DNA of 64,000 nt. Origin: Vairimorpha necatrix (Eukaryota). Position 1 is the stretch's first letter, and each line of letters begins with the position of its first letter. Location of the stretch: positions 124,001-188,000 of the forward strand of contig CP142733.1 of the NCBI GenBank assembly GCA_036630325.1, read 5' to 3'. The notes under the pieces were generated by a model. The model was not told the DNA's origin and did no database searches. It saw nothing but the letters and a program-made list of their open reading frames with translations. Below are positions 1 to 64,000 of the stretch, piece by piece. Both the position numbers and the translations under genes were made by a program.

Positions 1-424
1 TTATTGACAAACATCTGACATTAATTCCGAAGATGGGAGGAAATTTTGAAAAAAGAAATTAAGATTGATATAAGTAAAATACAAAAACAAAAAACTGTAA
101 CGAATATATGCAAATGCTAGAAAAGGGAGGGAAGTATCAAGAAGTCTTCTGTTGTGAAGAAGAGAGTATAAAGGGCTATTTACTTAAAAAATCTGCAATT
201 AAAACAGAAAAGGGTGGAATTGTGCAATAAAGATCACAATGTTACTCCCCCGTCAAAGGAAGACGCAGAAAAACGTATTTAAGGTTAGAAAATATGAATA
301 TCCTAGACGTTTTAAGTCTTAATGGCGAATTTTTATTTTTGTAAGTAAGAAAATAAAGTCGTTCTATTTGACTTATATGTAATTCAATTACATGAAATGA
401 CATTATTAAAAGATAGAAAGTAAA

Positions 425-1193
425 CCAGCCCGAGTCCTAAAGCGATGCTCATTAAGCATTGGTTGCGTTTAAATTCTTGAGGCACAAAAAATTGTTTCTA
501 CTTTCTATGATGTATTTGGAACAACTCAGATTATGCAATGTCATTGATATACATTAAATTAATATTTAAAACTTGTGTGCGTCCCCCATTAAGGGATTAT
601 CTTCTAGTGTAGAAACGCACTCAAGGCCGAAAAAAACATTACCCCCTGTTGTCACTTAATTATGCACAAAAGTTTCTGATGAGTGCGGCATAATCATAGC
701 CATTGATGATGCACTCTAGAATATAATTTTAGAACAAACTAAGAGATTAGACAAAGTAGTGTTCTTAGAGATAATGTGTACCCCTTCCTACAAGATGTTG
801 TAACGTGGTGGTCCTAACTAGTGTAGCTGGTGTTCAACGCGCTCCAATAAAAAATACCATGATGTCTATGTGACTGTGTAAGAAATCTAAGTCCGATACA
901 GATAATTTGGAGACCTTTGAGTTGGTATTATTAAATCTCTCGTCGGGGTATAGAAAACCATGCCCGTTAAGTATATCTGCAGTGAGGTCACTACGGACGC
1001 AATTTGAGGTTCGTATGAAAAGTGTTCTCCTGGATCCAAGTCCAATATGTTGGCGGAGCTTGCTGCTTTGACAAGTTATATGGATATAGTTTTAGTAGTA
1101 AGAATATTAAAGTACCAGTTGTATAAGGATCACACCAAAATTCTCTGGGTTATATGATTGGTTTCGCCTTACCAATTCTTGCAAAAAAAAAAA
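425..1193 (+). mobile_element. tRNA-headed ~770 bp dispersed non-coding element (SINE-like), copy A
   Basis: Colinear with the copies at 6.7, 11.9, 38.6/39.9 and 51.0 kb (shared ttgtttctactttctatgatg, gtagaaacgcac, ggcggagcttgctgc). Degenerate tRNA-like head; A-run at 1183-1193. Confidence 0.8.
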
Positions 1194-1680
1194 TTACAAC
1201 ACTTTGGATATCTTTTTGCGTTACGTCTTGAACTTTTGCTTAAATAATGGAAACCTTTTTTTACCGTCCTGCATGCCCATTTGAGACTTGCATCAATTTT
1301 GGAGAGCTGCTCGTTTTTAATAAAAAAATCTTAATGACTATACAATCCTTTTGTAAATTTCAATTAATTCTCTGTAGTATAAGAACAAATGCCTCAAATA
1401 GGATATTTATTTCTATGGACCTAAAAGCAATCTTCTCTTGTTTTTTTACTAACGTTGTTGAAAGTATACTATGAAAAAAGAGCAATAACTCTTGTCTTTC
1501 GTCGTTACATGTTATTGAATAATTCCTTAAAGGAAAAAATTTTTATCATAAAAAGTACAAATAAACATCGACGACATTTTTTTACCTTTTTTCAAAAAGC
1601 TTTTCTTTGAAATCGCTTCGAACGATTTTTTTTATTTTTTTACCCTTCTTAAGTATAGATTTTAGGAGCTGAGATCCGAA

Positions 1681-2736
1681 AGACCCCCTACCCTCTGAGG
1701 GAGTTCACTTTATTTTTTCGAACCCAAAAAACGAAGTGCAAAATAAAAAGGAGCAGGAAGGGGACAAAAATTTCTAAGCACTTATGACATCTAAAATAAC
1801 AAATAAATATATGCTTAGATACGAAATAAATTTTGGATTTAATTAAAATCATTTAAAGTATTGTATCTTTTTGCCCTTCTTATTTTTTCAATTTTTTTTA
1901 TTTTTGGTTTATTATAAAAAGAGATTTTCTTCAAATATCTAATTTTATAATAAACCAAAAATTAAAAATATAAATAACATTTATATAAGGAAAATTAAAT
2001 AAATGTCAACGATCTATAAAGATTGTTAAATCAAAAAATTTAATTTAAAATATGAGAAGTTATTTAGAATTATATAATTTTATGATTATATTATTTTTTT
2101 AAATGAATTTCGTATACAAATATATATTTGTTTGGTATTTTTTATGTTTAAAGATGCAAGTAATTTGAGTGCTATGATTGCTTCTCCTTTATTTTGGACT
2201 TTGTTTTTGGGGTTCAAAAAAATAAAGTGAACACCCTTAGAGGGGGGCGTTTTGGTCCCCAATTCTAAAAAATCAGAAGGGTAAAAAATGCTTGTTAATT
2301 AATTTAATTGTAAAAACTTGTATTAAAATATAATTGTGTACATTATTGTGGTATTTCTCAGTCGGACCTTCATCGTACTGAGAAAACACTCTACTATACT
2401 TGATATAGTTTTATCATTTTGATTAATATATTTGTGATTACTGTTAATATATTTATTGTTCTTATTGTTGTTGTTCATTCTTTCAGAAAAACTTGCCCCT
2501 AAACAAATTATTTTTATTTATACAAAAATACTTTCTAGAAAAATCGTTGAGATTATTGACATCTCGACATGTCGATAATCTCATGTGGTTAATACCACAA
2601 TAATATATATTTATTTATTGTTTTTAATGTAATAAGTGCTTAGTAATTTTTGTCCCCTTCCTGCTCCACCTTTATTTTGCACTTAGTTTTGGGGGGTTCG
2701 AAAAAATAAAGTGAACACCCTCAGAGGGGGAGGTCT
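1681..2736. mobile_element. Non-autonomous TIR element (MITE-like) with ~105 bp inverted arms
   Basis: 1681-1784 is the imperfect reverse complement of 2633-2736. A second right-arm-like copy lies at ~2180-2290. No ORF and no clear TSD. Confidence 0.6.
2347..2599. mobile_element. Possible solo LTR nested in the MITE
   Basis: Starts tgtggtatt and ends aataccaca (TG...CA). About 250 bp, similar to the gypsy LTRs in this window, whose 3' LTR also starts tgtggtatt. Flanks attat/ataat match 4/5. Confidence 0.35.
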
Positions 2737-3660
2737 ATTAGCACCTTTAACGAATTTTATTTGAAATTGCTCCGAACGGTATCATTTATTTTAATGAACC
2801 ATAATACATAACTACAGAGGGTTGCATTTTTATGGTATATTTTTTGAAAAAAAATTTGAATTTTATATTTTACAATCATCAATAGAAATATGCTTAAAAT
2901 AATATACATTCTCAGTTAATTAGATAAATTTATGTTTTTCCTTGCGATTTCACAAACATACCATAATAGTGTGGAATCATTTACACTATAAACTAAACCA
3001 TTTTCAGAACTTGTTCTAAATCTGTTTCTATTGTATTCTGAAATCTCGTATAGCACAAAATCAAAATTTTATCACAGAAAAAAAAAAACACTTTAATATT
3101 GAGGAGCCGTGGTGCATATAGAGGCAAAAAACATAAAAAATGCATAATTCTTTTAATTATCTCAAAACTTCTCTTAAATAATGAAAATTTGCAACCCAGT
3201 GCGACTACTTTCTCGCTTTTCTAGGCATAAAAAAAAGTTTTTTTGTTTTTAAAATAAGTGGACTATGAAAATTCAAAGTTGGACTAATGAAATGCAGAAC
3301 CCTGCAATTCTATAAAAGGTTTTATATATATGTAAAATAACACAAATAATGTACAATTGAATACAAATGTGTTTTTATCAAAAGTAGATGTCCATAGACG
3401 ATTTTAAATTCGTTTTGATATTACCTCTGTCTAATAGCATAAGCTCATCTGAAAATGTTTCAGTCATTTAAAAATCATTCAATAAATAGTTATCCGGAAA
3501 CAAACTATAAGAGGATATAACTCGGAAAGCTGAGATAAAGTAAACAAAGGAAACTTAATATATAAATTACAAAAAAAAATTCACATTTACGCAACTTGCA
3601 GAGGACTGTCCTGCTAGATATTTTTAAAAACGCATATTATAACAAATGAAAAATTACTTC

Positions 3661-5259
3661 CTAATTTATTGGGGTTAAAAAATCTAAAATATTTTTCACT
3701 TTTTTTTTGTTGTAATCCGATAAACAATACCTATATATATCACTCATTTTCTTATTTTCAAATTTATAAATTATCGACGCAAAATTATAACATTCCAGCT
3801 CTGTTGAAAATAACTTAATTGTATAGAATATTTTTTCCCAAACTTCTTTAACAGTTCTCACAAGAAAAAAATAATGAATATCTAAATCATATAAAACTTT
3901 ATATAAATCAATATTTTTTTCTTGATATGATCCTGGAAGTTTTGCTAGTTCTTTAAAGCTTCTAAATATTGGTTCATTAATTTCCACATCTTCATTGATA
4001 TAATTTTCGGCTTCAAGTTTTAAGATCATTTTCATGTATTGTTCCGTTTCCCCATCTTTTTGCATATTTGTTATCAGTTTATGTTCTAATAACTGAATTT
4101 TTTTAATTTTCTTATTGCACAAAAACTATTTATATCATTAATACTTATAATATTCCACTTAGCGCATATATGTTGAAAAATGAGGCAAAATGCCGAATCA
4201 GATTTATTAAGAATTCTTTGTACAAGAAAATTCACTTTTTTATTTTGTTCTATTACACTATAAAACAAAATCAAAAATTTATCCTTTTGATTTTTATTTA
4301 GAAATCGATCAAAAATAGTTTTAAGTTTAGAAATACAAGATTCTTTATCAGATGTTTCATTACTGATATCGTAAGTTAAAAAATTGTTGGAATAACAGTA
4401 TGTAGATTCGTTGTGCTCAAAAGTTAGTTTTTCATCATCTATGATGATATTAAAGTAGTCTTTTCTCTTTTTTTCAAGTTTGACATTCTTATCCTCATTA
4501 GCATTTTTTTCGTATTCAAGTTGAAAATTAGAACGTGACTTTAATATCGTGTTAATCACTTTAAGTTCCATTATAGATTTAGCTATTTGCAAATTCTTGT
4601 CTTCAGATTGTTTATAATTCAATTTTTTTCATATATTCTTCGTCCACCCATTTTTTTAAATCAATATCTTGAATGTCTATTTCGAATATATGCACGAAAT
4701 GTTTGTTTTTAATATGAATAAAGATAATTTGCGAATCTTTTTTTCTTACAAATGTAAGTATTTTTAACGGCACGTTATATCCTTTCTTCTTATCCTCTTT
4801 TCGATTAAAAATAGTTTCTATATAGCAGCGAGATTCAATTATAAAATCATAAGGTTGCTTGCTATTTTGATTTTTTAGATGTTTGATAATATCATGCCCA
4901 ATTTTATTCAATTCAATATTTATTTGGTTATAAATCAAGATGTTTTTGTATTTAGAGTTTTGGCATATCTCTGTATTATATTCGTTAAGTTTTTTAACAA
5001 TATCATTTATTTTTTGTCCATTATAATGAAAATTTTTTTTAATACTTCGATTTGATGAATCTGGGTAGTCAATGTTAATTTTAATGGTTTTAGAAAGATC
5101 AAAAAATTTAAAACGAATAATTCTATGCCTATTTTTGGTATTAATTGTTAGAAAATTTTTAGTATATATTTTGTACATAAAAATATTGCTAATGTTATTA
5201 GTTATACGTTCCCATGATGATACGAAAAGAATCATAAACAAAATTATAAAATCTCTCAT
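3661..5259 (-). pseudogene. Secreted hypothetical protein (~530 aa) split into three overlapping ORFs
   Basis: ORFs 4612-5259, 4086-4622 and 3661-4122 overlap in series, each junction containing an A7 run. CCC motif and a signal-peptide-like start (MRDFIILFMILFVSS) occur only at 5259. Confidence 0.6.
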
Positions 5260-5927
5260 TTGAGGGCCAAATTTTTTTAATTATTAAAAATGGTTAATAA
5301 ATTTTAAAATAAGCAAATAGAAATAAACTTTTATAAATCTACATAAAAGTTTTATATTTTTTTCTAGGATAACACTAGTTTAAAATGATACATATTTATG
5401 TGGTAAATGAAAATTAATGGATAAATATAAAAGAAAAATTACAATTTTAGGATATGAGCTAAACGTCCATTTAATTTACTTAGTGGGAGCGTTAATATAA
5501 TAAAATATATACATTTACATCACCAAATAATTTAGTTGCAATTATCATTTTGTGATTTTTTTAATTTACCATTTTCGTCAAAAAAAACTCTGGGGGAACC
5601 CCTATATTAAATAAGTGTATAACATGGCGAACACAAAGGTTAAGGGGTAACAGGAAGAGTTTTAACAGGATACCAAAAAACTTCATACAAACTAAAAGAG
5701 AAGGGGCACCAATAAAACGTAGGATGAACCGAAGAAGCGCATCAAATAAGAGTTAATACAAAGGAGGATCAAATTGCGAGATCTGATTTTTGAAAAACAT
5801 TTATAATACTTTTAAAATTGGACAAAATTATTAATAAAGCTGATAATAAAAAAAATATTACTAAAGAAAATGCAATAATAGGCAGTATAAGTGATAAAAG
5901 AAAAAATGAGAGATAAGAAAAAAAATG

Positions 5928-6578
5928 GGTACGTGACCGTTTGGAACCCGCTTTGAAAAAAACAAAAAAGGGAAAAATAAAAAAATTATAAAAAAAGGGA
6001 CTTGATGATTTATTTTAAATAATGACAGAAGACAATTTATCCGGTGATTTTTGGGAATTTGGAAAGCCCTTTGGAACTCTAAAAGGTACTCATAGTGTTC
6101 TTCTTTGTTTATATCAAGATCAAATATCTCTTATAGAAATGAGCCCAAACCAACTAAATTATATGGTATTCCGACGTAGAATCGCTAGAAGTTACAGTAT
6201 TTATGTAGTGATTATAGTACTGTGCTCCATCCCTTTGCTTAGCTAATATGGCATCATATGCTACCCATTGATGGTGAACCTATTAAAAACAGGTTGTACA
6301 TTATCTTCTATTACTTATGGAAAAAGCAGTATATCTATTAGTTACAGAAACGAGCAAGGCGCACGCCGATTCAGCATCAAATTTTTCCAAAATAAACTTT
6401 TCTTTTAACCCCATGTATAAATACATTTCATCACTAAAAACCTCATCTGCCTCAACAAACATTGTTTTTGCTAATTTTGCCATTTTTTTAAAGGGACCCC
6501 CCTTTAAAATTTCAATGCGGGTTCATTTTCCCAAAGCGGGTTTATTTCCCCAAAGCGGGATCCAAACGGTCATGTACC
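5928..6578 (-). mobile_element. Internally deleted Merlin-like TIR element
   Basis: TIRs ggtacRtgaccgtttggaWcccgctttg at both ends; 5-bp TSD aaatg (5923-5927 and 6579-6583); subterminal cccgc repeats; short CCC-led ORF 6301-6483. A related segment recurs at ~63891-63980. Confidence 0.7.
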
Positions 6579-6712
6579 AAATGTTTTTTTGCAAATCATT
6601 TACCTAGAATTAGGAAATTTACAAATTTGTTTAAAATTTATTTGAAATAATAATTGTTTAATTTTAAAAAATTTTCCCCTTATAAAAATCTTAATAAAAT
6701 AATATACCAGTA

Positions 6713-7497
6713 TTTTTTTTCTTTTCAAGTAAGAGGAAGAGAGAACCCTTACATAAGGACCAGAGGTATTTAAATAAGAACCTTATCCAACCAGTACTGT
6801 GAGATTCTTACTCACTAAAACCACCTCCGTACAACATGCCGGTGCAGCAAGCTCCGTCGTATCCATTAGACTTTGGCTTCAGGAGGATACTTCCCATTTA
6901 TACCTCAAACGCATTCATAGTGATCTCACAGAGGATATGCTTAACGAGCATGGTTATCTATAAGCCGAGCACAGAGATCGTCGTACTAATTCAAAGGTTC
7001 CTACAAACATCTGTATTGCACACACGGCCCCTTAAACGAACACATCACCAGCCCGGCGTTTTATTAAACTGCGTTGACCATCATTCTCCCACTAGTTTTG
7101 GCCACCGTGGTACAGAATCTTGTATAAAGGGTCCACGAGACCTTCTATTGACTTACTTCGTTAGTCTCTTAGTTATCTCTAGGATTTCACTCTAGAGTGC
7201 ACCAACCATAGGCTCCAACTAGTCCGTACCCATTAGATACTTTTATGTATCATTAAGTTACCACAAAGGGATACTGTTTTTTTGGCTTTGAGATGCGTTT
7301 AAAAACTAGACGCTATTTTTTATAAGCTAAACGCATACAAGTTTCATTGTATCGGCATAAAAATTATTGTGGACAATTTTCATCATCTGAGTTGTATCAA
7401 CTGCATCATAGAAAGTAGAAACAAGTTTAGTGTCTCTGGAATTCGAACACGGGAATTGCTCAATAAAGCATGCCCCGATCACTGAGCCAATGTCGCT
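6713..7497 (-). mobile_element. tRNA-headed SINE-like element, copy B
   Basis: Reverse complement of the family. Head has an A-box-like tggctcagtga and a B-box-like gttcgaattcc; the tail is the T-run at 6713-6720 on +. Confidence 0.85.
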
Positions 7498-9219
7498 TTA
7501 GTGACATTTTATAAAATACACGAAGAAACGAATCATCGCGGAGTAAAAAAAACTTTTTATACGCATATTCAAAATAGTACTGGCTGTGTATAATAACAGG
7601 TAGCAAAAAACTTAGGAAACTTTGAAGTGCACAATAAAAATAACGGAAAACAATAAAAGGTTGCAAATATGTATTCAGAGACAGAACTCAGAAAAGAGGC
7701 TTTAGGTGTAATGAATCTTGTTGGAAAACAGATACGTGCTTTAAGGAATTAACGACCTTACGAGAAGAGCTTAAACATCTATTAAAAAGGACTCAAACAC
7801 CACTACAAAATTCATATTTGATAAAGGAGGTCAGATACTCAGCAAAATAAATTACGGACAATGAAAAAGTTTTTTTAATGGTAAAATAGAATGAGTATGC
7901 AACGTGAAGTTAGTTTAAAGGCTGGTAGAAGTACGAAAGGACACAAAGAAGCATGAGATCCGTGGGGTGATAATTTGGCATCAGTCAGAGAAGACGAATT
8001 AACTCACAATAAACATTGCTTCTCTTCGTAATACACCCTCTATGGACATGAGCTTCTTTTATGCAATTAGGCGAAATAATATAATACATTTGTCTTCTTT
8101 ATACTTAGTATAGACCAGGAAGAGAATACTTATACTATAAAGTTTCTAGTCTAAATGCAATCATAGGAACACTGGAGATCTGTTCCTCGACATCAATTAA
8201 CCATATTAAAATAATGATCATAAATTAACTATCGTATCTCGCGCTAAGCTTATTTATGGTTTTCATTTTTAACATATAATTGCTAAATTATTAAGGTAAT
8301 CTTGTAAAAAAAGATTGCACGTAAGATTGTTATGTACATTTTAGCCATAATAATATCAAAAAAGTGTTAAACTATGGTCGAAATAATCTAAACTTTTCTC
8401 CTATGATAGCAATATTTTTCATTCATAAACAAGAATGGTAATGACATTATGAAATGTAGGGAAAGATGTACGGCCCAAATGCGGCAATTATATTTTTTTA
8501 TTTAAAATGCTTATTTTAAAACATAAACGAATATAGATTTTTATATATTCTTTTTCATTCTAATATTCCTACCTAGCGATTAACCCCTGAGCTCGAACAC
8601 ATAGTCTTTTAACTCGTAAAAAACTATAATATCTTTGCTCCAATCCATTTTTTTTTGAATTATGCTAGTTAACATATTGTTTGAACTTGTATTAATTCAT
8701 AATTACAGACTAAGATTATTTAATTTTTTTAAAACTCTTTGGTTTTTAAAATTTACAAAAGAAATATTATGAGCTTATAATGTTAAAATAATGCCTTTTA
8801 TACACAAAATACTTAATTTGAATTTTTAATGCGTATCTCATGTGTTTTATTTTTGTTTCTAATTATTATTTTCAAACAAATTGGATCAAAGATAACGTCA
8901 AAATCGTTTTTCTGAATTTATTTAACCCTTCCGCAAGAAAAAATTTTCAAAAACGTTTAAGCGCCGAAAATTTTTTAATCATTGTGATAAAAATTTTAAC
9001 TACACAAGTTTTAAAATTATTTCATTGAGGTTTATAATTTCATTGTCTCCTTTTCTTTTACTAAAAAGGTTTTTTAGAAATTTACATATATTTTTCTTTT
9101 CCTTGTTAGAAATTTAAAAAACGATGCAAATTGAGGTCTATAATCTCAGTTTCTTCAAAACGAGAAAGTAAATTCTAATTCATAATAAAAAAATATTTAA
9201 CACACACTAAAAAAATAAA

Positions 9220-9921
9220 TTATTGTTCAAAAGTTTTATAAAGACTAGGATCAAATATGATTACATCTCTTATATATTCATCATTATTATCAAAACTTCG
9301 TATTCTCGTTTTTACACGATTTTCTGAATTTTCTAAAAATTGATGTACAATTTCCCATTCTTCATTTTTGGACACATTACTATCATATGCATATATAACC
9401 GAATCAGAAGTGTAGTCAATTTCACCTTCTCTAGTTTTAGGATTAGTCGAATTATAATTAAATCTCTCACCATTTGGAAAAGTAAAACCAGGAAAAAATT
9501 GCTTATATACAAAATTTTCATTTGTTATCTTAAACACCAGAACACATTGATCTGAAAAATCAAACTCAGCAGAAAACTTTTCAGTATTTTCTTTAGTAAT
9601 CCCCAGTACGAACTTTTTAGTTCTTTCTAGAATATCTGCTATTTCAGATATTATTAGTTTTTTGTTTTTATAATTTTTTACTGTATCTTTGTAGAAATTG
9701 GCCATGATATTATCAACGAAAGCCTTGTCTTCTTCATAACATTCGTCAAAAGCGTATTCTTTTTTTTTAAAATCGTTTTGCAGGTACAACGTGAATGTGT
9801 ATTTTTCCCAAAATGCTTTGTCAATATAAAGAAAAGCATGGTTGTGTGTTATATCTCTAGAAATAATCAGATATGACACATCGGTACAAAGAAATGAAGA
9901 AAAGAAGGATTGAATGAGCAT
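9220..9921 (-). CDS. Hypothetical protein, probably secreted
   Basis: 233 aa ORF, CCC motif upstream of the ATG, short hydrophobic N-terminus ending LC. Confidence 0.7.
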   Translation of the reverse strand: MLIQSFFSSFLCTDVSYLIISRDITHNHAFLYIDKAFWEKYTFTLYLQNDFKKKEYAFDECYEEDKAFVDNIMANFYKDTVKNYKNKKLIISEIADILERTKKFVLGITKENTEKFSAEFDFSDQCVLVFKITNENFVYKQFFPGFTFPNGERFNYNSTNPKTREGEIDYTSDSVIYAYDSNVSKNEEWEIVHQFLENSENRVKTRIRSFDNNDEYIRDVIIFDPSLYKTFEQ

Positions 9922-11149
9922 TGATGGATGGGGCTTAGAAAAAAAATATTTTTATAGTCCAATTAATATGAAACAAAATTGACTATTTTTCTTATAAATC
10001 GACAAAATAACAAGTTTGGTATTTTTTAATATTAAATATTTAATTTATCAAAATCAGAAATATTTAAGAAATTACATTAAATATTTATACTGAGAAAATA
10101 TGTTTAACTATTTTTTGTAATTTTTAAACTCATCTACATTAATTTATCAATTTAAGCCGTCAAACTCAAAGTCGTATTTAAAACTTGTAAAAGTTAAATT
10201 TTGAGCATGTCTGTATATTTAATCATTATTATTTTTCTGACATTACTCATGGGCTTAATGTTTATTTGACAGTTATTTAATTAACCGTTTTAATTTATCA
10301 AGTTTCAAAACTGTCAAAATTTGACAGTAAAAACTCGGCCTTTACATCGATATTTTATCTTATCTATCTGCAAAAATATTTTCTCTTTTTAAGCTGTCAA
10401 GTGTTTATGAGATATAATTTTATATTTGCCCTTTCTGTAGCTGTCAAATGTTGTACGTCATAATAATGATTGTAAGTGGATATTTTTTGCAATTTGCTAA
10501 ATCATTTTTTTTGATAGTTATTCTTCAAGGGATTTTAATCTGATATTAACATAAATCTAAGGTATTAAGAATTGGTTTAAATTATACGCGAGCAAATTTC
10601 TACTGAAATCTACAAAATGGAAAGGATTTAGATGTCAAATTTTCAAAATTCACTCACATTTCTATGAAAAAAGTAAGAAGAGGAAAAAAAAATGTATAGC
10701 ACAATATTGATATTTATTAGTATTTAAATATATACATTAGATTAAAACAGAGTTTTAGCAACCTTTTAAGATAAACAGGCTTTTTTTTCTTCCATCATAC
10801 AAAGTGTCAAAATTATTATTACAAGCATACCGTACAGCTATAGGAGCTTTCAATGAAATCTAATTCTTTCAGTGGTGTTTGTATGAAAATTTCTTGAACA
10901 TTTTGAAAGGGAGGTGTATTTTGAAGTCTAATCATCCTTATAATGTTCCCAGTTTATACAAGCCTTCTACACATCTTAATAATAAAACTAAAAATTACAT
11001 GTTTCTAGTATTTTTTCCTAAAAAATACCTTTTCTTATCTTCGATCTTTTCCTAAATACCACAATCCTTTATTATTTACTACTATGGTACTTTACCTTTT
11101 CTACTATAAATACATTTTTTCCTCCGCCTGAATCATGTAAAAGTACATT

Positions 11150-11900
11150 TCAAATATTAAAGCTATTATTTAATTGTATTTCTTCAATTTATCTACGCAG
11201 TGCATTACATCTGGTCACACTACCTTTTAGCTATCTCTACTATGTTCTTGGTTTCAGACCCTCCCTCTGCAAGTCCCTGCCGATGTTAAAGGAGATGCTC
11301 TCTAGTGTCTTATTTATAATTCTCATTTAAATGTAAACTTCGGTACTAATCGATAAACCATTGGTTTAACATAATTGCTGTGGTATTCCGTCCCATGTTA
11401 TGACGAATGATATATTTGATGCATTTGTACATTAGGCCCAATTCAACTGCTAAGACATCGTACTTTCTATAAATTTTTCTGAAAGTTATTTCTTTTCGAT
11501 TGGCGTTATTTTTTTATTTTTCTTGTCCAGTAAAATATATCGGGCTTTTTAAATTGTATCTTTACATCAGTGTTGATTTTGGTGTCCACACGAAATTCTG
11601 CGTTAACAGAGCTACTATTTCTTGCATGCTGTGTTTCGTATTTTCTTAGATGACTTTAGTTCATATTTTTAAATCATGTTATAAGATAATTAATATAAAT
11701 ATTAAAATTTTTCGCTTTATACTTTAAATCCTAACATTCTTACTATATGGAATGTTTAAACTATATTTCAACTTCATAGAAACTATTTCCAGCTTAACTG
11801 ATCTACATTATTGCTTTTAAATAGCAAAATAACACATAATTCTCTGCTTACGTGAATAAACTTACTTCGTTATACTATTTCATTCGGGATTATGATTGTC
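11150..11900 (-). mobile_element. Decayed 3' end of a non-LTR retrotransposon with a restriction-like endonuclease
   Basis: Broken minus-strand frames give fragments such as AEFRVDTKINTDVK, KPDI, LDKKNKK, KYDVLAVELGLMYKC and FVITWDG, resembling the PD-(D/E)xK C-terminus of RLE-clade LINEs. Boundaries are approximate. Confidence 0.6.
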
Positions 11901-11920
11901 TCCTAATCTCATACTATGCA

Positions 11921-12655
11921 TTTAGCCTTTCTAGAGATGCTTACCTTGAGCAAATTCAGGTATAAATCCCAGGACACAAAACTTGTTTCTACTTTCTATG
12001 ATGCTGTTGGATCAACTCGATGATGAAATCTAAACGATAATCATCAAGTTGATATAATGAAAATTGTGTGTGTTCAGCCACAAGGGAATGGACGTCTGGT
12101 GTAGAAACGAACTTAAGGCCGAAAACAGTATCCCTCTTGTGGTGACTAAATGATGCATAAAAGTATCTAGTGGGTACGGCCTAGTTGGAGCCCATGGCTG
12201 GTACACTCCAAAGTAGATTTCTAAAGAAAACTGAGAGACTCGACGTTGTAAATTTAAAAATGTCCCGTGGATCCTATTCTACAAGATTCTGTAACACGGT
12301 GGCCGAAACTAGTGGGTGACTGGTGGTCAATGCAGGCCAATAAAAATTCCAGGCTGATGATTTGGGCGTATGTGCAATACAAATGATTGTTGGGACCTTT
12401 GAGTTAGTACGATGCTGCCTCTTTTCGGGGCATAGATAACCATGTTTGTTAAGTATATCCGCGCGAGGTCACTCTGGACTCGAATTGGGGGATAAATGGG
12501 AAAGTTCTCCTGGGCCAAAGTCCAATGGATACGGCGGAGCTTGCTGATTTGGCAAGTAATATAGAGGGAGTTATATTGAGTAAGAATCCCACAGTACTAA
12601 TTGGATAAAGATCACAATCAAATTTCTATGTAAGGTTTCTCCCCATCTAATATAT
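11921..12655 (+). mobile_element. tRNA-headed SINE-like element, copy C
   Basis: Colinear with the other copies from cttgtttctactttctatgatg to gtaaggtttctcccc; head is degenerate. Confidence 0.8.
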
Positions 12656-12885
12656 AATAGAAAACCAATTTGAGATATTCTAATGTTCCTATCTTTTCAA
12701 TGCTTGCATTTCTGATTTTTTTACATTTATGCCTTAAAATATGTTTTATTCAATATGACAAATTTTGAGATTATTAAATCAAACAGGCATTCATTGTAAA
12801 AACACTCAAGAATGTTATTCAAAATTATAAATATAAAATAGTCCAGTTTTCAAATTCGCTCTTTCAATACTTAAATTTATTCAAT

Positions 12886-13020
12886 AAAACAATATTAATT
12901 TTTAAAAAATAATATAAAAAAACAATATTAATTTTTTAAAAATAATATTAAAAAAACAATATTAATTTTTTAAAAATAATATTAAAAAAACAATATTAAT
13001 TTTTTAAAATATAATATTTA
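12886..13020. repeat. ~30 bp AT-rich tandem repeat, about 4 copies
   Basis: aaaacaatattaattttttaaaaataatat repeated head to tail. Confidence 0.8.
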
Positions 13021-13049
13021 TTTTCTACTTATCAAATTTGGTTTTATTT

Positions 13050-15020
13050 TTATTCATTAATATACTGTTTTATATCTTCATAAGTGTCACTCGTCCGCTC
13101 AAATATCTCATAACAAGTATCTTCAAATATCCTCTTTGTATATTTATCAACCACACATTCTTTAACTTTACTCCTCAAATATTTCAATCCCGATCTCGTG
13201 TCTTCTTTATACATCTCAAGAAACTTGTGTTTCCTCACTGTCATTATAGCGCATCTTCTTGCGTCTTCATAACTCATTTTCGTCAAGTCTAAAGTCCAGA
13301 AGTCGTTCTGCCTTTCGTCGACTACATTGCCGCCAAAAAGGTAGAATTTGTCAACCCAGAAAATAAATTGGTGCGCCGTCCTGGGCATAGGCCCCTTGAA
13401 GTCTATTTCTACTTCATTCCATGTTTTATAAATGAGACTGTATGAGTATAATTTAGATATGTCGAGTCTGCTTTCTTTATCTTTACCGTATGTAAATAAT
13501 ACGATAATATCATTGTTATACAAAATGCTTCTTTGTAAAACTCGCCCGTCTGTGTTTATTGGAAATGGAATTGATTCGTAGACAGTCCATGTGTCGAGAG
13601 AATATAAACTTATAGATTTGAAATATTCTTTACCCCTTTGGCCTCCTATAATGGCAAGGGTATTGGGGTACTCATACGTGTCAATGTGCAAAGTGACATG
13701 GCCCAGTCTCCCTTTAATTGTGGGAGACGCATTAGACTGCTTCTTTGAGTCTAGTAACTTAGTCCACTGGGCTGATTTATTTTTATTATCTATTTCTACT
13801 TTATACAGTCCACCAAATTCATCATCAAAATTCGTAGTCTTCCCTCCGAACATGTAAATCTCCTTACCTGTGTGTAATAAATAGTGATCATACATATTTG
13901 TAGTGACGTCACCTCTACTGTCATAAAGTACCCACTTGTCATCAAATATCCATAATTCTGAATTATTACTGTCGCCATTTCTATCAGTAGTTGGGATATA
14001 TTTACCAGTAAGGAATAATCTATCCCCATCTGTGCACATTTTATGACATGATCTCTTCCCTGGAGTAGTTTCCCGAGTTATATTAATTATGACGTCATCT
14101 TTGGTACCTCCGCATAAATTTATATTATGACTCATCGGCAAATTTGTTTCCTCAAAATTGTTTATATTATCTTTATGAATACATTTCCATGTCTCATTAT
14201 AAACCCACAAATCTCCTAGTTCTCCTAATCCATCCCATCCCCCGTACAAATATATCCCTTTTCTATTACAAATCATTTGATGTCCTCCTCTAGCACAAGG
14301 CCATTCCTTCTTGTTTTTCTTTATTTCTTCCCATTTCCCCGTATATTTTGATTTATTGACGTACTCATAAAACTTTCTTATATCCATATTCTTAATATAT
14401 TCTTCTAATTCTTCATATTGTCCCTTATTAATAAATTTCTCTACTTGATTTTCTTGTCTCAATATTCTTTCCGTATATTTCTTTACTATATTCTTATACA
14501 TTTTTATATCATTTTCCATTTGTCTTTTATCAATTATATCTTGAAATTTCATATCTGTTATACCTTTAAGTTCTACGTACCAAATAGTATAATTAAAATT
14601 CATACCCCATGAAGCAAGTGGTTCTATTTTCATATATTTGCTTATTATATATTCACCATTATAATATAATAAATTATGTGTCTCGTTTATTGTGTCATTT
14701 TTCAGACCTCCGTAAAAAATTTCAATATATTTTTTATTATCAAATGATACACTAATTTTCATTTCTTTTATATTACACACATGGATCTTATTAAATTTGC
14801 CGAAAGTTATTGTTGACACGATAGATGGGTCATATTCTAAGATTAAATATTGTCTATGATCATTTGTAGTGGTAGACCATCTTAGATTTACATCTGATGG
14901 GGTGTCTAATAAAATGTTAGAAGGGGAATATGAAGAAGCATATGAAGAGTATTGATGGATTTTGTAGATTATTTTGTTCATTTTGTCTTTGTCTCTGAGA
15001 ATATTTTGGATACTTTTCAT
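13050..15020 (-). CDS. MKLN1: Muskelin-like protein (discoidin domain + kelch repeats; CTLH/GID complex)
   Basis: N-terminal YSSY...YSPSNIL...RWS...ITFGKF.KIHVCNIKE discoidin motif; kelch repeats (WPCARGGHQM...LYGGWDG, PGKRSCHKM, PRTAHQF...LFGGN). Start moved to the CCC-preceded ATG at 15020. Confidence 0.85.
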   Translation of the reverse strand: MKSIQNILRDKDKMNKIIYKIHQYSSYASSYSPSNILLDTPSDVNLRWSTTTNDHRQYLILEYDPSIVSTITFGKFNKIHVCNIKEMKISVSFDNKKYIEIFYGGLKNDTINETHNLLYYNGEYIISKYMKIEPLASWGMNFNYTIWYVELKGITDMKFQDIIDKRQMENDIKMYKNIVKKYTERILRQENQVEKFINKGQYEELEEYIKNMDIRKFYEYVNKSKYTGKWEEIKKNKKEWPCARGGHQMICNRKGIYLYGGWDGLGELGDLWVYNETWKCIHKDNINNFEETNLPMSHNINLCGGTKDDVIINITRETTPGKRSCHKMCTDGDRLFLTGKYIPTTDRNGDSNNSELWIFDDKWVLYDSRGDVTTNMYDHYLLHTGKEIYMFGGKTTNFDDEFGGLYKVEIDNKNKSAQWTKLLDSKKQSNASPTIKGRLGHVTLHIDTYEYPNTLAIIGGQRGKEYFKSISLYSLDTWTVYESIPFPINTDGRVLQRSILYNNDIIVLFTYGKDKESRLDISKLYSYSLIYKTWNEVEIDFKGPMPRTAHQFIFWVDKFYLFGGNVVDERQNDFWTLDLTKMSYEDARRCAIMTVRKHKFLEMYKEDTRSGLKYLRSKVKECVVDKYTKRIFEDTCYEIFERTSDTYEDIKQYINE

Positions 15021-15336
15021 TTTGAAAGGGGGGCATGTCTTTACATTTAAATGATAATATTTAAAGGGGCCTAACAAATAAAAAAAAATGGAGTAACATT
15101 TGAATACGTAAGCCAATAATTGCATATGTAATAAATATATGATTTATTTATAATACACAAATAATATTTGTAATTTATATTGTTTTTCATAAGGACTTAA
15201 ATGGCTTCTTGAAAATTATGCCATAATTTTCATGCTAAAAATTGTTCCCCTCAAAATTACACAATTTTGCTTTTTTTTTCTGATTGTTTATTTTGATGAT
15301 CAATTTTTCTTTCTGTTTTTTTTTCCTCCCTTAAAA

Positions 15337-16698
15337 ATGGATGACCTGACAAGAAAAGATTTTTTATCTTCGCCGAAATCTGTGAGTACAAACATGAATT
15401 ATAAAAAAAATATCATAAATAATAATAATGATAATATGAAAATAAGTATGAAAAGTAATTTCGCTGATAAGTACACTAAGAAAGATGCAGAAGTCTATGA
15501 CTTCACATATAATAAATATATAAAATCCACTAATAAAATTCAAGATCTCATAAATAAATACAATAAGCCAGTCTTAAAGCCTTCATTCCGGTCTATGAGC
15601 CCAATAGATGTTCTTTACTCGCCCAGGCCTGTGCAGAACAAAGGGCCAAGTTCCAGTACAAGAAGAGAGTCTCCTTTATCATTTTACAATACGAACAAGA
15701 TACCAGTGAGTGGACGAATTAATAATGTGAATAATGACAGGAAAACAGCAGAGCCGAGATTCTATTATGACTCTTATAATCAAGACAAACTTAGATCAAG
15801 TGTGTCTTCGACAGGGGCGCCTTCATCTGCCGGGTCTGCTTATATGAAGCCTACGCCTTACGCCAAATCTACATCTAATATGTCCCGTCCTCCGTCTAAT
15901 ATATCTTATTGTAAGCCCCAGTCTAATATGTCTTATTCTAAGCCCCAGTCTAATATGTCATGTCCTCAGTCTGCTATGTCCTGCTGTAAGCCCCAGTCTG
16001 TTTACTCTTGTGGCTCACAAAGTGACAATAATTCAGTAAAAAGTCAACAAAGTTATAACGAATTTAATAATAATTATACTCATAACAATTACACTCATGC
16101 CATGAGTGATGCATCAAGTAATATTAATAGATACTATGACTTCCCTTTATATGGCCCGAGTGTCGAGTTGACTGTGCCTCTCTCTTTTACTCTTCTGAAT
16201 TCTGTCTCTGTCTTCGACAAGGGCTCTGATTCCTCAGTCTACTACATCCAAGTCTCTTCAAATATCTCCTGGATAATTAAAAAAGATATAAAAACCATCC
16301 TTAAACTTCTCAACACTCCCGAGATATCTTCAGAGTCATTAGACAAACAAGTAAAAGACAATATGATAAATACTATCCTTAATCGTCTACCTATGAATAA
16401 AGATATACAGTACTTTATAATGACAGATATAACTAAAGATATCAAATATAAAGGGGAATATCTCCTTATAAATAAGATACCTTATATATTTAAGATAGTA
16501 GGGAAGGCACTAGTCTCTTATAATCAGAATATGAGAGTAAACAGATTATTCATACTAGAACAGTGTCAAGTAGAAAGCGGGAGAGACGAGTACTCCTTCT
16601 TCTTGAGGAATAAAGAGGAATATGTAGAACTGAGTGCCAGTTGTAGAGCGGAGAGAGACGAGTGGATGAGGTATTTAGAGACTTATATCAGAAGATAA
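15337..16698 (+). CDS. Ser-rich protein with a C-terminal PH (possibly PX-PH) domain
   Basis: C-terminal LSASCRAERDEWMRYL is a PH-type helix; internal KPQSNMS repeats. CCC-preceded ATG at 15337, divergent from muskelin. Confidence 0.65.
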   Translation: MDDLTRKDFLSSPKSVSTNMNYKKNIINNNNDNMKISMKSNFADKYTKKDAEVYDFTYNKYIKSTNKIQDLINKYNKPVLKPSFRSMSPIDVLYSPRPVQNKGPSSSTRRESPLSFYNTNKIPVSGRINNVNNDRKTAEPRFYYDSYNQDKLRSSVSSTGAPSSAGSAYMKPTPYAKSTSNMSRPPSNISYCKPQSNMSYSKPQSNMSCPQSAMSCCKPQSVYSCGSQSDNNSVKSQQSYNEFNNNYTHNNYTHAMSDASSNINRYYDFPLYGPSVELTVPLSFTLLNSVSVFDKGSDSSVYYIQVSSNISWIIKKDIKTILKLLNTPEISSESLDKQVKDNMINTILNRLPMNKDIQYFIMTDITKDIKYKGEYLLINKIPYIFKIVGKALVSYNQNMRVNRLFILEQCQVESGRDEYSFFLRNKEEYVELSASCRAERDEWMRYLETYIRR

Positions 16699-17375
16699 AA
16701 CAATAAATATAAAGACTTAATAAATATAAAATAAAATGTAAATAAAGCGCAAATGTACTTAAGACATATTGGAATTTAGATTTATAATGCATATATATAT
16801 ATACACATATATATTATATAATATATATACATTTTGCTTCATGTGGCCAAGTTTATTCCGGAGGTCGCTTGTGGGGGTTTCTTGCTTGCTCTATGTTAAA
16901 ATATGCTTTTTTCATGTTCTTAAGAGACTAGACGAAGTAGAGCAATATTAGACACAGTGTAACATAATGTTTATTGTGTTAATTTAATCTTGACAATATC
17001 ATTGTAAAAAAAAGGTACACAAGATATAGGCACTCTCTAAGTTCTTTTGCCCGTAAACGGGAGATATAATTGTAAGAACTCTATGTTACAAATGTGTCCC
17101 CGTTGCTTCTTAAATATTTTATAATAAATAAACCCATATTTTCATTCCAATAATAATGATCTGCTTACAATTAAAATATCTCTTTAATCTTGATTAAAAT
17201 ATTATTAAGCCTTTAAATACACTGCGCTTATAATTTATTTGTATACATCATATTCTATAAGACATATATTTTGGTGTAATTTATTTTTCTTTAAATTCAT
17301 GCTTGATTTTATTTTATGCTACAATAAATATAAAACCAATATTTATAAAACATAAAGTTAATTTTTTATTGATTT

Positions 17376-18230
17376 TTATTTCTTCTTAAATATCTCAATA
17401 CACATCTCATACATTTTTATAACTTCTTCTGCTTTATTGTTCATCCCTTCAAATTTGTTTATTACATTAGTAACACTACTAAATATTTCTTCTTGTTCAT
17501 ATTCTTTAACAATATTCTTTCTTATATTCTTCATAATTTCTATTATAGGCACATATTTAAATATACTCATGATTTCTATATTGTACTCAATTGTCAATAC
17601 TGTATTCTTAAAGCTTAACAATTTATATTTGATAATTGGTTCTCTCTTATCAAAAACTTTACATACTAAATCTAATATGTCTATCATCTCATTCATACAA
17701 TATTCAAGATAAATATTAGTTATTTTAGTAATCTTAAAACTTATTTTGGGTATAAAAGATTTTTTTAAATTGTATATGTAATTATTCCTGAAGCAGTGGA
17801 TTTTATGGTTTAAAACTTTGAGAAGTGCTTCATCTTCGTGGTTTAAAACATTTTTATTTGTTATTTTTGATGAAAGATCGAGTTTTAATTTTTTTTGATC
17901 AATAAAATTTTTAATTTTATTTTTACAATCATTTAGTAGTAAAATGTTCGAATTATCATTTATAAACGAAAATGTATTCATTTCTTTATGATTTTCATCT
18001 GGTTTCTTACTGCTACAAAGAGGTTTATCATATTTTTCATTTTTATTTACAAAAACATTATTAGTTAAAGTATTATTATTTTCTACACAGTGTAATTTAT
18101 TACTAATTTCATCATTATAAAAAGTTTTAACTGTGTCTGAAACATTTTCGCAATTTTTTTGAATGTTATTCTTTTTATATTCGGGGAAATTTAAGTATGA
18201 ACACTTTACAAATTCTATCATTAGAATCAT
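17376..18230 (-). CDS. Hypothetical protein, probably secreted
   Basis: 284 aa ORF, CCCC motif upstream, short MILMIEFVKCS leader. Confidence 0.7.
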   Translation of the reverse strand: MILMIEFVKCSYLNFPEYKKNNIQKNCENVSDTVKTFYNDEISNKLHCVENNNTLTNNVFVNKNEKYDKPLCSSKKPDENHKEMNTFSFINDNSNILLLNDCKNKIKNFIDQKKLKLDLSSKITNKNVLNHEDEALLKVLNHKIHCFRNNYIYNLKKSFIPKISFKITKITNIYLEYCMNEMIDILDLVCKVFDKREPIIKYKLLSFKNTVLTIEYNIEIMSIFKYVPIIEIMKNIRKNIVKEYEQEEIFSSVTNVINKFEGMNNKAEEVIKMYEMCIEIFKKK

Positions 18231-18446
18231 AATAAGGGGGGAATTACTAAGCTTTTACAAATAATTCCTAGAAATTGATAAATAACTTTAGAAAAAACTT
18301 TTACCTTGTTAAATAGCTTACAAAAGAAGATAAGTTACAGAATAAACATATTTAAAAAAAACTTTTATTCATTAAAAACAGCTTAGAATTTTTTTAAAAA
18401 TTAATATATAAATAAAAAACTACATACAATTTATAAATAACTAATT

Positions 18447-18595
18447 TGATAAATTAAAACATGACACAAATTTCTATTATAGTTATGACTCACTTGATAA
18501 ATTAAAAACAGAGTTCTAAATATAAAAATATGACACAAATTCCTAATATAGTTATGACTCATTTGATAAATTAAAAACTGAATTCTAAATATATA
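18447..18595. repeat. ~68 bp tandem duplication
   Basis: atgacacaaatt...tatagttatgactca.ttgataaattaaaaac occurs twice. Confidence 0.7.
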
Positions 18596-18629
18596 AATTA
18601 TTAAGACACATTTATTATTTTATTATTTT

Positions 18630-19688
18630 TTATATTAATTCATAGACTCTTATCATATTCTGTCCTTCTACTAACACATTCCTCCCCGAATTCGCCATAT
18701 TTAATATATCTCCATCATTTATTTTAATATACATCTTAGTCTTACTTTTATATTCATAAAACATTAATCCACTAGAATTCCCTACTAGAATATATTTATC
18801 AATAATATTCATAAACTTAACATCTTCTTCAATATCTAATTCTTTTACTTCTCTATTTAATAAATCAAATATTAATAAACTCGTCGCCTTTAGAAATATC
18901 ACATTTTCAATATTATAAATCCTCTTTATATCTTCATTAATATTCAAATTTATAATTTTTACTGTCTTATTTGTTATATCAAATATTACTAAATTATTTC
19001 TAGTACTTACAGAATAACCAATATTATTAAAAATCAATAAATTAGATTTTATTTCTTCGGGAGAATTTAATAATAAGATCAATTTGTCGCCGTTGTACAT
19101 TCTAAATGATTTATCATAACATGTAAGATATATAATATTATTTTTTACTACTATACCTATATGATTAGGCATATTTATAGTAGAAATTAGACTTCTATTA
19201 GTGACGTCATATTTTTTTAAAAAATTATTACTAAAAATATATAAGAAATCTTCATCATCTAAGAAATATCTAATATAAGGATTATCAAAAGAATATTTAA
19301 ATTTCTTAATATTATCATCGTATTCTACGAATGTATCATTTACTAATAAAAAAACAGAATTGTCAATTAAAACATGTAAAATGTTTTGAGATAAAAAAAT
19401 TATATTTCCATTTTTACAAATAGAAGAAAAATATAAATCTTTAAAATAAAATTTTTTGATTTGTGAAAAATCGAAATGTTTATGGCCTTCTACTGACCAA
19501 TCAGAGCCGAGTTTAATTAGGTTAGTTGGTTTATGAATATTTTTATAGAAATTTATTTTTCTTTTAAAATCTAAATTTGATTCAATTAATTTCTTGTTTT
19601 CTATTTTTAGTTTCTTGTTTTCTTGTAATAAAACATCATATTGTTGTTTGATTGCGTCTAAGTAGGTATTTATATCTGGTTGATACAT
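18630..19688 (-). CDS. Coiled-coil + degenerate beta-propeller protein, Tup1-like
   Basis: N-terminal YLDAIKQQY resembles Tup1_N (LLDAIRQEF); GSDW linker; beta-rich remainder with one WD-like TCYDKSFRMY. Confidence 0.45.
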   Translation of the reverse strand: MYQPDINTYLDAIKQQYDVLLQENKKLKIENKKLIESNLDFKRKINFYKNIHKPTNLIKLGSDWSVEGHKHFDFSQIKKFYFKDLYFSSICKNGNIIFLSQNILHVLIDNSVFLLVNDTFVEYDDNIKKFKYSFDNPYIRYFLDDEDFLYIFSNNFLKKYDVTNRSLISTINMPNHIGIVVKNNIIYLTCYDKSFRMYNGDKLILLLNSPEEIKSNLLIFNNIGYSVSTRNNLVIFDITNKTVKIINLNINEDIKRIYNIENVIFLKATSLLIFDLLNREVKELDIEEDVKFMNIIDKYILVGNSSGLMFYEYKSKTKMYIKINDGDILNMANSGRNVLVEGQNMIRVYELI

Positions 19689-20222
19689 AAAAGGGCAAAA
19701 AAATAAACAAAGAAAAAAAAATGAATAAAATATTTTATTAATTTTATAGATATTATAAATTATATAGATATAAGAATTTAATAATAAATATTTTATTATA
19801 CCCTTGAGTTTTGTAATACTTTGTTTATTAAATATTTATTGAGAGAAATGACAGTCAATATATGATATAGTAAAATAAATTACAAATAAAATTTATTCGC
19901 GAATGAATATTTATACATTGTTTAAAATTAAAAAGAGGTTTCAAATTTTTTGTTAATTTTGACAGGCCAGTAAATTCTGATTATTTACAAATAAATTGCC
20001 CCCAATAAAAAGCCCATAAACTTAAGATTTTACAATCATGAGATTTAAAGCTTAGACTTGCTTTTATTTTATTTATGCATATAAAAATAAAAATCTGAGC
20101 ATAAACTAAAAAACATAAAAAGTAAACTTTGCACTAGTAGCCAGAAAAATGCTTCTATAACTAAATAAGTTCCATCTTATGGATAAGAGTGTTTTATTCG
20201 GAAAATGATGTTTTATTTGAGT

Positions 20223-20636
20223 TTATTTCTTCCCGTCTATCTTTTTGTACAAATATAAACATAACTTCTGTATCTTGTCAATATCTTCACATATGTCACT
20301 CATACTCGTAAGATTAGCCCCCTCTACAACACCAGCCCCAAGATTGTAAGTAAAAACATCTTCTTTATTTATAAAATACATACCACTGTACCCATTATAT
20401 TCTACACTAGTACTAATAAACCTTCTACCCACTACCATGTGACATTTACACTTCATGACCATGTAGGCAGAGTCTCCTTCATTTATCTTCTTCTTGTCTA
20501 TTACTAAATTTGTACTAATAGAAGAATGAATAAGAAACTTGTTTTTATATTCTAAAAGGGAAAATGAATCAGTAAGCGGGAGATTACAGCCACGACAATT
20601 TACAGTGAAAGGATTTTTCATCATTTTAGCACACAT
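20223..20636 (-). CDS. Mis18-like (Yippee/Mis18 zinc-binding domain + C-terminal helix)
   Basis: CRGC..PLTDS and CKC...VG motifs followed by a C-terminal amphipathic helix. Confidence 0.7.
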   Translation of the reverse strand: MCAKMMKNPFTVNCRGCNLPLTDSFSLLEYKNKFLIHSSISTNLVIDKKKINEGDSAYMVMKCKCHMVVGRRFISTSVEYNGYSGMYFINKEDVFTYNLGAGVVEGANLTSMSDICEDIDKIQKLCLYLYKKIDGKK

Positions 20637-20829
20637 TTGAAAGGGTAAAAAAATGAAAAAATATATTAGACAGAAATTTAATATATAAAAACTTAATAGT
20701 GTATAATTAATATTTCTAATAGTATATTTGTTATATTTACATTGGATTTATATAATAAAAAATTAATTTTTATAATAAAAAATTAATTTTCAAAATTAGA
20801 TGATATTTGTGTCATATAAATAAACAATC

Positions 20830-20985
20830 AAACTATGTAGAAACTATATATAAACTATATATAAACTTATATAAACTTATATAAACTATATATTAAACTA
20901 TATAGAAATTATATAATAATTATATATAAACATTTAGAAATTATATATAAATTATATATAAACTATATATAAACTATATAGAAAT
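20830..20985. repeat. Low-complexity (aaactatatat)n array
   Basis: Degenerate 10-11 bp units. Confidence 0.6.
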
Positions 20986-21847
20986 ATATTTTAAAGAATT
21001 TTCTGACTCTTTTATTAATTCATAGTGTCAAATAAATGTTTATTTACTCTTTTTAGAATATTCTTCTTACTTATAATTCATTTCATTTATTAACTGTAAA
21101 ATGTCTTAATATTGCTATATGAACCAGGAACAGATAGGCACACGAACCCATGACACACGAAATATTAATGTTTATAAAAAACATAAAGTAAAAAAACAAC
21201 GTATGCTTTTTTACTTTAAAATTTAAACTTAAAGACTTAGCTGACTCCAGACAGAGATGTCTTTAATAATTTACTCACACAGCTTCTACATTGATCTTCT
21301 GTTAAAAATTTACCACATTTTTATAAAAACAAGTATTTTTTTACCCCTCTTTTTAAAAAAAAATCAAAATTTCTAAAACTTACATTTTTAAACTCATTTC
21401 TTGAATATAATACTAAGAATGAATTTATTAGAATAATTTGATAACTACAACCGCGTATACTATGTGATAGAAAAAAATTATGTCTTTTTATTGCAGTCTT
21501 AGTTTCAAAATTATTTGAACTACCCAAAAAAACATTCAAAAAACTAAAATATTTATAATGAATTTTAGAATTGTTTCTAAAATCAATTTTACTTTTTATA
21601 CTTAGACGGTGTTTTAAAAATCGCTATTTTCTTCTTTTAAATTTTGGTAAAGTCGCCTTTAGCAGTGATTTCTAATTTGAATGTATTCAAGGCTTGTATT
21701 TCTTAAGCTATAGATTTCTTTAAGTAAGTTAATCTGATAAAATTGAGCTAGATGAAAATGTATTAAAATGTTTACTGTTTGTCTTTAAATATAACATTCT
21801 TATAGCAGAACTTTCTTCCATATTATTAATATTTTTATACCCCTTTA

Positions 21848-23263
21848 ATGGGATTACAAGAGTTCACAGATTTCTATAAAAAATTTTTCACTGAAGATGA
21901 TTGGTCAAATTTTATAACTTCTATAAATACGAAACTGCCTTCAGCTCTGCGTGTAACAGACACAAAATTTAAAGAAAAAATTTTTAATAAATTGTCCGTT
22001 AATTTAGTATTAAAAAATCAATATTTTAAAAATGTCTTTGATACAATACACAGAGGCCAAATACTCAAAGATTTTATTATCAACCAAACTAATATAGGCA
22101 ATATACAACGACAAGAAGTAGTAAGCATGCTACCAGTACTTTTAATGGGATTAAAAAATAATTACAGTGTACTTGATATGTGCGCCGCGCCCGGGTCAAA
22201 AACCAAACAATTATTAGAAATTAGTGATTTTGTAGTAGCAAACGATTGCAATTATAAAAGGCTTAACGTGTTAGTAACAGAAACATGTAAAATACCCAGA
22301 AAAGGTTTTTTAGTCTTGAAACATGACGCTTCGTCATTGCCAGTCTTCAAAAATGATTTTGATCGCGTACTTTGCGACGTACCTTGTTCTGGAGACGGAA
22401 CAGCAAGAAAAAATCCTACTATTTTAACCAACTGGAAGTTAAATAGTGCAATAGGTTTATCAAATTTACAATATAGAATATTAAAACATTCTTTGAAGTT
22501 TATAAAAGACACAGGATTAGTAATTTACAGTACATGTTCTTTAAATCCAATAGAAAATGAATGTATTATTAATAAAATAATAAATGAAGAAGATTTGGAG
22601 ATAATAGATTTAAGAGAGAATATTGATGAAAGAATAAGTAAAGAGTTTGTGTTTAGAGATGGGATGACGGAGATAAAAGAATATGGAGTATTTAATGAAG
22701 AACTTAAGAAATGTATAAGAGTTTATCCACATGACAATAATACAGGTGGATTTTTTATAACAGGATTGAGAAAGAAACAAAATATGAATAAAGAAAGAAC
22801 TAAAAGTGAGATTGTAACCACCAGTAATAATAATAGTATTTCTGATATTAGTGAAGAATGTAGAAAGAAATTACAAGAAGAATTTGATATATCAGAAAAA
22901 ATTATAATTTACAAAAATAAAAGTAAAAATACACTGTACGAAGTAAGCGACGACATATACAAAATAATGATGAACAATAAACTTAATATAATTCACTGTG
23001 GGTACAAGATATTTGAGAAGTGTACACTGTCAGAGACAGGATACAGAATGAAAAATATACCAGAGAAAAATGATAAATTTGATATTGAATTATCGGGGAA
23101 AGAAGTTATTGAAAATAAATCAGCGAAATTTACATATCAAAAAGGAAATGTTATAGTGAAACTAAGTGATTTTGATATAAAAATAGCGGGGTTTTCACAT
23201 GGAGAAAAAGTGAACTTATATATTTCTAATAATTTACAGAAAGCTTTATTAGATTTTTATTAA
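21848..23263 (+). CDS. NCL1: tRNA (cytosine-5)-methyltransferase, Trm4/Ncl1/NSUN2 family, copy 1
   Basis: QRQEVVSMLP, VLDMCAAPGSKT, FDRVLCDVPCSGDG, YSTCSLNPIENE, RVYPHDNNTGGFF. Confidence 0.92.
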   Translation: MGLQEFTDFYKKFFTEDDWSNFITSINTKLPSALRVTDTKFKEKIFNKLSVNLVLKNQYFKNVFDTIHRGQILKDFIINQTNIGNIQRQEVVSMLPVLLMGLKNNYSVLDMCAAPGSKTKQLLEISDFVVANDCNYKRLNVLVTETCKIPRKGFLVLKHDASSLPVFKNDFDRVLCDVPCSGDGTARKNPTILTNWKLNSAIGLSNLQYRILKHSLKFIKDTGLVIYSTCSLNPIENECIINKIINEEDLEIIDLRENIDERISKEFVFRDGMTEIKEYGVFNEELKKCIRVYPHDNNTGGFFITGLRKKQNMNKERTKSEIVTTSNNNSISDISEECRKKLQEEFDISEKIIIYKNKSKNTLYEVSDDIYKIMMNNKLNIIHCGYKIFEKCTLSETGYRMKNIPEKNDKFDIELSGKEVIENKSAKFTYQKGNVIVKLSDFDIKIAGFSHGEKVNLYISNNLQKALLDFY

Positions 23264-23874
23264 ACAACATCCAGTAAAGTAAAATACCAACTTTATAAAA
23301 TCTTAATAAAAATTTTACGCTAAAATTAATATAGTAAAATATATTTTCAAAGTAAAATAAATTAATGCAGCAAGGTATTTCTATATATAAATATTTCTAT
23401 ATTATATTATTACATTATATATCTATGTTTTAATCTATATTATTAAAAAATATTGCTTAAATTGTCTTACATAAAACATGGAAACTTGTTTTTAGATTAG
23501 AAACACATGAAAAAAGCTCTATCAACAGGTCCGTGAAAACTTATTACTTTTATCATTTTTTTACTATCGATAATTAAATTATATTTTATCTCGATGACGA
23601 AATCATAATCAACAAATTTACATCGACACGTCACAATAACAAACAAACAAACTCGAAAAAAAACTACTCTTTTATTTTACCTGTCAAGTTTATATTTTTT
23701 CTGTCATTGTAATGTCAAATGCATCTTTTAATTCTCCAAATACTAATATTTATTAGATATTTTTATTATGTAAAACTTATGTTTTATTTAATAAGTTTGA
23801 ATTTGAGCGATTCTTCTCGATCAAATTAGATGGGCGTGGTTTTATTTACATGTATATTTTTTTTGATCACACAT

Positions 23875-24300
23875 TTTATGTTTTGCTTATTAAGTTTTCA
23901 TTTTGGCGGGATTTTTTCAATTAGATAAAAATTTTACATTTTATGTTATTGCTGATTAAGTTTTCAGTTTAGCGGAGTTTTTAAACAAATAAAAATTTTA
24001 CAGTCTATGTTTTTGCTTATTAAGTTTTCATTTTGGCGGGATTTTTTCAATTAGATAAAAATTTTACATTTTATGTTTTGCTTATTAAGTTTTCATTTTG
24101 GCGGACTTTTTTAAACAAGTAAAAATTTTACAGTCTAAGTTTTTGCTGATTAAGTTTTCATTTTGGAGGGATTTTTTTCAATAAAATAAATTATAAATAT
24201 TCAATACATCTTCTTATGTTTGGCGGATCTTTCGCAATCAAATAAACTCGTACTACATCTTATAATTTTAAATATTATGTTTACATTTAGGCGGGATTTT
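23875..24300. repeat. ~65 bp tandem array, 5 good and 2 degenerate units, each with a ggcgg(g)a core
   Basis: ttaagttttca recurs at 23890, 23956, 24020, 24085 and 24150. Confidence 0.85.
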
Positions 24301-24410
24301 TTTTAAAAACACATTTTCTTATATTTTTTTTTACTTTTCAATTCTTAAAATTTTTTTATTAATTTTTTTAATATAAATTTTCTCCCCAAAAAATCCCCCT
24401 CATTATAATC

Positions 24411-26116
24411 ATGTCCTTCGAAAAGTTCGCCAGTTTCTACCGACCAATTCTAAATTTCTCTGAAGAAGATTTTTTCAATTTATTAACCATTATCAGAAAA
24501 CCTTTACCTTCATCTCTTCGTATCATCAATAATCAGTTTTATGAATTAATAAAACTTAGACTTACTAAAATGAAGAAATCTAAACATTTTAAAGATGTTT
24601 ACGAAGCTCCAAGACATTCTATACCCACTAGAGGGTTTATAGTTAATCAAACTAATATTGGCAATATACAACGACAAGAAGTAGTAAGCATGTTACCAGT
24701 ACTTTTAATGAAATTATCGAATAATTTTAGTGTACTTGATATGTGCGCTGCTCCAGGGTCGAAGACTAAACAGTTATTGGAATGTAGTCGATTAGTAGTT
24801 TGTAATGAAATAAGTTATAAAAGATTGAAAATTTTAATATCTGAGACTAGTAAAATACCAAGTAAAAATTTTTTAGTTTTAAAACATGACGCTTCGTTGT
24901 TACCAGTTTTCAAAAATGATTTTGATCGTGTACTTTGCGACGTACCTTGTTCTGGTGACGGTACAGCTCGTAAGAATTATGAAGTCATACCTAAGTGGTC
25001 AATAGACAATGCGTTGTCTTTATGTGAGTTACAATATAAGATATTGAAACAGGCTACTTGTTTTATAAATGATGGTATGATTATTTATAGTACTTGTTCG
25101 TTGAATCCTATAGAAAATGAGTGTATAGTAAGAAAGCTGTTTTAGAATTAGATTTGGAGATAGTAGATTTAAGAGAGAATGTTGATGATAGAATTAGTAA
25201 AGAGTTTAGGTTTAGAGAAGGATTTAGAAGATGGAAGACGATGAAGATTAATAATGAAGAAATTAGAGAGTATAAAGGGATTAAGTTAGAGAGTGTTGAT
25301 GAGGATATAGGATTAGAGAAATGTGTGCGAGTATTCCCACATGATCAAAATACAGGTGGATTTTTTATTACTGGTCTAAGAAAGCGTAAAATGTCGCAGT
25401 CTCTTCATGAGAATATTGAACTTAATAAAGAGAATATTTCAAACAACATACAAGTAGATGTGAATGTTGAAGATGAAAATTATTATAATATTGAAAAATC
25501 TATTAAAGATTTACAAATCAACAAAGACATAGTTACAAATTTATTAACTTTCGATGACAGAGATACAGATTTACAGATCAATGTAGACAGAGTTACAGAT
25601 TTATCAATCAACAAAGACAGAATAAAAAATTTACAAATCAACAAAGACAAAACAAAAAAAGACACTGTCGATTTCCATGTAGTTTCTAATGAACTAAAGG
25701 AGTCTTTATTTTCTCAATACAATATTACAAATATTAATGACTTTATTCTCATACAGAAACATGACAATTCTAAGTTTATTTATGAAGTCAGTAAAGAAGT
25801 CTTAGAAATCTTAAAGTCTAAATCTTTAAATGTCGCCTTTCATGGCTATAAAATGTTTGAGAAGTGCAGTTTCAGTAAATCGGGGTATTTCCTCAAGACT
25901 GTCCCTAAGGAATTTAAACATGACATTGTGTTAAGAGGGAGTTTATTAGTAGAAGGAATAAAGAACAAGACAGTGAGTATGCCTTTTAAAGTAGGGTGTG
26001 TGATTATATTACTTTATGATTATAATATTAAAGTGAGTGGGTATTCACACGGGGAATATATTAGTATTAATATTGAGAATAAACTTCAGAGGGCCTTAAG
26101 AGATTTCTTAAGATGA
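24411..26116 (+). pseudogene. NCL1: Trm4/NSUN2 family copy 2, one frameshift at ~25130
   Basis: ORFs 24411-25145 and 25121-26116 join into a full paralog if one base is added at gtaagaaagctgtt. Carries a DLQINKD repeat insertion (~25500-25650). Could be an assembly error. Confidence 0.8.
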
Positions 26117-26218
26117 AAAAGTAAATTTATTACTATACATTATTTATGCGTAATTATTTTTACAGTTAACTTTATTTTATTCATGCATAAATTCATTCCA
26201 TATTTTTTTTTGCCCCTA

Positions 26219-28453
26219 ATGGAAGATCTCCTTTTTGATATTCTTAAAAATCCTTCAAATATTTCTATCCTCAAAATTGAGTCTCTTTTAGACACTCCTC
26301 AAGGAGTAGAAATGTTCATTTCTTTATTAAATAATAATAATATTATAGCATTTTCTTATATGAAAATGCAGTGTAAAGAATGGCTTCTAAATCCCATAAG
26401 ACAAGATTTCATTATAAAATATAAAAATATATTTTATAATTTGATAGAGACTAGTAATGATCAGAATTTGAATCTTTTATGTGATTTCTTTGAGATATTA
26501 TTTTATAATTATTTCTACTGGCCCGATTTTATAGATTTTTTAGTAAGTAAAATTATCCCAACAAATACAAATAATAATTATGAAGTAAATAATTACAGTA
26601 TCCATCATAATATTACTAATATTACTAATAATATTACTAATAATATTACTGATAATGTTACTAATAATATTACTAATAATATTACTTTTGTGGTGAATAA
26701 AAGATGCTTAAAAGTTCTAAATTCCATTTTTATGAAATTTAGAAAATTGAATAAATCTGATAAATTATTCTTAGAAATTATCTCATGCATAAACAAGACG
26801 AAATCTCTTTTCTTGACTTTTTACTTAAGTGATAAAAAGTCTGATTTATCCCAAGATAAGAATCTTTTAAACATCTTCTTCAGTTTAGTCTACCAAGATA
26901 TTCATAATTTCTATGAAGAGAACATTGACAAGTTTATCATCACCCTGACTCATCTTTATAAATTAGAAGATCTCCAGTCTACTGTACTGGAGATTTATAA
27001 TTTATTCATTCTCAAATATCCTGATCTTTTGGATTTTACTAAGATCTTGGGGTCTATCCTCATTTCTATCAATAGATTTGATTATCTTAAATATTCAGTA
27101 ATACTGAATATTATAAAAAAGAGGAAGAAAGAAGTCTGTCATAAATTCGAGGATGTACTGGTCAATGCTATAAAATTAGGGAGTATATTAAGCGAGAAAG
27201 AGAAAGAAGAAATGAGTACTCTAGAATATAATATTAATATACTAAATAATATAGATATAAATAGAGGAATATTAATAGATCTAGTACAGAATATTACAGA
27301 AGAAGGAAAAAGGAAAGTATTAATAAATCCACAGGATGAAGAGAGTGGAATATTCTTGTACAGTGCCCTTAAGATCAGGAATAGTGAAATTATAAAGAGA
27401 TGTCAAATTATAATTAATAATTCGACCTCTGATAAATATTTATCATTTATATCTTTCAGATATTTACTAAGTATTAAGGAATATTCATATTGTGATATAG
27501 AATATATCAAGAAAGAGAATATCTGTGTATATTTATGTAGTGAGATGATAAGTAAATATTTACAACAAAATCAAGATCAATTTATACTTCAGAAACTATT
27601 AACTAGTAGTACTAGTATTACTACTAATAATAATTATAGACTGATAAGGAATATTATGATGTTCTTGTTTGGTCAGGAAGAAGATCAATATACTCTTAAA
27701 TTACTAAATATAATAATAAGATATAACCCAGAATATATGACAGATGAAATATATAAATTCCTTATAGAATTCTGTACTATAAATATAAGAAATATAAACT
27801 CCCCACTGGCTTATCAATACATATTTGATATATTCGGGATAATAATAAATAAAGAGAATATAACAAGATACGAGAAAGATCTAACAGAGATAATAAATAT
27901 AATAACTACAGAAGAAATAATAGAAGTGTATAACTTCGGCCTATATCTTCTGTCTATAATAATAAAACATAGTAAGAAAGATTATAGAAATATAATAGGG
28001 ATCATATCCCAAGATGGGATCTGGAAGACAAGTGAAATGTTAATACCAGCCATATGTCTGACTATATCCCTGTATAAAAGGGGATATATGACAGATGAAC
28101 AGATAAATTATATAATACAGTATCTTAGTAATTATAATAAATATTACTCATATATATTATCAGATAATACTAATAATAAAATACTGGAGAGTGAGAATAT
28201 AGAAGAATATTTCATAATGAAAAGTATAAATATAAAGAATATAGAAGAATATTATAAAATATATAAACACGCAGTAGAATATTTCACTAATAATTACATA
28301 ACTAAGAGAAACACAAGGAGAGTAGTAAGAGCATTCATAAGGGGGAGCGAGATAGTAAAAGACGAGATATATAAAAACATAGTAGAGAAAAACAGATTCA
28401 ACTTATCATATGAGAATGTACCGTACTCAATTTATATAAACTTCGAGATATAA
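26219..28453 (+). CDS. CSE1: Cse1/exportin-2 (importin-alpha re-exporter)
   Basis: IFMKFR...SDKLFLEI and QDIHNFYEENI match the Cse1 motifs SDELFLEI and QDIPEFFEDN. Helical; NNIT repeat insertion. CCC-preceded ATG at 26219. Confidence 0.75.
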   Translation: MEDLLFDILKNPSNISILKIESLLDTPQGVEMFISLLNNNNIIAFSYMKMQCKEWLLNPIRQDFIIKYKNIFYNLIETSNDQNLNLLCDFFEILFYNYFYWPDFIDFLVSKIIPTNTNNNYEVNNYSIHHNITNITNNITNNITDNVTNNITNNITFVVNKRCLKVLNSIFMKFRKLNKSDKLFLEIISCINKTKSLFLTFYLSDKKSDLSQDKNLLNIFFSLVYQDIHNFYEENIDKFIITLTHLYKLEDLQSTVLEIYNLFILKYPDLLDFTKILGSILISINRFDYLKYSVILNIIKKRKKEVCHKFEDVLVNAIKLGSILSEKEKEEMSTLEYNINILNNIDINRGILIDLVQNITEEGKRKVLINPQDEESGIFLYSALKIRNSEIIKRCQIIINNSTSDKYLSFISFRYLLSIKEYSYCDIEYIKKENICVYLCSEMISKYLQQNQDQFILQKLLTSSTSITTNNNYRLIRNIMMFLFGQEEDQYTLKLLNIIIRYNPEYMTDEIYKFLIEFCTINIRNINSPLAYQYIFDIFGIIINKENITRYEKDLTEIINIITTEEIIEVYNFGLYLLSIIIKHSKKDYRNIIGIISQDGIWKTSEMLIPAICLTISLYKRGYMTDEQINYIIQYLSNYNKYYSYILSDNTNNKILESENIEEYFIMKSINIKNIEEYYKIYKHAVEYFTNNYITKRNTRRVVRAFIRGSEIVKDEIYKNIVEKNRFNLSYENVPYSIYINFEI

Positions 28454-28566
28454 AAAAAAATAAATAAACTAATCTTATACTAATACAAATGTACCATACA
28501 TATATAATGTAATACTACTATAATTATATATCACTTATATTATATTATATGTATCTAGTATAATAT

Positions 28567-29277
28567 TTAATTTATGAGCTGCACATTATTGAAATAATTA
28601 GATACCTTAGTATTCAAATTATCCTCAAATGTCTGTAACTTCTCATTTAATATATTTGGATCTTGATCTGGTAACTTATTCTTAATATCTTCTGCACTGG
28701 ACTTAATAAGAGACTTGATATTCGTGGAAACCTGATCTAATGTCTTATTGATTTTATCAACAAGAGAATTATTGGCATCCTCAAACATCTTCTTCTCTTC
28801 AGCCTCAAACTGATTGATTTTCTCTTCAATTAAATTAGTACGCACTTCTATACTCATATTTTCAGAACCAACATCCCAAATCTTATTAAGATTAAGAGAT
28901 ATCTCTCTGTATCTTATATTTGTATTCTCATATACTTCCTTAAGATCTTTCTTTATATCATCCTTTAATTCATCCATATACTTGCCAAGTTGCTCTTTAA
29001 TATTCACTTTAACTTCTTGTATGACTGTATCTGAATCAGGCAAAGAAAGATCTTTCTCTAATTCAGATAAAGAAACATTAATATCATTCACTAATATCTT
29101 GGACACTATATTAATAATATCATTAATAAATGATAACAAAGGAACAGGCGATATCCTATCTTTGTCTAGAATATCAACTGCTTCTAAGTTTACTTGGTCT
29201 TGAGAGGCAACATCCAGTGGTACATTTCCTAATACTCCTGTAAAGCTTAGTAAAAAGACGGCCAAATTAATATGCAT
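28567..29277 (-). CDS. Secreted alpha-helical hypothetical protein
   Basis: Signal-peptide-like MHINLAVFLLSFTGVLG at 29277 followed by amphipathic helices. The upstream ORF extension runs into a tandem repeat. Confidence 0.7.
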   Translation of the reverse strand: MHINLAVFLLSFTGVLGNVPLDVASQDQVNLEAVDILDKDRISPVPLLSFINDIINIVSKILVNDINVSLSELEKDLSLPDSDTVIQEVKVNIKEQLGKYMDELKDDIKKDLKEVYENTNIRYREISLNLNKIWDVGSENMSIEVRTNLIEEKINQFEAEEKKMFEDANNSLVDKINKTLDQVSTNIKSLIKSSAEDIKNKLPDQDPNILNEKLQTFEDNLNTKVSNYFNNVQLIN

Positions 29278-29377
29278 AAAATGTGAAAAAATTATTCTAT
29301 TTATACTTTTAAAATTCATGGAACGTTGTCGAACAAACAAAACTAAACAAACTAAAAAAAATACCGCATGAATAATA

Positions 29378-29690
29378 AAAAAACTACTTAAAAAAGAGTT
29401 CATTTTGTCGGAATATTCACATTTTAATGTATGTTGATTTATATAAAAAAAACATAATGTTTAATTATATATTTTAAAACATAAAAAAATAAACTTAAAA
29501 AGAGTTCATTTTGTCGGAATATTTACATTTTAATATACGTTGATTTAAATAAAAAAACATAAAGTTTGGTTTTATATTTTAAACATAAAAAACTACTTAA
29601 AAAAGAGTTCATTTTGTCGGAATATTCACATTTTAATATACGTTGATTAATATATATTACAGCATAATATTTGGTTTTATATTTCATTTA
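29378..29690. repeat. ~105 bp tandem repeat, 3 copies, upstream of the secreted gene
   Basis: gagttcattttgtcggaatatt at 29396, 29502 and 29605. Confidence 0.85.
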
Positions 29691-31211
29691 AAAAAAAAAT
29701 TTAATGAATGATGCCATATTTAAAAATCGATTAATATCATAATTTAAATGGGTATAGATTCATGTATTTAGAATTTCCTACATGGCCGGATTAGCAACCT
29801 CTAGAATTGAGTCCAATAGGAATTTTCTTTCGTTTCTCTTTCCTCTATCGGCCCCGGTCCGATTCCGTACTCGAAAGCTGCCTAATGATAATAATTATAA
29901 TTATTAAGGTATAATTTAAACACTGAGCAATGATTTCTTATTATTATTGTACAAATACTCAAAGTCTATTGTTATAGTCGACAAGAATGTGATACCCCCA
30001 GTATATATTATATGTTAAAAAACTGTACCTTTTAACATATCAACGTTTATGTTAAAATCGGCCCTAAAGCAATATCCCCATTATTTTATAATAAGCCATT
30101 TGTATGAATTTTACGCTAAGACAACAACCGCACCTTAAGAGAAGACCTTGTATTTATTTGTACATATGGTCAGAATATGCGATATATGTCTAAAACCCCG
30201 TTATAAAATTTTTTACTTCGCTTGTAGTGTAAATATATGTTGCTGGTGTCGGTATCATCCATCTTTGATAATTTTTTTTTAATAATTTCGCAAACTACCT
30301 ATAAATGGTCTCATAAATTTAGAGATTAATGTTTAAACCCAATACCTGTATATTTTATAAAACGATGGCATTTCACAAAACTTGCTAAGCATCGCCTATT
30401 TACATAATAACTCGATAAGATTACCAATTATGTGGACTAAAATTGTAACTTTTAATGTTTAGATGCAAGCTCGAGATTAGTTCGACAAACTTGTATTAAA
30501 TTTATATAATTGATGATCGCTAAAAGACTATATAGTTCGTATACAAATGTCTAAAGACACATTTATCGAAACGCATATAATATTTTTAAATGCAAAATAG
30601 TTTTTGAAGAATATCTCACAACTTAAAATTATATATTACGGACCTTTATATTATATTTTACGTGCAAACAAGTCACATTAATACTAATACAAGTATTCTT
30701 ATGCATAGTTTTATTGTAAACATCGTCAAAAGAAGAATAAAGCCAAAAAAATAATGTTTGAACAAGGATAAAAAGATAAATGGGAACAAAGATGTAGAAA
30801 CGGAAATCAGAATACAGACTATGACATACAATAGCAAAAAAAATCAAGTATCGTTTGTTAAACTATAAGAATTTATAAAAATAAAACAGGCAAAAAGTTA
30901 AACTGTTCCGATAATACTAGTTTTAATTTTTATGCATAAAAACTTGACTTTCTAAAATTCATAATCACATGTTAAAAAAACGCCCCAAGACGTGTATAAC
31001 CCCAATAAAAAAATGCTAAATGTTCCTATAGGCCTAAATTTTGGAGCGCGCTTTTTTGTTATCTATCAAGTGGAGATTTGAAATAATTACAATAGTATCT
31101 TTGCTGGCTAAGAGGCGATCGTAAAGTATATAAATAGTCAAATACGGAAAATAAAAGGTGACTGTTGTTTTTTATGAAGTAAATAAGACCTTAAAAGTTA
31201 TTGAAAGACAT

Positions 31212-34200
31212 TGGGGTATTATCCACATGCCTAGAAAATCATTTTTTCTGATAAAAACTTTTTCTAGAAAAAATGAATTTTCTAGAATTTTATTTTTTTT
31301 TAAATTTTTTTTTTGAAAAGAAGGGCATGAGCTACGAGAAGAGAAGTCATAAGCAAAGCTATGACAGGTCAAAACTTAACAAAGACCAATACAGGCCAGA
31401 AGAGCCTATAATAAAAAAAATTATTTAGAAATGTATTTTAAACTGGGCAAAGTCCCCAGTAATAACGTCAAGTTGAATTCAACGAGGTTAAACATTAACA
31501 GTAATCCAGGAAACATTAAAGAAGATGGGTATACTGAATTCGAAAAGAATATTATCGAATACACTATTAAGTGTAAAGAAAAAATCTTAAAAATATATGA
31601 TATAAAGACTCAGCTCACTCTTAAGCAGTTAGATAAATTTGAAGAATTGGGAAAGGCTAACAAATGGCCATAATTTACTTATCATGTATCTACGATGAAA
31701 GAAAAGAAACTCTTACAAGTAATTCGTATTTAGTTCTCAGAAAAAGGCTTTTAGATATAATTTATCCGCCTGAGCGGAAGAGACAATGCATCAGGGATTT
31801 AGATGCTATTAATCAATCCAATTATACTACCATTAAAGATTATGAGGAGATTATAGGAGAAAGACTTTTAGCATATAGCTATTACAATAGTCTCACTAAG
31901 AAGGAGACCCAAAATAAAAAGGAAGAATTATTTTTAAAAGGATTGGGCGATTTTACGCATTTGGAATTAACGCGTTTAAATATGATTAATCGACCCATAA
32001 TTGAAATTTATGAATATCTAATTCAAGTTGAAAACGAATTAGTAATAAACATGAGTCAAAAGCCAGATCAAATGATTCGAAACTACAACTCAATAACTGG
32101 TAAATTGAATGAGAAGAAATGGTGTAGTTTTCATAAGAGTAACATTTCCCACGATACGAAACATTGCTACTTGCAAAAAAATAAAAATAATCAAAGACAA
32201 GAAAGTAATTATAAACCTGACAAAAATATGATTATTAAATTAAGAAAAAAAATAATTGAAGATGTTATAGTTGAAGGTACTATAAATAACCAAAAGGTAG
32301 ATATTCTAGTAGACAGCGGATCAAAAAATAATTACATTAATAAAGAAGAAGTGAATCGACTGAAATTACAAGTCGTCGAAGGCAAAAAGCTAAAAACAAT
32401 CTTTGGAAACAATACTACCTTAGAATGCGATAAAAAGGTTAATGTAGAATTATTCTTAAAAGATAGGGCCTTTAACACTAGCTTTTACGTATTAGAACAG
32501 GCTCCTGTTAACTTCATCCTGGGCAACGATTTCTTATACAATGTTAACGCGAAGGTTGACTATCAAGCAGGAGTGGTAGAAATAGATAAAATATTATTGG
32601 AAATTCAAGGAATGGAGGAAGAAGCTGGAGAACGACTAGATAAATATTTAGAAAATAAGTCATGCATTGTTAGCGAAGATGAAAAGTTAAATAAATTTGT
32701 TGAACTCTACAAGCAAAATAACAAAAGTTTTAAATACTTGGAAGGAGAATTTGCATCCTTTAATATAAAAGAAAATATCCCTGTAATTAAAAGAAAGGCA
32801 TACACTGTTCCCTTTCAATATATAAATAAGGCAAAGGAAGAAATTAAAAGACTTGTAAAAGAAGATATTATAGAGAAAAGTTTTTCAAATACAGTTAGTC
32901 CTGCATTCTTTATAGAAAAGAAGAATAAAGATCTTAGGCTGGTGGTAGATTACAGAGAAGTTAATAAAGTTATAGAAGATGACCCTTGGATACTACCAAA
33001 TATTGATAATTGCTTAATTAACATGGGGGAAAATGAATATTTCTCACAATTAGACCTTAGTAATGGGTTTAATCAAATAAGAATTGATGAAAAAAGCAAA
33101 GAGATTACATCGTTTTTCCTATTAGGACAGCAGTGGCAGTATAAAAGAATTCCATTTGGAATCAAGCCCGGTCCAAAACTATTTCAAAGGTATATTTTAA
33201 ACATTTTAGGTGATATAGATAATGTATTTGTTTTTATTGATGACATAATCATATATAATTTGACGAAGTCTGATCATATTAAAACCGTACATATGGTGTT
33301 AAAGAGATTATATGATAAAGGAATACAAATCAACTTTGACAAATCAAAATTTTTCCAGAAAGAAATAGAAGTATTAGGATATAGAGTTAACAATAAAGGG
33401 ATTTTCCCTAAGACGAGTTATTTAGAAAACTCGATTTTTAATAAAGAAATAAAAACAAGGCGAGATTTGCAGAAATTACTTGGAGTATTAAATTGGTACA
33501 GAAGATTTATACCAGACATGTCTAGAAAAATTAGCAGCATTACAAACATGTTGTCAAATAAGAATAAAGCGATAAAATTAATTCAAATATGAAGAATGAA
33601 ATAGATAAGATTAAAATGTGGATTAAAGAAAAACATCATCTAAGTTTTCCAGACTACTCAAAAAGGTTTATGCTAGAAAGCGATGCTAGCGATATAGGAA
33701 TGGGAAGTGTACTTATACAAGAAGGAAAGGTAATCAGATACTTTAGTAAGAAATTTTCAGGTTCAGAATTAAATTACACAATCGTAGAAAAGGAGTTCTT
33801 AGCAATCATACTATCCTTACTTGGATTTAAAAATATCATACAAGGTTCTCATGTGGAAGTATTAACGGATAGTAAAAATTGTATCTATGAAAATAAAGCC
33901 TCAAGTTCAAGGATTAGCAGGTGGAAGTTGCTGTTAAACGAATTCTGTCATACAATCAAACATGTAAATGGAAAGGAGAACTGTTTGGCAGATCAACTAT
34001 CTAGAAATCAAGCGTCACTTTTACATCAAAATGAAGAAAACGCAGTCAACACAACAAACATTATAAAAGAATGTTGTCTCTATAAAAAAAATGGATCATT
34101 TTTAACAGATCAAAACAACAGGATCATTATAAAAAAAGGAAAGGCAGAGAGGTTTTTAGAATTTATGCACAAGTATAGTGAACATAGAGGAAGTAGCACG

Positions 34201-35316
34201 CTGTATTACAACCTAAAGAATTATTATTATATAAGTGGGAGTTTAAAAGAATAATAATAAATATAACAAAGAAATGTAACACATGTGGTGTGTTCAAAGG
34301 TAATAACTATTTAAGATATGAAAAAAGTAAAATGATAGCGACGGAAAAATTTGAGAAGATTAGTACGGATATATATGGACCGTTTAATTTAGATAATTTC
34401 ATAACTTCTGGTAGAAAAGAGGTAGGATATATCCTAACAATTACGGATATATATTCGAGGTTTACTCGATTATATTTTTTATACACAGTAAAATCAGAGT
34501 CAGTAATTCAAGCTCTAGAAAATTGGATAGAAACGTACGGCAAGCCAAAAACTTTAATATCAGACAATGGGCGCCAATACATAAGCAAGCAAACTAGAGA
34601 ATTCTTAGCTGAACAACAGATTATACATACATTAATACCTACATATACCCCTAGTTCTAATGGTATATCAGAAGCTATCAACAAGACAATTACATTTGTG
34701 TTGAGTATAAATAAAGGTAAAGAAATTAGACTCGCTCTTGCAAACGCAGAAAATGCGATAAACCGAAATTATAATAGGAATATAGGCAAATCACCATTCT
34801 CCATCATAAACGAATATGATGAATACGATCCTATGCGAAGACCAATATCATATAAATATCCTTATAGTGCGACCACTTTACAGTTAGCTAAAGTGGGAGA
34901 ATTCTGCCGAGAACGCTTATTTAATCCTGATAAGCTTGGATATAAATTTACAAAATTACGAAGAATCGAAGCGGTTAGTAAGAAAGGATATTGGGTCAGG
35001 TTAAAGGGGAATATAGGTTGGAGCCACATCAAAAATCTAAAGTTCTAGGAGAGGCAGACTGTGGTATTATCCACATGCCTAGAAAATCATTTTTTCTGAA
35101 AAAAACTTTTTCTAGAAAAAATGAATTTTCTAGAATTTTATTTTTTTTAAATATTTATTTTTGAAAAGAAGGGCATGAGCTACGAGAAGAGAAGTTATAA
35201 GCAAAGCTATGACAGGTCAAAACTTAACAAAGACCAATACAGGCCAGAAGAGCCTATAATAAAAAATTATTTAGAAATATATTTTAAACTGGGCAAAGTC
35301 CCCAGTAATAACGTCA
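31212..35316 (+). mobile_element. Full-length Ty3/gypsy LTR retrotransposon (frameshifted)
   Basis: LTRs 31212-31470 and 35060-35316 (TG...CA, near-identical); TSD gacat (31207-31211 and 35317-35321); purine-rich aggagaggcagac before the 3' LTR; domain order PR-RT-RH-IN. Confidence 0.95.
31328..35048 (+). pseudogene. gag-pol polyprotein broken by about 4 frameshifts
   Basis: Zn knuckle WCSFHKSNISHDTKHC, protease LVDSGS, RT LDLSNGFNQ/FIDDII, RNase H SDASDIG/YTIVEKE, integrase TDIYGP/SDNGRQY/NGISE across ORFs 31431, 31664, 33589 and 34290. Confidence 0.9.
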
Positions 35317-36297
35317 GACATGTAAAAATATTCCAAAAAGCTGCAGAAAGAATTAGCAACAAAATAACACTTTTTTCTATGATACCAAGAATGTCCACTC
35401 ATACAAAAAAAGAATCTTGTAATGCTGGCTGATCGTATGGATTCTATAACATTTGATGTTTGGGTTCACACATTTATTTCAATTTTTTGTTCTATATAAA
35501 TTAAAATGATAAATTATCATTTTTAAAAATACTGGAAGAACCATAAATGTTAATCAGACCCCGTTTATAAACAGTTTTTAGTAACTAAAGTTATTATTGA
35601 AAGAAAATTTTTATGCCGTGAACGACGTTGTTAGTTTGGTGAATTATGAAAAAGGAAAATAATTGTTTTTTAGAATTTTCTCTATAAACGTCAATAATGA
35701 CATAGTTATTATGGAATATGTAGTATAAAGAACTATAATAAAAACTTATATTCACATCGGGCTGGTTCAGTTCTCTCTACGATTTATAAATAAATTTGAA
35801 AAACATAGTGTGCTTTAACAAATTTTGAGGCTAACATATTGTTAATTCGAACATCTTTGAAAGTCTTTAAGTCTAAATAAAGGACTATAAGAGAGTTGTC
35901 AGGAATCACATTTTAAATTTTTTTTGCAAATTGCAATTTAGTGCCAAGTATATAAAAAGAAAAACCCCGTCCAGGCACTTGCAAAAAGCAATCGGTATTA
36001 TTTTTTCCTTTAATTGACGTGATTTTAAATTTAAGTGCGCCTAAAAATTCTGATGTTTGTAGGACTTATGGGCAAAAAATAGCCATATAGATCATATCTT
36101 ACACTAGGCTTTGAGGAATCTTCCATAAAAATCACTTTAGGTAGGTAATTAAGTAAAAAATTTGACCAATTTGAAAAATCAATTTTTTTCGATTAAAATA
36201 AGCTTTGTCATACAATTTGTCAAAACGCAAAAAAAATTTACCTAGGGTAAATATTTTTATTTTAATTGTAATTTTTTAAAACACTCAAAAAAACTAT

Positions 36298-37285
36298 TTA
36301 TATCGATTTTTCTTCTTTCTTGTTTATAAAAAACATACCATCAATTAACTTTTTGCTTTGTTCAATAGTGTCAGCTATATCCCTCATCCAGGTTAATGGC
36401 GTATCTTTCTGTATATAAAATTCTTCAAAACTTTTTTTTTATTCCATCAATTCATCGAGTATTTCTTTTTCATGGCAGGTTTTACATATTATTGTATAAT
36501 CATAATAATAACAAAGTAAATTAATCAATTCTGGCAAATTTAGCTTATCAACTACTTCTCGTACCTTTGATAAATCTAAAGATATACAATATTGCAACTC
36601 TATAGATTCTAAAATTATATCTAAGGAATATATTTTTGGCAAAATAAAATCACAAATATCAATAATCAATTGTAAGACATTAATTATTACACAATTATCT
36701 TCTGGCTCAAGGTTTATAAGTTTATTTTTAATGTTTATGGCACGCGCATGTAACAAATTGTAGTATGATTTAAAATTACTATTTAAACATGTCAAATTTA
36801 GTTTGATTTTTTTATAATCTTCGATGTAAAAACACATGTCTATGCTACTTAATGAATTATGTGGGAAAGATTCATATGAATCTTTAATGCTTTTAAATTT
36901 ATTTTTATTTTCTGTGTATTGAAGTTTTATCTGATTGCCCGATGCATCTGTATTTTCATCAAAATATGTATATATATATATATATATCTTCTTTTTCTGT
37001 GTCGGACGCAGACTCTTTATATGTTTTAAGGGTTTCATCTTCTTGTAATGGGGTATTCCCGTACTCAATAGTTGTATCCATATTATCTTCTGTCTTTATA
37101 GCATTTAGTTCTTCCATAATTGCCAAAAGTTTGCTGTTAGCATCATTTTGAATATTATATTGTATGTTTTGCATAATAGTATCTGTTGAGTGAAATAATA
37201 ATTATTTATAGCCCCTATTCTAGAATAAATGTTTAGTATCGAAATAATATTCAGAACATTTGAACAAAGAAAGATATAAAAACAT
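36298..37285 (-). pseudogene. Secreted-protein family member 1 (disrupted)
   Basis: CCC-preceded ATG (MFLYLSLFKCS), early stop, frameshift at a (TA)n tract ~36969-36987 and a stop in an A-run at ~36439. Shares IEDYKK and DF.LPK...DIILESIELQ with the 45.1 and 48.6 kb genes. Confidence 0.75.
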
Positions 37286-37645
37286 GAGGGCGTTGATTCT
37301 GAAATTTTTTATATGATAAAAAAATAATTTCTAGTACTCTTATAAATGAGCTTTGAATCAACAAACTATAAAAATTTATAAAATTACAAGATCGGATTAT
37401 ACAAAATGGTGTCATATGACAAAAATAAAAAAATACGGCAACGTATACTAAACAATATATATATATATAGATGTAAATCTGATTTAAGTATATTAAGCAG
37501 AGTGTCTTTTTTAATTTATATTTGAATGTATATTACAAAAACATGTCTTTTGTATGTTTTATATGAAAATTCTACCAATGCTAAAACAACCAAAACATTT
37601 ATGACTAAACTTTAAGGTACAAATGGAAACAGTAAAAATTAAATT

Positions 37646-38530
37646 ATGGCTAAAATCAGCATTAATGGAAAAAAACTAGGGGGCAAAATTTTTAAAAATT
37701 TGCATTTTTTTTTTAAAAAAAGGAATTCTGAGCAATGAAGAGATACAAGATTTTTACGAAAGTCTACTAAACAAGAAATATAAGCTGAAACGTTCAATTC
37801 AGGTTGGTACATAGATAAAGCATCAAACGAAACTTCATTTAAGATGCAAGTACAGATTTTCAATTTGCCATAACAACTATTTTTCAAATAGTAAGATAGA
37901 TCGTCTACTTATGTTGGAACTTGATAGTTTGTGGATATTGGGACTTAAAATAGCGCAATTTTCAAGAATTTTGGATTATAATGTACAAAACATAAGTTAC
38001 AACTTAGGCAAATTATATAAATTAAAAACTATTGACACTTATTTGAATTTTCTAGAACAGATAGGAGGCCAGGAAATCATTGTAGAAATAGACGAAAGCA
38101 AAATGATTAAGAATAAATACCATAGGGAAGATATATTAAAGGTTTTTGGTGTTTCGGCATGGTGGAAAGAACAAAAGAAATATAGTTTTTGTGATTATGA
38201 AAAAAACAAGGATACATGCTTCCGTTCTTATTCAAGCACGATAATTTTAGATCCGTCATTTATTCTGATATGTGGAAAGCATATGGTAATTTGAAGGACT
38301 ATTATAGGATCATAAAACTGTGAATCATAGTCAAACATCTAGAAATAATGAAACTTGTATCCATACAAACACCATTGAAAAAAATTGGAGGTCATTAAAA
38401 GCCTTTATGCCCGATAGGTGTAGGACATATGACCTTGCAGATATATATTTGACTCTCTATATGATTAGTAGGAATGAGATAAGACTACCTTCGAAACATT
38501 ATTAAAATTATGTTACTAATATTTTATATT
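37646..38530 (+). mobile_element. Degenerate Merlin/IS1016 (IS1595-family DDE) transposon remnant
   Basis: Fragments IGGQEIIVEIDESK, YSDMWKAY and VNHS...HTNTIEKNWRSLK. A ggctaaa-type end lies at ~37648; no right TIR found. Confidence 0.75.
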
Positions 38531-38610
38531 TATTAGAATCTTATTTTAATAAACATTTTTATATGCATATTCAGTTTGGGGTTTTTTTGGAAGTTTTCTT
38601 TTCCTTTTAA

Positions 38611-40618
38611 GGAGCCCTTAGCCCAGAGGTAGAAGGCAATGCTTCCATTGAGCAATGTCTGGGTTCGATTCCAAGGGGCACCAAAATTGTTTCTACTTTC
38701 GGCGCTACTTTATTTTCTTGCCCCCCTAGAAAAAAAAATTATTTAGAAGAAATTTTTTTTATTCCAACTTACACAGTTCTAAAATTACTATATAAGCACA
38801 CCTATGAACATCATTATTAGAATGATTGATATTTCTTTTTTTCCAAGCAAATTCTTTTAGAAATAAATTTATCCTATGCCTTTTAAGCCCACTTCTCGAT
38901 CTATATTCATTCTTCAAATGGGACCACAAATTTTTTATATTATTTGTGTGGTCTCCTTCTGCATTTATAAATCCAAGCGAATGATTTACTATGTAATGTT
39001 CACTCCCAAAATTTCTAGAGGCTGAAGGGTATGAAGGGTATCCATCAGTAATTATAATAGAGCCACGTTTTACTCTGCGTTTAAAAAAGTCTTCAATAGT
39101 ACTAGATTGTCGATTCGGTAGCAATTCAAGAATAAATTCTCCACAATTACCTTCTAATATGCCGCCCATAATCCATTGAATTCCAGTCATGGAATCCAAA
39201 GTTAATGAAGGATTGGATACAATTACCCCGTTGCATATAGCGGTTTCATCAAATTGTACACGAACAGAAGTTCCACCATTTTGGTAGCTATCATCGCTTT
39301 TAGAAGCAATGATCTCCATCACTGTATCCTTGATTTTAATATATGAATTTTCACATATTTTGCAAAGATCTATCGCTTGTTAAGTAGTATAATTAAATAC
39401 CCAGCAATAGAGTGTTCTAAGGATTTTGTGAAATGGAACGCTTATCCTCTTAACATCGTACCATTTTTAAGTGAGCTCTTCGAACTACACTTTTTATTAA
39501 CACAACGATAAGCTTTGCCGTCAATGTAGCCGGAACATCAACAAATGTTCACATGAACAGTTCGTTCTGATGTCGAACAATGTCTGCAAGCAATCGATCT
39601 TTTTAGAAGACCATTATCTAAAAAAAATCAATTGTTGCTTCATTGTTCCTAAAGCACGCATCTTCGCAGATATTTAGCTCTCGAATAGCCTCCTGCAGAT
39701 TCCTCATTAGGGGGTTTAAAAATTTTAATTTTTTAACCCCTTTATGAGGAATCTGAAGGAGGCATTTAAAAATTCTCAAATCGACAAAAAATACCTTAAC
39801 TTCATTTTCTTGCCCCCCTCAAAAAAAAATGTTTAGATTTGAAAAATAACACCATTTTGTATCTTTTTATTGATGTTTTTTTAGGGGGGCAAGAAAATGA
39901 AGTAGAGCCCTACTTTCTATGATGCAGTTGGAACAACTCAGAAGAAGAAAATGTCCACGATAATCATTAAGTTGATTCAATGAAACTTGTGTGTGTCCAG
40001 CCACAAGGAAATTAGCATCTAGTGTAGAAACGCACCTCAAGGCTAAAAAACAGTATCATCCCTGTGGTGATTTAATGATACATAAAAGTATCTAATGAGT
40101 ACGGCCTAGTTGGAGCCTATGGCTGGTGCACTCTAGAGTGGGATCCTAGAGATAACTAAGAGACTAGACGAAGTGGGGCAATAGAAGGTCTCGTGGACTC
40201 TATCCTACATGATTTTGTAACACGGTGGCCGAAACTAGTGGGAGACTGGTGGTCAACGCAGCCCAATAAAAACGCAGACTGGGGATGTGGTCGTGTAAGG
40301 AGCCGTGTGTGCAAAACAGATGATTGTAGGGACCTTTGAGTCAGTACGATGATGTCTCTCCTCGGGTTATAGATAACCATGCCCGTTCAGTATATCCGCT
40401 GCGAGGTCACTCTATACGCGATTTGAGGTATAAATGGAAAGTGTTCTCCTGGAGCCAAATTCCAATGGATACGGCGGAGCTTGCTGCACCGGCAAGTTGT
40501 ATGGAGGAATTTTTAGTGAGTAAGAATCTCACAGTACCAGTTAGATGAGGATCACACCCAAACCCCTCTGGCCCCTATGTAAGGTTTCTCCCTACCTCTT
40601 ACTTGCAAGAAAAAAAAC
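38611..40618 (+). mobile_element. tRNA-headed SINE-like element, copy D, split by a Merlin insertion
   Basis: Head 38611-38700 with A-box tagcccagagg (38619-38629) and B-box ggttcgattcc (38662-38672). Body resumes at 39910 and ends in an A-tail at ~40610. Confidence 0.9.
38701..39909 (-). mobile_element. Merlin/IS1016 transposon with 8-bp TSD
   Basis: TIRs ggcgctactttattttcttgcccccc and its near reverse complement; TSD ctactttc (38693-38700 and 39910-39917). Transposase pseudogene 39707-38759 (VQFDET, IITDGYPSY, VNHS, HTNNIKNLW). Confidence 0.92.
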
Positions 40619-41965
40619 AAAAAAAGATATAAAAACATTTGGTTTTCTTGCGCATGAATTATTTGGACAAAAAATCATCCGCTTACTAAAAAATTATTCT
40701 TTGATATTAGCATTACGAATAAATACGGGCAAATTTTTCTTTCTGCAATTACCCCAATTTAGAAATTTAAGTAATAATGAAAATGGGGGAAAAAAAACAA
40801 CAAAAATAATAAAGTAAAAAACTAAACGTAAATAAATCAGAGAGACCAAAAGCAAAGCGAATATAACGTTTAAAAAACAAAGAGGTAGTTAAATGAACTT
40901 GGATCGCCCTTGCTAGTAATTTATAGTTTTGATTTTTAGTAAGTTCTTGAAAAAAAAATATTATTATAAGTGTAAAACAATAAATTATAATTACAAAAAC
41001 ATTCGAAACTAAAATATTATAGATATTTGAATCACGACTTTAATAAGAACTATAACAATAAATTTGAGTTTTCGATAAAAAATGCAAGCTTAAATATAAA
41101 TAATATTGTTGGATAACTGTAAATAGAGATAATATTATTAAATGCCCCTTATGTCTACTATTCTCAACAAATATTTATTTTTGAAATTGTATTAATAGAA
41201 TGAGACACAAAATTATGATTGTTTTCATTATTTTAAAATTCACAAAATTTAATTAAGGAACTAAAAATGGGTTATAGATAGATTATAAATTTGCTTTACG
41301 GAGGTTGTCTATAGAAAAATTCTAATGATTTGAAAACATTATTGTTTACATGACTATTTATACATTTTGGATTTTTAGAATATTTATGAATAAATTATCA
41401 CATGATTCCTCTTTGCAATTTCGGCCTTCCGTTTGACGAGTGCAACACGTCCTATTTTAGAATAATTGATACTTTTATGATATAATAAATTAAATCATAA
41501 AATTAAAAAGTTATAACGCAATAAATAAATATGGTGTTCAATATATTATTTTTCTTTTTTATAATTAGATGACTAGTAGTATGCCTTTTCGTTTTAAAAA
41601 CGGGGTTTATAGATCATATTTTATAATATGTATCTTATTTATTTTTTAAGTTTCATTTTTGTGAAGTAAGAATTAAAGAGAAAGAAAAAAAATGATTTTA
41701 AACAAAAAAATACTTTTTAATATGTCTTATTAATGTAATGTCGTTTAAAGCAATTTTGAATTCTAAAAGATAATTTCAGATAATTTTTATATACAGACTC
41801 GGGTTCTTACTTTTAAAAATTTTGATCTTAAACACCGTTGCAGTTTTTTGTGCAAAGGTTAAATAAATCCCCAAAACGACTCTGACGATATTTCGGAACT
41901 AAGTTTTGCAAAAATAATAATTAAATTACAATAAATTTATGTATAGTACACCTCTTAAAAATTGC

Positions 41966-42979
41966 GGCTAAAGTAAACATTAGCTACAAAAAATCGATAT
42001 AGGTTTTTTTTTTGTTTTTTGCCCCTAATTTTATAAAATGGAGGAAAGAAGATGATGAGGAAGGAACAAACATAAAAAGTAGAATAAATATATTAATAGA
42101 GCTTCAAATAATGTAGTAATGGTGTCTCTGTATTATATACGTAAATATATAAAGTTTAGCGTTATTAGATGATCTGTTTATATTTGGTATAGACTTTTTT
42201 AGATATCTCCAATTACTTTCTACAATATAGGTATGTAGTCCTGTATCCATCATTCTAAAATGTAAAATATGATATATAATACGATGTTGGCTAAATATTG
42301 TGTTAAAAGAATTGTGTGCTCTCCACATATCGCTATATATAGTACTGCTTCTAAAACAAGTAACAGAAGAAGTTTAGTAAGTGTACTTTTATCTCTTTTC
42401 TCAATATAAACTACTATAATTCTACGTTGTATGGTACGTTCTTACATTCCGAAACACCAAAAAATCCTTTTACTAACTTCAATCTATTATATTTGTTCTT
42501 CCCGATCTTAGTCTCATCAATTTCCACTATGATATTATCACCTCCAATATTCCTTAAAATAGATAAATACTTATCATAAATACACATTTCTATTAACTTT
42601 TTAGCAGGTTAGCTGTAAAAATTTAGTACAACCCAAAACTTGAGAAATGGACTTACGTGGATGACCAAGAATCCACATATTTAGTATTTGCAATATTTTA
42701 ATGTGATTAGGCCCAGAATCCCGAAAGAAGGGTCCATTTCGAATTTTAATGTTTTTTTATATGAGCTCCAAGGACAACTTATAAGACTTCTATTTTCTTT
42801 CTTTGTTTTTTTGCCATTACACACGCTACATTTTTTATTTTATTTTTTAATTATCGGATCATTAATAATGATCTTTAATTCTTCTCTTTATCGAATTCGT
42901 TCCTCCATTTTATGAAAAAAGAACAAAAAAAATAAAAAAACCCTATATCGACTTTTTGTAGCTAATGTTTACTTTAGCC
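41966..42979 (-). mobile_element. Merlin-type transposon, long-TIR family, copy 1 (decayed)
   Basis: ~85 bp TIRs starting ggctaaagtaa; 5-bp TSD attgc (41961-41965 and 42980-42984); fragments IVEIDETKIG, SDMWRA, HTYIVESNW. Confidence 0.9.
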
Positions 42980-43435
42980 ATTGCAGCTAAAGTAAAGCTA
43001 TAAATCTGTATTTAATATAAAAATTACACAAAAAGTCCGAATTGTGACATTAGAAAATTTATAAATAATAAAAAAGAGGTGGGAAATAAACAGCCTTCTT
43101 TATTGAAAGATTATAAAATTTAAATGACGTTGCATTTAAGTTCATAGTGTGAATCAGTTCTGCGTTCATCATGACAACATCATTCTTTAGAATATTTTAA
43201 CATAGTAATTTCATTTTGTTTGAGTTTACAATGAGAATTAGTTTTGGATATTATCATGATAATTTTTTTCTAGAAAATTATTTAACAAGCAGTCTCAGTT
43301 TAACCAAGATCTATCTAAACATAACCCCCAGCAGATAATATTAATGGACCCCATAGAACAAAACATCTTTTGATTTCAAATATTAGATTAAACAACAAAA
43401 AATTGTCACTTTTTCGCATATTTTATTGAATTTAT

Positions 43436-44454
43436 TGCTAAAGTAAGCATTAGCTACAAAAAATCGATATAGAGTTTTTTTGTTTTTTTTTGCCCCTTTT
43501 TTTAAAAAATGGAGGAAAGAAAATGATGAGGAAGGAACAAAAATAAAAACTAGAATAAATATTTTAATAAATCTTCAAACACAGGAGTTGTGGAGTTTCT
43601 TTGGATCATATATCTAAATAAATAAAGTTTAGTACTATTCGATGATCTGTTTCTATTTGGTATAGAATGGTTTTGAGATAACCAAGTACTTTCTATGGTA
43701 TTGGTATGTACTCCTGTATTCGGATCTCTAAAATGTAATGTATGATTAGCCATATGATGTTGGTTAAATATTGTATTTAAAGAATGATACGCTCTCCACA
43801 TATCGCTATATACAATACTGCTTCTACTTACATATTTTAAAAGAAGTTCAGTAAGTGTTCTTTTGTCTTTTTTCTTAATATATACTACTATGATTCTACG
43901 TTGGATGGTACGTTCAACCATTCCAAAACACCAAAATCCTTTTACTAACTTCCCCTGTTGTATTTATTCTTCCCAATCTTAGTCTCATCAATTTCCACTA
44001 TAGTATTATCGCCTCCAAGAGTCACTATACTAGATAAATACTTATCATAAAGACTCATTTCTTTTACTTTTTTAGCACGAAAGATATAGAAGGTTTAGTA
44101 CAACCTAAAACATGAGAAATGGACTTACGCGAATAACCTAGAATCAATATATTTAGTATTTGTAATATTGTACTGTAATTTAGCCTAGGATCCTGAAAGA
44201 AAGTTTCATTCCAAATTGAAGTTGTGTGTTTACATGAGCTCCATGGACACCTTATACACTTCTTTGCTCCACTCCTTGCTTCGTTTTTCGGTTACAGACG
44301 CTACAAATTTTATTTTGTTTCTTAATTATTAGATCATTATATATGATCTCCAATTATTCTCTTGTCCGAATTCTTTCCTCCATTTTTAAAAAAAAGGGGC
44401 AAAAAAACAAAAAAACCCAATATCGATTTTTTGTAGCTAATGCTTACTTTAGCC
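43436..44454 (-). mobile_element. Merlin-type transposon, long-TIR family, copy 2 (decayed)
   Basis: Same TIRs; 5-bp TSD tttat (43431-43435 and 44455-44459); ORF 43550-43921 MVERT...YSDMWRAY...HTNTIESTW. Confidence 0.9.
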
Positions 44455-45103
44455 TTTATGGCTATTTTCAAGCACAATCTATTACTATGTTCACAATTCT
44501 CGTAAGTACAGTGGTTGAATGTGTGCTAAGTGTTTTTATTCTCTGAAATATCCAGTATTTAGATTTTTTTTTCAACAAGAGCACTTTTTGTTACTCTGGC
44601 AATGTATGCTCGAAAGTGGGACTCAAGGAAAGGGAGTTTCATGCCAAAAAAACATATAAATAAAAAATAAAAACCATGTTCGCCAATATTAACACAGAGG
44701 TTATGAAGTTTTATTTGTACATCGTACTAATTAATGTTTGTTAATTATTTCATCTGGTCCGTATATTGATTTAATTTTAGTTGTGGTTTAATAAAGATCA
44801 ATATTACTGTATCGCTATATAAAAAATGATAATTTTCAATGTTATTTAATGATATATTTATATTCTTAACCAACATATTTTGTTGACATTTTGTTAAGTC
44901 GTATAAATAAATTTTTTTTTTCATCTACTAAGTTGACAGGCCACTTGAATTGCAAAAATAAATTTGTAAAAGTTTTAATTTAAAAAACAAATTGTAGAAG
45001 TAATATCTAAAAATTACAATCATGAAGAAATTTTGATTTTAATTAAAATCCACATGAGCAAATAGATAAAGACAAAATTTTATTGTTCAAAAAAAAACAT
45101 CCC

Positions 45104-45990
45104 ATGATTTTGTTTTTATCTTTGTTAAGATGTTCTTATCATGAAAATCTTGCTAATGAGCAAAATATGCAATCAATTAATCGAATAAATATTGATAATG
45201 ATATTTTGGCGATATCCCCAGAGATATCTAATGAAATTTCAAATTACGATATCGATGCAACACTAGAGACTTTGCTTAATCAACAAAATGTTATGAATTT
45301 TACAAGATTTCATGTTAATATTATTGAGAACAATCAAGAGCTAGATTTTAAGCTAAATGAGGAGAATTATAACAATGTTGAAAAATGTATAGATCTACAA
45401 TATAGAGAATTTAGAGATAGATTTAAATATATTAAGGATGTTTATGAAAAATTTTCTCAAAATACAATTGATCCTAAAGGTATTTTTTACACCATTGATG
45501 ATTATAAAAAATCTTGTGGAACAGAGATTTTTTAAATAGTATATGCAAAAATTATAGCGACGAAGTGTACTATCTTGCAATGATTATCAAAGATAAGCTC
45601 TTTCAAATAGAGCCGAAAGAAAATCAAATAATAATTAATATCATAAACTTAATTATCGACGTTTTTGATTTTTATCTGCCTAAACCCCATTATTTGGATA
45701 TATATTTAAGTTCAATAGAGTTGCAATATTTTTACGGGATAGATCACTGGAAAATAATGGAAGTAGACAACAAAATAAATTTATTAAGTCTGATAGAATT
45801 CATTACTTCTTATTACGAAAATAAAATACGTTATAAAGAAAAAAATTTTGCAACAGAAAACGAAATACAGAAGAATTTGATGAAATTTAAGAAAATAGTT
45901 GAAGGCTTTGATATGCAGAAATATGACTTTTGTTCTCGTATATATGAAATGTTCGAGATAATTGAAGAAAATAAAGATAAAGCAGAATAA
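45104..45990 (+). pseudogene. Secreted-protein family member 2 (single frameshift)
   Basis: CCC-ATG start MILFLSLLRCS. The two ORFs join at the A-run in gattataaaaaatcttg (~45505). Motifs shared with the 48.6 kb gene. Confidence 0.75.
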
Positions 45991-48597
45991 ATAAAATTCT
46001 AATTACAAAAAAATCTTTTAATAAAAAATTTAAACACGAAAATGGGCAAATTCAAAATGGGGATTTAGTTAATTTTTTGTAATATAATTTCTAAAATTTT
46101 TAGAAATAATAGGTAAAACTTAATATAAGTTTTACACAACAAAACATGGATTTCTTACGATAGATATCGTTATTCTTAAATACTCGTTTAAATTTTTTAT
46201 AGTAATATGGTTTTTCTTATACAAAATAAAATTTAGGATCCAGACAACATCAATACAATTGTACCATTTCATATATATATTTTATATCATTTTAAAAATG
46301 ATAAAACGTATTTTGTTTTCTTGGGTTCGAGTAAGTGATATAAATGCCCATTAAATAATAAGTTGTTTTGTATATGTTTTTTAATTAGATCAAATTAGGG
46401 CTAGAATATTTGTTGCGTTCCTAGTTATATTTTAAAATGAAATACAGAAGCATTAAAACATTTTTACAGTTTTACTCTTTTTTATATAAAAAGCAGAGAG
46501 AATATCAAAGCAGGAACAACAGAAATAAAAAATTGCTATTTTCATCCTACCTTAACTGTATGTACGATACTTGCTTATAACCCCCGATATTAAAATTTGT
46601 GTATGGAAATGCTTTTCATCATATTAGATTTGGAATGAAAAAACTCGTGCATCGTTATGTAAAAAACACATTCTATATGTTTTTCAATATGATATAGAGC
46701 TTCAATCGGATTAATTCACAAAATTATATGTTAAAATTTTAAGATTACTATTATTATCTGTATTACGTACACGTCTCATTGTACAAATACATTATAGCCC
46801 TGTACCTAATAGACGTAAAAGTCTAATGTTCTAATTACATTTTAGAATAACATTACTTTGTAGTATAAAAACAACGAAGATCTCCATGGACTGTGTCTGA
46901 TCTCTTGAATCGGCTCAAAGCATACTTTAAAATAGAAAAGGACATAAAACACTTTGCCTAAGATCATATGTTTTATTAATAGACGTAATTCAAAAGTATT
47001 CTTCTAATGTGCTTTTATAATAAAAATACATTTTCTTGTGAATAATTTGGTATCAGAAGAAAATCTCAGTTTTATATAGACATATCCAAATATTTAAAAA
47101 GATCAAGTATGCGTTTTAAAATAGAAAAAGAGAATTTGTGAGCAGTTTTACAAGACCCTTAATTATCAACTAAATGACTCTGACATGGAGCATAATATTT
47201 TAATGTTTGTATATTAGAAATAAAAAAAAACAAAATGGAAGTTTTTTTAAATTTTTTGAATATACAAGTTTTGTTTTTTTTCGTATTTTAAAACTGCTTG
47301 TAATAAATTTCGTCTCTGTATGCCCTAAAAGCATATATAACTAACCTTCAATAATGTAGTAAAGGTTTGTTAATTGGCAAATGTCATATGTAAAGGCTCG
47401 TATAACGATTTTATACAAAATATTTGCTAACAACTTAATGTTTGCAGGCCCAATTTCAAAATATGATTTTTTTGAATGCTATTACAATTTACATAAAAAA
47501 TATATTTTCATGTCTTTTTACATTTTCAATATGCTTAAAATGTAGAATTTTGAAATTATTTTTAGTGACTAAAATCATAAAATTGCTTTAGACCAATTCC
47601 TCTACGTAAATATCCTTCTATATCTTGATAAACCATTAAAAAAATATACTAATATAACTTTTGAATACTTTACATATGCATGCGAAAGATCCACTTATCA
47701 AAAGCATAATTGACCGTGAAAATCTTGTATGTTTGCGATGTATTTTCATAAAATACTGAATATTTATGTATAAATACGGAACAAGTACAGTACTTGTTTC
47801 CTCACATTTTTTTATATGTATTATGCAATTTATATTATCTGAATTCTTTTTAACGAATTTTTACAGTTTTGAATTTGAAGTGATATATTTATATTTTCAA
47901 TTATATTAACAATAGATAATATACTTATATAAGACATTTATTAGAATGATATTTGTCATGGTCTTAATTAAAATGCTGTTTTTCCAGTATATCTTGTATT
48001 TTTTAGGAATTTAGAAACTTAGATATTTTCTGTTTTGTAACGTCTACTAAATGTTTTTAAAAAAATTAATAATTAAATCATTTAAGAAAAATAGCATTAA
48101 AACATAAATTTTATTGAGCACAACAAAAAGAATTAATGTCAAAATTGAAATTGTGTTTTAGCATAGTTTAAAGCTGTAAAACACAAGGAAAAAAATATCA
48201 TATATTATTGGTCAATAGATGAAAAAAAAGGACTGTAGTGTGTTACACGCCCTTCTATCAATTCTATATTTTAATATATATAAATATGAAGAAAACATAT
48301 TTTTTGTTATAATATAAATCTATAAACGTGATTGTTTTTATGCAAGAACATCACGACGGTGTCCATAAAAATAAATAAGACAAATTTAGCTGCATAAATA
48401 AATACGCGGCTGTTCTAAATCTACCATGCTTTTTTAAAGTAAAAAAGTACTACACAATTTTTTAATTGTGTTTAAGCTTTAAAAATTATTTGAAATTTTT
48501 ATAGATTCGATTTACCTTTTTTACTAACATGAAACCTCCTTAGAACAAGGCGTCATGTCAGACAATATATTTTATTTTTAAAAAAATTCAAATCAAA

Positions 48598-49512
48598 TTA
48601 TTCATTTATTATTGCTGAATTTTGATTGGTTACTTTTTCACCTCTTTCGATTGTCCTACATATAGTTTGCATAAGTTTATACAATTCATCTTTTTGTTTA
48701 AAAAAGTCTTTAAAGTTTTTTTGCAAGTTTTTTAAATCGAAAGCAATTTCTACTTCGTTTTTATTTTTGTAACTGACGTTTATATTTATATCATAGTAAT
48801 AATAAACTAATCCGATTATCCTTGGTATATCTATATTATTAGTTATTTCTTGCACCTTCCAAAAATTTGCATCTTGATAACATTGCAACTCTATCGATTC
48901 TAATATAATATCAAAATGCTTTGGTTTTGGTAACACAAAATCACTTATAATAGTTATTAACTTCATGAAATTAATAATTTTTTGAATTACAGGAGACTTA
49001 ATTTGTTTAAGTTTTAGTTCAATTGTTGTTGCAAGCTTGTAAATACTATCTTGATATTTTTCTAATTTAAGGTTTAAACTTTCTTGGTTCTGTTTGATAA
49101 TTTTATAATCTTCAACACAATATTTAACAATTTTGCTTGTTTCTGGCTTCTGTAATATCATTCCATGGTTGTCTCTAAAGCTTGAAAATTTTTCAGTTAC
49201 TTCGTTATATTGTAGATTCATGAGGTTATTAATTTCATCAGTGTCTTCCCCATTGAACAAATTCAAATAAATTACCCTCTTATAACCAGATATAGGTGGG
49301 TTATTGGGTTCCAAGTGTTCTTTCTCTTGCAAACTCTTGGGTGTTTTTTCCATGTTAAAATCGATAACATTTTTTGATATTTCATTCATTTCTTCCGCTA
49401 TCGCCATGGTAATATCATTTTCTGTTTCCATCCTGAAATTACATTGTATATTTTGTTCATATGTATGGTAATAGAGATCAGTACATACTATTAATGAAAT
49501 AAATAAAATCAT
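48598..49512 (-). CDS. Secreted-protein family member 3 (intact, ~304 aa)
   Basis: CCC-ATG start MILFISLIVCT; uninterrupted ORF with VEDYK and DFVLPKPKHFDIILESIELQ. Confidence 0.8.
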   Translation of the reverse strand: MILFISLIVCTDLYYHTYEQNIQCNFRMETENDITMAIAEEMNEISKNVIDFNMEKTPKSLQEKEHLEPNNPPISGYKRVIYLNLFNGEDTDEINNLMNLQYNEVTEKFSSFRDNHGMILQKPETSKIVKYCVEDYKIIKQNQESLNLKLEKYQDSIYKLATTIELKLKQIKSPVIQKIINFMKLITIISDFVLPKPKHFDIILESIELQCYQDANFWKVQEITNNIDIPRIIGLVYYYYDININVSYKNKNEVEIAFDLKNLQKNFKDFFKQKDELYKLMQTICRTIERGEKVTNQNSAIINE

Positions 49513-50149
49513 GGGTTCTTTTTCTGAGCTTCTTATATACATTTATTTTTAAATTTTTAATTTTGAATAGATTCGTTTTAATATAGAAAATAAGATATAT
49601 AATGATATGTAATTATTTGTAAAATTTTTTTGGTATGTCAATTATTTTATTATGTCAAAAACATTCGTCATTTTTTTCAAGTAAATATCGATACATGTCA
49701 AAAAAATTTAATAAAAAGAATATTTATTTTTTAAACACAATGTACTAAGCAACGCTGTAAAGATTATTTTTTTTTATAAATGTCAAACGTTTTAATTTTG
49801 TAAAATTTTACATATCATAAAAATTCAGTTTTCATGGTTATAAAACGTACTTGCTTTTTTCATTTTTTACAGTGAATTTTTACAGTCATTTTTTGACCTT
49901 TGTATTGCAATGATCGGAGCTTTAATTTTTCTTTTATTTGACTTATCATTACTGTACATATTCTTTTTGAGATCATCCTAAGCATAAATTTTTGTAATTC
50001 ATACTTATACCTTACAAATAAATAAATTTTGTTGTGCTATAAAAATCTGTACATGAGTAGACACATTATAATACTATTATTTTTCTATTATTATATAAAT
50101 TGTGTATTTCGTATGCATCCTATAACAAATGCATTTTGATTGTTTTTTA

Positions 50150-50347
50150 GCGTGGCCCGTAACTTTGCGGTCGATGGCGTTATGACTTACATAAAAAATC
50201 CAGCCTCAGTTCTGACAGGCATCATAAATTTTTCTAAAAATACAATGTCTCAACGTTATATTTAGGTTGATTAATGAAACTTGTGTGGTGACCTGCCAAA
50301 ATAAATTTCCGACTCATTGAAAAACGTACCTTAAGGTCAGAAATGCC
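50150..50347 (+). mobile_element. Truncated, old copy E of the tRNA-headed element
   Basis: gttgattaatgaaacttgtgtg...aaacgtaccttaagg matches the 5' domain of the family. Confidence 0.5.
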
Positions 50348-51038
50348 TTTGTTTCATATTAATTTGTTGTACATAAATTACTATATTTCTTTTTAAAAGC
50401 TCTTTGCTTGTGCATTTTAGTTTAATATCTTACAATTTATTTTATAAGGCTAGAAAGTAGAGCAGAAATATCTCGTCGAATATAACTTACGAGATTCATT
50501 ATTACGGAGTTAAAACATGCAATAGACAACTGTGAAACATGTCTTATAAGGAAGAAATCGCATTTTGACAGAATGAGGATATGTGTGAGATGCAATGATA
50601 CTAGAAACTTCCGTATTGGTCTGATGACACTACTTAAGTATCAAAAACTATTTACAATAATAAAATATATTGTATAGCTTTTTTAGTGGATGTTAGAATA
50701 GTAAATGTTTATTCTTGACAAAATTTATATACAGCCGAGCAAATTGTGCCTAAAAGGTTTGTAAACAGAGTTTTTGTTGTATAATTATACAATCTCCCTA
50801 GGGTCCACCTTCTTTACTTATATTAAATTTGAATTTTTTTATATAACAACTCTACATGGACTTAAGCCCCACTAAAACCCTGCAAACATTGTTTAAATTA
50901 TATTTAAAAAATTTATTCGAATTTTAGTGCGATCGAACACTTAACGAAGGTCTCGAAAAAGATTTATATTTTTTATTTCTTCGTAGATTTCTTTTATGAC
51001 ATGAATTAATTGGTTTAATTATGCATAACAAAAAAAAT

Positions 51039-51770
51039 TGCCCAGCCTGTTGGTCGAAGGCAGAGTTTGCGATTTGACAATGCCGAGTGCGACCACCAGA
51101 TGCACCGAAATGTTTCTACTATCTGTGATGCAGTTGGAACAACTCAGATGATTTAAATGTCTACAATATTTACATAAAAGATTCAATGAAAATTGTGTGC
51201 GTCACGCCATAAGAGATTAGCATCTACCGTAGAAACCACCACAAGACCGAAAAATTCATATCCACTAGTGGAGACTATATGATACATAAAAGTATCAGAT
51301 AATATTGCTTAGTGAAGTCCGTGGCTAGTGCACTTTGTGGTGAGATCTCAGAGCTAACTAGACGCAATAGAGCAATAGAAAGTCTCGTGAGCTCTATGAT
51401 ACAGGATCCTGTAACACGGCGGCTGAAATTAGTGGAAGATGATGGTCAACGCAGCCCAATAAAATGTCGGGCTGAAAATTTGGGGATGTAAAGTGCCAGT
51501 GTTAGATGTAGATATTAATAGAGAAAATATAGTTTCCGCAGTGGGTTCCTTCTGAGTTATTAAACAACTCTTATTAAGTATATCAGTTGTAAAGTCGATC
51601 TGGACTTGACTAAGTGTATAGATAGGAAAATGTTCTCCTGGTGTCAAAGTCCAGTGAATACGACGGAGCTTGCTGCGCCAGCTAGTTATATAGAGGATGT
51701 TTTGGTAAGCAAGAATCTCACCCATGTCGTCTTGGTCTCTATGTAAGAAATCTGCCTTTACAAGCAAAAG
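51039..51770 (+). mobile_element. tRNA-headed SINE-like element, copy F
   Basis: Colinear from tgtttctact...gatgcagttggaacaactcag to ctatgtaag; central part diverged. Confidence 0.8.
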
Positions 51771-52354
51771 ATGAAATCTTTTTTATATTTTTTGCAAATT
51801 TAGTTCCAACAATCAAGTACAGATATCTAGTTTAGAAAACTAAATCTTAAATCAAAATCTTCTTTTAATATTGTACTTCGTAAGACTACACTTAAATGCA
51901 AACACCAAGTGCACTCTTTTGGTGATAAAATCGGTATAAATTTATATGAGAACACCACGCAAAATTGAATAAAATGTTTAAACACTTATGACAGTTTAAT
52001 TCATGTTTATGCCGACTATAATGCGACAAAATAGTATTTATTTGTGAAATTGTAAATATATTATGTATCTAATATTAAATAATGATTATATTTCAATATT
52101 ATAATTCTTTTCAGATTTAGTTTTGTGTATAAACATCTCACATATGTTTCATTTCAGTCAGTGATATTTCAATGTACTCATCAACATGCAAGATAATTAC
52201 TAATATTCAAAGTTGATTTATTTATTAAGACAAAAAACTTTACATTAGCTCAGTTATAAGTCAATTATTTTGTTCTTGTGCTAGAATAAATATTCTTCAA
52301 TATTTTTTTTGTATAAGTCTCAATGCTAATTTTCTTGGTTTTTTATACCCCTTT

Positions 52355-52633
52355 ATGTTTTTTTATATCAAAAAGCCCAGTTTCCTAGACTTCTCCAAAA
52401 AGGAATACGACAATGAACAGGTTAAAAGATTTACTGTCACACAGCGTGCCGGTGTCTCAAATACTAAACTTATCATTTATGATGATGATTCTGTGTATCT
52501 GAAAAATGGGTCTCAGTTTTTTAAGTTGTCTGAGTCTACAATGAATAAAAAGAATTATGTGGCCAAATTAGAAGATGAGAAATTAACTGTAGAAGAAAAT
52601 ATCGACAAGAAGTATTTTATACATAAATTGTAA
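52355..52633 (+). CDS. Small protein, possibly an RNA Pol III RPC4/C53 dimerisation domain
   Basis: CCCC-preceded ATG; KLIIYDDDSVYLKNGSQFFKL resembles the RPC4 C-terminal beta motif. Product assignment is tentative. Confidence 0.45.
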   Translation: MFFYIKKPSFLDFSKKEYDNEQVKRFTVTQRAGVSNTKLIIYDDDSVYLKNGSQFFKLSESTMNKKNYVAKLEDEKLTVEENIDKKYFIHKL

Positions 52634-52742
52634 AAAATAAAATCCACAAAAATATATTACCATATATTTATAATATGTTATCATATATTTTAAATTAATA
52701 TTAATGCGTCTTTAATTATATTGTATTTTATATTTATTTTTC

Positions 52743-53900
52743 TTAAAATCTTATTTTAAATCTTCCATCTTCTTCATATATTTTTATTCCTAATCTTTTA
52801 AAATAATATATCCCATCAATATAAGCATAATTTTCACTCTCAAATATACTCTTAAATATGTCTATATTCTCTCTTATTATTATACTTTTTATCTGATCAT
52901 TCATATCTGTATTAATCATTTCTCCTACAATATAACATGACTTATTTACTAAGTCCAAGTTTCCATCAACTAAGACATCTTCATAATTCATATCTGGTCT
53001 TTCATAATACACTCCTTTTTCTATATCGAGAATCTCAGCACTAAAATGCTTTTTTATATCTTCGTATGATGCACTAGTACTTATATTAAACTTATTATTA
53101 TTAACACCCTTTACATTTATAGAGTAGTCTTCTTTTTTTATAGAGAAATCTTCTATTGTTTTCTTCTTTAATATTATCTTACTTGTCTCTGTTATATTAA
53201 GATTTAGTCCTGTATATTTATCATTTATCCAGTCAGATTCGGAATTGAGATAATTTATAAATCTACAAATATCTGGACAATCTACTCTGACTGAAATATT
53301 AAAATATAAATTTATATGTAACACAATATCTAATAGGAAATTAGGAAACTCGACATAAATCTCTATAGGACTCGAAATTTGAGGATTGTTTCTATTAATC
53401 TTTAAGTTATTCTTGAGACACTCATTGAATGACTCAATAGTGTCTCTTTTTGTTTCTTTCTCAACATTTCCCCATAATATAAATTTTATATCTTTAATGA
53501 TCTTGACACTAGTGCATATTTTATTAACAAACGAAATATCACTAAAATACAATAAATCATTAATCTTGAACATACACCATCCAAAATACAGTCCAGAAGG
53601 AAGTACACAAATCTCCACTTTATTAAACATAATCTTCTGATTATAATTTATAAATATACAATTCTTATAAAATAAATCTGAAATATTTCTATTTTTATCT
53701 TGTTTATAAAGTAATTGTGTATAAACAGGCCTTGTTATGTAAATTGGTACATCTAAAGTAAGATACAATATTTCTATATTAGAAGAATTAGAAATGAATA
53801 TTGTATCAACAAATGGTATATTAGTGTGGTAGTCGAAGAGGAATGTGTTGTATGATGATATTATAATGTATGATGATCCTGTTTTCTTAATAAGAGTCAT
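52743..53900 (-). CDS. Inactive metallo-beta-lactamase/beta-CASP protein, INTS9-like (alternatively CPSF100-like)
   Basis: FLFD, DTIFISN, PIYITRP and PSGLYFGW resemble INTS9 DVILISN, VYATEP and SSGYALGS; no HxHxDH motif. Confidence 0.55.
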   Translation of the reverse strand: MTLIKKTGSSYIIISSYNTFLFDYHTNIPFVDTIFISNSSNIEILYLTLDVPIYITRPVYTQLLYKQDKNRNISDLFYKNCIFINYNQKIMFNKVEICVLPSGLYFGWCMFKINDLLYFSDISFVNKICTSVKIIKDIKFILWGNVEKETKRDTIESFNECLKNNLKINRNNPQISSPIEIYVEFPNFLLDIVLHINLYFNISVRVDCPDICRFINYLNSESDWINDKYTGLNLNITETSKIILKKKTIEDFSIKKEDYSINVKGVNNNKFNISTSASYEDIKKHFSAEILDIEKGVYYERPDMNYEDVLVDGNLDLVNKSCYIVGEMINTDMNDQIKSIIIRENIDIFKSIFESENYAYIDGIYYFKRLGIKIYEEDGRFKIRF

Positions 53901-54396
53901 TTACCAGGGTAGTGGATTTTTTATAAAATTCTGGATTTTTATAATTTGAAAAAATTCATGCTATTTATAGTTTTTTAGCATGAAACAAACAAAGTCATTT
54001 TGCATAAATACTAATAATTTTAATTTACATACCAATAAAAAAAACCGAGAAATTTACACATATGAATATTTTACAATTATATTATTGTGCTAAAATTAAA
54101 TTTTTCTACTACGATGTAATTGTAAGCTGGTGCTATTTAGTTCTAGTTGCTGCTATTTTTTGAAATTGTAAGTTCCTATTTAAACTTTAAAAAATTGCAT
54201 AATTTTTATCAAACAAACAAACTCAATTAAGCATAAATAGATTTTTTTCTGCATAAATTATTATGAAATTTTGATTCACAAATTTTTAAATTGGATGTGC
54301 CATCATATTCGAGATGTATTTAGTTTTGCATATACCATACTCAATTATAAAAATGACTTTTATGCATGTCTTAGTATTTTTTCTTACCCTCAAAAA

Positions 54397-56382
54397 ATGA
54401 AAATCTTGATTACTTCTGACAATCACCTTGGCTACAAAGAATCAGACCCTTTAAGACATGACGACTCTTTCAATACATTTGATGAGATCTTAAAACTTGC
54501 TGTATTTTATAAAGTTGATCTTATTTTACAAGTTGGCGATTTTTATCATGAAAATCGACCATCAAGATATTGCATAAATAGATCTATAAATATTTTAAGA
54601 AAGCACTTAACAGAAACCAGTAAAGACAAAGATGAATTTAAAGATGGACATGAACATGAATATAAAGAAGAATATGATGAACATATTTATATGAATAATA
54701 TTTATAAAGTAAATATCCCCATGATTTGTATACATGGGAATCATGATGACCCTTCAGGCTTTAATAAAATCTCAACTCTTGACATTTTAAATTCTGCTGG
54801 TCTCATCTCTTACATAGGCAAGGATATAAATCCTTGCCCTTTCCTACAATACGATAATATTAGAATATACGGTGTAGGTTATATAAAAGATAAAGATGTC
54901 TCAGATTTATTTAAGAATATAATCTTTAAAGATTTATCTTCTGATTTTTTTAATATTTTACTAGTACACCAGAACAGAGTCCCAAGAAATAGAGATTATC
55001 TCTGCCCGTCAGTGATACCCCATGAGTTTAATTTAGTAGTTTATGGTCATGAACATGATCCCTTGATAATAAGGAATAAGACATTATTACTCCAGTGTGG
55101 ATCTACAGTAAGAACAAGCCTGAGTGAAGCAGAGTGTAATGAGAAGTATTGTTATATATTGGAAGATGAGGATAAGTTATATAAAATTAGACTTAATAGT
55201 GTGAGACCATTTATAATGGAAGATAGTAATTTATATGAAGAGAAAGAGATAATTGAGTATATAAATAAGTTATTAGAAACGAAATTAAACCAGAAAGACA
55301 AGTCAAATCTAAAAGAGTATTATGTAGATGTAAAAGATGATGAGTCAAATCTAAAAGATGACCATGTTATAAAAGACAGAGATGATAAAATACACGATGA
55401 TATAAAAAGACAAAAACATTTTAATGATAATATGTCCATAAATGTCATGAATATGTTGAATCCCCTGAAATACTCCCCTCTTCTCCCTCTAGTAAGATTG
55501 AGGATCTTCACTACTAATACTCTTAATATTAATAAAAACAGACTCAGTCACATTTTCAAGGATAAAGTCAGTAACCCCCAAGACATGATCAAATTAATCC
55601 CCCCTAAGAAAGTTAAGAATAAGTCCAGTACGATAGTCTACCAGTCTCAGAATATTACAGAGATAATCTCCAGTCACCTGAAGTGTACCCCCCTTGAGTG
55701 TATTCCCGAGTACAAGTTTATAGAGCATTTTAATAAAGACAGTACATTTATAGACATGATAGAAGAGAATGTAGAGGAATATAGTAAGGAGATACAGTAT
55801 GAGAACTGTATGATAGAAGATTTAAGGGATGAGATAAGAAAGATCAAAGATAAATTAAGCGCAAGAAATAAATATGAAGATCAAGTCGAAGATAGTCAAG
55901 AAGATGTATTACAAGAAGATGTTATAGATGGGAATGAAGATGTTATTGATGGGAATGAAGATCAAGTCGAAGATAGTCAAGAAGATGTAGTACATGAAGA
56001 TGTTATAGATGAATATAGTAGTGAAAATGAACCAATAAATGTAGAAGAAGCCAATAATAATAATACAGTAAATATAAATATAGAAGATAATAATAATATA
56101 GTAGATATAAATATAGAAGAAGCCAATAAGTATACAGTAGATATGAATAATGACGTAAGAAATATTTTAGTCGGTAGAGATAGTAAAACTGTAAGGATGT
56201 CCCTTAATAATAATGTACTAGTCCATGAAGATATAATTAGTGACTTCAGTAAAGAAATTATAACTAGTAGTAGTTTTATTAAGCTTGAAGATTCAAAGAG
56301 TGGATTTATTAAGACGGATGAATCAGGAGTAAGGAAGATATATGAAGAAGAAGACAGTACAGATTTATTAATAGATTTCTAA
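54397..56382 (+). CDS. MRE11: Double-strand break repair nuclease Mre11
   Basis: MKILITSDNHLG, GDFYHENRPS, IHGNHDDP, HQNR, YGHEH, LPLVRLR; acidic repeat tail. CCC-preceded ATG at 54397. Confidence 0.95.
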   Translation: MKILITSDNHLGYKESDPLRHDDSFNTFDEILKLAVFYKVDLILQVGDFYHENRPSRYCINRSINILRKHLTETSKDKDEFKDGHEHEYKEEYDEHIYMNNIYKVNIPMICIHGNHDDPSGFNKISTLDILNSAGLISYIGKDINPCPFLQYDNIRIYGVGYIKDKDVSDLFKNIIFKDLSSDFFNILLVHQNRVPRNRDYLCPSVIPHEFNLVVYGHEHDPLIIRNKTLLLQCGSTVRTSLSEAECNEKYCYILEDEDKLYKIRLNSVRPFIMEDSNLYEEKEIIEYINKLLETKLNQKDKSNLKEYYVDVKDDESNLKDDHVIKDRDDKIHDDIKRQKHFNDNMSINVMNMLNPLKYSPLLPLVRLRIFTTNTLNINKNRLSHIFKDKVSNPQDMIKLIPPKKVKNKSSTIVYQSQNITEIISSHLKCTPLECIPEYKFIEHFNKDSTFIDMIEENVEEYSKEIQYENCMIEDLRDEIRKIKDKLSARNKYEDQVEDSQEDVLQEDVIDGNEDVIDGNEDQVEDSQEDVVHEDVIDEYSSENEPINVEEANNNNTVNINIEDNNNIVDINIEEANKYTVDMNNDVRNILVGRDSKTVRMSLNNNVLVHEDIISDFSKEIITSSSFIKLEDSKSGFIKTDESGVRKIYEEEDSTDLLIDF

Positions 56383-56403
56383 TTGTCTCTTAGAATCTTC
56401 CTT

Positions 56404-57102
56404 TTAGTATATTGATTTGTTGAAGTTATCTTTCTTAGTCCTTAAGTTTCCTAGTTCTTTCTCATTCTTGACTAAGAAGAAAGGGTTCTCTTTCTTCTCT
56501 TCTTTTATAGTAAGGAATATTCTCTCAGTTTCCTTATGTTTGATATGGGGACACTCTTTCCTTATGAAGTCCAGATTCCTCTTCTTATAATTATGCCCAT
56601 ATAGAAGTAGAATATCCTCGTCATATTCAGAGATCTTGTTTATGCATTTCATCATGTCCCCAGGGGTGCCTTCGAAGAAGCACCCCGTCCCCAAGTAGAA
56701 GATTGTGTCTCCAGTGCACATGTATTTATTGTCTACTAAGATGCAGATACTGTCTCTTGTATGACAGGGTGTCTTTATGCACTCTACTCTGATATCTCCT
56801 ATAAGTACTGTATTATTATCCTGTATTATGTCTGGTACTAGATCTTTGAGTATTCTGTCTCCTTTAGAGTGATCTTCATGATGATGAGTAGTGAAGGAGT
56901 AGAGTAATTTCCTTGGTTCTCTTTTAGGGAGATCTTCTATTTCTTCTGGTAAATAGAAGATATTGTCAAATGTTCTCTGGAGACAGTCTAAGAGGAGATG
57001 GGGTCTAGTGGAGTCTACTGAGAAGGCTATCTTGTCAGTATAAAAGAGATACATAAGATTCTCATCTTCTGAGACTCTTATTGCGACGAACTTAATATTC
57101 AT
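56404..57102 (-). CDS. GLO2: Hydroxyacylglutathione hydrolase (glyoxalase II) family
   Basis: TTHHHEDHSKG, TPCHT, TGDTIF..G.G.FFEG, GHNY, TIKEEKKENPF. Confidence 0.85.
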   Translation of the reverse strand: MNIKFVAIRVSEDENLMYLFYTDKIAFSVDSTRPHLLLDCLQRTFDNIFYLPEEIEDLPKREPRKLLYSFTTHHHEDHSKGDRILKDLVPDIIQDNNTVLIGDIRVECIKTPCHTRDSICILVDNKYMCTGDTIFYLGTGCFFEGTPGDMMKCINKISEYDEDILLLYGHNYKKRNLDFIRKECPHIKHKETERIFLTIKEEKKENPFFLVKNEKELGNLRTKKDNFNKSIY

Positions 57103-57232
57103 TTTATAAAAGGAGGGGTATAAAATTTATATACTATACTAATCTAAAATAATGTACTAGTATATAATGTACTAGTATATAATGTATTAGTCTACTATAA
57201 TCTATACTAATCTAATCTATACTATATCATTA

Positions 57233-58933
57233 TTAGTTATTCTTGTATACTAAGTATATCTTCATACATTTACTAAATCCTCTTACTTTCCTTTCTCCTA
57301 TATATTGATAATATATATTCTCAAGTATAGTGGCACAATTACAACAGAATACTCCTTTCCCTAGATTAGTCATCCTTGACGCCTTTATTAAGACATCTCC
57401 CATGAACTTGGGCTTCCTGTTCTCCATCTTAAAGAAATAATTCCCACAGGATATTCCTATACTCAAGTCTATCTTATAAGAAGAGTATACTTTCTTCATA
57501 TACAAAGCATATTCTAGTAACTTCTTTATATCTTGACTCATGTAGATCATCCCGTCTATCCCATTATCTTCTATTATAGTACAGTAATTTAGAGACTTAA
57601 ACTTCTTCAGGAGGGACTCCTGTTTCTTCTTATTTATATTTGGGAATTTGACACACATGAAGAATCTTAATTTAGTATCTCTTGTTATATTTTTAGTAGT
57701 GGAATATTTCTTAAGTATTTTAGTAGGGGACAAGACTGAGCACTTTTTAAAGTGGTCTATATTTAATTTATGTTTATTTGATTGATTAGTAATAATAACA
57801 CTATAATCATAATCTATAATATTAGATATATGTGATGTATTATATTCAGTATTAATCATATTTGATGTATTAATATTATCTAAATCGATTTTATCTAATT
57901 TAGTATTTAGATCGATTTTATCTAGATATGTAGTATCTATTAAGGGTAGAAGATACCACTGGCCTATATTGTCAAATATATATAAGTGCTCTTTATAAAG
58001 TATCTCCCTTCTCATAAAGTAATCATACATCACTCTCATTCTACTTGTCCTTATTATCACATTCTCCTCTGTAACACACACTAGACAGAACATTCCTCTT
58101 AAAGTTATCTTCTTCATTTTACTGTAAATTAAGTCTATCTTGTCTATCAGATTCCCCTGTATATTAGTCAGAATACAAGATAATATAAACTCTATATCTT
58201 CTATATCTCTAAACAAGATATAAAATCTATAAGATATATTATATATCTTATACTTCTTAAAGATACATCTATCAGTATTAATATCTCCTAGTGTCAACTT
58301 CTTATGTCTTGATATATTATGACTTGATATATTATGACTTGATATATTCCCTTTTTGATCTACTAAGAGTGTCTCTGCTTTTATACTCAGATTTCTTAAT
58401 TTATTATTTCTTAAGTCACAGAAGACTAAAGGCTTATCATAAGAAACAGAAGAAAGGAAATTTGATCTGAGATTTAAATAAGATAAATTTAAAGAATTAA
58501 GATTTAAAGAACTAATGAATTGATTATTAATAGTCAACTTATTAATTAACGAAAAAGATATTGAATTATCTAATAGATACATGCTATTTGTATAAGATAT
58601 TGAATTATTATATGATACATTATCTAATAATGCATATTTGGTGGTAGATATTATTCGGTAGGATATAAAGAAATACATTTCTCCTTCATAATAATATATT
58701 AGATCATAAATTGAGAATCTCTTCATTCTCCCATCTCTAATTATGTACAGATCTCTAGTGCTTATTTCTCCCGGGCTTATCTCTTTTAAGATGTACTCCC
58801 CAGAAGGATATTCAATGATGAGCTGGATCTTGTCAAGATCCACAGGGTGCATTTCTCTAGTGTACTTGTATTTGATGACCAGTCTATTTTTAGAATTAGA
58901 AGTAGATTTGTACAAAGTAAGAATATTCTGCAT
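57233..58933 (-). CDS. LRR + degenerate class III nucleotidyl cyclase (reduced adenylate-cyclase-like protein)
   Basis: LRRs (LSYLNLRSNFL, DLRNNKL); C-terminal IGISCG...FMGDVLIKASRM...IGERKVRGF. Confidence 0.55.
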   Translation of the reverse strand: MQNILTLYKSTSNSKNRLVIKYKYTREMHPVDLDKIQLIIEYPSGEYILKEISPGEISTRDLYIIRDGRMKRFSIYDLIYYYEGEMYFFISYRIISTTKYALLDNVSYNNSISYTNSMYLLDNSISFSLINKLTINNQFISSLNLNSLNLSYLNLRSNFLSSVSYDKPLVFCDLRNNKLRNLSIKAETLLVDQKGNISSHNISSHNISRHKKLTLGDINTDRCIFKKYKIYNISYRFYILFRDIEDIEFILSCILTNIQGNLIDKIDLIYSKMKKITLRGMFCLVCVTEENVIIRTSRMRVMYDYFMRREILYKEHLYIFDNIGQWYLLPLIDTTYLDKIDLNTKLDKIDLDNINTSNMINTEYNTSHISNIIDYDYSVIITNQSNKHKLNIDHFKKCSVLSPTKILKKYSTTKNITRDTKLRFFMCVKFPNINKKKQESLLKKFKSLNYCTIIEDNGIDGMIYMSQDIKKLLEYALYMKKVYSSYKIDLSIGISCGNYFFKMENRKPKFMGDVLIKASRMTNLGKGVFCCNCATILENIYYQYIGERKVRGFSKCMKIYLVYKNN

Positions 58934-59376
58934 AATCAAGGGTAAAAGAAAAAAAGAAGAAAAATATATTCATTTAGTTTAAGAGACTAGACGAAGTAGG
59001 GCAATAATTTAGAGATGATATAAACAAGGGATTTGAGATTTGTTATAGTTCTAATATATTATAACACTGTAATAATATATTATGATATTCTAATAATATA
59101 TTATGAAGGATTTATATATTACGACAGTATTAATAATATATTATGACATTCTTATATATTATTACTGTTCTAATAATATATTACTATTTTATAGATCTCC
59201 TTAAATTGCAACCTATAAAATGAGATTTAGTCTGTCAAATATGAAGTCATTCCATCAAATGAGATTCTGCATTTTATCAAATATGTAAGATTCTAATCAA
59301 ATATGTAAGATTCTAATCATGTGAGTTCATCCCCTTTTCTTTCTGTTCCTTTTCTATGTGATTTTTTTATCCCTTT

Positions 59377-59928
59377 ATGAATTGGTTCTCTACTACCCTC
59401 ATCAAGTCCCTCTTGTGTCTCGGTCTACACACTTGTCTCTTCTATTTCTCTCCATCTTACTTCTCTTTCTATCTCATCCTCTCTCTTCTTCTTCTTAATA
59501 TCTTCTTCATCTCATTCATCAAATATAAATCTGACATCTTCAGATCTAGATTCCTGAGGAAGCAATATAGACCATCTTGTACCTTATTAGTCACTGTATA
59601 TAGTCTAGAATTATCTATTACTACTATATTCTACTATTATAATACTAATATAATATGTATAATACTAAATTACAGTATACTGGGAATAAGTTATATATAC
59701 AGAAATAGTAGAGGGAGGAAGACGAGTCCACTAGAAAGAAATGAAGAGTTCTTTAAAATAGCCTTCTTGACAGAGAATTATGAAGTAAATGATAAGATTA
59801 TAAAGAAAGGGGAAGTGGTACAAATAGTGGATAAGAAAGGGGAGAATGTATTAATAAGGAATAGTACAGGGCAGAAGTATATAATACCAAGTAAAATAGT
59901 GAATGATGATATAGACCTCATACTATAA
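59377..59928 (+). CDS. Four-TM protein with a C-terminal SH3-like domain (Sho1-like)
   Basis: Four hydrophobic segments, then KKGEVVQIVDKKG...RNSTGQKYIIPSKIV. Confidence 0.6.
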   Translation: MNWFSTTLIKSLLCLGLHTCLFYFSPSYFSFYLILSLLLLNIFFISFIKYKSDIFRSRFLRKQYRPSCTLLVTVYSLELSITTIFYYYNTNIICIILNYSILGISYIYRNSRGRKTSPLERNEEFFKIAFLTENYEVNDKIIKKGEVVQIVDKKGENVLIRNSTGQKYIIPSKIVNDDIDLIL

Positions 59929-60158
59929 GCAAATAAATTTAAACATTAGTATTTAGATTATATATTTAGTTTTATATATTTATAATATATATTTAGATTA
60001 TAGGTATAATATTATTTAAGTTAGATTTATATTAATATAGATAAACTATGAGTAAAACAAATATAACATACTAACATAATATAACATATCAATATTTAAA
60101 CATAATAAAACATAATAAAACTTAATCTTACATATTAGAATATATTAATTATTGTAGT

Positions 60159-60674
60159 TTATTCAAGTAATATTCCCTCAAATGTATCTACAAACCACTT
60201 CTGAGCATCTTCTTTACTTATCTTCTGCTTATTCCCTATCTTACTTCTAAACCTCTTTCTCTTACTGACTCGATCTCCTGGTCTCTTCAAATCAACATAA
60301 AAATTCATCCCATAAATCCCTATATCTGGATCATATTTCATACCCAAATCAATATGCTCATTAATACCAAGTCCAAAACACCCTGTCTGATTAAAACAAT
60401 CTTTACTCAATTCATATTCTCTAACTTTAAGTGCTTTCTTAAGTATCTCCATAGCTTTATCTCCAGAGACATTCACATGGACACTTATCTTCTCATTACG
60501 TCTTATACCAAAATTCCTGAGTGTGTATCTGGCTTTAGAAAACAAACAATCTTGGGATGTGAGTTGTTTGAGAACTTTGGCGGCATTGTTTAAACGGGTG
60601 GATGAACCGCCACCAACGTTGATGACTATGGAGAGTTTTTTGATTTTTATTTCTCGCATTGGATTAATTTTCAT
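60159..60674 (-). CDS. RPL11: 60S ribosomal protein L11 (uL5)
   Basis: [50 protein letters not shown]-preceded ATG at 60674. Confidence 0.97.
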
Positions 60675-60698
60675 TTTTTTGGGGTCAAAAAAAAAACA

Positions 60699-60935
60699 GC
60701 ATAAAAAAAGAGAAGAAAAAATGGTCAAATATGTATAAAGTACTCTATACATATTCTAAACACTTTATAAAGAATATAGGCATAAAAAAAGAAAAGTAAA
60801 TGGGCAAATATGTATAAAGTACTTTATACAGATTCTAAACACTTTATAAAGAATATATGCATAAAAAAAGAAAAGAAAAATGGTCAAATATGTATAAAGT
60901 ACTTTATACATATTCTAAACACTTTATAAAGAATA
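60699..60935. repeat. ~80 bp tandem repeat, 3 copies, in the RPL11 upstream region
   Basis: gcataaaaaaag...caaatatgtataaagtact.tataca.attctaaacactttataaagaata at ~60699, 60780 and 60859. Confidence 0.9.
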
Positions 60936-62569
60936 AAAAGATAATAACAGAATGTTACACGATTATTCAAAATATGAAGATTTTAATACTTAATTGTAGA
61001 AAGATCAACTACAATAGCTTGTCTTTTCTTATGATAACTTACAAAAGTTTAGTATAGACTTGGGAAATAATATTGACGACTAATATCTTCTAACAAAGAT
61101 GTGTAAAATCTTATAAATTGAGACACAAATATGTGTCATCTATCTTTAATTTGTTGTACTAGATAACACTTTGACAACTGTAAATAAAATAAGTGAAAAG
61201 GCCTTTTCTGGTTCTACTGAACATTAGTTTAATTATTTATAGAGACAAACTATTTGATAAAAAAAAGACATGAACTTCAAAATAGTATTTTGCATTGAAA
61301 TAAAATGATTTAAAATTGGGTAAATACAAGATCCTTATGAAACTAATTTATAGGTCATATTTTGTATCAAAAAAATAAATTAACACTTAGAATCGCATTC
61401 AAATTACGACATACATTAAAATAACAGACTTGAAGTAACATCACAAGTGAATTTTTCAAAATGTCCTAGACATGATAAGACGATTTGAGAAACGGACAAG
61501 ATAAAAAACATGACTAAGTATCGAAGTAAATTTTTTAATTCAAATTTTTGACCGTATCAAAAGGTAAAATTTAATTTGTTCGTTTAGAAAAAACAAATTC
61601 AAACAAACACGAATTATCAAACAAAAAATAAGAAAAATTTTTAAAAATTCGAAAATTTAAATATGTTTTTTTCAGTACTAGTAAAAATCATAGAATAAAT
61701 TTTACTCATAGTTTAAATCATTTATACACTTTTCTGTGTAAAATTTCAATATATTAATTTTTTGTGACATGAGATGATTTTATACGTCAAATTGGTTTAA
61801 AGCGCTGTATTAAATTATAAATAATATAGTAAGTATTAGATTACACTTATCATTATTTTTTAGTTGAAGAAATATTATCAACAATTAAATTTCATAATAA
61901 ATATTTAATTATCAATTTCACTTTTTATATAACATTATAAATAAAATGTTTCAGATTATTCTTGATGAAAGTACGAATATTAATCATAAGTAATGATTTA
62001 AAAAACTTGCATTTTCAATTGAGAAAAATTAAAATGAAATGTTGTGTACTAAAATTGTTTAATATGATCAATTACAAGAAGTTATCAAGATACATGAGCT
62101 AGATAGTTGCATGTTAAAACATCTGATCAGGTTTATTTTATTTTTTAAAAAATATATTTTATTCAGTATTTTTTGTATTAATAATTACAATGTTTAAAAA
62201 TCTATAAAACAAAATGAAGAAAACAGTATTATCAATAATCATCAAGCCTAGTATCATCAAAACTCATACAATAAATATAGACTTGAGTATAAACATTCTT
62301 ATCAAGATTAAATATGTTATAAAAATATACAGATGCTTAAACATAACGATTAAAAAAGACCACAAGAAAAAAATATTGTAAACAAAAAAAAATATTTTAT
62401 GAAATGTTTATAATGTGATTATATATCGATTTATATACTTCTTTTGTATCATTTCTTTTTTTCCCTCCAAAAAACACCCTTTTAGAAAACAAATTAAAAA
62501 AGTTTATTGGTAAAAAAACAAAATAAAACAAAAAAATGCATATATTTAAAAAAATCAACATTACCCCCA

Positions 62570-63244
62570 ATGTTGCAATCAAGCTATGTGTTTTCTGATG
62601 TTTTAAACTTCTGGAGAAACAAAGAAGCACTACAGTGTAACAAGACGAATTATATTATCGACAATTATTCAGATGACGTGAGGGCGTCGTCTGATGATAA
62701 AATTGTCGATTTGCCTACAGAAAAGGTTGTATTCAGCCATTCTTCAGTTGACGTGGGGGCGTCGACTGAAGAAGAAAGTGTTGAAGAGAATCAAGAAGAC
62801 TTGGTGGAAAATGTAGATATGAAGAATGATGAGGCGAAGGAGAATAGTGAAAGCATGGAAGATTTGGCCGAGGAGGGCCATATAGAAGAAGAGGGGAAAA
62901 TGGGGGAGGACCCTATAAGTTTAGGAGAAGGATCAGAGGGGTTTGAGGGGAGTGATGGCATTTTTATGCCAAAAATCTTCTTCAAAGAGAGAGATGTCGA
63001 GGGGAACGAGAAAATAATTAAAAGCGAAGAACTTACAGAAGAAGATCTGAAGAGAATAGGCGATCAAATTTCCGATCTCTATTCTCTCCATCTTCTGGAA
63101 GTGGGTTTTAAAAGGATGAGGGAGGCGGAAGAGAACTATAATAAGTCATGGAGAGGGAGAATATATAATGCAATAGGAAGACATTTCTGTTGTTTTGTGG
63201 AGAATGACGAAGATTCCGAAGACATGGAGGACGAGTTCGATTAA
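62570..63244 (+). CDS. Acidic hypothetical protein
   Basis: CCCCC-preceded ATG at 62570; Glu-rich; FCCF near the C-terminus. Confidence 0.75.
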   Translation: MLQSSYVFSDVLNFWRNKEALQCNKTNYIIDNYSDDVRASSDDKIVDLPTEKVVFSHSSVDVGASTEEESVEENQEDLVENVDMKNDEAKENSESMEDLAEEGHIEEEGKMGEDPISLGEGSEGFEGSDGIFMPKIFFKERDVEGNEKIIKSEELTEEDLKRIGDQISDLYSLHLLEVGFKRMREAEENYNKSWRGRIYNAIGRHFCCFVENDEDSEDMEDEFD

Positions 63245-63414
63245 AAAAATTAATATTTAAACTTCTTTTCTTTGTTTTTATTTTTATTATCTGCATAATT
63301 ATTTTTTTTTATAATGTCAAAAACGAGAATTCTTTTATATAATTTTATTACAACATGCTTTTTAACGCAATGCCTCCCTGTTTTATATATTTGTTACAAA
63401 ATAAAATATTAATT

Positions 63415-63717
63415 GTGATCTAATAGCAGCCACACATAGCGTCCAATAAATAGCAAACGAAAGATGTCAGGCGACAGATCTCCATTGGTACTAAGATTAC
63501 CCTGGAGATCTGAGAACACCATTCTGTGAGCATTCTCCCTCTTCCCAAATATAATTTTTGGAGGGGAAATCGGGATATTTCCCTCCTAAAATTATAAAGA
63601 AAACCATGCCCAGAAGGGTATGAAGAATAACAAAAATAATAGTTTAAAACATTCTTCTCGGGCTGATGGGAAACCATCAGTCAACAAAAGACATTCAGAA
63701 ATTCCTGTATAGATCAT
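63415..63717 (+). ncRNA. Candidate structured ncRNA (~300 nt), family unassigned
   Basis: Ends pair (gtgatcta/tagatcat); several hairpins, with G-U pairs favouring the + strand and a GAAA tetraloop. Confidence 0.35.
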
Positions 63718-63890
63718 TTCTATACTTCTATAATAAACACTCATTAGACAAATTTTTACAGCATACAAAGGATTTTGGGAATATCCCTAATGATTTTAAA
63801 CGCTAGAGAACTAAAAATGAACTGTAGATTTTATAAGAAATGTCCCATATACAGAAAGTTAAAAATTACAATCACTTTATCCAAAGAAAA

Positions 63891-63985
63891 TCCCGCTTTG
63901 AAAAAATCAAGAAAAGGGAAAAATTTAAAAAATTATAAAAAAAGAGACTTGACGATTTATTTTGAATCCAGAAAGAAGTCGATTA
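63891..63985. mobile_element. Second copy of the subterminal region of the 5928-6578 element
   Basis: cccgctttgaaaaaa...aaaagggaaaaat...gacttga.gatttatttt matches ~5946-6030; outer TIR absent. Confidence 0.65.
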
Positions 63986-64000
63986 ATCCTTTGATTTTTT

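What the first reader, a model, noticed from the sequence alone, without database searches (positions are those of the whole stretch)
38611..40618. Long tRNA-headed, structured, non-coding mobile RNA family (six copies in 64 kb)
Seen: a ~770 bp element at 425, 6713 (-), 11921, 38611/39910, 50150 (partial) and 51039. The best head folds into an imperfect cloverleaf with Pol III A and B boxes. The body is clearly more GC-rich than its flanks, has few sense-strand T-runs, has no ORF shared between copies and ends in an A-tail where intact. A long-range stem recurs (gtttctac...gtagaaac; 494-501 with 609-616 in copy A, also C, D, F), as do hairpins agttg/caact, ttgtg/cacaa and gagtRc/cactc. Known: tRNA-derived SINEs have this head and tail but are usually shorter. 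I recall a ~700 bp dispersed repeat reported in Nosema ceranae, but cannot confirm it is the same family. Inference: a Pol III-transcribed retroposon whose large folded body may have its own function.
Basis: partly seen in the sequence, partly recalled or inferred. Interest (0 to 1): 0.78.

Follow-up and report, generated by a model that had tools for sequence, protein, structure and literature searches.

The report
Long tRNA-headed SINE-like retroposon family
A non-coding mobile element of about 770 bases, with a worn tRNA-like front end and an A-rich tail, is scattered through this microsporidian genome; it looks like an unusually long SINE, and nothing shows that its body is a specially folded, functional RNA.

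Summary
The repeat family is real. There are five near-full copies and one fragment in 64 kb, 74-83% alike in the body, on both strands, non-coding, and richer in G+C (36-44%) than their surroundings. The window comes from Vairimorpha necatrix.

The finding's own copy (D) is closest to the family consensus (5.3% off). It alone keeps a recognisable tRNA-like head: an ARAGORN tRNA-Met cloverleaf at a relaxed threshold, tRNA as the best Rfam hit at only 14.6 bits, and the only good A-box/B-box pair in the window. D is split by a 1,209-bp Merlin-type DNA transposon with an 8-bp target duplication.

A public run holds many related contigs. Their majority letters match the consensus at 28 of 28 listed sites where copy B differs, so copies decay privately from a common source.

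The "structured body" idea fails. Folding energies equal those of shuffles, and compensatory pairs do not exceed a fair null (20 against 17.4±3.6). Rfam finds nothing.

No target-site duplications, LINE partner or transcript could be shown. A link to the ~700-bp Nosema ceranae repeat is unconfirmed.

Best reading: an over-long, old, tRNA-derived SINE-like retroposon. It is a new member of a known kind and of moderate interest.

The parts
425..1193 (+). Copy A, full length, old (19.5% from the 5-copy consensus, 36% G+C), tail A11
6713..7490 (-). Copy B, full length (11.1% from consensus), weak A/B boxes (2 mismatches each), tail AAAAGAAAAAAAA
   Evidence: public-run contigs laid on it
11921..12650 (+). 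Copy C (13.2% from consensus), 3' end degenerate, no A-tail
38611..38700 (+). Copy D, 5' part. tRNA-like head 38611-38683 (ARAGORN tRNA-Met CAT at 90% threshold). A box 38619-38629 is TAGCCCAGAGG; B box 38662-38672 is GGTTCGATTCC. It is followed by the head-body junction CACCAAAATTGTTTCTACTTTC
38701..39909 (-). Not part of the family: a 1,209-bp Merlin/IS1595-type DNA transposon inserted into copy D. It has ~35-bp terminal inverted repeats and an 8-bp target duplication CTACTTTC (38693-38700 and 39910-39917). ORF 38759-39319(-) matches PF12762
39910..40625 (+). Copy D, body and A-rich tail (AAGAAAAAAAACAAAAAAA); closest to the consensus (5.3%), 44% G+C
50248..50343 (+). Fragment E. Only this ~100 nt is significantly alike (E 1.7e-7).
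51039..51776 (+). Copy F, oldest (22.8% from consensus), internal deletions, degenerate tail

Best explanation
This is a family of dead copies of a non-autonomous, non-coding retroposon of the SINE type in Vairimorpha necatrix.

The source ('master') element is inferred to be about 760-780 nt long. It has a head of about 73 nt derived from a tRNA (tRNA-Met-like, anticodon CAT), which carries the internal A and B boxes of an RNA polymerase III promoter. A body of about 690 nt of unknown origin follows, at about 43-44% G+C, ending in a short A-rich tail.

Inferred mechanism: Pol III (or read-through) transcripts of source copies are reverse-transcribed and inserted by the enzymes of an autonomous non-LTR element, which primes on the A-rich tail. 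After insertion each copy decays on its own under the genome's G+C-to-A+T bias, and the head boxes are lost with age.

Shown here:
- the family, its layout and the lack of coding;
- private decay of copies from a common consensus;
- the tRNA-like head in the youngest copy;
- the later Merlin insertion into that copy.

Inferred only: Pol III transcription, the RNA intermediate and the LINE partner.
For: Family and layout:
- Five copies share head, body and tail in the same order, on both strands, between unrelated flanks.

Head of copy D:
- ARAGORN calls tRNA-Met(CAT) at 38611-38683 at 90% threshold, with a 6/7 acceptor stem.
- tRNA is the top Rfam hit of 4,227 families on the 121-nt stretch (14.6 bits, E = 1). 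My inference: since tRNA was the one family asked about in advance, this is about 2e-4 for that family alone.
- An A-box/B-box pair with at most 1 mismatch each occurs once in 128 kb of both strands, exactly here, and 0 times in 30 shuffles.

Decay pattern:
- D is the copy nearest the consensus (5.3%, against 11-23% for the others).
- The older copies show 1.6-2.3 times more GC>AT than AT>GC changes, which fits decay of a G+C-richer source.
- In public run X1, 795 contig pieces at 80% likeness or more lie on the 3.5 kb around copy B.
- At 28 of 28 listed sites inside B where these contigs differ from B, their majority letter is the one held by at least 2 of the other 4 window copies. At 26 of 28 it is D's letter.
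- At the head-body junction the majority letters (sites 7425 and 7429) restore D's CACCAAAAT.

Other features:
- A-rich tails sit at the same alignment position in 3 of 5 copies, 4 counting the degenerate one.
- No coding signal.
- Non-LTR elements are reported in related Nosema genomes (4 LINE families in N. ceranae; passages of PMC4202319).
Against: - The tRNA score is far below Rfam's gathering score (14.6 against 29). ARAGORN at default finds no tRNA in the window. The heads of B and F give no tRNA hit at E up to 10. So 1 of the 3 heads tested by Rfam and 1 of 6 by ARAGORN look tRNA-like.
- Head columns are more diverged than the body (mean pairwise identity 0.45-0.54 against 0.61-0.89 across the body proper; the 3'-terminal ~80 columns fall to 0.51-0.57).
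- No convincing target-site duplication at any of 5 copies; only non-adjacent 6-8-mers in A+T-rich flanks.
- No non-LTR reverse transcriptase was found among the 43 window ORFs scanned with Pfam, so no partner or shared 3' end could be shown.
- A T4-5 run conserved in 4 of 5 copies about 100 nt before the 3' end could stop Pol III.
- Length without the tail (~760-780 nt) exceeds the SINEBase definition (<700 bp; known range 75-662 nt).
- Fragment E is cut at its 3' side, not its 5' side.
Confidence: 0.55

Rival explanations
1. A SINE-like non-autonomous retroposon transcribed by RNA polymerase II, as reported for Eg-R1 of Blumeria. In this reading the tRNA-like head is a relic, for example of a template switch onto a tRNA when the first copy was made, and does not drive transcription.
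For: - The element is long and has a conserved T4-5 run inside it.
- An invariant AATAAA lies mid-body (A2 invariant columns A356-A362).
- Only one head keeps good boxes.
- Eg-R1 is a precedent: a non-autonomous non-LTR element with more than 3,000 copies, transcribed by Pol II (passages of PMC6022598).
- Cornman et al. noted a candidate Pol II promoter in the ~700-bp N. ceranae repeat (PMC2685015, section 13).
Against: - Eg-R1 lacks A and B boxes, whereas the copy nearest the consensus here has both, at the very 5' end.
- The AATAAA lies about 340 nt before the tail, so it is not its polyadenylation signal.
- T4 is a weak terminator in fungi (recalled, not tested).
Confidence: 0.2
2. One reading: the ~690-nt body is a conserved, highly structured RNA with a function of its own, possibly a ribozyme.
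For: - The 5' stem GUUUCUAC/GUAGAAAC closes a ~120-nt domain in 4 of 5 copies.
- One copy (C) folds that domain at z = -3.18.
- Consensus folding energy is -68.3 against -57.2±6.1 kcal/mol for column shuffles (z about -1.8).
- The count of structure pairs gave 20 pairs with changes on both sides against 10.3±2.6 in its shuffles, 0 of 500 reaching 20.
- The source keeps ~43% G+C in a 28% G+C genome.
Against: - Whole-body MFE z-scores are no better than shuffles, and no better on the sense than on the antisense strand (+1.04/+0.46 for D, -1.23/-0.51 for B).
- The other four 5' domains give z from -0.59 to -1.34.
- The RNAalifold covariation term is positive, +5.3.
- The excess disappears once the structure-selection bias is copied. 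RNAalifold on 88 column-shuffled alignments gives 17.4±3.6 such pairs (21 of 88 reach 20) and 88.2±1.1% paired cells, against 88.8% observed.
- Rfam finds no family at gathering level in the window. On copy D it finds no ribozyme or other family in the body at E up to 10, apart from chance-level rows. On copy B it finds nothing at E up to 1.
- Five sequences give little power, so this is absence of support, not disproof.
Confidence: 0.05
3. Read on the opposite strand, the unit is an LTR (TG...CA) followed after 4 nt by a primer-binding site that starts TGG and runs on as the complement of a whole tRNA. That would make it a remnant or by-product of an LTR retrotransposon, of the strong-stop-DNA type.
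For: - The body begins TG and ends CA on either strand (TGTTTC...CTTGCA).
- The junction CACCAAAAT|TG reads on the other strand CA|ATTT|TGGTG, the usual LTR-spacer-PBS layout.
- Ohshima and Okada proposed that tRNA-derived SINEs arose from strong-stop DNA (recalled; not in the library).
Against: - The purine/A-rich run sits on the wrong strand and the wrong side for a polypurine tract.
- Homology ends exactly at the tRNA 5' end in all copies.
- There are no paired LTRs and no 4-6-bp duplications.
- The only LTR element in the window (31212-35316) has unrelated 260-bp LTRs and a different sequence after its 5' LTR.
- ARAGORN can fold the 'CCA' bases into the acceptor stem, so the CCA reading is ambiguous.
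Confidence: 0.07
4. A DNA-level repeat, such as a non-autonomous Helitron or other DNA transposon, or a dispersed segmental repeat. The head and tail would then resemble a SINE by chance.
For: - The window is full of DNA transposons: two Merlin-like ORFs and a TIR element at 5918-6590.
- No TSDs were found.
- Helitrons are reported in related species (PMC4202319).
Against: - The family has no terminal inverted repeats (one search shows inverted matches only for the Merlin insert).
- It has no 5'-TC/3'-CTRR Helitron ends.
- The A/B-box pair at the 5' end and the A-run at the 3' end are each placed as in SINEs.
Confidence: 0.05

Closest known systems
tRNA-derived SINEs (as defined in SINEBase, PMC3531059; passages seen)
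   Same: The layout is head, body of unknown origin and tail, which SINEBase gives as the commonest SINE pattern (41% of families). The head is tRNA-like with A and B boxes. The element is non-coding, dispersed and in both orientations. Copies decay privately from a common source.
   Different: About 760-780 nt without the tail, against <700 bp by definition and 75-662 nt in the 175 listed families. [quoted passage not shown] TSDs, a LINE partner and Pol III transcription are not shown here.
The ~700-bp 'novel dispersed repeat' of Nosema ceranae (Cornman et al. 2009, PMC2685015; section 13 read in full)
   Same: It comes from the same clade of microsporidia. It has a conserved core of ~700 bp, no coding potential, no match in GenBank or Repbase at the time, high copy number (250 contigs) and more than one subtype.
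   Different: It is described as often tandem and as carrying a candidate Pol II promoter; no tRNA head or A-tail is mentioned. Of 15 conserved words of the V. necatrix family, 11 of the 11 that are 11 nt or longer are absent from the stored N. ceranae contig text. That text is cut short per contig, so absence is weak evidence. Its figure S2 is an image I could not read.
Eg-R1 / Egh24 SINE-like retroposons of Blumeria (PMC6022598; passages seen)
   Same: Long, non-autonomous, very abundant non-LTR-type retroposons in an obligate biotrophic parasite with a repeat-inflated genome.
   Different: Eg-R1 has no A/B boxes, is transcribed by Pol II with a working AAUAAA, lacks a genomic poly(A) stretch and encodes a peptide. 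The element here has A/B boxes in its best copy, genomic A-tails and no coding signal.
AfuSINE2 tRNA-related SINEs of Aspergillus fumigatus (PMC5063351; abstract seen)
   Same: [quoted passage not shown]
   Different: They are 140-493 bp, low in copy number, and have clear 4-14-bp TSDs. Here the element is ~770 bp, abundant, and no TSDs were found.

Membership tests
SINE (SINEBase definition) | Non-autonomous: encodes no protein | tested here: met
   No ORF is shared. The consensus antisense open frame of 118 codons equals the 95th percentile of 1,000 shuffles, and codon-phase variability is not coding-like. Pfam finds nothing on the two longest ORFs.
SINE (SINEBase definition) | Head derived from a Pol III RNA (tRNA) with internal A and B boxes | tested here: inconclusive
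   Met in copy D only (ARAGORN at 90% threshold; Rfam tRNA 14.6 bits; unique A/B pair). Heads B and F give no tRNA hit. Family-wide majority letters at the junction agree with D.
SINE (SINEBase definition) | Short: <700 bp | tested here: not met
   About 760-780 nt without the tail in copies B and D, against 75-662 nt in 175 families.
SINE (SINEBase definition) | 3' tail of simple, often A-rich repeats | tested here: met
   A, B and D have A-rich runs of 11-19 nt at the same alignment position. F is degenerate and C lacks one.
SINE (SINEBase definition) | Transcribed by RNA polymerase III | not testable with these tools
   No RNA run was listed for the stretch. A conserved internal T4-5 run is a caveat.
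SINE (SINEBase definition) | Reverse transcription by a partner LINE (often a shared 3' end); flanking TSDs | tested here: inconclusive
   No non-LTR RT in the window and no genome held, so the 3' end could not be compared. No convincing TSD at 5 of 5 copies, all of which are old.
Rfam tRNA (RF00005) | Score at or above the gathering threshold (29 bits) | tested here: not met
   14.6 bits for the D head. No hit for the B or F heads. ARAGORN at default finds 0 tRNAs in the window. The head is tRNA-derived at best, not a tRNA gene.
N. ceranae ~700-bp dispersed repeat | Sequence likeness to that repeat | tested here: inconclusive
   Only word look-ups in a truncated contig text were possible. 0 hits for 11 of 15 words. 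TGTTTCTACT occurs 3 times and GGCCACCGTG 2 times, with no further likeness by eye.
Solo LTR / LTR retrotransposon remnant | TG...CA ends with 4-6-bp TSD; paired LTRs around an internal region; polypurine tract before the 3' LTR | tested here: not met
   TG...CA is present, but there are no TSDs and no pairs. The A/G run is on the wrong side and strand. The window's Ty3/gypsy LTRs are unrelated.

The most novel reading that the evidence does not exclude
This may be the first SINE family characterised in Microsporidia, and the longest tRNA-headed SINE on record at about 770 nt. It may be present at the order of a thousand copies and so make up several per cent of the V. necatrix genome. Its source copies hold about 43% G+C against a strong A+T mutation bias in a 28% G+C genome. 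That would mean either selection on the body of the source RNA, for example for recognition by its partner's reverse transcriptase, or a recent arrival by horizontal transfer from an insect host. If the unclassified ~700-bp repeat of Nosema ceranae has the same architecture, this reading would also classify that repeat, open since 2009.
Probability: 0.35. Interest if true: 0.5.

Novelty: new member of a known kind. Interest (0 to 1): 0.35.

Why it matters
About half of the V. necatrix genome is repeats, and the genome paper does not classify them beyond a RepeatModeler run (passages of PMC10759460). In the papers I searched, SINEs in microsporidia appear only as lines in RepeatMasker tables (0.18% in N. 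bombycis; 0 in Microsporidia sp. MB). My searches listed no paper that describes such a family.

A head-to-tail description of an abundant non-autonomous retroposon would help in three ways. It would help annotate these genomes. It would point to an active non-LTR partner. It would give insertion markers for strain and haplotype history in a tetraploid parasite.

The element is not, on present evidence, a new kind of RNA.

Tried and rejected
- Whole genome: none is held.
- RNA evidence: no RNA holder was listed for copy B with 100-nt flanks. The single run X1 is of uncertain kind ('DNA?') and held 0.12 of the words. This says nothing on expression.
- Read laying depths: summed word depth on the element is 1,400-66,600, against 16.2 for the one B-specific piece and 7-88 in the covered unique bins. 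The tool states that such depths are neither copy numbers nor comparable between parts, and X1 may be the window's own sample. I use only the letters, not the depths. My rough figure of 'about a thousand copies' is an extrapolation from 5.5 copies in 64 kb to a 15-Mb genome.
- More copies from public collections: the pattern TGTTTCTACTWTCTRTGATG gave 11 metagenome, 9 prokaryote-genome and 2 viral loci. All 22 match nothing beyond the pattern itself. The 19-nt core of the 27-nt motif gave 0 viral loci. A phage-collection blastn found no match.
- Lepidopteran SINE supplements (PMC8010984): 0 of 6 words found (sense orientation only).
- My first MFE-shuffle script timed out. It was replaced by strand folding.
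- The Protein Atlas gave no taxon.
- TSD search: negative.
- Antisense-ORF idea: rejected.
- The LTR+PBS reading and a Helitron reading were considered and set low; see the rivals.
- A possible 3'-CCA after the tRNA part of D, which would point to a mature-tRNA origin, is ambiguous. cmscan leaves CCA outside the tRNA, while ARAGORN pairs those bases in the acceptor stem.
Full report
WHAT IS THERE

BLAST of the finding's region against the window and a multiple alignment show one repeat family.
- Five near-full copies: A 425-1193 (+), B 6713-7490 (-), C 11921-~12650 (+), D 38611-38700 plus 39910-40625 (+), and F 51039-~51776 (+).
- One fragment, E. Only 50248-50343 is significant (E 1.7e-7). 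E's supposed head is no more like the other heads than shuffled sequence is.
- Body identity to D is 74.5% (A), 83.5% (B), 80.2% (C) and 77-82% (F).
- A profile of the five copies finds no further copy in the window.
- The copies have 36-44% G+C, while most copy-free 1-kb bins have 20-30%.
- The flanks are unrelated, so the unit begins at or near the tRNA-like head and ends at an A-rich run.

ORGANISM

- The window's NSUN2-like protein sits on a contig of 1,094,101 bp.
- A protein named '[Vairimorpha necatrix]' lies on a contig of the same length. It is encoded in the window at 24372-26113 at 100% and 99.7% identity.
- The window is therefore V. necatrix, a microsporidian. Its published genome is 15 Mb, 28.3% G+C and about 50% repeats, which the genome paper does not classify beyond a RepeatModeler run (passages of PMC10759460).

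WHAT SPLITS COPY D

- The 1,209 bp at 38701-39909 have ~35-bp terminal inverted repeats (38701-38735 against 39909-39876, 91%).
- They are flanked by the 8-bp duplication CTACTTTC (38693-38700 and 39910-39917).
- They carry an ORF (38759-39319, minus strand) that matches the IS1595/ISXO2 transposase domain PF12762 (E 3e-12).
- This is a Merlin-type DNA transposon that landed in the retroposon copy later.

THE HEAD

- ARAGORN at default finds no tRNA in 64 kb.
- At 90% threshold it folds D's head (38611-38683) as tRNA-Met(CAT), with a 6/7 acceptor stem, a 3-bp D stem and one mismatch in the anticodon stem. It finds nothing in the other five heads.
- On the 121-nt stretch, tRNA is Rfam's top hit of 4,227 families. 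The score is only 14.6 bits (gathering score 29; E = 1). For the single family asked about in advance I take this as roughly 2e-4; that figure is my inference.
- The heads of B and F give no tRNA hit at E up to 10.
- An A-box (TRGCNNAGTGG) and B-box (GGTTCGANNCC) pair with at most 1 mismatch each, 20-60 nt apart, occurs once on both strands of the window. It sits at D's head (TAGCCCAGAGG / GGTTCGATTCC), and occurs 0 times in 30 shuffles. B's head passes only at 2 mismatches each, where chance gives 1.6 per window.

WHY ONLY D

Against the majority consensus of the five bodies, D differs at 5.3%, B at 11.1%, C at 13.2%, A at 19.5% and F at 22.8%. The four older copies show 1.6-2.3 times more GC>AT than AT>GC changes. 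The head is best kept in the youngest copy and worn in the others. Even so, the head columns are more diverged than the body (0.45-0.54 against 0.61-0.89 mean pairwise identity), which I cannot fully explain.

AN INDEPENDENT LOOK AT THE FAMILY

- The one public run offered (X1, kind uncertain, possibly the window's own sample) was laid on 5500-9000 at 80% likeness or more. 795 contig pieces lie there.
- Table 3 of that call lists 28 sites inside copy B where these contigs differ from B. At all 28 the majority letter is the one held by at least two of the other four window copies. At 26 of 28 it is D's letter.
- Two further sites at the head-body junction (7425, 7429) restore D's CACCAAAAT.
- So B's differences are private mutations, the family at large sits near D, and the junction with the head belongs to the repeated unit.
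- This is the star-like pattern expected of copies thrown off by a few source elements.
- The tool warns against using its depths as copy numbers, and I do not.

IS THE BODY A STRUCTURED RNA?

The long-range stem is present in 4 of 5 copies (broken in B) and AGTTG/CAACT is intact in 3 of 5. Every test of selection for structure fails:
- Whole-body MFE z-scores against dinucleotide shuffles are +1.04 (D sense), +0.46 (D antisense), -1.23 (B sense) and -0.51 (B antisense).
- The ~126-nt 5' domain gives z = -1.34, -0.82, -3.18, -0.75 and -0.59.
- RNAalifold on the five bodies gives -68.3 kcal/mol with a positive covariation term of +5.3.
- The count of structure pairs on that structure shows 20 pairs with changes on both sides against 10.3±2.6 in its shuffles. 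But the structure was chosen on the same alignment.
- When RNAalifold is run on 88 column-shuffled alignments and scored the same way, 17.4±3.6 such pairs appear, and 21 of 88 reach 20. Paired cells are 88.2±1.1% against 88.8% observed. The energy z-score is about -1.8.
- Rfam finds nothing at gathering level in the window. It finds no ribozyme or other credible family on copy D at E up to 10, and nothing on copy B at E up to 1.

With five sequences the power is low, so this is lack of support rather than disproof.

CODING

- Open frames of 76-130 codons lie on the antisense strand of all five copies.
- The consensus frame of 118 codons equals the 95th percentile of 1,000 shuffles.
- Variability by codon phase is highest at the would-be second position.
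- Pfam finds nothing on the two longest frames.
- There is no coding signal.

RETROPOSITION

For:
- the tRNA-like head with Pol III boxes;
- A-rich tails at a fixed position (A, B and D clear, F degenerate, C none);
- both orientations;
- private decay from a common source.

Missing:
- no convincing TSD at any of five (old) copies;
- no non-LTR reverse transcriptase among the 43 ORFs scanned, so no partner;
- no RNA data.

A T4-5 run kept in 4 of 5 copies about 100 nt before the 3' end would be a Pol III stop in some organisms. T4+ runs are otherwise only mildly depleted (1-3 against 2.0-4.7 expected).

OTHER READINGS

- On the opposite strand the junction reads CA|ATTT|TGGTG..., like LTR-spacer-PBS, and the body is TG...CA. 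But the purine run is on the wrong side and strand for a polypurine tract. There are no pairs or short TSDs. The window's Ty3/gypsy element (31212-35316) has unrelated LTRs.
- This layout does recall the strong-stop-DNA model for the origin of tRNA-SINEs. That model is recalled; the paper is not in the library.
- A Pol II-driven SINE-like element such as Eg-R1 of Blumeria (passages of PMC6022598) is the main rival.

COMPARISON WITH WHAT IS KNOWN

[quoted passage not shown] This element, at about 760-780 nt without the tail, is longer.
- Cornman et al. 2009 (PMC2685015; section 13 read in full) describe a ~700-bp non-coding dispersed repeat on 250 N. ceranae contigs. It has no database match and a candidate Pol II promoter. 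Their figure S2 is an image I could not read.
- 15 words conserved in the V. necatrix family were looked up in the truncated contig text of their supplement. All 11 words of 11 nt or more have no hit.
- My literature searches listed no paper that characterises a SINE in microsporidia. The papers I opened mention SINEs only as RepeatMasker table lines or not at all.

VERDICT

The element is most likely an over-long, old, tRNA-derived SINE-type retroposon (0.55), with a Pol II-driven SINE-like element as the main rival (0.2). The claim of a functional folded body is not supported (0.05). It is a new member of a known kind and of moderate interest.

Noticed in passing
window 16921-16947 and 58980-59006 (also 40157-40183 inside copy D): A 27-nt block, TAAGAGACTAGACGAAGTAGRGCAATA, matches the family consensus exactly. 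It stands alone at two intergenic sites with no other likeness around it (0 expected by chance in 100 shuffles). It is better kept there than inside most copies. Its meaning is unknown: it could be a protein- or small-RNA-binding site, or a patch copied from the element.
   Followed up: partly
window 38701-39909: A non-autonomous Merlin/IS1595-type DNA transposon with ~35-bp TIRs and an 8-bp TSD, inserted in copy D. A second Merlin-like ORF lies at 43553-43963 (-) (PF12762, E 8e-14).
   Followed up: yes
window 31212-35316: A Ty3/gypsy LTR retrotransposon with ~260-bp LTRs that are 97-98% alike (31212-31470 and 35060-35316). Protease-RT, RNase H and integrase lie in three successive frames, so pol is probably broken by frameshifts.
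   Followed up: partly
window 5918-6590: Another repeat with ~40-bp terminal inverted repeats (87.5%) lies next to the tail of copy B. A related piece is at 63892-63999. It is very deeply covered in run X1.
   Followed up: partly
window 21848-23263 and 24372-26113: Two NSUN2-type tRNA cytosine-C5 methyltransferase paralogues lie side by side. The second is read in two frames (24372-25142 and 25121-26113), which the public annotation joins into one 499-aa protein, so it has an intron or a frameshift.
   Followed up: partly
window 29400-29700 and 59050-59183: Short tandem arrays (~105-bp units, 3 copies; and ~40-50-bp units) in intergenic DNA.
   Followed up: no
supplement file 1 of PMC2685015 (contigs Nc001906 and Nc003684): Two N. 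ceranae contigs share a repeat that contains GGCCACCGTG, one of the family's 10-mers. By eye nothing else matches. I could not align them because that sequence may not be typed into the tools.
   Followed up: no
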